Shown in pieces: positions 1 to 64,000 of a DNA stretch of 64,000 bases. The DNA is from Podarcis filfolensis. Lineage: Eukaryota. Position numbers and translations under genes: made by a program. The stretch lies in NCBI GenBank assembly GCA_964270895.1, contig OZ185439.1; one strand, written 5' to 3'. The number at the start of each line of letters is the position of its first letter. Position 1 is the stretch's first letter. Under the pieces are notes generated by a model that ran no database searches, was not told the origin of the DNA, and saw only the letters and a list, made by a program, of their open reading frames with translations.

Positions 1-146
1 GGGCAGACTGCCTGCCAGTCTGGGACCTATGCCAGTTTGGTAACGCACCTGACATCTCCCTGAGCAGTGTGTGATTTGCCTGGGCTCACTTTGGCCCCAT
101 GGCAAATGCACTTCTGGGCATCCTTTCCCCTTGCTGTTGATATCCT

Positions 147-283
147 ATCATAGAATTGTAGAGATGGGACCCCGAGGGTCATCTAATCCATCCCGCTGCA
201 ATGCAGGAATCCTGCTCACAGCCATCCCTTGGTGGGCTCAAACCACCAGCCTTTAATTAACAGCCAGGTGCACTGACCCATTG
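147..283 (-). mobile_element. SINE with tRNA-Asn(GTT)-derived head and CR1-derived 3' tail
   Basis: 222-283 matches the reverse complement of vertebrate tRNA-Asn (TCCCTTGGTGGGCTCAAACCACCAGCCTTT..TTAACAGCC), with many differences at CpG sites; 147-200 resembles the reverse complement of a CR1 3' end. Confidence 0.8.
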
Positions 284-1090
284 TTTCATCTGAAACAAGT
301 ATCTGGCTTATATCCTGTAGACTTCTTGGGTCACCTAGGCCAGCATAGGGAAACATCAGGCCTGGGGGCTGGATGAGGTACTCCAGGGCCCTGAGAACAT
401 CACATACGGAGTATTTCTGCCTGACTGGAATGTATCCTTGAACTCTGATAATGCCTGTCGTTTGTGTGTGTATGTGCAGAAACTGGCCTGCTTTACAAAG
501 TTAAGATTCACCTTCATTGCTCTGGCCACTTTTGCCTTTGCCCTGGCATCACAACTGACTGTCATGTGTCCCCAGAATTTATGCAGCCTTCGTGCTGAAA
601 AGGGCTCTCCACCCCCACCTTCGGCACACATCTGGCAGCTTCCAATCCTGGTCCCTGCCCCTGAAATGGTTTTTGTTCTACTGGAAAAGCAAAATCCTTA
701 TTATTTTTCTATAGCGCCCAACAGCCAAAGCTCTCTGGGTGGTGCACAAGATAAGAGATTAAAGCTATAAAATGCAAGACTATAACAATAAAACTTACCA
801 TAAAATCTAAAACAAATTTAAAGCAGCCACAGAATAAAAACCGAAGTCCTTTTCCCTCCCTCTGCCTCTTTACTAGGAAGGGGCGGGGGGCTATTCAACC
901 TGCATCCAATGCATTATTCTGTCTTCCTTTCATAGGCAAAGCCAGTCATATGCTCTTGCATGGTCCATGTTCCCCAGAGAAAAGGCTGTCAGGTAGCAGA
1001 TATGAAAGACCTCTGCCTGAGACCTTGGAAAACCAGTCCCTCCCCCAACTGCCACCATAGGGATGTCTGAAGGACCATCTTGCCCTAGGG

Positions 1091-1340
1091 CATGGGTAGG
1101 CAAACTAAGGCCCGGGGGCTGGATCCGGCCCAACTGCCTTCTCAATCCGGCCTGCGGATGGTCCGGGAATCAGTGTGTATTTACATGAGTAGAATGTGCC
1201 CTTTTATTTAAAATGCATCTCTGGGTTATTTGTGGGGCATAGAAATTCGTTCATTTTTTTGTCCAAAATATAGTCCAGCCCCCCACAAGGTCTGAGGGAC
1301 AGTGGACCGGCCCCCGGCTGAAAAGGTTTGCTGACCCCTG
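1091..1340. mobile_element. hAT (Charlie-like) MITE, 250 bp
   Basis: Imperfect TIRs CATGGGTAGGCAAAC / GTTTGCTGACCCCTG; 8-bp TSD CCCTAGGG / GCCTAGGG. Confidence 0.88.
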
Positions 1341-1565
1341 GCCTAGGGGGACTGGCAAATAAAGAAACTTGGGGGATCCATAACTTCCATAGTAGCCTCT
1401 TCGATCTTCCACCTCCCAACCACTACCACCAGGTCTTCTGCAGAACCATCTTGCCTGAGGGAAGTTAGAATAAGTATTAACAGCTTCCAGCAAACAATTT
1501 GTCATTTCCATTTTATTGTCATTTTTTTAAAAGCAATTTTTATTGTTGTAATAACCTTATGCAAA

Positions 1566-1750
1566 CCTGTGGAACGCTCTCCCATCAGATGTCAAAGAAA
1601 TAAACAGCTATCTGACTTTTAGAAGACATCTGAAGGCAGACCTATGTAGGGAAGCTTTTAATATTTGATGAATTATTGTATTTTAATATTTTGTTGGAAA
1701 CTGCCCAGAGTGGCTGGGGAAACCCAGTCAAATGGGCGGGGTATAAATAC
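1566..1750 (+). mobile_element. L2-clade LINE 3' fragment
   Basis: CCTGTGGAACGCTCTCCCATCAGATGTCAAAG...CCCAGAGTGGCTGGGGAAACCCAG..ATGGGCGGGGTATAAAT; homologous to 5388-5600 in the opposite orientation. Confidence 0.8.
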
Positions 1751-2797
1751 GGTAAGTTGCTACTGCTGTTGTTGTTACTTTGTGAGGTCCACCTGAGAAA
1801 CGGTATATAAACACTGTGCTGTAAATCAATAATCTGACTTTCTATGCTCCCCGTAAAGGACTGGAAAATCCTGCAACCTCTGTTCATGGATGGTGCTAAC
1901 AGTTATTGTTACGTGCACATGTCTTAACTTTGGAACAAAGAAATAGAAAAGCAAGTGAGAACAAGGGCAAACAGGAACCATTGTTCATGAAATTTCCAGA
2001 TGTATTGTTGTTGGAAATTAAGATGCTGTAGAAAGATTCTCTCCCTTTAAAAAGCTGTAATATGTGACCTAGTAAATGCCACATCTGTAAATATTATCAG
2101 GTGTTTTCAGTGCTGACACCACAGGTCAGAGGAACATTTCATGTGCTTCAAATTGGACAGATGGAGTGGGGTGGACAAGATCTTACTCATTTCTTCTCAC
2201 CTCCCCATATTTCTCCAGCATATTGTCATGTTAGAGACTTGATCTGGATGGGTTGAGACCTGAGTTCCCCTTGCCCCCTGCCATATTGATTAATCCAGAT
2301 TATTGCAAGATTTATCCAATTGGCAAGCTAGCCTCTCTCTTTAAGGTGGACAGCTGAAGCTTGGTGGCTTAGACAAGGTCTTACCAAGTACTTACCATTA
2401 AGCATTGGGACATTCCAGCTCCCATGCAGTACCGATGAATTTGGCATTTTCGCATCTAATTGGTATTTGCAGAATTTGCTTAAATTTGCCACTTGTGTGT
2501 GAATGCACAAGGGGTGGATGTGTAAATGCAGACAGTGACCCAAATTAAAAATGGAGATAAAAGGTACTTGATTAGTTCCAGATGGGCCTCTCCATGGAGG
2601 TCAAACAGCTGTTGATAGTCCAAGGAGGAACCATGGCTGCAGGGGGTGAGTTTTTTAATCCACACCATCTGAGATGGTGCCTCGACCATAGGGGAGCATC
2701 TACAGAAGGAGCATGTGGTGAAGAAGAGAGCCTCTTCCATGTAGGTGTCCTGTTTCTGGAATGCTCTCTCCTTATGGAGGGCATCAGGTTAAGTCTT

Positions 2798-3089
2798 CAT
2801 ACACCGCAAGTGTCTCAGGAAAACCAGGACATTCTGCTTTTTCTTGCAAGAGCACCGCAGCCATTTTGAGTGCTGTGATTTTGTGCCAAGATCTTGCCCC
2901 CCCCCAAAGTGGCTGTGATCTTGTGTGGCACCCCAAAATACATGTTTTTGGGCACCATGACAGCCCAGCCTGAAAAAAGCATGCTTTTGGGGGGGGTCCG
3001 TGATCTCATGCAGGTCACGTGACTTGTGCGTGAGCATGGATGGGACAACGCACATCCCGGTTTTGGGACTCAACATGTTGGAGGGTATG
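2798..3089. mobile_element. Degraded hAT-like MITE
   Basis: Ends CATACACCGCAAGTGTC / CATGTTGGAGGGTATG; same terminus type as the element at 52047-52181; no clear TSD. Confidence 0.5.
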
Positions 3090-3569
3090 AGGCGTGCTTT
3101 TTTTGCCCAGGCATTTTAAGTTTTGTAAACTGGTTATTGTTTTACCTTCTTGGTTGTTTTTAGCTGCCTTACTTATTTGGTGGTGTATTTTAGTATACAT
3201 TGTTTTTATTTTATTTATTAAATTTATATACTGCCCTTTATCTGAGGGATCACAGGGTGGTTTACAGTATAAAAACAAGTTGTTTGTTTTATGATTTGGT
3301 TGGTTTTTCTTTATTGCCAGGCTGTTGGCCTATTTCACCTGCCTCTGTTGGTGCTGTCATGTGAACTATTTGTTTATCCTTGTTTCTCTGCAGAAAATTC
3401 AGACAATGGTGACTATATAATGAGCATTCATTCTGATTTCTTTGCAGGGAGGTTAGATGACTTTGCATCAAAGCAAGTCCACTGCTTTGCCCCCATCACT
3501 TCCATTACTGTTAAAAAAAAAAAGATATTTGGGAGGAAGTGGGTTTTGGCTCAAGCCCTCCCAGTCGAT

Positions 3570-3788
3570 TATAGGCAACCCCCAATTTGTGCGGGGGGTT
3601 GCGTTCCGGGTCATTGTGCGCTTGCATGAAATCACATACAATTGAAACATACTGTTCCTTTCTTGCCCCTGCCCCACCCTTTTAGTGACGTCTTTTATGA
3701 AGTTTCTGGGTTACTTCTGGGTTCGGCACTGTGCGCATGTGTGCAATTGCATACATATCTGTCACACCTAAAACAGGGGTTTCCAGTA
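3570..3788. mobile_element. Degraded Tc1/mariner (Tigger-like) MITE
   Basis: TATAGGCAACCCCCAATTT ... AAAACAGGGGTTTCCAGTA imperfect inverted ends with terminal TA. Confidence 0.55.
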
Positions 3789-4019
3789 CTGTATGTGAAT
3801 CTTACCACCTGATCTCACAGGTTCATGTATTAATCATTGGCTGTCCACATTGCCTTGGCAACTGCTGCTTATGTATTTTTGAAGTGTTCAACTCATAAAG
3901 TCATGTTTGCTAGTGAATCACATAAACATAATCCTACAAGCTGAACATATTTGTATGTATCCAGTTGGAAAGTACCAGGTTATACAAAGTGTGTCATTGA
4001 ACGTCTTCCTCATTCTGCA

Positions 4020-4325
4020 CAGTGTGGTGTAGTGGTTAAGAGCGGTAGACTCGTAATCTGGTGAACCGGGTTTGTGTCTCCGCTCCTCCACATGCAGCTG
4101 CTGGGTGACCTTGGGCTAATCACACTTCTTAGAAGTCTCTCACCCCCACTCATCTCACAGAGTGTTTGTTGTGGGGGAGGAAGGGAAAGGAGAATGTTAG
4201 CCACTTTGAGACTCCTTCGGGTAGTGATAAAGTGGGATATCAAATCCAAACTCTGCCGCCTCCTCCTCCTCCTCTTCTTCTTCTTCTTCTTCTTCTTCTT
4301 CTTCTTCTTCTTCTTCTTCTTCTTC
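4020..4325 (+). mobile_element. tRNA-derived SINE (Squam3-like) with expanded (CTC)n(CTT)n tail
   Basis: Box A TGGTGTAGTGG, box-B-like GGGTTTGTGTCTCC, MIR/CORE-like GTGACCTTGGGC body, tail ...ATCAAATCCAAACTC then about 70 nt of CTC/CTT repeats. Confidence 0.82.
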
Positions 4326-5253
4326 ACATTGGCTATCTCAATCCAATTGGTAGAGGGCACCACCACCCCATTTTTTGGGGGGGAGGGCAGCCTTTTATGG
4401 TCCAGTGCCCAAGACTGTTCAGAATCTGTGTCTGCAAGAAAATCTGAAATGTGCAGAAGAATAAAGTTTTCACATTCTGGTGCCATAAGTCAGAACTTGT
4501 GTGTCTGTGGGTGTGTACAAACTGAATTGTTCTGTGACTACTGAGCTGATACCTAGGGATTTAGGCTGCTGTTGGTTTGCATATGAGGAGAAATAGAGCA
4601 CTGCATCACTGCATGGTTTCTTGATGCATGGAAGGCTCATCAAAGAGCATCTTTTTAGAATCTGCCTTCTATTTCAGATGCCTTGCTCTTCTCATCCTGA
4701 GCCCCGGATTCTTTCTCCCCACACACCCAACTTAAATAAAAGCAGAACATCTTAGGAAGCCAAACCTGTGCCAGATTCCAGAGTGTTGTACACGGTACTA
4801 GGCCATTATACAGTTGAGTATATAGTGGAAGAAAAATGCTAATGCCACCTTTTTGGGAAGACTGATTTGGATGCTACAGGGCTCTGCCTTTTAGCTGAGA
4901 AAATAGCACCACAAATGGGCGTTTTGGAGCATCTGTTGATTCTGGCTCACTCTTGCCCAGCCTTCTCCATCCTGGTGCCCTGCAGATGATTCAGATTGCA
5001 ACTTCTGTCAGCTTCAGCCAACACATGTGTTGCCTGAAGCTGTTGGGAGCTGTAGTCCAAAACCTCTGGATAGAGGCATACCTAGGGTCCCTTGCATTCT
5101 CTGACAAGGAGCTATATCTGTGCTGCCCGCCCCCCAATCTAAAAAGCAGGCGAGGTTGCCAGGACAGGAGGAACATGCCTCTTCAGGGTTGGATGGGGTG
5201 CCCACTACTCCCTTCCTAGAAGCTGCTCCAAGGACCTCTTTCTGTCCCCTCTT

Positions 5254-5279
5254 GCAGCAGCAGCAGCAGCAGCAGCAGC
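5254..5279. repeat. (CAG)n microsatellite, intronic
   Basis: About 8 CAG units read directly. Confidence 0.95.
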
Positions 5280-5387
5280 TTCTCCTATTGGAGATCCTGG
5301 CGGATTCCTTCTGTGGATGAAGCAGGTGCTGTTGCCCTGAGCTGAGGGTGCATGTGCTCCAGGTGTCATGGGAGGATGCAAATAGTA

Positions 5388-5736
5388 ATAATAATATAAT
5401 AATTTATTATTTATACCCCACCCATCTGGCTAAGTTTCCCCAGCCACTCTGGGCGGCTCCCAATCGAGTGTTAAAAATAATACAGCATTAAATATTTAAA
5501 ACTTCCCTAAACAGGGCTGCCTTCAGATGTCTTTTAAAAATAAGATAGCTGCTTATTTCCTTGGCATCTGATGGGAGGGTGTTCCACAGGGTGGGCGCCA
5601 CTACCGAGAAGGCCCTCTGTCTGGTTCCCTGTAGCCTCACTTCTCGCAATGAGGGAACTGCCAGAAGGCCCTCGGCGCTGGATCTCAGTGTCCGGGCTGA
5701 ATGATGGGGGTGGAGACGCTCCTTCAGGTATACAGG
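5388..5736 (-). mobile_element. L2-clade LINE 3' fragment
   Basis: Minus-strand peptide YLKERLHPHHSARTLRSSAEGLLAVP...[15 protein letters not shown]...FKRHLKAALF is typical of L2 ORF2 C-termini; 3' UTR and (TTA)-like tail follow. Confidence 0.85.
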
Positions 5737-7995
5737 ATGCCTGATAGGTGACATTTGTGGGCCCTCCCCAGCCTGTGCCCCCAGTGGCAGGTAGTTTCGC
5801 CAACCCCTAGGTCTGCTTCTGCTTCTGGAGGGCACTAGGTTTTGGGAAGGCTGGTTTAGCCGGTGGAATTGAGGCTGGAGGGAGGCCCACCTGTTGGCTT
5901 TCTCCAGACCTTCTGCTGCTGGGCTGCCTGCCTGGTTGCATGGATTCATGTTTCCTACTTTCTCTCATTTCCTTCCATAAATGATAAAAAAATAAATAGT
6001 GCAGAATGAAGAGGCAGGGCTGCAGAGGACTAGGGGGAGGGGGTGAAGCAGGAGATAGATTACCGGCCTCATTCGGCCCATTTTCCTTTACACAGGTGCT
6101 GACCCCTGACATTCCATGGCAGCTTGGGGGCCTTAACCTGAGAAAAAGCAAACATTCGCTCTCCTCTGCGCCTTGGCGGTGCAGCCTCCACTCCTAGCCA
6201 GCACTTGCACTGGCCTTGTGGCTGCAGGATGGGTGGTCTCCACAGAAAGAGTTATCCCACCCTTAACCAGAGAGGCAAACCTTTCTGATTTGCTCAGCTC
6301 CTGATAATGGCTTGTTCCATAGTGGTATAGCTGGAGGTTTGCCTTGTGGGTGGTGGCTGTCGTCAGTGATGGTGAGGCAGTGGGAGAAAGCAGTGTTTTC
6401 AGATAAAGGCGTCTACGCTGAGCATAATACTTTGCTTAAACTATGTCTTTTAGTATTGTTGGGAGTGCCTCAGGCATGCCTTCATCAACTGGCAGGGTTG
6501 TCAGATCCAAACTGAACCTATTTTGTTCTACAGAGTGGTGACATCCTGGATTAAGGGATAAACAATAGGATACCTGCTCAGACACAGGACATCTGGAAGA
6601 AATACTCCCAAACCTTTTCCATAGGAGCCCCTTGGGTAGGGGACTGTCCCTAATGGGCTACTGCCCAAATCTCATTTGTGGGTCTTGAGATTCCCCAGGA
6701 TTTTGAAAACTGTACGCTTTGACTCAGAACTAAAGACAAGTAAGAGGACTCCATAAGGGGCTTAAACAGTACTCTAGTTGGAACAGGACCTCACACCAGC
6801 TCAGTTTTATAGTGTGCACATAATTGCCTCTTGGCTTCAGGATTGTAATGTATAGCAGATGTAGGACTGAGCCACCTGGTGCTGCAAGGGAGGGTCAGGG
6901 TGATGTATATTTTGACTAGGAGAGGCAACAGTGGCTGGTGAGGGTGCTTGGCTACTTTGGGGCAATGCTCAAGTCATGCAGGAAATCTGTGACAAAGAGC
7001 AAAGGATACAAGGCCTCCAGCTGGCCCTGCATGGAGCCTTTGAAGGCTGCTGGGCGACTCCTAGCAGAACACATCATGAATATGCCCATCTCCACATTTT
7101 TATAGTCTTGTTCTCTTGGCATAGTCGCTACTTTGCCTTGCCCTTGTGGCTCTCCCACCCCCCACTGCCAGTATGCTACTCAGCTGAACAGACTGTCGGT
7201 GCCAGTGAAGGTTTGAGCTCCTGATGCTCAGGGTCAAAGGACTGCATAAAAAAGCTGTGCTTTCTGGATAAGCAGAAGCGAAACAGATTTTCCTGACATA
7301 AATAGGGGATTTACTGAGATATTACGGGGGCAGCTGAGGAGAGGAAATGCAAACCTATCTCAGCTTACTAAACCAACTTAAATCTAACCCTTGAGTATAT
7401 GTAATAGTGAAATGTAATCACCCACACAGAGTGAATGACTTTGGATTGGCCTCCTCAGATTTTACACTGGCTGTCTCAACCCATATATATGTGGGGCGGG
7501 GGGAGGATGTGGGGACTGCATCGGAGATCTGAGGCTTCGACCACCCAGATTTGATGGAACTCCTCTTGTTACATCCCCTAAGAAACTTTTTAAACAATGA
7601 CAAGCTCTGTCCCCTTTTGCAACGTTCTCTATAGATTCAGAATTATAATAAGGTGGTGCATGCGTACATGACTGGGAAACTGTGGCGGGGAGCATCACAC
7701 GGTTGTGAAGAAGAGCATAAGTGCTGCCTTGCTAAATAAGGCCATAGATTAGGATCGGAAACAGGAAGCCCTTTGGCTCAGGCTTTCAGAAGGAAGCATT
7801 CAATCCAGATGAAAGGGAGTTGTAAAAGATGTGACAGGAGTAACCGGATTTGCTGTCAGGCAGCTCTGAAGGGCTGGGCTGTGTGGCATTATCTCATCGC
7901 TCCTCAGACCCTTTTCAGAAGGACTCCCCAGGAAAAGCAGTTTTTGGCCAGGTCCATAGGCCAATCTAATTCAAGATTCTGTCTTTCGCAGCAGC

Positions 7996-8361
7996 CAGGG
8001 CTGACCTACCCATGGGGCAAGGTGAGGCGACCGTCTCCAGTGTCCACAGGGACAGCAGATCCAGCTTCCAAGGAATGCATTGCCAACTGGCGCCACTGTG
8101 ATAACAGCAACGACTGCAGCACACTCCTTGGAGGCCGGATCTGCCATTTTCTTGGGCAGCCTTTTCCATGCCACTTCTACAGTGGCCTCTTGGTGAATAG
8201 GAGGAGCTGCTGCTCTCCTCCCACCCTTGTTTCCAATGCAGAACTTTATTCTCCACCCTCCACCTTGATCCCTGATATAGATCTCCACTCCTTCCATGGC
8301 AGAGAGTGGGGTGCCATTTTGTGGTTCACCTCAGGTGCCAAAATGTCTTGGTCTTGCCCTG
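7996..8361. mobile_element. Old hAT (Tip100/MER91-like) element, copy 1
   Basis: CAGGGCTGACC...TTGCCCTG ends; shares blocks (CAAGGTGAGGC, ACTCCTTGGAGG..GATCTGCCA, CATTTTGTGGTTCACCTCAGGTGC) with 62107-62507. Confidence 0.7.
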
Positions 8362-9026
8362 GCAATGGCCACTTCATGCACCTGAGAAACCCACAACTAG
8401 GGCAGGGTACAGCTGGTCATCCCCAGTTGTGGTGAGCATCACCCATGTCTGGTAAACAGATGAATGTGAGGTTTGCATTCTTTTTTTTTAATAACTAATA
8501 TATACTGCTATGTGTGCAAACTATGGTAGGCTAGCTGGATCTTTCTAAGGTGGTTTTAATAGTTGTTGTCAGGTGACAACTTCTGGTACTACCCATGTTC
8601 GTCTATGGTAAGGGGCTTCTAGGCAAAGCGATAACTTGCAACTAGTGATTCTGATCCAATTTTTCTGTTTCTGTGCTATTGTCATATGAGGTTCAACATA
8701 GGCACAGTTTAAGTCTATGCTTTCCACAGCTATACAGCAGTTTCCCATTTACACCAATGGGCCGCCCTTGAGGGGAATGTTCCCATGCTCTGTGGTCCGG
8801 CTCCCCACCTCAGTAACTACTCCCTTGTCATCCACTTACCTTTTCCTGTTCTGGACATGCACACAAGTATTTATTCTCCTTAGGGAAAAAGTGGCACCCT
8901 CTCCCCAAATACAGTGCAAATATTTAAATTGATTAAATAACTGACAGTTTGCTGCTATTTCTCAAAATTTGATGTTTGAGGTATTCCTTTTCCTCTGCTG
9001 ACTTTTAGGGTCAGCACTTGGCATAG

Positions 9027-9176
9027 TAGAATCATAGAATTGTAGTGTTGGACAGGACCGTGAGAGTCATCTAGTCCAACCCTCTGCAATGCAGGAATCT
9101 TTTTGCCCAACATGGGGCTCGAACCCACAACCTTAAGATGAAGAGGCTCATGCTCTACTGACTAAGCTATCCCAGC
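9027..9176 (-). mobile_element. SINE with tRNA-Lys(CTT)-derived head and CR1-derived 3' tail
   Basis: GCCCAACATGGGGCTCGAACCCACAACC..TCATGCTCTACTGACTAAGCTA is the reverse complement of tRNA-Lys(CTT); tail TAGAATCATAGAATTGTAG..GTCATCTAGTCCAACC. Confidence 0.85.
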
Positions 9177-9241
9177 TCCTGCTTCTGAAAGCTGAGAAGT
9201 CCTCATGTATATTTGTCCTCCTGGGCATATATTTGTGTGCA

Positions 9242-9242
<1 letters not shown>

Positions 9243-9282
<40 letters not shown>
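9243..9282. repeat. (CA)n microsatellite
   Basis: About 19-20 CA units. Confidence 0.95.
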
Positions 9283-9284
<2 letters not shown>

Positions 9285-12222
9285 CTCATTACCTCTTCCC
9301 AAAAACCTTTGCATTTGATGATAGGCATTTCCCCTCAGGCTGCCACTAACAAATACACCTATTCTGCTGCCCGGGCTAAGGGATTTGCACAGAAAGCCCA
9401 GCCTCTACGCTCATGAGAAGAATTAGACCTCACCCAGTCTGCAGGGAAGGTCACAGGAAGTGAAGCATGCGGCTCCTTTGTGTCCCTTTTGTAATTCTTT
9501 GTCACAATGAACTGCCCCTGGCTGCCCACCCAAGTTAAAGTGCATAGGCCTTGGTGACAGGAGCGGTCTGTCATTATTAGCCCCCACCTCTTTGGCACGA
9601 GTGCTTCACTCTTTCGCTACTGAGCTCACTTGTCATCATTCTGCCTGTCACCATCGTAAACTGCACAGAATGGTGGCAGACCCAAGTCTTTAAATGTGAG
9701 TCTCGAGGAAGTGAAGGTTACAGCTGAAATATCCCAGCTTGTTTCTATCTCCATTTAATTTAATCCCCCTTCTGCAGCCCTTAATGTAGGTGGTCCCGCT
9801 CTCAACCAATGGGATCACAAGCTTGTGACTCTCTCATCCACAGGACCCCTAAGCACCAAGCTGTCTCAGGCAGGCTATCACCAGCTCTGCCATCCCATGG
9901 ATATAATGAACCGTTCACACACTCGAACCCTTAAACCTGGCAAATTACAACCCTGTTTTGCCCAGCCTCTTAACACTGGGCACCTGCAGAACTTTTTGCT
10001 GAATTGGCTACAGTGCTTTGCTGGCTGGTTTGCCAGTTCACCTTGGATTGTCAGTCTAACTGTGTAAAAGTTCAAGTGCAGTGAAAGTAAAATTATATAA
10101 ATGCATTCAGCATTCAAGGGTTGAAGGAGATATATGGTAAGCAAGCATATTGGCAGTACCGGCTCTTTCGCTATTTCAGTTCAGCATTCCCAAATCCAAA
10201 CTAGCTCTTTACCGTACAGTTTCTTTTAATTGTCATTTGGTTTCATGCAGCCCCAGATGTTTATTTTCTAGCTATCCCAGCTGGAACCCGCTTTTTAGGG
10301 ATGGGTGTGATTCCCCATCCAATGCATGTTACAGATGCTTGGAACAAAGGGTTTCTAGCTGTATTCAGTTGCCCATTACTATGCATTGTTTCCCATCAAC
10401 AAACAGGCTGCAGTCAAGGCTAAGGAGAGGGAGAATGGCATTTGTCCACTTTGCATAACAGAGTCGCTTGGCGTCAAACAATCCTCTTGCCCAGCAGTCC
10501 TCTTGCAGAGAGCATTCTTTCAACTTAAATCAATGTGCTTACTAGAAAGCATGCCAGGTGTTCTTTCATATAATATACAGCCATTTGGTTTCATGTCCCA
10601 GATGTATTTTAGCACTAAACCAATTTTATCCTGGCATTTTCTCATGAGAATATCTCCTATTGTGGAACTAGAGGGTGACTGATTGATGAAATGTGGGATA
10701 AAAGAAATTAAGGTTTGTATCAAATTAAGAGAGGGCAGCTGCTGAAATGGAAACATGGAAATAAGAGTATTATACTTAATTTAGCTAAAATCTGTGCAAT
10801 TTTGTGTGTGTGTGTGTATGTGTGTGTGTGTGGCGCAGGGGACAAATTGTATAACTTTGTTTCATAGTTTTATGCTATCATCTGCAAACCTTAAAAGTGG
10901 CATCCAGTTAATGAACGATTTATATTGATAATTATAGAGATCTTAACATTGCTTTTAGCACCTTTTTCACTGTTCAGAGTACAGGCTGCTAACGTTCAGT
11001 ATTTCCTTTTTTGGCTCTTGGCATTTAAATCATCCTAACCTTACGTCTTAACTCAGCATCCTGGGGAGTTGCTTGCACTTAAACAGAATATGCTACGAAA
11101 CTACATAGGCCAGGAAAACCTGATTTTCTCCCCCACTGCCTGTATCTGAAGGAGAGTCCCCATTGCCACTTGCACTAACAAGGAGCGTCTCAGGGTAAGG
11201 TAATGTCCAGGACTCAGTCATGGTGTATTTGCTTAGCGACACTTGGTTAAATATTTATCCCCTGCGCTGTTCCTCCCCCCTCCCGCAACTCAGAAGCACA
11301 TTAGTTGTTAAACGCCCCTCCTCGGGACGGCATGTGGCTCCCGGACCCTGACAGCTCAAGCTATCATTTGTACCTGTGAATTATTGATAAGCTATCAGAC
11401 AACCCAGGTCTTGGAAGAGACAGGCTGCTTGGATGGTAAAGGTGCTGGGCTGCCCCTCTGCTGTATGTGTGGGTGGGTGGGGAGAAGAGTGGTCCAAGGG
11501 AAGATTTCCTCTCACTGGTGCTCAGCTGCAACAAAAGCTATTGTAACGCAGTATCCCTGTGTTTGGATCAGGTGTCTCACTTGAGTGTGGTGTCATAATG
11601 CAGGGCTTGGTCAGAATAAGCACTTCCATCAGATGAGAACCAACATGGTGTGGTGATTAGTGTGCCAGGCTAGGAGTGGGCAGGCCTGGGTTCAGATCGC
11701 CTGTCTGCAGTAGCTAAGGGTCAACACCTTGCCTTCTGGAGATGCGTTGGTGGACGGAGTTCATTATTAGTAAAAGCCATATCCTAGCAGAAGGCTGTGT
11801 CTGGTTTGTGGCCTGTCTCTTCTTTGTAAATTAGGCCCAGTTTAAAATGATGACTTTGGACGTTTGTCACCTCTAACCTACCCCACAGGGCTGTTGTGAG
11901 GATAAAAGGGGGCAGCCCTTTGTGTGGATAAAACCCCCAACTCCTGGTAAAAAAATTGAAACATGGAATAGTAGAGCTAGCTTAGCTTAGCGGTTACTTC
12001 AGTCTTGCAGGATTCCTCAATCCTCAGTGGAGGGTTTGATACCCCACAGGCGCTGTCCGGCTTTTGAAAAAAAGAAAAAAGGGGGGTGGGAGAAAAATGG
12101 AATAATAGGCCATTGCATGTCAGTTCAGGAATTCACAAAGCATGGAATATGTAGATCTACTTGCTGTTTCTCTCTCGTGGATGATACTAGGTGTCTGGTT
12201 TGAAGTCTGGGCAGTCCATCCC

Positions 12223-12224
<2 letters not shown>

Positions 12225-12262
<38 letters not shown>
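12225..12262. repeat. (CA)n microsatellite
   Basis: CA tract read directly. Confidence 0.9.
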
Positions 12263-12477
12263 CACCCATACAAGGGTTGTATTGGCCAACCACTGGCCTT
12301 GAAGAAGGCACAGATCCAGGCACAGATGCAGCAGGCATTCCAATCATCCGTGTTTGGGTTGGCCCACATTTGGCTCAGAATCCAAGGGACAGCCAGCAAC
12401 TAGTGGAAATGCCTTTTCCCTAGTCTGAAGGAGCAATTCATCAGGGATTTGTTAATGTGCTACTTTTGTACATATAT

Positions 12478-12616
12478 AATCATAGAATTGTAAAGTTGGA
12501 AGGTACCACCAAGGTCATCTAGTCCAACCCCCTTCAATGCAGGAATCTTTTTCCCACTTGAACCCACAACCCACAACCCTGAGATTAAGAGTTTCATGCT
12601 CCATTGACTGAGCTAC
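12478..12616 (-). mobile_element. Second tRNA-Lys/CR1-tail SINE copy (partly deleted head)
   Basis: ATCATAGAATTGTAAAGTTGGAAGG..GTCATCTAGTCCAACCCC..CCCTGAGATTAAGAGTTTCATGCTC..GACTGAGCTA. Confidence 0.8.
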
Positions 12617-12978
12617 CTTCTCTACACCAATGTATGTGCTTCTGGAAGAGGTAAACTCTACTAGTTCCTGTAATATGACTCTGGAGACTGCACAACTCAG
12701 AAAGCAGCCCTGGATGAATTATTACAATGACCTTACAATTACAGTGACTATTACAATGTAATTAAATCCTTTTCCCCCACCCCCAAGTGGTAGGGAGCAC
12801 CACATAGATGAAAATAAGTCCCAGGCTGCAAGTGTAAAGATACCTTCACTGGCTCTGCCTTCAGTGTATCAATATCAAGCCCACTGTGGACTCACGCTAG
12901 CCGAAAGCCTGTCATTCCTTGTTCCCTTTCTGAGTCTTAATTCTGAAAACTTCCCAAGGGCAGTCCAAAAGCCTGCAG

Positions 12979-13116
12979 CTGGTGTGCAGAATCTTTGGCC
13001 CTCCAGCTGTTGCTGAACTGCAACTCTCATCATCCCTGGCCATCGGCCATGCTTGCTTGGGCTGATGGGAGTTGTGGTTTAGCCACAGCTGGAGGACCAA
13101 AGGTCCCCCACACCTG
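12979..13116. mobile_element. Palindromic hAT-type MITE (138 bp fold-back)
   Basis: Arms CTTTGGCCCTCCAGCTGTTGCTGAACTGCAACTCTCATCA / TGATGGGAGTTGTGGTTTAGCCACAGCTGGAGGACCAAAG; end CCCCACACCTG; decayed 8-bp flanks GCCTGCAG / GCCTATGG. Confidence 0.78.
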
Positions 13117-13780
13117 GCCTATGGATTCTTATCAGCCACCAGAGGTAGAGCTTATAGTTTCCAGGCTCCTACCACCAATGTGAGGCCCCTGAATTGCCGA
13201 GTTATTAACTTCCTGGTGAGTACCAGGATGGCATTGGGGCATTTGTTTCATTTCTGATACATTTTGGATAGAGGGAAAGGAGTTGGACCTGTCCTCAGTG
13301 CACACTCATGCGCTGACCATGTTTCCAGCAGGCTGTGCTCAAAATCTCACAGCTCTGCTCCGTACGTAACCATGAATTCCAGAATCTAAACCAGCCTTGG
13401 TGGTTCTTGAAATGTGTGTAAATGTTATGGTTGTTTAAAAATGCAGTAGATGGTAAATATTTAAACGTGAAGTGTCCCTGGTTCCCCAAAGTGTGTAGAA
13501 ACTGGTAGCTGAAAGCAGTTCTGCCTCCCTAAACTCGGCAATATGTAGATAAGCAAAAGAGACATGTGTGTTCTGGAGGCAGCGGGAGAATTGAGGTTGG
13601 CCCTGAAGACAGGCCTCATTAGAATATTATTTTCGAAGTGACAATATATATGCATGTCTGAAATGGGATGTGAGCATTGGGGGAAAGGTATTGTGTGCCA
13701 TGTTTTCACTGCAGGGTATTGTAGCAGCTTCGTGAAATGCCTACCAGAATATTTTGATCATTCTTCCACGATCAGTTATG

Positions 13781-14024
13781 GTCAGCAAACTTTTTCAGCA
13801 GGAGGCCGGTCCACTGTCCCTCAGACCTTGGGGGGGTGGACTATATTTTTGGGGGGAGGGGAAGAATGAATTCCTATGCCCCACAAATAACCCAATTTGC
13901 ATTTTAAATAAAAGCACACATTCTACTCATGTAAAAACACGCTGATTCCCAGACTGTCAGCGGGCCGGATTTAGAAGGCGATTGGGCCAGATCCGGCCCC
14001 CAGGCCTTAGTTTGCCTACCCATG
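13781..14024. mobile_element. Second copy of the 250-bp hAT MITE, inverted relative to 1091-1340
   Basis: Reverse-complement match along its whole length; flanks AGTTATG / AGTTATGC; first few TIR bases missing at the left end. Confidence 0.85.
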
Positions 14025-15820
14025 AGTTATGCTATATAGAGTTACACAATGGTAATTGGAGGTAGGATGGTATACTCCAGCTTTGTGGAAAAAAATAACC
14101 TTGCTTATGTATATCATCTGGACAAAGGCATGAAAGGAAAAAAGTAATAATTTATTATTGCTTTGTTAATTGCCTTCTATGCAATCATCTCAAGGCGATG
14201 TACAGTAGTAAAAAAAGACATGACCCAGCCACCTTCAAATGTCACACAATGGAACTGAGTGGCACAACCCTATGACCCTGGGAAGGCATCCCAGGAGTCA
14301 TGGACTGGATCTCCTCTCTGGCAGTGCTCTGAAGTGAGATCTGGTGTCAGATCCCCCATCCCTGATGCCACTGAAGCCATGGCCTAACTGATGTTGGTGT
14401 TTTCATGGTTCAACTTTGATGTGACTGGAGCCAACTTGCTACTTTGGATAAGCAAGATGCAAGTTTAAATGGAGGTGCCTATTCTGAATTGGTTTGGACG
14501 TGTTTGTCTTTATCGCTAAGTACAGTATTAATATTGCTGTGCTTTTGTGAATGTATCTGCATGGTCAGAAGTTTGAGGATTTTAGTCCCTGTTGCCTGTA
14601 CAACCTGGGAAGGGGAGCTGCGTTTGCTCTTTCCCCGCCATCTGAGCCACCTTCACACCATCCTCATGGATAGTCTGGGCCTTCCTCCATTCCTGCCCTT
14701 TTGGTCTATTGCAGATATTATATGACCCTTACGGATAAAGACCATGTCGTACACACCGTTCAGTACAATACTCAGGGCACCACTGATAAATGTATAAAAG
14801 TAGTTATAGTTAACGACTGTGACAATTGCTCCCTGGGGCTATTCCACCGCTCGCTTCTGCTTTGCTGTGCTGGAGCAAAGGTGACTGCAGGCTTTGACTA
14901 CATGCAATGCTGTTGAATTTAATGGTGCATTTCCTATTAAAAATCTTATACAGGAGATTGGCCTGGATGGCCATTAATTGCAGTGTGTGGTGGGGTGAGG
15001 GGGCAGCTGGAGCCCAGAGCAAACTGCAATCTCTGGCAGCAAAAAGAAGGAAAACTGCGAGAGATTGATTGCAGCACAAAGGCCAGAGAGCCTAATTCTT
15101 TCCTCGTCCCCATCCGCTATCACCCCCCCTTTTCTTCAGTCTCACTCTGCCTCAAATCTGGCAGGCAGCACAGGGCAAGACTATTCCAATATTGACTTTG
15201 AAGTGTGAATTTCAAACCCTCCTGGCCTTTTTATTATCTCGCCTGGGCCTGACAAGGAGAGCGAAGAAGTGCCGAGAGATGAAACAGCTTAGCTTTTCAA
15301 AGGCTGCCACTTCCAGGTTCACTTCCACAGCCCTATCACTTTGCAGGCAATTACACTGCATTCTTTCTCAGCACTGATTCTCTGTTCCCTGCTGAAAAGC
15401 CAGGCTAGAAGGGTAATAAGGAGGGGGTACTTCTCCTACCTCCCACTCCCCCACCAACCTCACTGATGCTTCTGCCTTGCTTCCCTCAGTGCAGCTTTCT
15501 GCTACAAAACTTTGGAACTAGAGTGGTCAAAAGCATCGCCACATGTGCGTATATTGCCTGTTTGCATGTCTGAACTATGAGGTGAGTGATAACCCAAGAG
15601 GTCCTTTTGTGTACCAGACAACAGTAAACCTGCAGTGGTTTCATGTGGCACCTCTGTCTTGCTAGGCTAAAAGACAACCGCCTGTGCTCTCTGAGGTGCA
15701 CTCACAGCTCCTTCCTTGCTGTGCCTCAGAGAATAGTCATGCAGTGCTTGAGGCCAGGAATCAAACTCCAAGCAGTTCTCTGTGTTTGCTTAGCTCACTG
15801 GGCTGTGTCAGGGCTACAAC

Positions 15821-15823
<3 letters not shown>

Positions 15824-15853
<30 letters not shown>
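15824..15853. repeat. (TG)n microsatellite
   Basis: About 15 TG units. Confidence 0.9.
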
Positions 15854-15855
<2 letters not shown>

Positions 15856-18800
15856 TGTGGTAGCGTTTCGAGCTGATCACTTTCTGTCCCTTGATGAATC
15901 TCCAACCCTAATAAATGGCTGCAAGAAGGCAGATGGGGCCCTGCTTCCTGTCTGAGAAGAGAGATGTATGAAGATTGCTCACCCAGCCAAAAAGACACGC
16001 TTTCCTTGCCGCAGTGTCAGTGGACAAGGGGCTAGTTTGCTGAGCCTGCCGTATCTAACGCAGTGTCAGAAATGCCTTGAGATCCTTGCAATATTTAATT
16101 AGCATACAGCTCTCTGAGCGCCAGGCAGGAAATGTGTTTGCTAATTAGACATTGTTGATTTCATACCCAGGAACATAATGAATGCCTGGCGGGTGCCCAA
16201 AGCAGAATCCCTTCCTCATTTCTATGCATGTATTCCACTTCCTACCAGCTGGGTCTTGCATGTCTGTGGGGCTGGTGTGTATTCACACTGGGCGCCTTAT
16301 AGCAGCATCTTATGGTGATGCGAGAACACCAAGTATTCCTAGGTTGTGACGTGGAACTTCCCTTCTTTTCACCCAAAGTGGACATTAAGAAATGAACTTT
16401 TAATGAGAGAGAATTAAAGTGGCAAAAGTGTACAATACACACACATCAATATTTAAAGGAGTTAAAAGAAATGAGAAATTTTGCCTATGAATCAGGGCAT
16501 CTCTCCAGTTACAACATCAGCTTCTTCTGTGAAGGAGTGAGTGATCTATAAAGACAACTCAACTAAAACTACAAGTTCCAGACTTCCTTTGATAAAATGA
16601 TAACTTACACCAGTTTGGTTGACGTAGAGGTGTGTGTGTGTGTCCTTAGTCTTTTTGTTTTCACATTGCACACCCACACACATTTTCACACCTTATGTGC
16701 ATTGGCTGTAGGGTGCTGGAATCATGAACCTATAGTCCTCCAGATATAGTTTCACCATAATCCCTGAACCCTGGTCATGCTGGCTGGGGCTGATGGGAAT
16801 TGGGAATTCCACAGCTACTGAATGCCCACAGAATGGCCTATCCCTGATCTGAGGCCCGTTTCAAACAAAAATGTTTGTCTACATTGAAAGCGCACGTTGC
16901 ATGTACCCTAAGAACATACCACAGATCTATTTAATCCAGCATTCTGCTCCACTGCTACTGCCTTGACATTCTTGTTGATTTCTTATGGCAATTATATGCA
17001 AGTTGCTTTGGTGAGGAAAAATATAAATAAATAAATTTCCACAGCGACCAGCTAGATGCCTCTAGGAAGCCACAAACAACATGTGAGGGCAACAGTCTAC
17101 ATTGCTCTTCCCTCCCTGCCACTGATACTCACTGACTTGTTGCCTCTTATTGCCACATATATGCAGTCGTCACATGTCTTTACAAGGGTTGCATTCTTTT
17201 TCCTAGATGGAAGTGCTGTTGGTGCTGAAATCATTTCATGTTTGAAGCAGTCCTAGCCCCCCACCCCCCGAGTGTTGGATTCATCAGAGTCCTTCAGATA
17301 TTTAGATCATATCTGTGCTGCAGATGACCTTTCTTCTGTGTCATGGGTTTGCATTGCTTGCCATATATTTGTTAGCTGCCTGTCTGCTTTTTCCATTGCT
17401 CCCATGTTGAATGCAGAGTTCTTCTTTACTTCCATGCCTGTTGGGATGTTTGATATCCCAACAGGCATGGAACAGAATACAGAGTACAGAATAGAGATGT
17501 CCTCTATTAGTTCCTGTGGTGTCTTGCACACATGGGGAACTGGGCAGCCCCTGTTGAAGCAACCACTAAATGTGACTATGAAATGGGCTCATCTAGCTTT
17601 CCTGGTCTTTTCCTGCTGCTCTTCACTGGAGCTACTTGTAGAATGATTATTGCAAAGGAATAAGAAGGGATCAGGAGCAGTTTTTGTGACATGAGCAAGG
17701 CATTTTTTTGTGGTTATTGTAGCTCAGGAAATGTCCAAAGTGATGTGTGTCTCATAGCAAGCCGTAGTGGGGAAAGCAGAGTAAGGGCTTACATGGAAGT
17801 GTTTTGATCATTGTTTGGTTAACTAAAGGCTGGTCGCTGTCTGGCTGTCTGGGTGGCAGAGACCCGGGCACTGACTGGACATGCTAATACCAAGGTCTGA
17901 ACTGCTGCCACCTAGCCTATGACTGGAGGCTATGATACTAGTCTCAAAGAAATGATGCTGTGCCTGCCAACTGCTGTCTGCTTGGCAGGAGATGCAATGC
18001 CAGCTCTTATTCAAATGCCTAGTGCCAGTTCCTTGGGATGCTGGTAACATGCGCTACAATTATTTGGAGAAAGACATGGCTGGCCTCCTCTCTTTCTAGG
18101 AAGCCATTCATGTTCCACGTGACTGCATTTGGGAAGCTGTAGTTTTTGAGCAGCAGTTGGGAAGGAGTGCTTAATTTTTCCACTAAAAATTTCCTTCCCT
18201 TAGCTTCCTTTTCCCCCCGTAGAGTTTCCAGATCATGAAAGCTGCCAAGCAGAGAAGAATATAAGCACCCTGATGCCTTTGCTCAAAATTGCTGCTGTGC
18301 ATTTAATAAAGCAGTTGTTATGTGCATTTGCATGTAATGTATAATTTGCCCTTTTGTTAGTACAGGAACTGGCTGACAGCCTAGTTGTGAAAGTAGAGAG
18401 TTGGTCCTGATGCGCTTGTGTCCTCTTCATCTTTTATTGTCCCCATTTCTTTACGTACCTGGGATGATAATAGAGAAGGAAGGAACTTTGGGAGATGTTT
18501 ATAGTGAAGGAAGGAACTCTTGTGTCCAACTGTCCAATTGCTCCTGTCCTCTGACACTCACTCCAGAACAGTCCCTCAGGACTCTGAAGACGAGAAACAC
18601 ATGAAGAATAAAGGCATTGTAGGAGACACTTTCTGCAGGAGGACACGCTTTTGTTTCTTTTGATACCTGACCTCTTAACACTGATTTCAGAAGTTCTAAG
18701 CACTGTCCCCTGCAATCCCTCTCTGCACCCAAGCAATTACCTAGACACTTATCCCATGTGTGTGTGTGTGTGTGTGTAAGTGTGGTTGATTTGGCACACA

Positions 18801-19221
18801 TTTTCTCCGAGCAGGTTTTTGCACCCAGGGCCCCACCATTCAGAAATCTCATTCCTCACTTTCATCTTGGCTGTGGGAAGGCAGGGAGCCGATAATGAGG
18901 AAGGAGTATAAATGTCAACAGAAAACCAGCTTCAGTCAAAACTGATAAAAATAAACCCACCAGGCTTTCATTTCTCAGGATATTCATTCTGAGAAGGTGT
19001 CTCTTCCATTGGGTCCTAGAGATTCTCAGTGCAATCTCTGGTTTTTGTGCAAATGAAGACTTTCTTTTAAAAAAAATTGAGCTGACTTCCATTGGTGGGA
19101 ATGCAGAAGGTGAATAGAGTCGTTCCTTAAACTGTATGATATGCATAGATTGTGTGCTAATCAGAAACTCATCACATGTAAAACATTTGTCTAGAGTGTT
19201 TTAATCAGAGGTGGGATATTC

Positions 19222-20231
19222 TCTTGGGCCCGGTCTTATTTCTTGGGCCCGGTCTTATTCTTGGGCCCGGTCTTATTTCTTGGGCCCGGTCTTATTCAAC
19301 ATCTTTATCAACGACTTGGATGATGGACTCAAGGGCATCCTGATCAAATTTGCAGATGACACCAAACTGGGAGGGGTGGCTAACACCCCAGAGGACAGGA
19401 TCACACTTCAAAATGACCTTGACAGATTAGAGAACTGGGCCAAAACAAACAAGATGAATTTTAACAGGGAGAAATGTAAAGTATTGCACTTGGGCAAAAA
19501 AAATGAGAGGCACAAATACAAGGTGGGTGACACCTGGCTTGAGAGCAGTACATGTGAAAAGGATCTAGGAGTCTTGGTTGACCATAAACTTGACATGAGC
19601 CAACAGTGTGACGCGGCAGCTAAAAAAGCCAATGCAATTCTGGGCTGCATCAATAGGAGTATAGCATCTAGATCAAGGGAAGTAATAGTGCCACTGTATT
19701 CTGCTCTGGTCAGACCTCACCTGGAGTACTGTGTCCAGTTCTGGGCACCACAGTTCAAGAAGGACACTGACAAACTGGAACGTGTCCAGAGGAGGGCAAC
19801 CAAAATGGTCAAAGGCCTGGAAACGATGCCTTATGAGGAACGGCTAAGGGAGCTGGGCATGTTTAGCCTGGAGAAGAGGAGGTTAAGGGGTGATATGATA
19901 GCCATGTTCAAATATATAAAAGGATGTCACATAGAGGAGGGAGAAAGGTTGTTTTCTGCTGCTCCAGAGAAGCGGACACGGAGCAATGGATCCAAACTAC
20001 AAGAAAGAAGATTCCACCTAAACATTAGGAAGAACTTCCTGACAGTAAGAGCTGTTCGACAGTGGAATTTGCTGCCAAGGAGTGTGGTGGAGTCTCCTTC
20101 TTTGGAGGTCTTTAAGCAGAGGCTTGACAACCATATGTCAGGAGTGCTCTGATGGTGTTTCCTGCTTGGCAGGGGGTTGGACTCGATGGCCCTTGTGGTC
20201 TCTTCCAACTCTATGATTCTATGATTTTATG
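19222..20231 (+). mobile_element. CR1 LINE, 5'-truncated, young; ORF2 C-terminal part (reverse transcriptase) plus 3' UTR and (ATTCTATG)n tail
   Basis: Uninterrupted frame [16 protein letters not shown]...[10 protein letters not shown]...[11 protein letters not shown]...[12 protein letters not shown] (stop ends at 20152), typical of CR1 ORF2; 3' end ...TCCAACTCTATGATTCTATGATTTTATG. Confidence 0.96.
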
Positions 20232-20563
20232 AGTAAAGCAATGGAGGTTACCATTTTAATAGCAAGGCTTCTCTTTCACATTTATAGTGCATTTCAGTTC
20301 TCTCTCTTTAAAGTGTCACTGTCCCAACCATTGTATGATGTGAGGGTTCATAAAAGGAACTTTCCCCGCAAGGTGAAGGAGGACAAAGTTATCTGATGCA
20401 GGTCTTCTTGTTCTCAGGTTACATTGTCAGGTTGCTGCACACCATACAGCTGATTCAGGCTACAAATAGAGCTACCCACCAATCTTTGTTGTTGCTGATA
20501 AGAAACTGTATTGTGTTGCATCCTGCACTCAATTCCCCCCACCCTACAACGCCCTGCATCTGT

Positions 20564-20591
<28 letters not shown>
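20564..20591. repeat. (CA)n microsatellite
   Basis: CA tract read directly. Confidence 0.9.
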
Positions 20592-20594
<3 letters not shown>

Positions 20595-23500
20595 CTGGCA
20601 ATGTCCGAAAGCCACAAATTCCTAATTATAACACCCATTAACTCTCCCTCCCCACCTTCCTAGCCAAATTTAAATTCTGCTTTCATGACGTTGAGAAACC
20701 TGATTCCACTGACCCAGCCATCCCACAGGCCCCACTTATTTCCTACTTGGGTGTACTTGAAAATGCACTTGTCGTCTACAGCCTTAACAATTCAGTAGTT
20801 TGAAAAGGAGGCATTTTCAAACGCAGGGCCATCGTATACATGAGAATTTAAACATGTTCAAAATTTCTCATGTTTAAATTATGTGACTAAATTAGCAATT
20901 TATGGACAGAATTCACAGTTTCTAAACTCATTTGTACAAAATATGCATTCTGGTAATTTTTATTAATGCCCTGAAAAACCCTGAGCTTTGTGCTCAGTCC
21001 GTAATAACATATTGTAAGATAAGAATGACATAGGCTTGCAGTGAAAGATATTGTGGTCTTCTGTTGCTGTGTGATCTGATGTTGCAAGTGTAGTCACAGA
21101 ATTGCATGAGTGGGACCTGTATCCTGCTCCTCCTGTTCACTCTTCCAGCCAGCCAGCCAGGGCCACAATAACCCAATCCATTCCCCCTCCCACCCAGTTT
21201 CCCACCCTCCATTTCACCTGCTTAATAGAAAGTCAGCATTCTGTGGTTACTGTGCACTCTCATTACTTATTGCGCTTTTGTGGGGGAAGGATTCCCCCCA
21301 CCACAGGGTTTTTTCCTTGAAGATATTGGGGGGGGGGTACTTTTGCAAACCATAGGATTCAGCCAAACCTGTATAACACACTGAATAGATTATAAAGTGA
21401 GTGTTGCAGGCCTGTGCCTCTCCGCCTCTTAGTGGGCTGACTGCAGAATCCCAGTACAAACAGGACTCAATTCTCAGCTTGGCTTAGCTTTATCTTCACC
21501 TTTCTCAGATCTGCACAGGTGAGAATGCCCACTTCACACTTATTAGTGAAGTAAAGCCATCGCAGTGGGAGTAAAATGAACTCTGAGCACAACACCATCC
21601 CTGAAAAGCCCCCTGTGGGAACTAGCACCAGCGCGGAAGAAAGAGACCATAGCTTTCTCATTTTCACCTTGGATGAGTGTCTATAAAAATAAGGAGCTCC
21701 ATGCTGACAGGGATATGCCTAGTGCCAGCTATCCTATCCGGCTGGAAGAAGAGACAATGATGAAACTTATTATGCATAACCACAGAGTGCAAAGTTATTT
21801 GGTCTTCTTGAGACACAGTGCCTCCTGGAGTCCTTTCTGGAGCAGTGCAGGTTATCACTTCCCCTTTGATGGCGAAGGTCAGGCAAATGAGGATTGTTAG
21901 GTGCAAAGCCTTCCAAGCCTAAGGCATGATCCATAGCACTGAATCTAGGGGTGCTTCCAGATGGGAGCCTTCTATCAAAAGTGGGTGGTTCAGATTCCAT
22001 TTGTGCATGTTAGGCACTGTAGCTTCCACACATTCCTCTTTTTGTCTCAAAGTCATGGATAGCAATTGATATTCTGCTGTTGCTGTCTATACCAGTGGGT
22101 GGTGCTTCATGGGGTATATCTGGGCTCTTGTGCGTTTTTGTCCCTCTCCTCCATTACTCCACCACACCCTCTACAGATTTCTGTTTTGGGCATTCATATA
22201 GGTATTTCTGAATCTGTGCATTGTCCCTTAGGAAAAAAAAAATCTGCAGGAAGTGTACAAGAGCCCAACAGCCAAAAGTTTAGTTACCACGTTTCACAAT
22301 GGGCAAAATGAAGTGAGGGAGGGCAATATCAATTTTCCTGTGTTTGTTTATTAATTTTTAATACTGCGGTCTTATGCAAGAGTGAAAATTACCTGACTAA
22401 AGCTTGCACAAGACTGACAAAGGGGGATTGTTGCGAAAGACTTATCATCGTCATCATTATTATTATTGAAAGCCGAATGTATGTACTGCCATTCTAGCCT
22501 CCAAGGTACCAATTCCCCACATGTACTGTGTGGGGATCATGAGAGAATGCCTCCTCTAACTGGGTTGTTAACATTCAAGAATGCTTTCAGCATGCAGCAA
22601 CTGATGGAAATATCATTTGGGCCACCAGAAACAAAATGACTATTCTGTTCAGGTGAAGAGCAGATGGAAGTAAGGGGGTGTAGTGCTAAAGTCTGCTTAC
22701 GAAAACAGCACCATTAATGTGACAAACTGTCCACCTAAACAACAACAAACACATGAATGAGCTTACACACCAGTGAATAGCCTGCTGGATCAGACCAATA
22801 GTCTATCCAATCCAGGAGCCTTTTCTTACAGTGACCAGCCAGATGCCAAAGGGAAGCTCAAAACAGGACTTTCCCCACTTGCGATTCCCAGCAGCCGCCA
22901 GCAACAATGATGGAAGATATAGAACAGGTTATTTTTTTACTTGTAGGATTTTATGTGATAAGGGGAAATCTAGATTAAGTGTAAAAAAATAATGTATGAT
23001 TTGGTATTTTAATGATTACAGCTTTATGTGGACATCACACAAAAAAGACTTGTATGCATGACAGTACCCATTTCACAATAGACTCCTGTCTGGAAGCACC
23101 CTGTATTGCCAAACAGGCTTCACTACAACAAGCGATCTGCTTATCTCCAATGGGAGGTGCTGTGTTCACCTCTCCTGCACCAGAAATGGATAGACAGAAA
23201 CACATGGATGGATTGAGATATGTAGAAAGTCATTTACGCCCAAACAAAGAGAGTGAGAGAGATCTTGATATCCATGACGACTCAGAACCATAATTAAATG
23301 GCTGTTCCCAAGATATTTAGATAAGGGGGTAATTAGTTAATTAGCAACAACACCAATCAGAGGCAGAAAGCACAGCAACTCTGGGAATCACCCGCCCCCT
23401 TTTTCCCATAGTGAGCACTTCCCAAAGTGGAAGCCTTTTTCAGTCCCTTGGTGGTGGTGGTCCACCTAGGACTTGGTTGTGCCAAGTGACCACCAAGCGC

Positions 23501-24354
23501 TGGGCTTTGGAGCCGCATTGTCTGGGGTCCCAACAGGAGCGTGTCCTTCAAAAAACCTTATTCCAAGTAGATCTTCATGATCAGAAGAATACAATTTACT
23601 GTGATGGTGGTGCGGAAGAGAAGGCAACAGTTCTATGAATCTGTCTCCAGAGTCATATTTCCCTTGTCGTTCAAGCTAACCTTGCATCACGTGAGCAAGA
23701 TGAAACCATTCCCTGGTAAACCATATTTCTTTTAATAAGACACCTTTTAAGATATTTGACAGTGCCTCTTGTCCCCATCACTTCCGTAAGCTAAATGTGG
23801 TTGGTCCTATTTCCCCTTTATATGTTGTGCATTCTGTAAACCCTTGATTTGCCCTTGTTTCTTTAGTACGAATCCTTTCCAGTTTGTTTGTATCTTTATA
23901 ATGTGGTGGCCAGAAGTGGGTAAAAAAACCCCACAAAAAAACAATTGAGTCAGCAGCTGTGGCCGCTTGGCAGTGGGAGCCAAATTGTCACAGCGCAGTG
24001 CAAGCTGCTGGGGCTGCAGAGTCAGGGGCGTAATGAGATCTTAATAGTGCAATTACAGCCCATTGATTTACTCAGCACATAATTGGCAGTGGCAGCAGCT
24101 GCCCAGTAATGGATGGCTGTGATTATTGGCAGTGAGGAGTCAGGAAAGACAGCGCTGAATTTTTGAGGGGCCATGGCTCAAGCGCATGCTTTGCATACAG
24201 AAGGTCCTGAACACAGAATCCGCCAAAGGATTTCAGGAAGCAGGCTGGGAACGACCTCTTTCTGAGATCCTGAAGAGCGCTGTTGGCCAAGAGTATGAAA
24301 TGCTGAGCTAGGCAGACCAATGGTCTGACTCAGGATAAGGCTGTTTCATATGTG

Positions 24355-24565
24355 CCCGTGTGGTGTAGTAGTTCGAGTGTTGGACTAGGACCTGGGAGGC
24401 CAGGGTTCAAACCCCCAGTCCCCATGAAACTCTTTGGGTAACCTTGGAGTATTCACAGTATCTTAGGCAGCCCACCTCGCAGGACTGTTGTGAGGGTAAA
24501 TTGGGGAGGAAGAAACCATGTACACCACCTTCAGCTCCTTAGAGGAAAGTGGGGTGTAAATGCAA
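24355..24565 (+). mobile_element. Older tRNA-derived CORE/MIR-like SINE
   Basis: TGGTGTAGTAG box A, GGTTCAAACCCC box B, GGGTAACCTTGG core, GTTGTGAGGGTAAA motif, tail AAAGTGGGGTGTAAAT. Confidence 0.65.
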
Positions 24566-27500
24566 GATATGATTGAAACCAGGAACTGCTCTGTGTGCTA
24601 ATTTTATAAATCTTGTGATCCAGACAGTTTGCAACGAATCACCTGTCTCAATGGCCCTGGTAGGACATGTCCACTCACATTGCCTCTCTTGGCAAGATGA
24701 GAAAACAGAGGGACAAGGTGCATTGGGCTTTGTTGAGAATGTAGTGAGAAAACTTCTTGGCACTGTGGCAGGACATGAGAAGCCAATGGTTTAAATGTTA
24801 TCCTTAATGAAAAATGAGATCCTGGTGAGCAAGAGGGCAGACTTTAGGTACTCTTCATGCAAACATCCCTGAAAGACCTGGTGGCAGCCACATCCACAGC
24901 CTATGCTTCACGTTTCACACCACACATAGTTGAGCAGCCCTGTGAATTTCTGAAAATCCATGTTGAGAAGTAACACATAAATTTTGAAAGCAAGTTATCC
25001 TCTCTGAGGTTTTCATCCCTAATGAAGGTGCTAATTGCCCTATTGATTTCCATTAGAACCACTCTTCCTAGGCCTCACATTTACCATTCTGACAGCTCCT
25101 GCTCCTTCATAATATGGTCAATAACCATAGTCCCTAACAGCAGTACTGTGTTTGGAGAAGTGAAACTCATTGTTTATTCACCTGGAATTTAGTTAGTGGC
25201 TGTACGTGCAGTCAGGGTCAGGGAGGTGGATAAAGTTCCTGCAAAGAATTTCAGACATTCCTTATATTGGATTAAACCTGTCATGCAGCACTGCCTAGCT
25301 GTGACATTTCTTCTGGGTCACAAAACCTAAAGTGCTTCTTATTTTCCCTGCAGCTGGTATTGGACTTTTTTCCCACCCACTGTAGTGGGTGTTCTTAAGA
25401 CCTTGGTACAATAAGCAGCATGCAAACACGTCTTGGTCTTGCCTCAGAAGCACAAGGTGCAGAAGCTTCCTGTTTTCTTTGCATCTCTGTCACATCTGAA
25501 TCTGCTCTGTACAGCTTCTGGTATTGTGCGATCCAGTCGTCCTATTAGCTGTTCCTTCATGGAACACACGGCGTGGGTGGGCGGGGGGTTGTATATAGTT
25601 AGTGATCTCTTGAGTCCTGTTATTTTGGAAGCAAATCAAGTGTGTTTCTGCACCATTTCAAATTACAGAGAAAACTTAATATGTAGGGTTTTATCAAATC
25701 TGGGAACCAGGAAATGGGAGAATATGTGAAACCCATCAAATTCCTTGCAGTATCCTGTCTGCCAGGAAGCCCTGAATTGATTAGAATCATGATCAAAGGG
25801 CTTGTTGTGAATGTCTTCCTCTACAAATTCCAGAGCCAGTATTGTCTATGCTCAGTCTGGATGTTTGAAGTTTGCCTCTAAGCCTGACACTGTAAAACAT
25901 AGCTGTCCTTGGGTCAGAAAACAGCAACAACAAACCAAATTAATATACAAAACGCTGTCTCAAAACACAAAGACAGAATTGCAAGATGAGAAGGGTTTCT
26001 CTCACCCACCCTCCTGGCACAGGCCAGGGAATTTCCTCTTGTTAACACTAAGCCCATTCTATTTTTTTTAAAAAAACAACAACCTTGTCTTTGGCTACAC
26101 TTGTCACCTCTAGGAAAGCTCCTGGTTTTGCTTTGCAACCTAGGAATGATGGTAAATGCATCCCTTCCCTGGGCAGCTTATTCCAGTGCTTAATCCAATT
26201 CATAACCATTGTTGTTCCCAAGTGGGATGTGTCATGCTTCACCTCCCAGCTGTCAGTTCTTGTTGTGCTTCCTTCGCTCTTTAGTGCTCAATTTCTTCTC
26301 CCTGGGAAGGTATCTGCCAATGCACTAATTCCATTGCACCCTTCTCTTTAAGACATTAAACAGATTTGAACCCTTATTGTCTGTGACTCTCAGGCTCTCT
26401 CATCTAATTTCTAGATGGAGCAGTGATGGCGGGGGGAGGGGGGATACATGGGTGAAGGTCTGAGGATCCTTCCCTGATATTCCATCCCACAGAGATTGAA
26501 TTGGCCAGAGTATCTCATTTGCATGCAGGGGGCTAAATACATTTCAGCTTTCCAGTCACAGCGGGAGAGGAAGGAGGCAACTGCTGCTGCAGTAAATTGC
26601 ATTTGAATTTACAAGTACCTGCCTGCTGGCCTGCAGTTTTGAATGTGTTTTGGGGGGAGACAGAGGGAGATTACTTTTTTAAAAGGCCCATTCAGAACAC
26701 TGTGATGCTTAAAATCCTTTGGGTTTTTTTCCCTTTCTACCTTTAAAGTGTTGCCATATCACCTCCGGAGTCTGTGTTGTCAGTCCGATACAATGGGTAG
26801 CAGCTTTAACATGCCCTGCAAAAGCCTACCATCCCACGGCTGGCCAGAGCAAAACAACTGGTGTTGATTCTATGCTATCCAGTATGCTTTGTGCAATGCT
26901 CTTAACCCACAGGTATAGATTCCTGCTTTGAATCTAAGTAAGTGTGTCAAAATGGAGCGGAGTTGCAAGTGTGCTTCCCTTTGGCACAAGTGCAGGGTAT
27001 TCCCCTGGGAAATGCGATCCATTTTCACCACCCGCTGGCTGTCGGCTGATCCTACCTGTCTCCTGGCTGTTGTCTGCATGCCTCCAGCAGGCACAGCAAG
27101 GCCAGCAGCTGTGGAAGCGTCACTCCCAGGGGCTGGATCCAAGGCCACTTTGGTGCTAATTACTGCCCACAAGCAACAGGGACGGATGGGGGCGAGGTGT
27201 TTGAAGGATGCATGCTGTGTTGGTGGTGCTGGCGACCAGCTTGGTGGGCGTGGCTGTGGTGCCATTTAAAATCTAGTGGGCCTTCTTGGCCCCATAGGAG
27301 TTTCTTCTGCTCCCAACCCTGGCTAGATGCAGCTGGAGTCTAGTGCACCACAGGACATCACAGACTGCCAGGTCAGGGATGGCTGGGATAGAGACAGATC
27401 TGGAAGGGTCTGGAGGTGTGGCAGCAGATGTCGGAGCAGCTTTCAAGCTGGGCCCAGCACACCATAGGTCTGGGAGCCACCATGTTCAGTCCCAGAAAAC

Positions 27501-28602
27501 CTCTGTTTGCCGGGAAAGGCTTAGGCATAGCACCAGGAGTTGATTGCAGCTGGCTCAGGACTTATGTGACATGGATAAATTAAAGCAAAAACGCTCCTCA
27601 GGAAGCCTGCCTAGTGAATGTCAAACCAACAACCTTTCATCTGTAGAACCTGCACTTGGCTGAAGGGTTAATGCCACTTAACTTATACCACCATGGTGTG
27701 AGAGAGCCCAGCACTTAGCTATGTAGTCTCCAGAGTAAAATGAGACAGACAGCAGACTCTAATAAGGAATCAGAATTCCAATTTAATTCTGTCTTCTAGG
27801 AGAAGCAGATCTGAATGGAGCAAAGGAGATAACTAGAAGGCGATAAGGAGAGGTGGAAATGGAGGTGGGAGAGAGAGAAAGACACAGTCACTTGCACACA
27901 GGCAATCACTTTGGCAGTCTGGAAGTTTTTAGAGGCTGAACATCAGGAATGCGGTTGTTGGTATCTCCTCACTTGTTAGCAAGAGAACTGTGTCCAGGCA
28001 CTGTGGTGGCTGTTTAGAAAGGGTGGTATAAAGGGGCAAAAGTTTTGTGTTTTAAAACTTCCATGCCATCCCTATATATCTGTAAGGTTGCTTATCTCTT
28101 CTGAATTCAATGTTTCTACAGAGAATGGGCTAGGCATGATTTTATTTATATACTTCCTAGCTGATATTTCTGGACAAGGTGGCATACAAAAAGAAGTTTG
28201 CAAAATATCCATGAAACAAAAAAACTGCAACCTTCAATCCTTGTTAAAAATCAATCAACATACCCAGACTGTCGGTTAAAACACTTTTCACAGCACTAGC
28301 AACCCACAGTCCAAGCCAGAAGGCATTGATCAATAACAGGCTGAGCAGGAGATATGTGCTTAAAGACTTCCAGATAGCTTAATGAATGGCAGCCCTCTCT
28401 GGACCCTCTGGAAGCGCATTGCAAAACTGTGGGGCCACTACAGAAAAGGTCCTCCCTCTCACGGCCACCAACCTCACTGATGTAGGAGGTGGGTTCATGA
28501 TGAGAGCCACCACTGCACATCTTGGTGTGTGGGCAGCCTGATGATGGGTGCAGGTGGTCCCTCAAACCATTTAAGACTTTAAAGATGAAAGCTAGCCATT
28601 TA

Positions 28603-29396
28603 CCGTATTTTTCGCCCTATAGGACGCACTTTTTCCCCTCCAAAAATGAAGGGGAAATGTGTGTGCGTCCTATGGGGCAAATGCAGGCTTTCGCTGAAGC
28701 CTGGAGAGCGAGAGGGGTCGGTGCGCACCGACCCCTCTTGCTCTTCAGGCTTCAGGAAGCTATCCCCCCCAGCCCGGCAAGCTCCCAGCTTTGCCATCGC
28801 TCTGGGACCCGTTCTGGGGGCTGGGGTCAGGGGAAGCTTGAGCTTCCCCCGCCCCCAGCCGCGCAAGCTCCCAGAGCGATGCCGAAGGTGCACGCACCTT
28901 CTCCATCACTCTCCGACCGGTTCTGGGGGCTGGGGAAGCTCCGGCTTCTCCCGCCCGCAGCCTCGCAGGCTCTGAGAGTGATGGCAAACGTGCGCGCACC
29001 TTCGCCATCGCTCTCCGACCCGTTCTGGGGGCTGGGGGCGGGGGAAGCTCGGGCTTCCTCCACCCCCAGCCCCGCAAGCTCCGGGAGCGATGGCGAAGGT
29101 GCGCTCACCTTCGCCAGGGCTCTCGGACCCGTTCTAGGGGCTGCGGTCGGGGGAAGCTCGGGCTTCCCCCACCCCCAGCCCCGCAAGCTCCGGGAGCGAT
29201 GGCGAACGTGCGCGCACCTTCGCCATTGCTCTTGGGCTTCCCCTCACCTTCGCCAGCGCTCTCGGACCCATTCTGGGGGCTGGGGTCGGGGGAAGCCTGG
29301 GGGGGTGGGGAAATATTTTTTTTTCCCTTTATTCCCCCCCCCCCAAATCTAGGTGCGTCCTATGGGCCGGTGCATCCTATAGGGTGAAAAATACGG
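28603..29396. mobile_element. Tc1/mariner (Tc2/pogo-like) non-autonomous element with internal GC-rich minisatellite
   Basis: 27-bp TIRs CCGTATTTTTCGCCCTATAGGACGCAC / GTGCATCCTATAGGGTGAAAAATACGG (2 mismatches), TA TSD on both sides; no transposase ORF. Confidence 0.92.
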
Positions 29397-31676
29397 TAAA
29401 TTCAACTCAGAAATGTCGCAGAAGCCAGTGTGGCTAGTATGGTGTAGATATTACTGAAGCTGACATTCTTATCCCTATCAAAACTTAAGTTTCAAAGGGC
29501 AGTCCCACAAAGAGCATAATGCACTTGTCAAGCCTGGATGTGAGTGGGGCACAAAATGTTTTGGCTGAGTTTGACCTATCCAGATAAGGCTGCAGTTGGC
29601 ATATCAGCCAAAGAATGCACCCTTAGCTACCAGCACCACTTGAGCATACATAGCTCACACCAAGTCCAGGAGTGCTTCCAAACTGTGTACCCAGTCTTTC
29701 AGGGGAGCGCCACCCCATTGAGAACCAGCTCCAAACCTCCTTCCAGAGCAGTCAGTCTCCCATCCCACAGGACCTCTGTATTTCTTTGATTCAGCCTCAG
29801 TTGGCTAGACCTTCTCCTTCCCAGTGTGACAAGCTAAGGAACCTCTCTTGGATTGGAAGAATAGAGTTGAGTGTCACCAACATACAGCATGCAACAGACA
29901 CAATCCAGGCATGACAAACTGACAGATCCTTCCTCTGTGGGTGCAATATATATGTGCCTCATACCTCCCTGTGGTACGGATAGAAGTGGAGTGTCTGGGG
30001 AGCAAATTCTGCACTGTAGGTTCATTATCTCCCCACTGGTGACTGGGCAATGAAGACAGGATTTTCCATGGCATGGCTAAAGTCTGGGCAAGATGGTCTG
30101 GAGCAGTAGGAAGCAATTACCATCCCGCTGAGCCGAACCCTAATCCCCTCAAACAGCGCGAGGGGCTGGCAAGCCAAACACGCCTCAATCAGGTTAAAGT
30201 GTGAAGTTGGGATTAGCCAAGAGAATGAGAGCCTCATAATACCATTGCACCCCCTGCTTGCACCAGGCTCAGCCTGGCCCATAGGGCAGGAGATTAAGTG
30301 CTTGGCTTGTCTGCCTGAGTGGGCTCCCCACTGGGAAAGCTGTGTCCTATGGATGTCAGACAGTTTGGCTTTAGTTACTTGCTGAGTGCTGGCCAGGATC
30401 TCACACTGGGAGGCCTCGCTTGCTCCCACAATCGAGGCACCAATCCCAGCGAGGGATCCCTCCAAGTGGCTCATGTCCAAGGCACACAGGGGAGGAGGGA
30501 TGGCTGAGGCAAAGACCAAAGAGAGGGTGCAATGTTAAGGGTGCAGGCTAGCCGGGAAAACTCTCTCGGTGTCATGATTTGTTTGGTGATGGGATGTGAC
30601 CACAACTGAAACTGGAAATTGGGTCAGATTGCCCTGGAGAGGCGGGTGGTCATGCCTGTTTTAAAGGAGTCATTGGGTGAAAGAGATGAGCCAACCTTTT
30701 CTAAACTAAATGCAGAGATAATTAAAGGAAATCAGCATGTTTTCTGGACAAAGTGGTTTAAGTCTTTGCACATCATATTTCACGTTGTATCAGGAAATAT
30801 AAACAATAAGGCTGACTTGGGGTTCTGTTGGAATTATTTGCGGTAGAATGGAAGAGGTTTCTTGGAACACCCTTGTCCAAACTGAGCATTCCCATCACAT
30901 GTGGAAACCCACCCACCCCTCTTTATTGCCTATTTAACATTGAGCAGTAAAAAGTAACGTATTTGTGTTGCTATTAAACGGCATTTAGTTCAAAGTCAGA
31001 TGAAGAGCCTGGGAGATATTTGCCCTGCTCTGTAGTCCTACCAGAATTTGCATTGCTTGAAACATACTTTGTTGTATGCATACTGGTTATGGGGTCCCCT
31101 AGTTTTCACTCACTAAGAGATGATCCTTCACAAGGCTGCTTTTCTTGGGGGTCTCGATTTATCTGACTCAGCATAAATGGATGGCAGGATGGCGCAAGTA
31201 ATGGTCAGATCGTTCCTCTAAAGCCAGACAAAGCTGTTGCTACAAGCTGTCATTCATCAAGACTGGAGCAATTTGTGTCTGGGAAACTGGCAGCTTAATG
31301 TTCCTTGGAGTTACTGTGATACTGAATGAAAACAGGTCCATACATGTAGAAGAGGGAAAGAACAGGGTGATTTTCTCCATTATTTCCACTCACCTCTAGG
31401 GCAGCTGCCTCCCTGAAGAGTGTGAATATGAACTCTCCAAAGGCAGGGAGGGTGGAAGGTTACACTACTCCAAACTATGCTCTGGCTCAACACCTGTGCA
31501 GCAGGTTGTTGGTCCTATCGATTGGGGACAGACCAGACCATGGAGAAGAAAAGAACCAAAAGTGAATAAAAATAGCGATAGAATCAGTCGCTGTGAAGAG
31601 CTGGTGGACTCCAAGCAAGTCATTTGTGGTAACAATGTTATAGAAAGATTTGAAGTTCCTAATAATCTCTAATATT

Positions 31677-31834
31677 CAGTGGCGTTGCGTGGGTTGTCAG
31701 CACCCGGGGCAAGGCAAGTAATTTGCGCCCCCTAACCTGTGGATTTGCGCCCCCTAACCCGTGGATTTGCCCTAACCCCAGATGTTGCGCCCGGTGCGGC
31801 CGGCCCCCCCTGCACCCCCCACGCTACGCCACTG
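31677..31834. mobile_element. hAT MITE, 158 bp
   Basis: TIRs CAGTGGCGTTGCGTGGG / CCCACGCTACGCCACTG; perfect 8-bp TSD CTAATATT; CpG-rich. Confidence 0.92.
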
Positions 31835-33229
31835 CTAATATTCCCAGATTTTTAATTCTGAGGATGAAGCGATTGGAACTCCTACTTTCAGAAGAACTAG
31901 GGTTTTAAAAACTTTCAATATGACACAGAATGTTGAGTTGTCTGGAACTCTGAAAGTCCTCATTAGATGGGAATGTTATTTGTGCTTTGGCATTTTCACA
32001 AGGGCCTGGTTGTTCTAACAGTTTTGTAATCATGCACTCTTTCAGAGGAGAAATGTTGGCTCCCTGTTCCCAAAGGTTCTTTCCTTGGATTTTTAAGTGC
32101 CTCTGGCCAAATGCGCCCAATGGATGTTTTATAGGATTGTGTGAATGGGGGCCGGTTAATATACAATTCTCATTCATGATTTATTAGACAATGGTTTATT
32201 AAGCCATGGCTTAGTGTTATGTGTGAACCTAGTCCAGCTGCTTCATTGATGGTTTAAGGTCACTTGTTAACCAAGATTTGTAGTTTTAATCTTAGTTAAA
32301 TTTACCTTAGTTAAAATTACCCACAGCTTAGTCCTGTATGTGAACTTAGACCTCTGTCTTAAATATGGTTAAGGATCTATTGTGTCCCAAAAGCTACAGA
32401 TCTGCTGTTGAAAAGTGGCAAAAAAATTGAAACTGCTGTTAAGGGTCAATTGCTCTTGCTGATGCTTTTAACCATTCTGTGGCATAATAAGCTAAGGCTT
32501 AAGTGAAAGCCTGACAGGCACCAAAGCTTTAACTATGGTTTGTTTTCGTTTTTTAACTATGGTTAATGTTAAACATCACATGTGAACCAGACCTATGAGA
32601 CCCTAGAAACAATTCCCCTTAGGGAATAAGGTTAACAAACACTTCTCACTAGCTAGTTGTCAAAAATTGCCATTAAGGTGATGGTGATCCTGAAAGAAAT
32701 TTAGAAAAGTAATAGTGGAGCCTGGATTTTCTTTTCTTTTTTAAATTGCCTGGGTAAATAGATCTATATATCAAAGGCACATGGTGTGGTGGGGCAGTGA
32801 TTCTCACCTCCCAACAGCTGAATTGTTGTTGCTGCTTACCAGGTGGTGTGGTCTAAACTCCAGAGTGGCTCCAAAGCAGTAGCACCAGGTTGGCTCAGCT
32901 GATGTGATTGCACCATGTCAACCTCCTCACTGCCTCACCCCTCCCAGTTGGCAGCAGCAATTGAACTGTTGGAAGGCCCCACCATGTTCTCTGCTGCTGC
33001 TGCTGCTGCTGCTACATAGAGATTGGTGAGGGATCCCATCACCTGAACACCCTAGTGCTATTTTTAGCACCTCCTAATAGTAAATTGCCTCTTTATAGTA
33101 TACACCATTCACATGTGGAATAAACTGAATGAATAGATAAATAAATGCGTCAATCTTTGGAAGAGTTTTGGTTGCCCCCAACATTCACATATATACCAAG
33201 AAGTTATTAAGCCTCTGCTAACCCCACAG

Positions 33230-33735
33230 TGCCTGGGTTAGAGATGTTTCAGAGATGAATTGGAGAGGAATACGGAGATGAACATATTCTCAGTTCTAGC
33301 CTTTCCATCTCATGCTCCTTAGAAAAGGAGTACAGTCATAAAAAAAAATATTGTTAAAATGGATGTACCGTGCTATATTAGAAGCAAAAAAAAACTTGTT
33401 TTGATGAATTGGAAGAACTGCAAAAAGATTTCATTGAGCACATGGATTGATAATATGGACAGATTAGCTACATGTGAATGAATTGTATGTCGACGCAAAT
33501 TACGAATGGAGAAATATGAAGAAATCTGGAATGAATATTTAAGCGATAAGGTGGATAGTGGGGGGGAGGAGAGAGAGGTGGGGAAATCTTGTTAAAAGGG
33601 GGCAGTCATAGGTATATCAGTGTATTTAAATCTGAATTGTCAAATTGTGTTATTATTGCTATTATGGTTTTCGTAGTAGTGTTTTTTGTGGTTGTTGTTT
33701 GTATCGAAAAAATGATTAAATAATTTTTTTTTAAA
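33230..33735 (+). mobile_element. L1-clade LINE 3' fragment (ORF2 C-terminus + 3' UTR)
   Basis: Frame KILLKWMYRAILEAKKKLVLMNWKNCKKISLSTWIDNMDRLATCE*IVCRRKLRMEKYEEIWNEYL resembles non-mammalian L1 ORF2 ends; T-rich UTR and A/T tail; 5' boundary approximate. Confidence 0.6.
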
Positions 33736-33984
33736 ATACCTTGTGTTGCGTTTGCTTCAGGTTGAGCGTTTTCAGGTTGCATCCTGCGGTGACCCGGAAG
33801 TACTGGAAAGGGTTACTTCTGGGTTTCGCCACTCGCGCATGCGCAGATGCTCAAAATGACATCACGCGCTTGCTCAGAAGCAGCAAATTGCGACCCACAC
33901 AAGCGCAGACGCGGGTTGCATTCTGCTCGGGTTGCGAACAGGGCTCCAGAACGGATCCTGTTTGCAACCAGAGGTACCACTGTA
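33736..33984. mobile_element. Tigger/pogo-like MITE (left TIR truncated)
   Basis: Right end GCAACCAGAGGTACCACTGTA; internal repeated GGTTGC/GGTTGA motifs; left end begins at ATACCTTGTGTTGCG. Confidence 0.75.
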
Positions 33985-35440
33985 CTGGGATCTTGGGGTG
34001 TGGGCCAGAGGGAGGGAGGCTGAAGAAAGTTGCTTCCAAAACACGTCCTCTGAGAGAAACATGTCTCTGTGGGCAAAAGTTGCACAGCCGCTGCCTGTAG
34101 CAACATGAGGGTCCAGTCTAAAGGAGTGTTTGACACTCATTATAAACAGTGGATGCTTTTTAATGATGCCACTTAGCTGGAGAGGTTGGTTGTTAGCAGA
34201 AGTGTGGAGAAGAAACCAGGATGTCCTGCACACTTCCTTTCCCCAATGCTATGTGCCAAGTCTGAGGAGCTGCTGTTCTGTCTCAAAGGTAACAGATTGA
34301 AGAGGTGACATCAGTCAGCAATGAAAGAGCTTCTGCTGCCCTCTCCTGGTTAGGATTGAGCTGTACTGTGGCAATCGTACTTTCTTCTTGCTCTTAGATT
34401 GCATTTGTTATTTTCAAAAAAGGTTTGCAGGGGTGGTGGAGCAGGCTGTGTGTTTGGGTCCACAATAGCGTGTGTGCACATGTGTGTGTGTTAGTCTCAT
34501 GATACAGAAATTTATCAGAAGGCACCTCACTGATAAGCATCAGCCATTATAGACTTGCACGAAACAATTTGCATGGAAGTTAGGAAATGGCAGCAAGGCA
34601 ATTAAATACCATCACAGCTTGTGCTCTTTTAAGCTTCCACACAGGTACTCTGTGTGTGTGTGGTGTGTGTGATGCATAGAATTGCCAAGTATCTTTGTTA
34701 ATAACTCAGCAGTCACCGGGCATTTCTGTTCTGAGGATGCCTCTACTCCCAGGGTTGGGAAACGCAAGTGTCAACTGTCCACTCCCTTCTCCCAGCCCCT
34801 TCATGACTCTTGGTGAGATACAAGGGGCCAGCAGGGATACTGGATGAGGCATGCTGTGGAATGAAGAGCTGGAAGAGGTGTTGCATCTGATAAGTGTGAC
34901 TCACCTTGTTTCTTGCATGCAGATGCCAGAGACTGGAATATGCATCCTCATTGTCCATTAGGTCACCTCCTTTGCTATTTCTAAAATGGACTGACTGGGT
35001 TGCTTTTGTACCTTGCCGTAAATCAGGTGGACACTGGATGTTTGAAAACGTGCATTCTTATTTAAATTGCTTAAGGTATTCAAACCACCATCAGTCATCT
35101 CATCTTGCTGCCATGACATAAGTGGCATGAGATGAACCATTCATTATATGAACGGGGCATAGAATGCAATGCTGTTTGCTGTGCCAGTGTCCTGGGGGTT
35201 GTTTGGTGAAAAGAGCAGCATTTCGGGCCACACACATCACCTCTTCAGTGCCAGAGCTCACTCTGGAGCATATAAAACAATAAGGATGGTCATGCATCTG
35301 AGCATGTGCAGAATATTTCTTCATTGCTGCTTAGTATTCCCCTGCTAGTCCTCATAACCTGATGCCTCACTACCTTGCCAACCCCCCATACTTCATTGTC
35401 TCTCCACTGACAGATGGCTCTCTTAAATTATCATCTGCAG

Positions 35441-35512
35441 GGACTTGAGCGAGAACCTCCTTCTGGCTGTTCCCAGGAAGGCGTTTCGTGGAGCTACTGA
35501 TCTCAAGAACCT
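35441..35512 (+). CDS. SLIT1: SLIT1 exon 5 (72 nt, LRR)
   Basis: ctgcag|G GAC...AAC CT|gtgagt; [24 protein letters not shown]. Confidence 0.95.
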
Positions 35513-38500
35513 GTGAGTGACCTGGCCCAGCAGGGCAGCTGATAGGGAAGCACAGCATGCCACATTGCCCTGGAGAGATTGGCATTATGTTTCATGCATG
35601 CACATATTGAGGTCATAGGGCTAGCAACTGTGTAGAGGAAGATCTCAAAAATTCCTTCTACAACAGCAAATACTAATAGGACAACAGCAGTGGGAACGTG
35701 TCCCACAGATATAATGCAGTGCCTGTTGTGCCCCAAATCATATTTCCCACCCACCCATACCTATCCTTCTCCTCCTCTTGGCTACTTGCAGTTCTCCAGT
35801 GCTTCTTATGCATACCACAAAGTCCTCCAGCATTTTTTCTCCTTTCATGGAGTGCAGCAGGTTGGTCTTTGTGTCGAGCATCCTATGTATTGGTCTGCCA
35901 GCACAGCTATTGAGAACAGGTATATTAATCTCCTCTTTCATCACTCAGACAACTGGACAAGAACCACATCAGCTGCATTGAGGAAGGGGCCTTTCGTGCT
36001 CTTCGTGGCCTGGAAGTTTTGTAAGTGTCTCTGGGAGGGCTCTGTAGAAGGTTTGTCCCATCGGGCTGGATGGAGAGCCTGCCTAGAGAAGCATGACTGT
36101 GGTAGAATCCAGCTCAGTTGATGGGAGGGTGGCCTGGAAGCATCCCGGGGCTAGGGCTAACTCTTCACAAGAAACAGTGCCCACCCCTAAATGTGGGCAA
36201 AGAGTCTGTTTTTCTCTATAGCTTTATCACTGGTATATGATCTGCTGGCTCAGGTGGCCATAGCCTTCTCCCCTTCAACACCCCACTTCATTTGTAGGCA
36301 CCAGGCCACACCAGAAGTGTTTTTAACTTAGAGTGTTATATCCTGAGATTCCAACCCATGCTGGTAACATACAGGGTCCAGGTAGCATTCCATCTCCCCA
36401 GAAGGATGGAGGTCTTTTGGTATTACACCGATTCTGTATCAGTTGCAGTGCTTCCCAGCAGAACTGAAAGTGCTATTTTCCACCTTTAGAGCCCTCATTG
36501 GTTTGGGGCTAAGTTATGAGAAGGAGAAGCGGTGCCTGTATGAACCTACCTTTGCTTTAAGGTGGATATCAGAAGCCCTACTTGTTGGCCTGCATTTGAG
36601 ATCATTTAGATTGGTGGGAACCAGGAACCAGGGCCTTCTCAGTGGTGGCCCCTACTTTATGGGATACCCTCCCTAGAGAAGTGTTGATAGGTCACTTTAG
36701 CTTCAGTATTTAATTTGTTTTGAACTGTTTTTAATGTTGAATTTTAAATTGTTTTCAAAGGGTGGGTGATAAATCAATACAACAACAACAATAGTAATAA
36801 TTAGTAATAATCGTCCTACTATATTGCTATGCAATTGTGCAAAGGATTGTAGCTTAAGAGGGTTTTAAATATCGCAGTGGTAAAATCAAAGCAAAACAAA
36901 TAACATTATACCTGGGCTGGTTTCAAAAGTGATCAAGTGACAACCCAAAGCCCAGTAGCTCCCCTTGTGCAAACCGCTGGAACCTGCTTCTGATCTTACT
37001 AATGTCAGCAGGGCCTTCCTCCCAAGCTTGAGGGGAGTGTTGGGTCAGATGACGGTAATATGCATGCAATCCCAGGGAAGCTGACCTATTAGTCAATGTA
37101 AATTTTCTTGCTAAGATGGGTCCTAAAATTCACCTGTTGATCTGTCATTCTATGATCCTCTGTTTTAGGGGTGTGTTAGAACTGGCCCTTGCTTCTCCCA
37201 TGCTGCAAATGATTTTGAAAATAAGATGTGCTGTCAATCTGAGAAGTGTCACATGCCACTCTGTGAGCGTTGTTTGTTTGTGTGTACACTGCACACACAG
37301 CCAGATGAAAGGACAAGATGTTTCTCTCCAGTGTTCACTGATGCTCTTCCTCTTCCTCCTTCCTGCAGGACTTTGAACAACAACAACATCAGCACCATCC
37401 CCATCTCCAGCTTCAACCATATGCCCAAACTGCGCACCTTGTGAGCACATGATGAAGCAGCCCAAGGGCGGAGTGGGATTGGGGGTGGGGTGGAAGACCG
37501 CAGACTGGACATTTCATAAAGCATGGTGGGCTGGGAGCTACCAGTCCATACAAGGAATGCTGGTGGCAACTTTTCACTTTTAGGTCCTGCAGATCTCCCT
37601 TTTTGGCACTGATGTTTTCATAGTAGGTAATGCCTAACCCTGTGCCCAGGATCCCAAGAACCTGGGGCCCTACGAAGATGTGGGATGCTGCCCCCCAATG
37701 GCAGAAAGAGCCACAGCTCTGTTCATGGAGTTGTTGGTTCCTTTAATGACAAGGTGCATCATGGGACAGAAAGCGGTGGCATTAATGTGGTGGGCAGGAT
37801 GCTGGGTGAGAGCAATCCAGTCCATGGAATCCAGAGTAAAAAAAAAGGTAAAGGTAAAGGACCCCTGACAGTTAAGTCCAGTCACAGATGACTCTGGGGT
37901 TGCGGTGCTCATCTTGCTTTACTGGCCGAGGGAGCCGACATTTGTCCGCATACAGTTTTTCTAGGTCATGTGGCCAGCATGACTAAGCCGCTTCTGGCAA
38001 AACCAGAGCAGTGCATGGAAACACCATTTACCTTCCCGCCGGAGCGGTACCTATTTATCTACTTGCACTTTGACGTGCTTTCGAACTGCTAGGTTGGCAG
38101 GAGCTGGGACCGAGCAATGGGATCTCTCCCCGTCACGGGGATTCGAACTGCCGACCTTCCGATTGGCAAGCCCAAGGCTCAGTTGTTTACACCACAGCGC
38201 CACCCGCGTCCCAGAATGCAGAGTACTAAGGCCCAAACCCCACAGTTTCAGATCCCTATTGGACTGGACTCTCCTTCCCAGAAAATGTCCCCACATTTTC
38301 ATTCCAGCTCAGTAAACCTAAGTCTGTTTCTCTAGAAATGGCTTTACCTACAGTATCTATGCAGGTGTCTCAAAAGGTAGCTGTGGAAAGACAGTGATTG
38401 ATATTTCTTTCCCCCCCCCAACCTTTCCTCCCCTGGGTCCCTACAGCCGCTTGCACTCCAACCAGCTCTTCTGCGATTGCCATTTGGGTTGGCTTTCCCA

Positions 38501-41500
38501 GTGGCTGCGCCAGCGTCCCACAATTGGGCTCTTCACACAGTGTGCCGGCCCTGCTGCCCTCCGTGGCCTCAATGTTGCAGAGATTCAGAAGAATGAATTC
38601 AGCTGTTCAGGTCAGTGGCATCTATGGGGTTACAGGGAGCTTTGCAGACCCCCAGAATCACCAGAGAGAGGCCCCTTCTGCGCTCAGATTCAAGGCATAT
38701 CAGCCCTGGAACCAAAGTGAAACCTGCCACAAGAGACCATTGGTCTCTCAAATGCAAGACCCTCTTACTACAACACGTTAGTTTCTCTCATGTGCAGGCC
38801 ATGGTGGTTGCATGACTGCAGCCTGGACTGCAGAAATTGCTTTTTATTCTCCAGAAATTCTTTTAAAAGCATTGTCTCCTTTTATCCTGCATTTTTCTAT
38901 TTCTGACAGTGTGAAGCTATCAAACCATTAGTGCTGGAAGCTGCCATCTTGAAAGATGCCCGCTTGCTCCCTGTGCTCTTTATGTAGTTTTCCTCCTCAG
39001 CGTTGTGAAATGGTGCACCATGCTGCCCTTTCAATCTCATGCTCATTTGTGCACTTGCCCTCCCCTGTCCATTTCTTGTCTCTGCTGATTTGAACTATCA
39101 ACCTGTGTAGCAATTCTGCATATGTATATGCCTGCATATGTATTCATCTCTACGTGTAAACCTTGTGGAGAGGGGCTGAGAGGAGGGTGTGCTAGTGGCC
39201 CAAAGGCTCTCTAGCTGCCCTGAAGAAAGTACACATTCCAAAACCCCAACAGACCACAAGCAAAGAACAGGTAGGCAGGGCTAGGGGTGCCTTGCAGTGC
39301 CGTGGGTTGCAAGCCCTATGCAAAGAGGATGCACTAAGCTTCTGCATTCTTCTCTGCAGGCCAGATGGATGCTACCAGGACCCAAATCTGCAGCTTTTCA
39401 TCAGGTTCCTGTCCCGCCATGTGCACCTGCAGCAATGGCATTGTGGACTGTCGCGGCAAGGGGCTGACAGCCATCCCTGCCAACTTGCCTGAGACCATGA
39501 CTGAGATGTGAGTGGATACTAGGAACATGGTGGGTAGGCAGGGGATGGTGGGACCTGAGCACTAGCACCCTTCCTAATCACATCTACTCTGCTTGGGTGC
39601 TCCTGTCTCCTTTGGCTAGTATTGATTCAGCTGGTATTGGAACAGATAATATATTGTTGCCTAAGGAGCACCTTAGGGCAATTCTCAACTATGACCTTAT
39701 GTCAGGGGTGGGGAACCTCTGGCCCATGGACCAGATTTGGCCTGCCAGGCCATGCCACTCAAGCCATGTAAGGACAGGGCATGTAAGGCCAGGGCATCAC
39801 TGAAAGGAGCTTTCCAAACATCCCAAAATCAGCCAGTTGCCATGTGTCTGGGAAACGAAGCACAAAGCACTTTGAGAGGCGTGTGACCAGCATTTCCCAA
39901 GCACCAAGCATGAGACTAGCAAAGCACTCTGCACAGTGCTTTCCCAAACATCTGATAATCACCTGGTTTGCTGGGCATTTGGGAAGTGCTGTTCAAAGCT
40001 TTGACAGGTGTCGATCACCTGATGTCATTATGTGTCAGGTGACTGGCATATGGGTGGCCCTACTGACTGTTGAAGTTGGCCTACAAGGGTAGGGGGAGAT
40101 AAAGATGTAGTCCACTGGTCCATAAAGCTTCACCACTTCTCCCTTATGCAGAGATGACTCTAGTTTTTGCCAGTCCCTTTTGTGGCTAAAAGCTATACCA
40201 GGACCAGAGATTTCTGCTTCCAGAGAACTGGTGGAGATGTGTCAAAGTGAACTATCCAGGAATACAGCTGTCTGCCTACTCTTGGGGACTACCTCCTGCC
40301 TGATCTCTGTGGCATCCTTGTTGGAAGAGACGACATTTCAGTTGCTCCCATGGTGCAGTCAAGCTGATTTGCTTCCTTGTGTTCTGTTTCCCGTGCAGAC
40401 GCTTAGAACTGAATGGCATCAAGTCTATCCCACCTGGAGCCTTCTCATCATATAAGAAGCTACGAAGGATGTGAGTGTCTTCAGCCAGAGTGAACAGTGC
40501 TGGGCTTGATGGACAAATAGTCTGTGCAGGCCTAAGGCAATACCTTCTGTCCAGACGTGATACAGGCAGAGGGGAAGCAGGTGTTGCATTGCAAGGCGTA
40601 CTCGAGGGAGCACAGAGCTGTATTGGCTGACGTGCACCTCCAACTCAGTCCTGCTAAGGAACAGGAGTGAAGCCTTCATTATACTCTGTAAAGAACACAA
40701 GGTGGGAGAGGCACCTTCAGAAAAGGAAGGAGCTGTGACTACATGCGTAGGAGCGTTAACTTTGTCTTTGCCTTTCAGAGACCTGAGCAACAACCAGATC
40801 TTGGAGATTGCGCCTGATGCCTTCCAAGGCCTGCGCTCACTCAACTCTCTGTGAGTAGCCTCAGTGGGAGCAAGCATGGCAGACATTAGTCTAGGTGGGG
40901 AAGTGGAATGCCACTTGCATGCAGCATGAGAATATTCTCTACCACTCTACCACTGGCTATGCGATGTGGCTTCCTGAACATGCCAGTTCCAACTCACAGC
41001 CCCCTTGGCCAACATATTGCTTGGCCTTTCTAATTCCCATTTGCTGCTGATAATGTTAGCATGTGAGTTCCACCCACCCACCACACTCCCCCACCACCCA
41101 CTGCACCAGCAAGTTAATGTGGCTCCATTCCAAAGAGCAATCTGTGTCATGGTTGTCTCTTGAAATGCAATTTTGCAGGCACAGCTCCAGATGGTGGGTG
41201 TTTGCATGAAGCAGCTCTCCATGGACCTATGGCGATTTCAACCACACCATTTCCACCCTTCTCTTTTGAAGGTTTACAATGGAACAAATGAAACTGCTGC
41301 AACCTTGCGGGGAGCCACTTGACCATAGCTGTCAACTTTTCCCTTTTCTTGCGAGGAATCCTATTAGGAATAAGGGAATTTCCCTTTAAAAAAGGGTAAC
41401 GTTGACAGCTATGCACTTGACACAGGCAGCTTGCCATGTGGAGCTGCGCCTATCTGGCTGTTTCAAGTGGCTGCATATGGCCATTTGCATATACGAACCG

Positions 41501-44500
41501 GGCCTCAGTGGGGACTTAAATCACATTTGAATCCAGATTCCCTGATGCTGGCATCATATGCCAGCTGGCACCTCACAGTCTCATTATCGTTACGTCCGCT
41601 ATGTATGAAGGGTGAGCCTGGGTTCAGTTGTTCAAGATGGCCTCTTTCCTCAAGATACATCAGGACTTAACCACCAAGAGACGCTACTAATTCAAGCACT
41701 GGTTTTGTTTCTTTTCCAGAGTCTTGTACGGGAACAAGATCACAGAGCTGCCCAAAGGGGTATTCGGGGGCTTGTATGCACTGCAACTACTGTAAGCACA
41801 AGTGAGAGGGATAGCTAGAGGGCCATTTGGACATCACTATAGCAGGGGGCAAGTGGCAGTGTGGAAACCTTGATCCAGATGGCAAAGGGGCTCCAGACCT
41901 CACATCTGGCTCCCATACAATTTCAGCATACTTCTGTACAAACCTGACAGCCCTTTATCTCTTCCCTGGAACCTGCAACTCTCCTTAACAAGCCTTTTCT
42001 TCTTCCCTGCCTTCATCTTCCACACAGCCTGCTTCACTGTCCCCTGTGTCTTTTTACTCCACAATCCCATCTAGAGTTACTGTCTTCTCCCCAGCTTTAA
42101 TCTTTGCTTCCCTCCTCATCTGCCTATATTCCTCATCTATACCAGGTGTCAGCAACCTGCGACCCGTGGGCCACAAGTGGCCCACGAGTGACCCACAAGT
42201 GGTCATTTAAATGGCCCATGAGCCGCCTGCTCGGTGAGTCCCTGTGCGCTGCACTAAACTGGAGCAGTGCGGAGTGGGGACTTGCTTCTGCGTCACCGGA
42301 AATCGCGTCTGCACAGATGCAGACACCGAAAATTGCATCTGTGCAGGCGCGATCCGGCCCATGGAGTGATCTCTGCGGGAGTGAACCGTCCCAGGCGAGG
42401 TAAATCTTGCCGATCCCTGATCTATACTATCCCTTCCTTCTGTCCACCTCAGATTCAGGGAAGGGTTGTGGATATCCTGTCTCCTCACCTGTCTTCTTTG
42501 TGGCCATTTTGTTCTCTGACCTACTATCACTTGGTCTAGGCTGTGTGAGTAACATGCTGGGTGTTAGTTGAGTGGGTGGGATCTGCAGAATCCCTTGCTG
42601 TGAGCAGTGGCCAAGAATATTTTGTGTGTGTGTGATAGCCACTACCACTACGACCACCACAATGTGCACACGCACACACTCTGATATGGTGTTTTGTGCT
42701 CCTTCACTCCAGGCTCCTGAATGCCAACAAGATCAACTGCATCCGGGCAGATGCCTTTGCTGACCTGCAGAACCTGTCGCTGCTCTCGCTGTACGACAAC
42801 AAGATCCAGACCTTGGCCAAGGGCACCTTTGCCACCTTGCGAGCCATTCAGACTCTGTGAGTGCTGGCTTCTCTGAAGATATGTCCAATGAGAACAGGGT
42901 TCTGTGGGAGGAAGGGAGGAAATGCCCTTGGAACACGGGGGTCCCACTGAGAAGGCAGGTAAGATTCTGTGGCCAAGGCAGGAGATTACCACAGGGGCAG
43001 AGCTCTAGAAAGAGAGCAGAAAGCATTGCAAGGTCATGCCTTTGCAACCATCTTCAAGACCAGCCTTCCCTAACTGGGTGTCTTCCCATAACTTGGCTGG
43101 AGCTGATGGAAGGATGGAAGTTGTTCCAACAATATCTGAAGGGCAGCAAGTTGGGGAAGACTGCCCTAGAGTGTAGAGGCTGGCCCAGGGCCATTGGCAG
43201 AGCCCAACATCCTGGCACCAAAGCTGAGGTCACAAGGAAATGGACCACTTTGCCTTTGGGGTGCCTACAAGAGCATTCAGCATTATGCCAGCTAGAAGCA
43301 GCATCTTGGTTGCTAGATTTAAGGTTGCTCTGACAGCAGCCACCAGAACAACTTTGAAATTCAAGCTGCTCTTGTTTCTTTCCTTCTACAGCCATCTGGC
43401 CCAGAACCCCTTTATTTGCGACTGCAACCTGAAGTGGCTGGCAGACTTCTTGCGTGCCAATCCTATTGAAACAAGTGGTGCTCGCTGTGCCAGCCCCCGC
43501 CGCCTCGCCAACAAGCGCATCGGACAGATCAAGAGCAAGAAATTCCGCTGCTCCCGTACGAATGATCTTCTTCTGTAGGGCTGCGTATAGATTTGGGACA
43601 GAGCAGATATTGGATGTTTCCCTAGCACTTCATTGCATACTTATCCAGGGATCCTGACATTAGCACCTCAGTGAAATCTAGGGGAAGATATTGTAGAAAC
43701 ATCCCCCCCCAACTGAAAAACTGCAGTGTTTCTGTTCTCTTATTTTAAAAATTAACTCTTACATCTTGTGCACACTTTGATGGCTGGTGGTGCATTTGTC
43801 GATTTTTCATCAGAAATACATATTAAGTTAATATGCATGATGTCATTTCTAAGCATATGTATCTGGATAGAAATATGGATTCTGTTTTCATTCACACTGC
43901 AGTATATATACTTGTTCATACATGTCTGAGGAAGTTATGAGCAGCATAGCCTTTAAGATCTTAAGTTTGCTTCATTCAGATTAACACTCTGCATATTTCT
44001 GTTCACAGCCAAAGAACAGTATTTCATTCCAGGTAAGGGAGCCAGTATGGAGATGCTAGAATTTGCACGTGAGTTGCATGTGTATGTTTGTGGTATGTTT
44101 GCACTACTGGCAGAATGAGGTTGCAGCTTTGCAGGATTGCTGTTATGATGTATTTTTAACGGCTTGCATTAGATCCAGCAGTGGTGGCATGGACTGTTTG
44201 CAGGCACTGTGTCCTTCCAGAGGCTCAGAACAAGATCAACCAGTCTCTGTCTTTCATATCTGCCTTCTCCGTTTGCTGTAGCACAGGAGTGGGGAACTTA
44301 ATAGGCCACACGTGGTCCACAGCCAATTTCAATCTGTCACGCCTCCACTGCTTCTGGCTACTTGATGGTGGTGCCACTTATTGGAGCCTTACTCTATGTG
44401 CAGAAATTTCTGGCTTAATTATGCTGGCCAGAGGATTTATATATTTTTATTTATGAGTTCTGCATTCAACTGGGATCCCTGATAAAGCAGAGCTCCCAGA

Positions 44501-45557
44501 TGCCTGGTGGCTTCTAGAGTTCTACTCACATTCAAGCAGCCATGGTAGAAGCTCCCTTCAACAGGAGAAGGTCTGGGACTGGGTGAGCAGGAATGTTGGG
44601 AGCAGAGTCAGCATGTGAGGCCTCATGCCCTCAGACAGAAGGAATCCCCTTCCACAATATGCTTATGCAACAGTCCCAAGCATTCACACACACCTCTGTG
44701 TGCACACTGTCTCATTGCTTTCTCTTGGTGGCAGGTACGGAAGATTACCAGTTGAACAGTGAATGTCACAGTGACGTAGTCTGCCCCCCCAAGTGCCGCT
44801 GCGAAGCCAACGTGGTCGAGTGTTCCAACCTGAAGCTGACAAAGATCCCAGAGCGCCTCCCTCAAGCCACAGCTGAACTGTAAGTCAGCATGCTTTGGCC
44901 ATATCTAAGAACCATACTTCCTTCCTCACTATCAAAAACCAAGTACTCTTATTTGCTTTCCATGTGGCTTTATTTATACAGTTGTAGATAGCAAATGTTG
45001 CTATTGTAGGGTTGCTGTTGTTTTAAGGACTGATCTCTGTGGCAGGGACACGGAGGCATTCTCTATGGTTTTGGGGTTTGCCCTCCCCCATCATGCATTG
45101 AGATGGAAGGACCTGCTTGCTGATTGGCTCCCCCTGCTGAGGCACACCTGACCTCCCAGACGGGGTCTGCCTGCCATCTGTGAAGCAGGATTTCATTTTA
45201 ACTCTATAGAGCCAAACAAACATAAGAAGAGCCCTGTTGGATCAGGCCAAATGTCCATTTAGTCCAGCATTCGGTTCTCACAGTGGCCTATGGGAAGCTT
45301 GCAAGCAGGATCTGACACAACAGTGCTCTTCCCACTTGTAATTCCCAGTGACTGGTATTTGGAAGAATGCTGCCTCTGACAGTGGAGGTAAAGGTTAAAA
45401 GGTTCCCTACATACTTGCTGCGAACTATGAATCTATGAAACTCACAGTTCTTTTTCTTAAGGTGATAATAGAAGTGAGGGGGAAACTCCTTGTTGTCTAA
45501 AGGTTTTTTCTCCTGATACATAATTCATACTTTGAATTACTGCAGTATGTCCAATTC

Positions 45558-45608
<51 letters not shown>

Positions 45609-48600
45609 TTTTCCCCACCCACCTGACTGGGTTGCCTCAGCCACTCATCTAAGATTCCTAACTTCTGTACCCAGTGTTCATCTTACACACTGACAAAGCT
45701 TAGAACTTCTATTTCTTGTGCGTTTTTCACTCCAGTGCCTCTCCCTTCTGTAGTGCACTGCACTGCACCCAGCATCCCATATTGTGTACTAAACGGGTAT
45801 CTGAAGCCTTTTATATAAAGCATTTATTCTCCATGCAAGCACAGTGGAATGGCCCTTGGCCCTATCCAGTACTGAGTCTTTCATTGGGCCATTTCACCTT
45901 CTATTTCTATTCTATATTAAATTCTCTGAAATATCTGTGTGTAGGAAAAGGGCACCTTGTTCATGAGGACAAGTGGCTTTCTGCTGCAGATGCTTGATTT
46001 AGAAAGCTGGTGTACATTGGCTTTCAAAGCCATATACTTACTCCTGGCAGAACAATCCATTTGCATTACGCTTTATATTCTGATATATATGCACATTTTT
46101 ATACACAGGGACTAACTCAGTACAGAGTGGAAAGAATGTGTTAAGCAATGCAAAGTTAGTTTTCAGAGATGGGCCTAGAATACACATATGTTTTATTTTA
46201 TTCACTGCTTTGCTTTCCGAGCTGTATGCTTACAACCCTTTATTTCTGTTGCAGGCGGCTGAACAACAATGAGATCACAGTGCTGGAGGCCACAGGCATC
46301 TTTAAGAAGCTCCCACACTTAAAGAAAATGTGAGTATGTGGGTTAGGGGTTCTCATAGCAGAGGAGATACTCCAAAGACCTCTTGTGCACACAAGATCTG
46401 GGGAAAAGGAGGCGGCAATATGAATAGGACTTAGAGTGCAGCAGTATTCCAACAGGAGCCAAATATTTCTAATGCAAGAGGCTGACATGTATGCCTAGAA
46501 TGTAAAGGCCAGACTAGAGATGACCTTTGTCACATTGCTTGGTGTTGCATAGTTGATTTTTAAAAGTTGAACAGCTGGCATAGGGGGGCCAGCCAGATCA
46601 GGAAAATGGTGTGGAGTGAGGGGAGCTTTGACCCAGTGCTGGAATTGTCCCCTCCTCAACTGCTGTTTACAAGGAGAATAAAGCTTCCATTGACATCAGT
46701 GGGAGCTTTCCTTTCAGTGCAAAGAGCAGGCACAGGAGGGAGAAGATTCTGATCAAGACTGCCAGGGGCTACTCAATGGGCCTTCAGAAGCACAAACAAT
46801 TTTTTTAGAGGAAGTCAAAAGTTTAAGACTAAACATACGGCATACATTCAAAGTGGGTGCAGCAGGGGCAGCTCGCAGAAGAATTAAAGATAGCAAAATA
46901 AAACCAGCGCTGTTGGAACTACTACAAATATTGTTCATTTGTCTCTGTTGGAGAGAAATGCTCCTTGTAGGCTGCGCACTGAGTTGAGAAAACTTTCTGC
47001 CTGCTCCTGTGTTCTACTATCACTTCATGTTCCTTGCTTTCCCAGAAACCTGAGCAACAACAAAGTGTCAGAGATTGAGGATGGAGCCTTTGAAGGGGCA
47101 GCTTCAGTCAGTGAGTTACACCTGACAGTTAACCAGCTGGAGTCAGTGCGCAGCGCCATGTTCCGGGGCCTCGATGGGCTGCGGACCCTGTAAGTTGGCC
47201 TAACTGGGGTTGTTGGCCTAACTGGGGTAGGGAAGATAGGAGAGAGCGGCAGCGGTGGGTTGTCAGTATGCAGGAGGAGTAGCAGGGTGGAGAATGCTGT
47301 CAGGCTCCTTTGGCTTTGGTAGTTTGTAGAACGGGCTTCTTCCCATTCTCTGTCTTCCTTCCAGGATGCTGAGGAACAACCGCATCAACTGCATCCACAA
47401 CGACAGCTTCACGGGACTGCGCAATGTGCGCCTCCTCTCGCTGTACGACAATCAGATCAGCACCATCGCACCTGGGGCTTTTGACACGTTGCAGTCGCTC
47501 TCCACGCTGTGAGTTGCGAGGCGGGGAAATTCTAACCTATTAACTAACCTCTGAACATGCTCAGTCCTCCATCCCTTGGTGAGAGCTGTCTGCAAGGTGT
47601 AGGCCACTCTGCTACCCCACCTTGATTGTAGGGAGGCTCCATAGCTCAGGAGTAGAACCCACGCTTTCTATACAGCAGGTCCCTGCTTTAATCCTTGGCC
47701 TCTCAAAAGCGCTCCTATGTAGCAGTATTGGGGAAAATCTGTCCCTAAGACCTTGGAGGGCTGCTACCAGTATTGTAGACAAAACTGAGCTAAGCAGACC
47801 AGAGGGTTTGGCTTAGAATAAATCAGCTTCCTGCAAACGTGGACTGTCTGGCCTATGTTATAGGTCTTGAAAGGGAGAAGGTGATTGAGCCCTACCTGCC
47901 TACAAGCCTTTGCTAGATTATCCTGTGTTTGCCCAGTTTATTTATCTCCCTCCTGTACCCCTCCCACCCAGGAACCTGCTGGCTAACCCCTTCAACTGCA
48001 ATTGCCGCCTGGCCTGGTTGGGCGACTGGCTTCGGAGGAGGAAGATTGTGACTGGGAACCCCCGCTGCAATAATCCGGACTTCCTACGCCAAATCCCACT
48101 GCAGGATGTGGCCTTCCCCGACTTCAGGTGTGAGGAAGGTAACTCACAGGCTCTTGGTGGGGATGAGGAGGATGGGGAGGGAGCAATTAAGCAAACTGAG
48201 GCTATGATTGTATAGCAGGTGTATCTTCCCACAGACCCACATAAGGCCCTATTTGAGTTTCCACTAGCAGACCAGTTGGGAAGGCTGTTGTGGTTGAACG
48301 AGGTTGATACTCCCATTAAGCCATAAATGTCCAACCCTTTTCCCTGTCCAGAGTTGTTGCAATATGAATTTAAACCAACAGAGGGCACAAAGGAAGTCAT
48401 TATGGAAAATGGGAGTGCCATGTATGAAGCCAGATTTTGAAAACGCTGAATGTCCATTAGCCCAGGCTGCACAGTGTGTGTAAACTGCCTCAGCCCTCAA
48501 ATCTTGCAGTAGCAGTTCACACATGGAAATGAGTTTCCTCACGCAGATCAGCTGAAGTGGGAGGAACCCAAAGGCTGCTGTAAAGGGCAAAGAAGGCTGC

Positions 48601-48652
48601 AGCCACTAATGAAATGATGTGGTCGCCCCATTCTGAAAAGTTGTGGGAGATT

Positions 48653-48695
<43 letters not shown>

Positions 48696-51600
48696 CATGC
48701 ATGTATGTCTTGCAATCTTCTTCTTCTCGTACTGTCTCCTCAGTTGGGAAGGCCTTTTTTGTTGTCCCAGCATGGGCACTGGTTAAGCTCAGCAGCAATT
48801 ACATGGACATGCCTAGCAGTTTTTGTATTGCCTGGTGGCTTCAAACTAGACATAAACTGAAACAAAGCACAAATCTTGTCAGGGATGCATCAGGCCCCCA
48901 CTTACGTAAGGGGCTGTGCCGCCGTGGTTAGGAGTGGTCTCAAGGTCCCCCCCCCAAATCAATTAATTGGTTAAAAGCAAGGCAATTTAATCAGCTATTT
49001 AACCACTCAGTATAAATAAATACAGTATCTTAATGCAGGAAATATTTTTGGAGATGTTTAACACAGCACCACTTTACTAAATAGGTAAATCATTAACTGT
49101 CTAGCAAATCATCTTAAGCTGTTGGCCCTGGTCCAAACAGCAGCTTCTGATATGGTGCATCTATGCAGGGTGTGGAGGGGTGGCTGCTGTTCGGGGGGGG
49201 GGGGGAATTAACAGCTCAATAGCTTTTCCCATGTGCTTCTGAGAATTGAAACCCTTGTGTAAATCAATAGGAGGACATAGATGTCAAAGGGACCTTTCAC
49301 ACTCTTTCCAATTAAGAGTGGCGTTTTATTTGCAATGAATTAATCACACTAGTTGATTAATATTCTCAGTTCTAATTGCTGCTGATGCCTTTGGCCCTTT
49401 GATAAAGTGGGACACTTTATAATGGTGATATAAGGGCAGACTGAAATCTAGATTTCCCTGGAGAAACATAGGATAATGTCTGCTTTCAAGATCTCCTATT
49501 CCATCACCATGCCGTCTCTTTCCACTGTGAACCCTTTGGCTTGTGCCTTGGCAGGTCAGGAGGAGACAAGCTGCTTCCCACGCCCTCAGTGTCCCCAGGA
49601 GTGCACTTGCCTAGACACTGTTGTTCGCTGCAGCAACAAGCACCTGAAATCCCTCCCCAAAGGGATCCCCAAGAACGTCACAGAGCTGTGAGTAATGCTG
49701 CCTGGGCCCTTCTGTTAATGCTGCATCTGGGAAGAAGGGGCAATGTGGGCACTGGCAAGTCGCACCCATGGATGAAGAGGCTGGGAACAGCCTAGTGAGG
49801 GGCATGCAGCTTTATACCTTGCACTGTTCTGCAGATCATCCTCAAAAGCTAAACACTGATCCAGTGCATGCCACATTCTCTGTGGGTTCAAAACTGGATG
49901 CCACTGAACTCTGAAGGGATTTTTTATTTAGGGGAATGAGTTCTGTGGCAGGTGGAAGGGGCCTGTAGTACTGTTATATTACTCTGCAGCGTTAATGAAT
50001 CCAGAATCAAACATCTGGAAAACTGGAAGAAAGCAAGGCAGCCTGAGACAAACATAGTTTCAGATTTAGGAGAGCATGTATGCCACCCTGTTGGAAATAC
50101 AGGCGTGAAACACAGGCATTTGCACTTACAAGATAACTCTGATGGTTCTCCCTTAGCTGGCACCATTAACAGAGGAGCAGTGACAGTGCTTATCACTAGT
50201 TATAGCTTCTAGGTTTAGAGTCCTTTGAACACCATTGTTGGAAGTTTAACAGTCCTCTCCTGAATTGCTGCTGTGACCTCTGATGCATCCATCATTGTCC
50301 TTGCAGCTACTTGGATGGCAACCAATTCACCCTGGTTCCTGGACAGCTCTCCACCTTCCGTTACCTACAGCTGGTGTAAGTATCTGAGAAGAAGTGGCCT
50401 CGTATGGGTCCCCGAGAGCTTGCCATAGTCTTTTTTCAGAGAGGCAGGAGATGGGCTGTGGGCTGTGGCCTTTTCTCAGACATTTGTGCAGCATGTCTGT
50501 GGAAATTTTTAGACCAGGCCTAGGTAGGGAGTGGTGCAACTCATACCTCAGTGGACGCTGATCAGCTGATTTGGCTCACATGGTATCAGCCTTTGACCAG
50601 TACAGAGGGGCTGGTTGGAGGTACAGGAGATCTTTGTGGAATCAGGTGACCATTCTGTTTTCAGAATAAAGAGAATAAAGCAGATGCAGAAAGGCCGAGT
50701 GGCACCCAGATGTTGTATCTCCCACCTGGTTCTTCCATCAAAATGCAAAAAAAAAAAAAGCCTTTTCGTTAAAACACACACATACCATAGAGCTATATGG
50801 AAGCAGAGAAGCTTCTGAAAAACAACAACAAGAGGGTGGTCAAAGAGGCTAGCATGAAGGATAAGAAATAATTTTTGCCTAAGGGAGAATTTGAGGGGAG
50901 GCATAGGACCCATTCTGAATTACATAAAATTATGCTTAACATATTAGCTTGTACAGCTGAAGAGGAGGTGAGAGGTTTAAGGCAAGAAAATTAACTATTA
51001 AATGTTTTTAGATTTTAGCTGCCCTGGTTATGGGGTCAGATTCCCAAAAGAGGCTAAAATGCAAATGCTGTGCAACTAAAAAAGCTGGATTCTCTTGAGC
51101 AAGGTGCAGTTAACTCAGCTCAGGATATTGGGTGAAGTAAATAATTCTAAAAACGCCAACTAGTCCATCAGACTTGGGATTTGGAGTTCATCCATCTCTC
51201 TATTTACTTTGGTTTCCCTGGACATTAGAATAGCTTTGCTTTTCTGCTAAGGCACTGTGAGTCCTTTAGGAACTGATTTCAGTTCCCAAAGAGGTAGATT
51301 ACCCTTCTGGCATCTGTCTCATATGTGGTTCCTGGAATTTTCTGCATGATATAGCCCTTTCCCCTACCCCATTGACCCCACCTCACTGACTTTTCATCTC
51401 AACTGTTTGTTTATTGCCTGCCTAAGGAATTCCAAAGGACCCTTCCCAGTTTATTTTATGTGCTGGCTGTTGAAATGCAGCTGAGTCTAAGTCTTAAGCA
51501 CACTGACTCCAAGATTCACTCCATGCTCTGCAGGTCATCTTGTGGCTTTTCCTGGCCTTCAGAGCATGTGCACTGTTAGATTTCCTTCTTCCTACATGAT

Positions 51601-54600
51601 ACAGTTTATCAAGACTCCTTTCTAGCAGCACCAGACAGAGAAGAGTTTAGAAGAATTAGCTGACATCATGCAGTCATCAGCCCAGAGCTGTTGCCAAAGG
51701 AGAAGGCAGATTTGAAGGTGCCACCAGGGCTGCATCTGCTGGATGTTCAGTCTGTGGAGCCACTGTTCACATGAGAGTTTCCTTAGATATGCAAAAGACT
51801 GTAGAGTTTGAATGCAGAAATCTGGGAAGGACAGATTCGTTCTATCCCTATTTTCTCCAATGGAAATAGGGACATCCCATTCCATAATGATTATTTTACT
51901 ATTTTTACCCCACACATCTTATTGGGTTGCCCCAGCACTCTGGGCAGCTTCCAACATACATAAAATCATAATAAAACATTAATTTTTTTTTTTAAACTTC
52001 CCTGTACAGGATTGCCTTCCAGTGGCTTGGGGGTTGGATAACGCCATATACCCTCCAACATTTCTCCAGTGAAAATAGGGATATCCTAAGGAAAAGCAGG
52101 ATTCTGAGATCAAATCAGAAACCAGGACGGCTTCTCTAAATCAGGGACTTCCCTGGAAAGTAGGGACACTTGGAGGGTCTGTTCTATAGGAAGAGAGAGT
52201 TAAATGTGGTGTGAGCTTGCACAGTGCTTTTGTCTTACAGGGATCTGAGCAACAACAAGATCAGCTCTCTCAGCAACTCATCCTTCACCAATATGAGCCA
52301 GCTCACCACTCTGTGAGTGCCCAATACAGCATTTGACCAGCAGATCAGAAAGGGAGGATGTCCTACTGCCTCCAGCAAAAAGAGGCCTCCTCTACAGGGA
52401 GAGAAATGCCTTTTTAAATGACTGATGTTACAGTATACTGGCTTATACTGTGCAAAGCAGGGTAGAAATGCCATTGATCCCTGGGGTCTACTGCCTGGCC
52501 AAAGAGAACATCAATTGATGGGGTGTCGGTTTCTGGTTCCAACTAACTAAACAGGAATGCATGCCTCCTGCAGTTCATTCTTGTCTACAAGGTGTTCTGT
52601 GACAACAACTACTTATAATCAGGAATTTGCTTAAATCCATGTGACCCATACACATGTACTCGTCTGTTCCCATTCTGATATTAGCTTATAAATCCTAAAG
52701 CTGCTACATCATCATAAACGTTAGGTTAGGAGGTTTCTTTCTGTTCTATTGACTGTGGTGTTCAGTTTCTGAGTTCCAAGCTTAAGGGTCAACCAGAAGG
52801 GCTGGAAACTTATTTTCATTTAAAAGACAAATGTAGGACTGAACGCCTCAGTCAATAAATACAATTAAATTGTTTTCTGGCAGCCAGAGCCTTGAAATTA
52901 CAGGATTTTAGTGGGATTTCAGTCATCCCAATTGAAAGGGGGCTGGTGACACATATTGTTGATTGATAATATATTTAAAATCATCTTAGCAGTACATAGA
53001 ATGTCACTGCTATTTAACTGAAAGACACCTAGCCATTAAAAAAAAAAAGTTGAACTGAATAGTTGAACTGAGTTGAATAGAAGTAATGTAGAAAGTAAAA
53101 ATCCTTCATTGGCCAGCAGACCCTATTATTTTCTGTGTTGCCATCAAAGTTGCAATTTTAGACTCGTGCCAACTATTTGACGAATCTGGAGAGAGTATGA
53201 ACTTCATGGGTTGTTAGCATCGTCATTGAGTGGAATCCAACCATACCCCAAGAACACACTGTGCCCCAGTTTATGTGAGTTGCCCGTTAGAGAATCTTGA
53301 AAGAAACAATGGCTTGGCTCCTAAGGTGTGCTAACTTAGGGAACTTCACAGAAGGAAATTTTCCTGTCCCCCCCCCCACTGTGCCCTGCAAAAAGCCTGT
53401 CGTAGGATTGGTGGGTGTACCTCCTGAACAATGGGGGTTTGGGCACAGTGGTTTGCTGGGGGCAGAAAGGCCAGGAGGGTTTCCTTCTGTGAATTTTCAT
53501 AGCTTACCTTAGGATCTGAGTCCAATTTTAGGGAGACCCCTCACCCCACCTGCAGGAGAAGCGTTTTTGATGGGCACAGGGAGCAGGAGGGATGAAACTT
53601 TCCTTCCTTTAACTAATATGGGGCTGGGGGAGGGATATCAGACAGTATGTGGGCTGGGTTTTTTTTTAAGGAATGTGTGATGATTCAAACTCTTCCTTCT
53701 CTTCCCCATCCCTCAGGATCCTCAGCTACAATGCCCTGCAGTGTATCCCTCCCCTGGCCTTTGAGGGTCTCCGTTCACTACGGCTGCTGTAGGTACCTTG
53801 TATTCATGTATTCCCCTATGCCCCTGTTCAAGGAGAATCCCCTCACTGGAGTCTGACTTTGGCCTAACTGTTCCTTAAACTGTTACTTTAAGAAGTGAGC
53901 AGCCAGGCAATTGGTAGTGGAGGGAGAATAATGGGCTGAGGGACCCTCCACTTGCTTAGTTTGTGTGTGTTATGTGTCATATGGACATTCATTTTGCTTT
54001 CCTTGTTTCCTTGGACAGTTAAGACTCAGCCACACATCATCTGGGCATAGAGCAGGCAGTCTATCATAAGTCTGCGGGTTCGTAATCCAGTGCTTGACAT
54101 ATGATGCAGATGATATAGGGGGGAGGAGTCTAAAAACCCCAATTCCTGACTTCCCTGGTTTTAGGCAGATCATGCTCCCCTAACCTTCTTAAAGGGTCCA
54201 TCACAACAAGTAAGACAGGTGGGTCCCACGGTCCAGGACACTGAGAATGCTACTTGTGTTTTGTGCCCAGGTCCCTCCATGGAAATGATATTGCTACACT
54301 TCCTGAGGGGATATTTGCTGATGTCATCTCCCTATCTCACCTGTGAGTATTTGCATCAGTTTGAACACCCATTCTTTCCTCTTGCATGAGAATCCCAGCT
54401 TGGCACTACTACCTGATGCTCTGTGGGACAGTACTTGGAAGGCAAAAGCTAGAAAGCACCCTTTGTTTCCCGTTGTTTATCCACCAGGTCAGAGAATGAT
54501 GCTAGGCTGGGGTAAAGCCTATTTTCATTTTGGTGTGATGGCTGCCTTGGCTGACATGATGGCAGACGTTGTGTGCTCTGTATGCTGAACAGCAGCAGGA

Positions 54601-57600
54601 ACTGGTCTGGTTCTGCTTTCTTGCAATGTTGCTGAAGTTCCTCCTGGCACCTTTTATCAGGAGGCAGCAACCAAGCTTGCAGTCCTGTAGTTTGCACCTC
54701 TTAAGTAAGGCAAAGGAGTTAGCATGCGTGCGCGCACACACACACACACCAGGCTGTACTGGTTCTTAATGTCCAGTTGTCTGTTGGTGGGGTGGGGGAA
54801 GTAAGTTGGGGAGGAAGTTGTGTTGTGCCTCTTGTCTTCTACTACACTTCAGAATAATGCAGGAGAAACCAGTGTAGACCAGCACCCCAATGCTCAGAAC
54901 TATAAAACACTGCAACAGACTCTACCTGGGTTAGAGTCTAAGGAGAAGGATGGGGAAAGGTACATTTGGGGGAAGACTGGGGTATGTTTTTTGTTTAGGG
55001 TTTTTTCCCCCAGCAGGACCCTCAGCCTGCAGAGCAATTTCAGCCTTCAGAGTAAATTGTTTCTCAATTTACATACATCTGAAAAGATTTTAGCTATGCT
55101 AATAAGCAGCACCTCCAGGAAAGGCGGCAACCCTAGGGACTACCTCTATGTGTCTTCATCACTCAGCACCCGCACCCTGAAGTGATGAGTGGTGCCAACA
55201 CCCTGCATTTCGGTGGCCGCAATTTGCACATTTAGCTGCATCTTATTGAGTGATGTCGTCAGGAACTGAGATAGCAAGTTGCAAGCCAGCATGTGTGAAT
55301 CATACCTTTAAGAACATTATGAAGAAAGAGAGAGACCACCTCAGATTGCAGCTATGTTGCTCTATGAGGGCAGTTTCAGAGTCTGAAAATAGAAACCTTA
55401 CTTATTAATCAGTTCCAGGGCCACTAGAGGCAGCCAGAGAGATCAAATGCAATGAATGACAGCCCCCCCTCCAGACCTTAAGGAGTTATGTAGAGATTCT
55501 GGTTCTCCCTGCTTCACAGAGCCATCGGTGCCAACCCACTGCACTGTGATTGCCACATGCGCTGGCTCTCAGGCTGGGTCAAAACTGGCTATAAGGAGCC
55601 TGGCATTGCCCGCTGTGCTGGCCCTGCGGATATGGAGGGTAAACTGCTGCTCACCACTCCTGCCAAGAAGTTTGAGTGCCTAGGTAAGTGCATAAATACT
55701 TTATAGGATACTTTATTCATTTTGCAGAGCAGCTTTGTCCAAACAATGGCTCTTTCTGGTCCACCCTACCCTGCCCAGTTGCTCTTTGGCCCTCTTCCCT
55801 TTCCCAACCAAACTGGGACCGAGGTTGAGGCACCTTAGCTCCAAGGCAGGTCAGGTGAACAGTTTGGGTAACTCCAAGTACTATAGGGCTTGGGCCTGTT
55901 GGTTGAGCATGAGGCACATAGTGAGGGAGCATGAGGGTTGTTAATGTGCGAGGAGGGGGGAGATGAAAGGAAGGGCTTTATGCTAGTGATTGGAACTGTG
56001 GTGAGGCTTGTGCAACTTCTGTGTTGCACCACATTGCCCACACATGTGCTACTCCTATCATGTTTGGTCCATAGTGTTGAGAAGGTAAGATGAGTGTCTT
56101 GGTGAAGGAAGACCTGGAGGAAGGACACAGGCTGGAGGCTATGTTGCCTCCTCCTTCCATAGCCTTCTCATCCAGCTAAGTCACTAGAGACAAATCCATC
56201 CTAGCTGACGTGGTAAGAGTGTCTATATAGGAGCACTCCAACTGTTTGCATCTTCCAGCCTGTTCCTGGCCTCTCCATATGGCAAACTCCATTGGGCTGT
56301 TTGTTCATCGTCCAAAGGTCTTTCCCATCAGTTGCCACCCAGCCCCCCTTTTTAAAAACTGGAGGAGCCAGGGATTGAACCTAGGAAATTCTGCATGCAA
56401 CGCATGTGTCCCAGCACTGAGCTACAGGGCCTACTATTTAAAGAAGAAAAACAAGTAAGCACAACCTGGCTTTGTGCCACAGAGTGGGGTGGGCAGGCTC
56501 TCCTTTCAGAACTCCTCCAGCTGTTAATATATATTCAGCTCCACCATTAATCCGTTTGCGATCTCCTCTATGTTTCTGGCAAGTGCCTTGCAAAAGATTC
56601 TGGCCAAGAAGGGGGGCAGTCTTCACAGGAGGATGTGTGGAAATCCTCCCTCCCGTTCAGTGATTCTTTGGCTCTGACCCCAATTCCTAGTTGTCTGGTT
56701 TCTTTCATCTATGCAGGGCCTCCTCCCCTCATCATCCAGGCCAAGTGTAACCCCTGCCTCTGCAGTCCCTGTCAAAATAGGGGCACATGTCAACAAGACC
56801 CTTTGGACTCCTACCGCTGTATCTGCCCCAGTGGTTACAAGGTGAGAAGAGGGATGGGGAGGAGGAGAGGGGTGACTAGGGAGGGAGAAGAGATCATTGA
56901 CAAAGGGAAGGATTGGGCTTTCTCCCTGCTTTGGGGACCATAGCCTCTGACAGCTTGTGTCAACCAAAAGAAAAAGGCTCAGAGAAGGACCAAGACATGG
57001 TGGAAGGAAGCCATTCTCCAGTTTGACAACCAGCCTAGTTTATCACTGCCATCAGGAATGGGCGAGATACACTCTCAGTCCCTACTGATTGTACCTAGAG
57101 CTGCCACTATTTCTGGGGGTGGGAGTGGGGAATGTGGAACTGGCTGTTTCATCTGAACGTTCGCCAGATGTTTTGCACTAGCGTGCCCATTGTCCCTGAT
57201 CATGATGGAAACTGAACTTCAAAACTTACAGAGGACGCTTGGTTGGGAAGGCAGCTCTTGACTAATAAAGGAAATCCTGGTGGCGAAAACAAGCAAACCC
57301 AAAAAGGACAGCCTGCATTATGTATAGGCAGCAATTCCTATTATTATTATTATTTTGTTCTTTTATGGCTGATGAGCAAGGACCTGAGACTGAGAAACCT
57401 CACGTCCTGGCCAGAGCTTTATAATTTGTTCCTTGTATTGTGGCTGCTACTTCTCCTTGTCTTATTCCAGGGCCAAAACTGTGAACTCTCTGTGGATGGT
57501 TGCTCCAGCAGGCCCTGTGAGAATGGTGGGACCTGCCTGTCTCACGAAGGCAGTGAAGCCAGCTTCACGTGAGTGGCTGCTCAGGTTCTCAAATGGGGGG

Positions 57601-60600
57601 AAATGGTAGAGATTTCGGTAGGGACTTTGGGGAAGAGTTTAGGGCAGGAATTAGAAGAAAGCAAAAGGAAGAGCTTGGGGCATGACAAGGAGAATAAAGA
57701 GAGCAGGTCTCCCTAAGAAAGAGGAACCTGATGGGGCTTGAAAGGAGAAAATAGGGGGAAGGGGAGTGGGGGTTGGCCGGCTGATGGGCTTGAGAGAGTT
57801 TCATACCTTGTTCTGTGAGGCTTTGGTGGTATGTGGTGGAGATGAGAGCACCTCTTCAGCAGTAAAAAAAGGGGAGAGGAGGAGGATGAGATGTGGGAGT
57901 CCACAGGGATGTTACTGGGCAGAGAGAGATGAGGTCTCTTTGATATCCAAAGGATTCCTAATTGGTAAGGCAAAAAGCATCACCTTTTATGCTTACCTTG
58001 GGCTTAAAAATTAGCATAAAAGCAAAGAAGGCAAAACCTGTTTTCCTGGCAGTGAATGAGTGTAAAGAAATTAAAATGGTGTCTAAGATGTTTGCAAAAT
58101 GGCTTCTTATAATGCATCTTAATCTGCTGTTTATGTGAGTTGGAGAAAAGAGATTAACGTTATCTTTTGGACTCTGCAGACAAGAGCCTCAGGCGATCAA
58201 AACTTCTTGATTAGTAATCGTGAGAGTGATATTTTGGTGGCCATATCCTTGTTTATGGTGCTCTTTCGTTTACTTCTAAATTTACAAATTATAAGGGAGG
58301 AATGGCAGAGATTTACAGTGAAAGGAGACAATGAATTTGCCGGGGGCTTTTGCAGCTCAGCTTGCTTGGAACATGTGAGCTTGGCTTTCTGTAATGGAGT
58401 CTCTCTTGAGGCCTCTCCAGACTAAAACCAACGTCCTTCTGAGGTGCAGGCCATCATAACAAAAGCTGGATGTTTTTAGGGGTGCTTTGTAACAGATTTG
58501 GGGGAAAGATTTGGGAAGCATTCTGTTGATACTGTGCAAAAAGGCACTCTTTACCCTCCACCAAGATTGTCCACCAACACAATCACTAATCCTGGAAGCC
58601 GTAGTCAGTTGCTTTCTGTAAAAATGGGTTGGGACCCAGCAGGGGAAACCTTTTAAGACGTTTACAGCCTCTTGGGGAGCTATAGCTCTGGTTTGCAGTT
58701 GGACCTCAATGCACAGGACTCCTCCCCACTTCACTCTCCAGAGTACAGTGTGGGTGGCTTTCTGGGAAACAGACCATAATTAGTGGCTGAAAATAAACCA
58801 CAGGCAGTAGAGAGAGAATGGGGCCCTAGCCCTTTCTGTGTACCCAAATTGCCAAGATGCTAAATGGCCTCTCATCCCGTCACCATAACAACCCAGCATC
58901 TTCAAAGCCAGCACATAATGTCCTTTGGGGGTTGACAAAGCTGTTTGCCTGCACATGCCAGACTAGATTCTGCCTTTGGGGAAAGGTAGTAGGCACGGAG
59001 ATGAGCCCTCTAGGAAAGGATATCAGGACCCTCAGCCTGCAGAGCAATTCAATATGCCAGAGACGGAAGGTCATCAGTTCTTCCACCTCTGCTTCCTCTT
59101 CCAGCTAAATAGGCTACAGGCAGTATAAATGGAAATGACAGCATATGCAGCACACACTCACCTGTGCTTTTAGTACAACAACCCCCCCCAACACGCAAAT
59201 ATATGTGAATTCAATGCGTCCCTTTCCTGATGTGTGCACAGATGTGACATGGTCATGTAAATGAATCTCAAGTTCAGACCCACGCAGTACACAACCAGGC
59301 ATATGCATGCATACATAGCACCACATGCATTATGTGCATAGAACTGTAGATACAGCACACACACTGATCTAGCTTGGGCATGGAAATGCAGCCATAGGTA
59401 TAGCTTTGAAAATTGATTTTATTTGCCTGTTTGCTGGTTTAAATTTTATTTAAAATAGTTGTATACTGCCCTTCATGAAAATGGATTTCAGGGTGGTTTA
59501 TATAAAAAAATTCAACAACCAGAGAAAAATACAGTAAACACACCCGAAACCACTGCTGAGTAGCAAGAAACAGTTAAGTGACAATACTTAAACAAACATT
59601 TAGGCTCATTTAACCTTGAGTCTCATATCCTCATAGCCTTCTTTTCTTGCCCATCCCAAGGGTCCTCTTTTCTTCTTCTTCTTTAACCCCCCTGCCTGTT
59701 CCACTACTCAACTTAAAGCCCCTCCAAGTCATAGCTGTCAACTTTTCCCTTTTCTTGCGAGGAATCCTATTCGGAATAAGGGAATTTCCCTTTAAAAAAG
59801 GGAAATGTTGACAGCTATGCTCCAAGTGTGTCTGCCCCAGAACTCTCCTGGAAACAATAATCTCTTTAACCCCTTCTATGCCGAGTGGCCTCCAAAGTGG
59901 ATCCATCTACATCCCGCCAATCAGAGATGAAAGTGTCTCAGGTTCGAGACAGTGCAATATTCAGAACCATTGGCGGAGCATTGAATGTTCTTCTAGCAAA
60001 GCCCTGACTTCCTTTCGCTCTTCTTTGGGCTCTTTTCGAGAATGATAAAGAAAAACCACCCACAAAACCCCTGAAATGCCCCAAAGCGAGCAGCTTCTAA
60101 CCTCTCAGTTTGTTAAACAACCCTCATTTCCCTCTCGACAGGTGTTCCTGCGTGGATGGATTTGAAGGTCCAACCTGCAGCCTAAGGACCAACAACTGCA
60201 ACAATAACAATTGCAAGAACGGTGCCACATGCATTAATGGATCCAGCAATTACACATGCTTATGCCTTCCGTTCTTCACAGGTAGGGCCAGGCTTGTAAT
60301 GGAGGCGGATGCACTTGAAGATAAGCAGAAGAGAGCTAAGGTAGCAAAGCACAAACTTCTAAGCTGGTCAGTGCCAGAGGCAGGTTTATCCTAAGGATCT
60401 GACTACAGTGCCCAACATTTACTTTTTTTAGTTTAGTGGAAGCACCTCTCCTCCACCAATACCTGAAGATACCCTGATGCATTTTTTTTTTAACTAACTC
60501 TAGCTTCCCAAGTAGCAGTTCCCCCTTCCCTGCCAGGTTATTATCTAGCCCGTGAACAATAGTGTCTTTCCCTGAACAATAGAAGGAGATCCACCTATAC

Positions 60601-63600
60601 TCTGGTTGAATATTGAGTCATGGGTTTGGGAGTCAGATACAAATAACAGCATTCTGGGCTGAAGCATGAGACTATACATATTTTATTTTAAATTATTTCA
60701 TAAAATTTATTGTTAAAAGAAAAACCACCCCTCAAAGTAGTTTTGCACCTATTGTATGAATGGAAGTTTGCCATGCCTTGTCTCACAGTGCTTCTAGTGG
60801 GCTGCCCATAAGATAGGGTTGCCATACGTCTGGAATTTCCTGGACATATCTGGAATATTGTAGTACATTCTGCTAAGATGTCCGGGAAAATTTGGACGTA
60901 TGGCAGCCCATGTTGGCAGCATCGTTTTTGCTGATTTTCTTAAAAAGTAACTTAAAAACTTCATGTGAATCTGCCCGAAAAGATCAACAACTTTGGGCAA
61001 ACTAAGAAAAGCTCAATAACTTTGCCGGTCCGGATATGGAAACCCTCCCATAAGTTGTTGGTTCTGTTGCATGGATGCAAGTGATGGGACAGCAAAGGTT
61101 GTTCTTCCTCGTTCCTTCCCTTCCCTGCCATTTCCTTGGGGGAGCTGGTTCAGCCACATGCAGACTGGGCCCGGGGGACATGGGGCCTGAGCCTGCTTCT
61201 CTCTACTTTTCTCTCCTTCCTGCAGGGACTTACTGTGAGCAGCTAATGGATGTCTGCTCCCTGGAGCTTAGCCCCTGCCAGCATGATGCCGTATGCAGGG
61301 CTACCCCTGATGGGCCCAAGTGAGTGATTTATCAGCTACCATGGTGGCATGGGAGGAAGCAGAAAGATTTAAACCTACAGCAAACCAGGGGATTTGCAAC
61401 AGACTTCTAAAGTGGATAGGAAAGGGATGCAGCTACAGCCAGTGAGTGGCTTCTCCCTGTCCCTGCCTACAGGTGTGAATGCATGCCCGGCTTTGTGGGA
61501 GATAATTGCAGTGTAGACTATGACGACTGCCTAGACCATCGCTGCCAGAACAATGCCAAGTGCTTTGATGAGCCAAATGGGTATTCCTGCCTTTGTACTG
61601 GAGGCTACAGGTAAGGTTGTGAGATGGGCAGGAGTATATACCAGTTCAACTCATTCTAAGCTACCTGAAAATCTCAACACCTGGGATTGCCCTCTACTGG
61701 AAGAGTTCCTCTTCCACAAGGGTGGCTGGGAGAAAGAGGTACAACAAAAAGAGTGATCAGTTGTTACCAGAAGTGTCAAACAGTGATTAGTTTTAAGACC
61801 CTGGCTGTTTCCAGAGTTGTTTGACTGTGCTTATGAGATTAAAAGAATGCATCTCACATTTGCTGGGACTTTGTACCACACAAGGAGTTACATGCCTAGT
61901 GTGAATTGCTCTGCCCACCAAGGAGTCGAGACATGTTGTTCTGAACATCCTGGCAAAAGTAGTTCCTGTATATAGGGAAGTAATGTACAGAGATATACAA
62001 CATAGCTCTGTCCTGCAGCTGAGGGCAGCTTAAAAGACTCGGGGCACATGCCCATGACATAAAACTGCATAAAGGTAGAATGCCTCTGGGCAAATTAAGA
62101 GGGTGGCAGGGCCAGCTCGCCCATGAGACAAGGTGAGGCAAATGCCTCAGGTGGCCGGATCCACAGGGCAGTGGATTCAGCCTCAAAGGGATGCTGTGGT
62201 GGCAGCAACAGCTATGGTGTACTCCTTGGAGGGCAGATCTGCCACCTCCTCAACAGCCCCCCCCCACATGCCACCTCTACAGTGACTAGGGAGAAAATGG
62301 TGGGGGCTGCCTTCTGGGCATGATTCAGAGTGAGCTCCACCCCACACACAATGGCCTTTGATTCCCACTTCAACCGTCCAGTAAGGTTGACTTGATACTC
62401 TCTATGTTCCTGATGTAGATCTTCACTCACCCTTTCTTCCCTGGTTGGTGGGGGGCACACCATTTTGTGGTTCACCTCAGGTGCTAAAATGTATTGGGCT
62501 GGCCCTGTCTGCTGGACCACCCCATAAGGACACCCCTGGCCAAAGATATTCTGGTTTTCTTTATTGGTGAAGAAGCAGAAGAAACAAACTGAGTAAAGTG
62601 TGTCAGTCTTCCCTTGGGATTCAGGGCGGTGTGATGACTTGTATGTCACTTGAGTACTTGCCTTGTCCCATTCACTTGATGCCCCAGTGCAGTGAACTGG
62701 AGTGCTTTTAGAGTGCAGGGACAAAAAGGAACCAGGAAAGATCATGGGGCAACACACATGCATGTGATTCCAGGCACATTTTACTCAATCTCTGGGAAGA
62801 GGAAAATCAGAGGAGAGGGCACACTGCCTTAAAACTGTATGAGTGCCACAGGGTCCAGCTGTGGTCCTGCTAAAACCCTGTAATGTTATCCCCAAGTTGC
62901 CTCCCGCAATTTATGCCTTGTTGTGTTCTCACTCTTATCATAGTGGCCAGCTCTGTGAGATTCCACCCCATGGCTCCCTCCAACCCAGCCCATGCGAGAG
63001 GGCAGAATGCCAGAATGGTGCCAACTGTGTGGAGCTAGGCAGTCGTGCCTTATGCCAGTGCCTTCCTGGCTTTGGGGGGCCCAAATGCGAGAAGCTGCTG
63101 AGTGTCAACTTTGTGGACAGGGACACGTACCTCCAGTTCACTGATCTGCAAAACTGGCCCAGCGCCAACATCACTTTGCAGGTAAGTGTTGATTAGCAAG
63201 GCTGCCGCCTCCGCCACCCCAAGAGCGGGCATCTGCCCACACTCTTCATCCGTGCCATTTGTGGGACTGGTTGGATTGTAGAATTAATGTTTCTGCCCCT
63301 TGCTTGTTCATTCCCTCGTTCTTTGCAGGTCTCCACGGCTGAAGACAATGGGATCCTCTTATATAATGGGGACACTGACCACATGGCGGTGGAGCTGTAC
63401 CAAGGCCATGTGCGCGTCAGCTATGATCCAGGCACCTACCCCAGCTCTGCCATTTACAGGTAGCCCTCTGCCTTTGGCTTCTCCTTCCAGCTCAGAGTAC
63501 CCTCAGTCATTGAGCAAAGCTGCCCATTGACCATGAAGGCAAAAGGAAGGTTTCGGGGGTCTGGATCATGGGGAGTTAGTGCATAAGTGACAAGGAACAC

Positions 63601-63883
63601 AAGGCAAAGTGGATACGGGTGCTGCACTTCCATGCTGGATGGGTCCAGATGGCTGTGGATGCCAGATATCAGGCCAAAGGTTGGGTGCCACCAGCCTTTC
63701 CCATCCCACACCTCCCTTCTCTCCCTAGTGCAGAGACCATCAATGACGGGCAGTTCCACACTGTAGAGCTGGTGACCTTTGAGCGGATGGTAAACCTCTC
63801 CATCGATGGAGGAGACCCCATGACCATGGACGGCTTTGGCAAGGCCCACACGCTGAACTCTGAGGCTCCACTCTATGTTGGGG
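35441..63883 (+). CDS. SLIT1: Slit homolog 1, partial multi-exon CDS (30 exons, LRR D1-end to D4, EGF1-6, laminin-G); open at both ends
   Basis: 30 exons, all with AG acceptors and GT donors and compatible phases, splice to 3452 nt = 1150 full codons with no stop. Peptides match recalled SLIT1 rather than SLIT2/3 (e.g. [45 protein letters not shown]). Confidence 0.97.
35949..36020 (+). CDS. SLIT1: SLIT1 exon 6 (72 nt, LRR)
   Basis: actcag|A CAA...GTT TT|gtaagt; [24 protein letters not shown]. Confidence 0.96.
36440..36800 (+). mobile_element. Old degraded L2-clade 3' fragment
   Basis: Remnant ..GGGCCTTCTCAGTGGTGGCCCCTACTTTATGGGATACCCTCCC ([15 protein letters not shown]-like) ending in a CAA/TAA tail. 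Confidence 0.55.
37369..37440 (+). CDS. SLIT1: SLIT1 exon 7 (72 nt, LRR)
   Basis: ctgcag|G ACT...ACC TT|gtgagc; [24 protein letters not shown]. Confidence 0.96.
37839..38212 (-). mobile_element. Sauria SINE (Squam1-type), full length
   Basis: Minus-strand tRNA-like head (GGGACGCGGGTGGCGCTGTGG...GGTTCGAATCCCC) and (ACCTTT)n tail; 12-bp TSD GAATCCAGAGTA (37827-37838) / GAATGCAGAGTA (38214-38225) with one mismatch. Confidence 0.9.
38447..38610 (+). CDS. SLIT1: SLIT1 exon 8 (164 nt, LRRCT of D1)
   Basis: ctacag|C CGC...TCA G|gtcagt; [54 protein letters not shown]. Confidence 0.96.
39360..39507 (+). CDS. SLIT1: SLIT1 exon 9 (148 nt, linker + LRRNT of D2)
   Basis: ctgcag|GC CAG...GAG AT|gtgagt; [50 protein letters not shown]. 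Confidence 0.96.
40399..40470 (+). CDS. SLIT1: SLIT1 exon 10 (72 nt, LRR, D2 Robo-binding domain)
   Basis: gtgcag|A CGC...AGG AT|gtgagt; [24 protein letters not shown]. Confidence 0.96.
40779..40850 (+). CDS. SLIT1: SLIT1 exon 11 (72 nt, LRR)
   Basis: tttcag|A GAC...TCT CT|gtgagt; [24 protein letters not shown]. Confidence 0.96.
41324..41413. mobile_element. 90-bp minimal hAT MITE, copy 1
   Basis: Perfect 13-bp TIR CATAGCTGTCAAC / GTTGACAGCTATG; perfect 8-bp TSD CACTTGAC. Confidence 0.95.
41720..41791 (+). CDS. SLIT1: SLIT1 exon 12 (72 nt, LRR)
   Basis: ttccag|A GTC...CTA CT|gtaagc; [24 protein letters not shown]. Confidence 0.96.
42143..42419. mobile_element. hAT (Charlie-like) MITE, 277 bp
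   Basis: Imperfect TIRs CAGGTGTCAGCAACCT / ATCTTGCCGATCCCTG; perfect 8-bp TSD ATCTATAC. Confidence 0.88.
42713..42856 (+). CDS. SLIT1: SLIT1 exon 13 (144 nt, two LRRs)
   Basis: ctccag|G CTC...ACT CT|gtgagt; [48 protein letters not shown]. Confidence 0.96.
43392..43555 (+). CDS. SLIT1: SLIT1 exon 14 (164 nt, LRRCT of D2)
   Basis: ctacag|C CAT...TCC C|gtacga; [54 protein letters not shown]; weak donor. Confidence 0.93.
44009..44032 (+). CDS. SLIT1: SLIT1 exon 15 (24-nt microexon, D2-D3 linker)
   Basis: tcacag|CC AAA GAA CAG TAT TTC ATT CCA G|gtaagg; (P)KEQYFIP(G), matching the recalled Slit AKEQYFIP insert. Confidence 0.92.
44735..44879 (+). CDS. SLIT1: SLIT1 exon 16 (145 nt, LRRNT of D3)
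   Basis: tggcag|GT ACG...GAA CT|gtaagt; [49 protein letters not shown]. Confidence 0.96.
45559..45647 (-). mobile_element. Extremely truncated L2 3' end with (TTA)n tail
   Basis: (TTA) x about 15 followed by CCCCACCCACCTGACTGGGTTGCCTCAGCCACTC, matching the L2 3' UTR at 5415-5450. Confidence 0.7.
46255..46329 (+). CDS. SLIT1: SLIT1 exon 17 (75 nt, LRR)
   Basis: ttgcag|G CGG...AAA AT|gtgagt; [25 protein letters not shown]. Confidence 0.96.
47046..47189 (+). CDS. SLIT1: SLIT1 exon 18 (144 nt, two LRRs)
   Basis: tcccag|A AAC...ACC CT|gtaagt; [48 protein letters not shown]. Confidence 0.96.
47365..47508 (+). CDS. SLIT1: SLIT1 exon 19 (144 nt, two LRRs)
   Basis: ttccag|G ATG...ACG CT|gtgagt; [48 protein letters not shown]. 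Confidence 0.96.
47972..48138 (+). CDS. SLIT1: SLIT1 exon 20 (167 nt, LRRCT of D3)
   Basis: acccag|G AAC...GAA G|gtaact; [55 protein letters not shown]. Confidence 0.96.
48657..48692. repeat. (GT)n microsatellite in intron 20
   Basis: About 18 GT units. Confidence 0.95.
49555..49687 (+). CDS. SLIT1: SLIT1 exon 21 (133 nt, LRRNT of D4)
   Basis: tggcag|GT CAG...GAG CT|gtgagt; [45 protein letters not shown]. Confidence 0.96.
50307..50375 (+). CDS. SLIT1: SLIT1 exon 22 (69 nt, LRR)
   Basis: ttgcag|C TAC...CTG GT|gtaagt; [23 protein letters not shown]. Confidence 0.96.
51846..52181 (-). mobile_element. Composite hAT-like MITE carrying an L2 3' end
   Basis: Core 52047-52181 with TIR-like CAGACCCTCCAA / TTGGAGGGTAT; L2 3' UTR and tail at about 51880-52020; 26-bp direct repeat of the MITE sub-terminus on both sides of the L2 piece. 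Confidence 0.7.
52241..52312 (+). CDS. SLIT1: SLIT1 exon 23 (72 nt, LRR)
   Basis: ttacag|G GAT...ACT CT|gtgagt; [24 protein letters not shown]. Confidence 0.96.
53311..53523. mobile_element. Fold-back element (possible PIF/Harbinger-type MITE)
   Basis: About 45-bp imperfect inverted arms (CCTAAGG..GCTA..TTCACAGAAGGAAA / TTTCCTTCTGTGAA..TAGC..CCTTAGG), inner ACTGTGCCC / GGGCACAGT, flanked AAT|GG...CC|AAT. Confidence 0.6.
53717..53788 (+). CDS. SLIT1: SLIT1 exon 24 (72 nt, LRR)
   Basis: cctcag|G ATC...CTG CT|gtaggt; [24 protein letters not shown]. Confidence 0.96.
54271..54342 (+). CDS. SLIT1: SLIT1 exon 25 (72 nt, LRR)
   Basis: gcccag|G TCC...CAC CT|gtgagt; [24 protein letters not shown]. 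Confidence 0.96.
55520..55683 (+). CDS. SLIT1: SLIT1 exon 26 (164 nt, LRRCT of D4)
   Basis: tcacag|A GCC...CTA G|gtaagt; [54 protein letters not shown]. Confidence 0.96.
56717..56841 (+). CDS. SLIT1: SLIT1 exon 27 (125 nt, EGF1)
   Basis: atgcag|GG CCT...TAC AAG|gtgaga; [42 protein letters not shown]. Confidence 0.95.
57471..57568 (+). CDS. SLIT1: SLIT1 exon 28 (98 nt, EGF2)
   Basis: ttccag|GGC...TTC AC|gtgagt; [33 protein letters not shown]. Confidence 0.95.
59730..59819. mobile_element. 90-bp minimal hAT MITE, copy 2
   Basis: Same TIRs; perfect 8-bp TSD CTCCAAGT; 3 substitutions relative to copy 1. Confidence 0.95.
60142..60281 (+). CDS. SLIT1: SLIT1 exon 29 (140 nt, EGF2 end/EGF3)
   Basis: cgacag|G TGT...ACA G|gtaggg; [46 protein letters not shown]. 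Confidence 0.94.
60814..61047. mobile_element. hAT MITE with TAGGGTTGCCA-type termini
   Basis: TAGGGTTGCCATA ... TATGGAAACCCTC; 8-bp flanks CCATAAGA / CCATAAGT. Confidence 0.8.
61226..61319 (+). CDS. SLIT1: SLIT1 exon 30 (94 nt, EGF4)
   Basis: ctgcag|GG ACT...CCC AA|gtgagt; [32 protein letters not shown]. Confidence 0.95.
61473..61610 (+). CDS. SLIT1: SLIT1 exon 31 (138 nt, EGF4 end/EGF5)
   Basis: ctacag|G TGT...TAC AG|gtaagg; [46 protein letters not shown]. Confidence 0.95.
62107..62507. mobile_element. Old hAT (Tip100/MER91-like) element, copy 2
   Basis: CAGGGCCAGCTC...GGGCTGGCCCTG TIRs; collinear homology with 7996-8361. Confidence 0.72.
62944..63181 (+). CDS. SLIT1: SLIT1 exon 32 (238 nt, EGF5-6 linker, EGF6, start of laminin-G)
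   Basis: tcatag|T GGC...TTG CAG|gtaagt; [79 protein letters not shown]. Confidence 0.96.
63329..63459 (+). CDS. SLIT1: SLIT1 exon 33 (131 nt, laminin-G)
   Basis: ttgcag|GTC...TAC AG|gtagcc; [44 protein letters not shown]. Confidence 0.96.
63729..63883 (+). CDS. SLIT1: SLIT1 exon 34 (155 nt, laminin-G)
   Basis: ccctag|T GCA...GGG G|gtagga; [51 protein letters not shown]. Confidence 0.95.
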
Positions 63884-64000
63884 GTAGGACTGTGACTTGG
63901 GCCCAGTCCAGTTGGGGAGAAGGGGGTGAGAGAGGCTGGTATCTCTGTCACCTACATACTTGCACCTGGAGGGCACTAACTGAATGGAGAACTCCTTCAC

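What the first reader, a model, noticed from the sequence alone, without database searches (positions are those of the whole stretch)
43549..44080. 24-nt SLIT1 microexon with neural-splicing motifs, next to a weak C|GTACGA donor that recodes both splice outcomes
Seen: exon 14 ends TCC C|gtacga, a poor U1 match with C at -1 and -2. The 24-nt exon at 44009-44032 has TGC about 17 nt upstream of its acceptor, and TGCATG at 44075-44080 (about 43 nt downstream) and at 43834-43839. Known: TGC near the 3' splice site is the SRRM4/nSR100 microexon signature; downstream TGCATG is an RBFOX activator; the equivalent AKEQYFIP exon 15 of SLIT2 is alternatively spliced. Consequence of the -1 C: inclusion gives [11 protein letters not shown], where I recall [11 protein letters not shown] in mammalian SLIT1. 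Skipping gives CS-R-TEDY, where a G-ending exon would give CSGTEDY. Inference: the linker after the Robo-binding D2 domain has a regulated isoform pair with lineage-specific junction residues.
Basis: partly seen in the sequence, partly recalled or inferred. Interest (0 to 1): 0.7.

Follow-up and report, generated by a model that had tools for sequence, protein, structure and literature searches.

The report
SLIT1 linker microexon with weak donor
This is a lizard's copy of a well-known 24-letter optional exon in the axon-guidance gene SLIT1; its one oddity is a C at the preceding splice site where about 250 other vertebrate SLIT sequences have G, and I could not check that base against raw reads.

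Summary
Every sequence fact in the finding is correct. The D2 LRRCT exon ends TCC C|gtacga at 43555. A 24-nt phase-1/phase-1 exon (KEQYFIP) lies at 44009-44032, and the D3 LRRNT exon starts at 44735.

The gene is SLIT1 and looks intact. The microexon is the orthologue of the published SLIT2 exon 15 (AKEQYFIP).

The C at -1 is unusual. None of 252 informative vertebrate SLIT junctions has Pro or Arg there, and all 8 distinct orthologous DNA loci have G|GT. It is the weakest of 22 donors mapped in the window. No in-frame alternative donor exists, so it is probably used, giving Pro (inclusion) or Arg (skipping).

The "neural splicing motifs" are at chance level. TGC and both TGCATG copies are missing in the related lizard, and GCATG is missing in four other species. 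The published SRRM4-dependent SLIT2 microexon is a different exon, and mouse SLIT2 exon 15 is not brain-enriched.

Verdict: a known exon carrying one unverified single-base curiosity. Interest is low to moderate.

The parts
43392..43555 (+). SLIT1 exon encoding the C-terminal cap (LRRCT) of LRR domain D2; ends TGC TCC C (phase 1)
   Evidence: Translation. Pfam LRRCT. It matches the end of the solved SLIT2 D2 structure 2v9s/2v9t, E=2e-30. Acceptor ttccttctacag| read.
43553..43561 (+). Donor site CCC|GTACGA, with C at -1 (43555). It is the weakest donor of the gene within the window.
   Evidence: Approximate PWM score -2.9 bits, against -0.5 to 7.6 for the 21 other donors. U1 duplex -0.9 kcal/mol, against -4.3 to -12.0. 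Orthologous loci all read G|GTRRN or G|GTAAT.
43556..44008 (+). Intron between the D2 LRRCT exon and the microexon (453 nt). In-frame read-through stops at TAG 43576-43578.
   Evidence: ORF 43240..43578 ends ...[11 protein letters not shown]. The other nearby GTs (43575, 43584) are out of frame.
43834..43839 (+). TGCATG, 170 nt upstream of the microexon; chance-level and not conserved
43990..43992 (+). TGC upstream of the microexon acceptor; reads TGT in the related lizard
44009..44032 (+). 24-nt cassette microexon, phase 1 to phase 1, encoding (x)KEQYFIP(G). It is the D2-D3 linker insert, with strong donor CAG|GTAAGG.
   Evidence: It is 21/24 nt identical to the related lizard L008, and all 3 differences are synonymous.
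44075..44080 (+). TGCATG, 43 nt downstream of the microexon; not conserved
44735..44879 (+). SLIT1 exon encoding the linker end and the LRRNT of domain D3 ([23 protein letters not shown]...); donor ACT|GTAAGT
   Evidence: Pfam LRRNT. SLIT1-type sequence in 28 hits. Against L008: 123/145 nt identical, with 19 synonymous and 1 non-synonymous codon differences.

Best explanation
The stretch is the D2-D3 linker region of a lizard SLIT1 gene. It holds the exon for the D2 C-terminal cap, then the conserved 24-nt frame-preserving cassette exon (KEQYFIP), then the exon for the D3 N-terminal cap.

The microexon is the orthologue of the SLIT2 exon 15 that is published as alternatively spliced. In this assembly the donor of the upstream exon carries C instead of the otherwise invariant G at -1, and also has poor +4 and +6 positions.

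Shown: the sequence; the uniqueness of the C; the weakness of the site; the lack of any in-frame alternative donor; the coding constraint on the neighbouring exons.

Inferred: the C is a real substitution, in this individual or its lineage. The ordinary U2-type spliceosome still uses C|GTACGA, helped by exon definition (a good upstream acceptor and strong sites downstream). The protein therefore carries Pro (microexon in) or Arg (microexon out) in place of Ala or Gly, just after the last Cys-Ser of D2, in a flexible linker where the change is probably tolerated.

The TGC and TGCATG motifs are chance occurrences, not a conserved SRRM4/RBFOX code. Whether SLIT1 skips this exon in this species is unknown.
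For: - Sequence and translations.
- SLIT1 identity and an intact exon series.
- 0 of 252 informative junctions with P or R. They read G or A, apart from two fragments (P0003, P0130) whose DNA still shows G at -1 and one invertebrate-like protein (P0123).
- 8 distinct orthologous DNA loci all have G at -1.
- The donor is the weakest of 22.
- Read-through stop codon and no in-frame GT.
- Purifying selection against the related lizard L008: 19 synonymous to 1 non-synonymous codon differences in the D3 exon, and 3 synonymous to 0 in the microexon.
- An equally poor U1 match (ACT|GTACGT, -1.2 kcal/mol) sits at the next SLIT1 donor in L008, so GTACG-type weak donors seem to be tolerated in lizards.
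- Motifs are not conserved or enriched.
- SLIT2 isoform pairs with A/G junctions are annotated across fish, snake, bird, shark and lamprey.
Against:
- No other squamate exon of this kind could be retrieved, so 'lineage-specific' cannot be told from 'private to this individual'.
- CCGG to CCCG is a plausible homopolymer-boundary assembly error.
- A donor this weak could equally be non-functional.
- The donor scores use an approximate PWM recalled from published human compilations plus a U1 duplex energy, not MaxEntScan.
Confidence: 0.6

Rival explanations
1. Assembly or consensus error. The true sequence is TCC G|GTACGA, the canonical G at -1, and the C comes from a mis-set boundary between adjacent CC and GG runs. 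The protein would then be the ordinary [11 protein letters not shown] / CSGTEDY.
For: G at -1 is invariant in every other sequence seen. CCGG to CCCG keeps the length, an error mode known for long-read consensus (general knowledge). With G the donor would still be modest but usable, -4.3 kcal/mol.
Against: Per-base substitution error in modern assemblies is far rarer than real lineage substitutions, even at constrained sites (prior reasoning, not tested). Nothing else in the 22 mapped exons looks damaged.
Confidence: 0.12
2. The C is real but is a private or polymorphic hypomorphic or null allele of the sequenced animal. The donor is largely unusable, transcripts skip the 164-nt exon or retain the intron, and they are degraded. 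The other haplotype carries G.
For: Extreme weakness of the site. Invariance of G elsewhere. Slit1 loss alone is mild in mice (general knowledge).
Against: No sign of decay elsewhere in the gene, though a recent allele would show none. The prior for a deleterious heterozygous variant at one given base is low.
Confidence: 0.15
3. The microexon is a neural, SRRM4- and RBFOX-activated switch exon, and the weak upstream donor is part of the regulated design.
For: The exon is 24 nt. UGC lies 19 nt upstream and UGCAUG 43 nt downstream. UGC enrichment upstream of nSR100 microexons is published (PMC4387716). SLIT2 exon 15 is alternative (PMC6406468).
Against: Motifs are absent in the related lizard and in four other species, and are not enriched. 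The nSR100-dependent SLIT2 microexon is in EGF5, not this exon (PMC4387716). Mouse SLIT2 exon 15 is included more in lung than in brain (PMC6406468). The weak donor is shared by both outcomes, so by itself it cannot bias the choice.
Confidence: 0.12

Closest known systems
SLIT2 exon 15 (AKEQYFIP) cassette: Slit2-WT versus Slit2-deltaE15 (Lin et al. 2011, cited in PMC12607519; PMC6406468)
   Same: Paralogous exon with the same 24 nt length and the same phase. It encodes the same KEQYFIP peptide at the same place, at the end of D2 and before D3. Both isoforms are annotated widely in vertebrate SLIT2 models.
   Different: This is SLIT1, for which I found only inclusion-type spliced fragments (P0051, P0129) and no skipping evidence. 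The junction codon starts with C, not G, so it gives Pro/Arg instead of Ala/Gly.
nSR100/SRRM4-dependent SLIT2 microexon (PMC4387716)
   Same: A microexon in a SLIT gene. A UGC near the 3' splice site is the published hallmark, and one UGC is present here.
   Different: That exon adds nine residues to the fifth EGF domain, so it is a different exon. The UGC here is not conserved in the related lizard. No SRRM4 dependence is known or tested for the linker exon.
Robo1/Robo2 microexon 6b, NOVA-regulated (Johnson et al. 2019, cited in PMC12308364)
   Same: A frame-preserving microexon in the same signalling pathway that tunes repulsion strength.
   Different: It is in the receptor, not the ligand, and has a different regulator. 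There is no sequence relationship.
Weak U2-type 5' splice sites lacking G at -1
   Same: Fifteen other donors in this window lack G at -1 (14 have T, one has C). These are mostly LRR exons ending CT|GTRAGT.
   Different: Most of the others compensate with a GTRAGT-type intron side (GTRAGY; one reads GTAGGT). This one has C at +4 and A at +6 as well.

Membership tests
SLIT1 orthologue | Ordered exons for LRR domains D1-D4, EGF repeats and the laminin-G domain on one strand | tested here: met
   tblastn with a full-length SLIT2 model maps about 25 exons in order from 35.4 to 63.9 kb on the + strand. Pfam LRRCT and LRRNT.
SLIT1 orthologue | SLIT1-type rather than SLIT2/3-type sequence after the linker ([31 protein letters not shown]) | tested here: met
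   The exon-specific search returned 28 proteins, all of this sequence type. SLIT2 models read TEDYRSKLSGDCF and SLIT3 reads SEDYRNRF. Assigning this sequence type to SLIT1 rests partly on my memory of human SLIT1.
SLIT D2-D3 linker microexon (SLIT2 exon 15 type) | 24 nt, phase 1 to phase 1, encodes KEQYFIP, lies between the D2 LRRCT exon and the D3 LRRNT exon | tested here: met
SLIT D2-D3 linker microexon (SLIT2 exon 15 type) | Both inclusion and skipping isoforms are produced | not testable with these tools
Both isoforms are annotated for SLIT2. For SLIT1 I saw only inclusion fragments.
SRRM4/nSR100-dependent neural microexon | UGC motif just upstream of the 3' splice site, conserved | tested here: not met
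   Present in the window at -19. It reads TGT in the related lizard L008, is absent within 40 nt in L005/L006, and is present in L001/L002.
SRRM4/nSR100-dependent neural microexon | Neural-specific inclusion that depends on SRRM4 | not testable with these tools
   No RNA data. The literature points elsewhere: the nSR100-dependent SLIT2 microexon is in EGF5 (PMC4387716), and SLIT2 exon 15 is not brain-enriched in mouse (PMC6406468).
RBFOX-activated exon | Conserved (U)GCAUG within about 300 nt downstream | tested here: not met
   Present in the window at +43. There is none within 300 nt in L001, L002 or L005/L006 (only 34 nt of downstream sequence was available in L005), and the aligned site in L008 differs. 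There is no enrichment in the window.
U12-type (minor) intron | 5' splice site RTATCCTT | tested here: not met
   The intron starts GTACGAAT.

The most novel reading that the evidence does not exclude
The G-to-C change at -1 is fixed in this lizard lineage, and the near-zero U1 match is nevertheless spliced efficiently. SLIT1 then carries a lineage-specific Pro (long linker) or Arg (short linker) right after the Robo-binding D2 module. The slow upstream donor alters how often the linker microexon is included compared with other vertebrates.
Probability: 0.2. Interest if true: 0.45.

Novelty: new member of a known kind. Interest (0 to 1): 0.27.

Why it matters
If the C is real and used, it is a natural example of an ultra-conserved donor G being lost while the exon stays in service. 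The two linker isoforms of an axon-guidance ligand would then be recoded (Ala to Pro, Gly to Arg) next to the Robo-binding domain. That would be a small, testable case for work on splice-site robustness and on the role of the SLIT D2-D3 linker.

If it is an assembly error or a private allele, there is nothing new here beyond the known SLIT linker microexon.

Tried and rejected
I did not pass run ids seen elsewhere.

2. A 3-nt deletion model. P0006 reads ...CSGRTNA and the window reads ...CSRTND, which suggested a deletion. The DNA of L005/L006 aligns base for base (TCC GGTAGGAC against TCC CGTACGAA), so a plain substitution explains it and the model was rejected.

3. Apparent exceptions with D after FRCS (P0003, P0130). 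Their DNA still has G at -1. One contig continues G|ATTGG, probably a chimeric or otherwise spliced contig, and the other is a gene-model artefact over G|GTAAGC. P0123, with M, is an invertebrate-type Slit.

4. Getting full-length squamate SLIT1 models. The representative search returned no full-length SLIT1. The SLIT3-seeded word search listed only SLIT2 models among the best 120 of 774.

5. Close relatives. The exon-16-seeded search found one related lizard contig (L008), but it starts 315 nt before the microexon and lacks the donor in question.

6. A metagenome scan for any SLIT exon end with C at -1 gave 0 hits. The window's own read-through ORF is not on record.

7. Alternative donors. 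GT at 43575 and at 43584 are out of frame and lie beyond or at a stop codon. It is not a U12 site.

8. Rfam on 42.5-45.5 kb, both strands, found nothing.

9. MaxEntScan is not installed. I used an approximate PWM (frequencies from memory) and U1 duplex energies instead.

Junction residues were read from the split codons.

I did not fetch DNA for the mammal-like fragment group.

Full report
**What is there**

- An exon runs from 43392, after the acceptor ttccttctacag, to 43555. It ends TGC TCC C and is followed by GTACGA.
- It translates to [54 protein letters not shown]. This is a Pfam LRRCT.
- It matches the C-terminal 54 residues of the solved SLIT2 D2 structure 2v9s/2v9t at E=2e-30, and the match stops at ...KKFRCS.
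- A 24-nt exon lies at 44009-44032 (cacag|CCAAAG...TTCCAG|gtaagg) and encodes KEQYFIP.
- The next exon, 44735-44879, encodes [48 protein letters not shown], a Pfam LRRNT.
- All three junctions are phase 1. The split codons read C|CC (Pro) with the microexon and C|GT (Arg) without it.
- I derived these residues by eye.

**Which gene**

A tblastn with a full-length SLIT2 model maps about 25 ordered exons (LRR, LRRCT/LRRNT, EGF, laminin-G) on the + strand from 35.4 kb to the end of the window. The ORF list shows matching open frames.

The exon after the linker is of the type I recall for SLIT1. A search seeded with it returned 28 proteins, all [10 protein letters not shown]...-like. SLIT2 models read TEDYRSKLSGDCF and SLIT3 reads SEDYRNRF. 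Earlier notes of this scan call the genome a lizard.

**How unusual is the C at -1**

I ran three searches:
- a word search seeded with the cap exon;
- the representative search;
- a full-length search seeded with a SLIT3 protein.

Together they gave 254 SLIT junctions, 252 of them informative. Most short hits are genomic ORFs that read through the donor. In those, the residue after FRC[ST] reports the -1 base: G|GT reads as Gly.

Among SLIT1-like exons (at least 50/54 identical), there are 61 Gly, 5 Ala (spliced AKEQYFIP), 2 Asp and 2 truncated. Among the other SLITs there are 137 Gly, 46 Ala and 1 Met. No sequence has Pro or Arg.

The two Asp cases still have G at -1 in their DNA. The Met case is an invertebrate-type Slit.

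At the DNA level, L001, L002/L003 (the same sequence from two runs), L004, L005, L006, L007, L009 and L010 all carry G at -1, followed in all but the anomalous L007 by GTGAG, GTAGC, GTAGG, GTAAT or GTAAG. L005/L006 align base for base with the window across the junction. A plain G-to-C substitution therefore suffices, and a 3-nt deletion idea I briefly held was dropped.

**How weak is the donor**

I located 22 donors of this gene in the window. Fifteen of the others also lack G at -1. Fourteen have T, mostly LRR exons ending CT|GTRAGT, and one has C (CAC|GTGAGT).

Most of these compensate on the intron side. The site at 43556 does not: it reads CCC|GTACGA.
- Its approximate PWM score is -2.9 bits, against -0.5 to 7.6 for the rest.
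- Its U1 duplex energy is -0.9 kcal/mol, against -4.3 to -12.0 for the rest.
- Orthologous sites in other species give -7.8 to -10.5 kcal/mol.

The PWM uses frequencies recalled from published human compilations. MaxEntScan was not available.

**Is another donor available**

No. Read-through hits TAG at 43576-43578. The next GTs (43575, 43584) are out of frame. The exon's last codons contain no GT. The intron start is not U12-like.

**Is the gene alive**

The closest relative I could reach is L008, a Logan contig from another lizard.
- Its D3 exon is 123/145 nt identical to the window, with 19 synonymous and 1 non-synonymous codon differences.
- Its microexon is 21/24 nt identical, with all differences synonymous.

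This is clear coding constraint, and it covers the microexon too.

L008's own next donor is ACT|GTACGT, a U1 match as poor as the one in question (-1.2 kcal/mol). GTACG-type weak donors therefore appear to be tolerated in lizard SLIT1. L008 begins only 315 nt upstream of the microexon, so it lacks the exon whose donor is at issue.

**The "neural" motifs**

- TGCATG occurs 77 times in the window against 68.7 +/- 8.5 in shuffles. Two copies within about 250 nt of a given exon is only mildly unusual, and the pair was noticed after the fact.
- A TGC within about 30 nt is expected by chance in roughly a third of sequences.
- In the alignment with L008 the TGC reads TGT, and neither TGCATG is kept.
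- L001, L002 and L005/L006 have no GCATG within the flanking sequence available, up to 300 nt on either side of the microexon.
- L005/L006 have no TGC within 40 nt upstream.

The literature also points away from this reading.
- Mouse SLIT2 exon 15 is included more in lung, and equally with skipping in brain (PMC6406468).

The SRRM4/RBFOX reading is therefore not supported. RNA data could still overturn this.

**What is known**

SLIT2 exon 15 encodes AKEQYFIP at the end of D2. Slit2-WT and Slit2-deltaE15 differ in their effects on lung cancer cells (PMC12607519, PMC6406468). Full-length SLIT2 models from fish, a snake, a bird, a shark and a lamprey show both forms, always with Ala or Gly at the junction. 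For SLIT1 I saw only inclusion-type spliced fragments (P0051, P0129), which is too few to judge.

**What could not be done**

Base 43555 and all junctions therefore remain unverified.
- The window's read-through ORF is not in the protein collection.
- A metagenome scan for any SLIT cap exon followed by C-GT found nothing.
- Rfam found nothing on either strand.

**Judgement**

The microexon is an ordinary orthologue of a known exon. The one unusual item is the single C.

On priors, a real substitution is more likely than an assembly error, since per-base assembly error is very rare. No in-frame alternative donor exists and the gene is under constraint, so the site is probably used, giving Pro or Arg in a flexible linker just outside the crystallised D2 module.

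Two rivals remain open. One is a CCGG-to-CCCG consensus slip. The other is a private hypomorphic allele of the sequenced animal. Each could be settled by a single read pile-up.

Noticed in passing
window 43556-43566 and 44735-44745: The intron after the cap exon starts GTACGAATGAT and the exon used on skipping starts GTACGGAAGAT: the first 5 letters are identical and 9 of 11 match. RNA reads with short overhangs cannot tell unspliced RNA from the skipped isoform. The C at -1 also creates the palindrome CGTACG.
   Followed up: partly
L008 947-955: In the related lizard contig the donor of the D3 LRRNT exon is ACT|GTACGT (U1 duplex -1.2 kcal/mol), where the window has ACT|GTAAGT. It is a second very weak GTACG-type donor in lizard SLIT1.
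   Followed up: partly
window 35513-53789 (donor table): Most 72-nt and 144-nt LRR exons end in phase 2 with CT|GTRAGT, so T at -1 is the rule in this gene and is offset by a near-consensus intron side.
   Followed up: yes
P0127 (Logan fragment, 299 aa): In one GC-rich, probably avian genome, an ORF reads straight through from the cap exon into AKEQYFIP. The intron before the microexon is only about 100 nt there and is open in frame.
   Followed up: no
P0212 (Acipenser sinensis, flagged UNVERIFIED_CONTAM): This gene model contains the ...KKFRCS cap-exon end three times in tandem. It is a probable assembly or annotation duplication.
   Followed up: no
window 56600-61700 (EGF exons): The published nSR100-dependent SLIT2 microexon lies in EGF5 (PMC4387716). 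I did not look for a SLIT1 counterpart among the EGF introns of this window.
   Followed up: no
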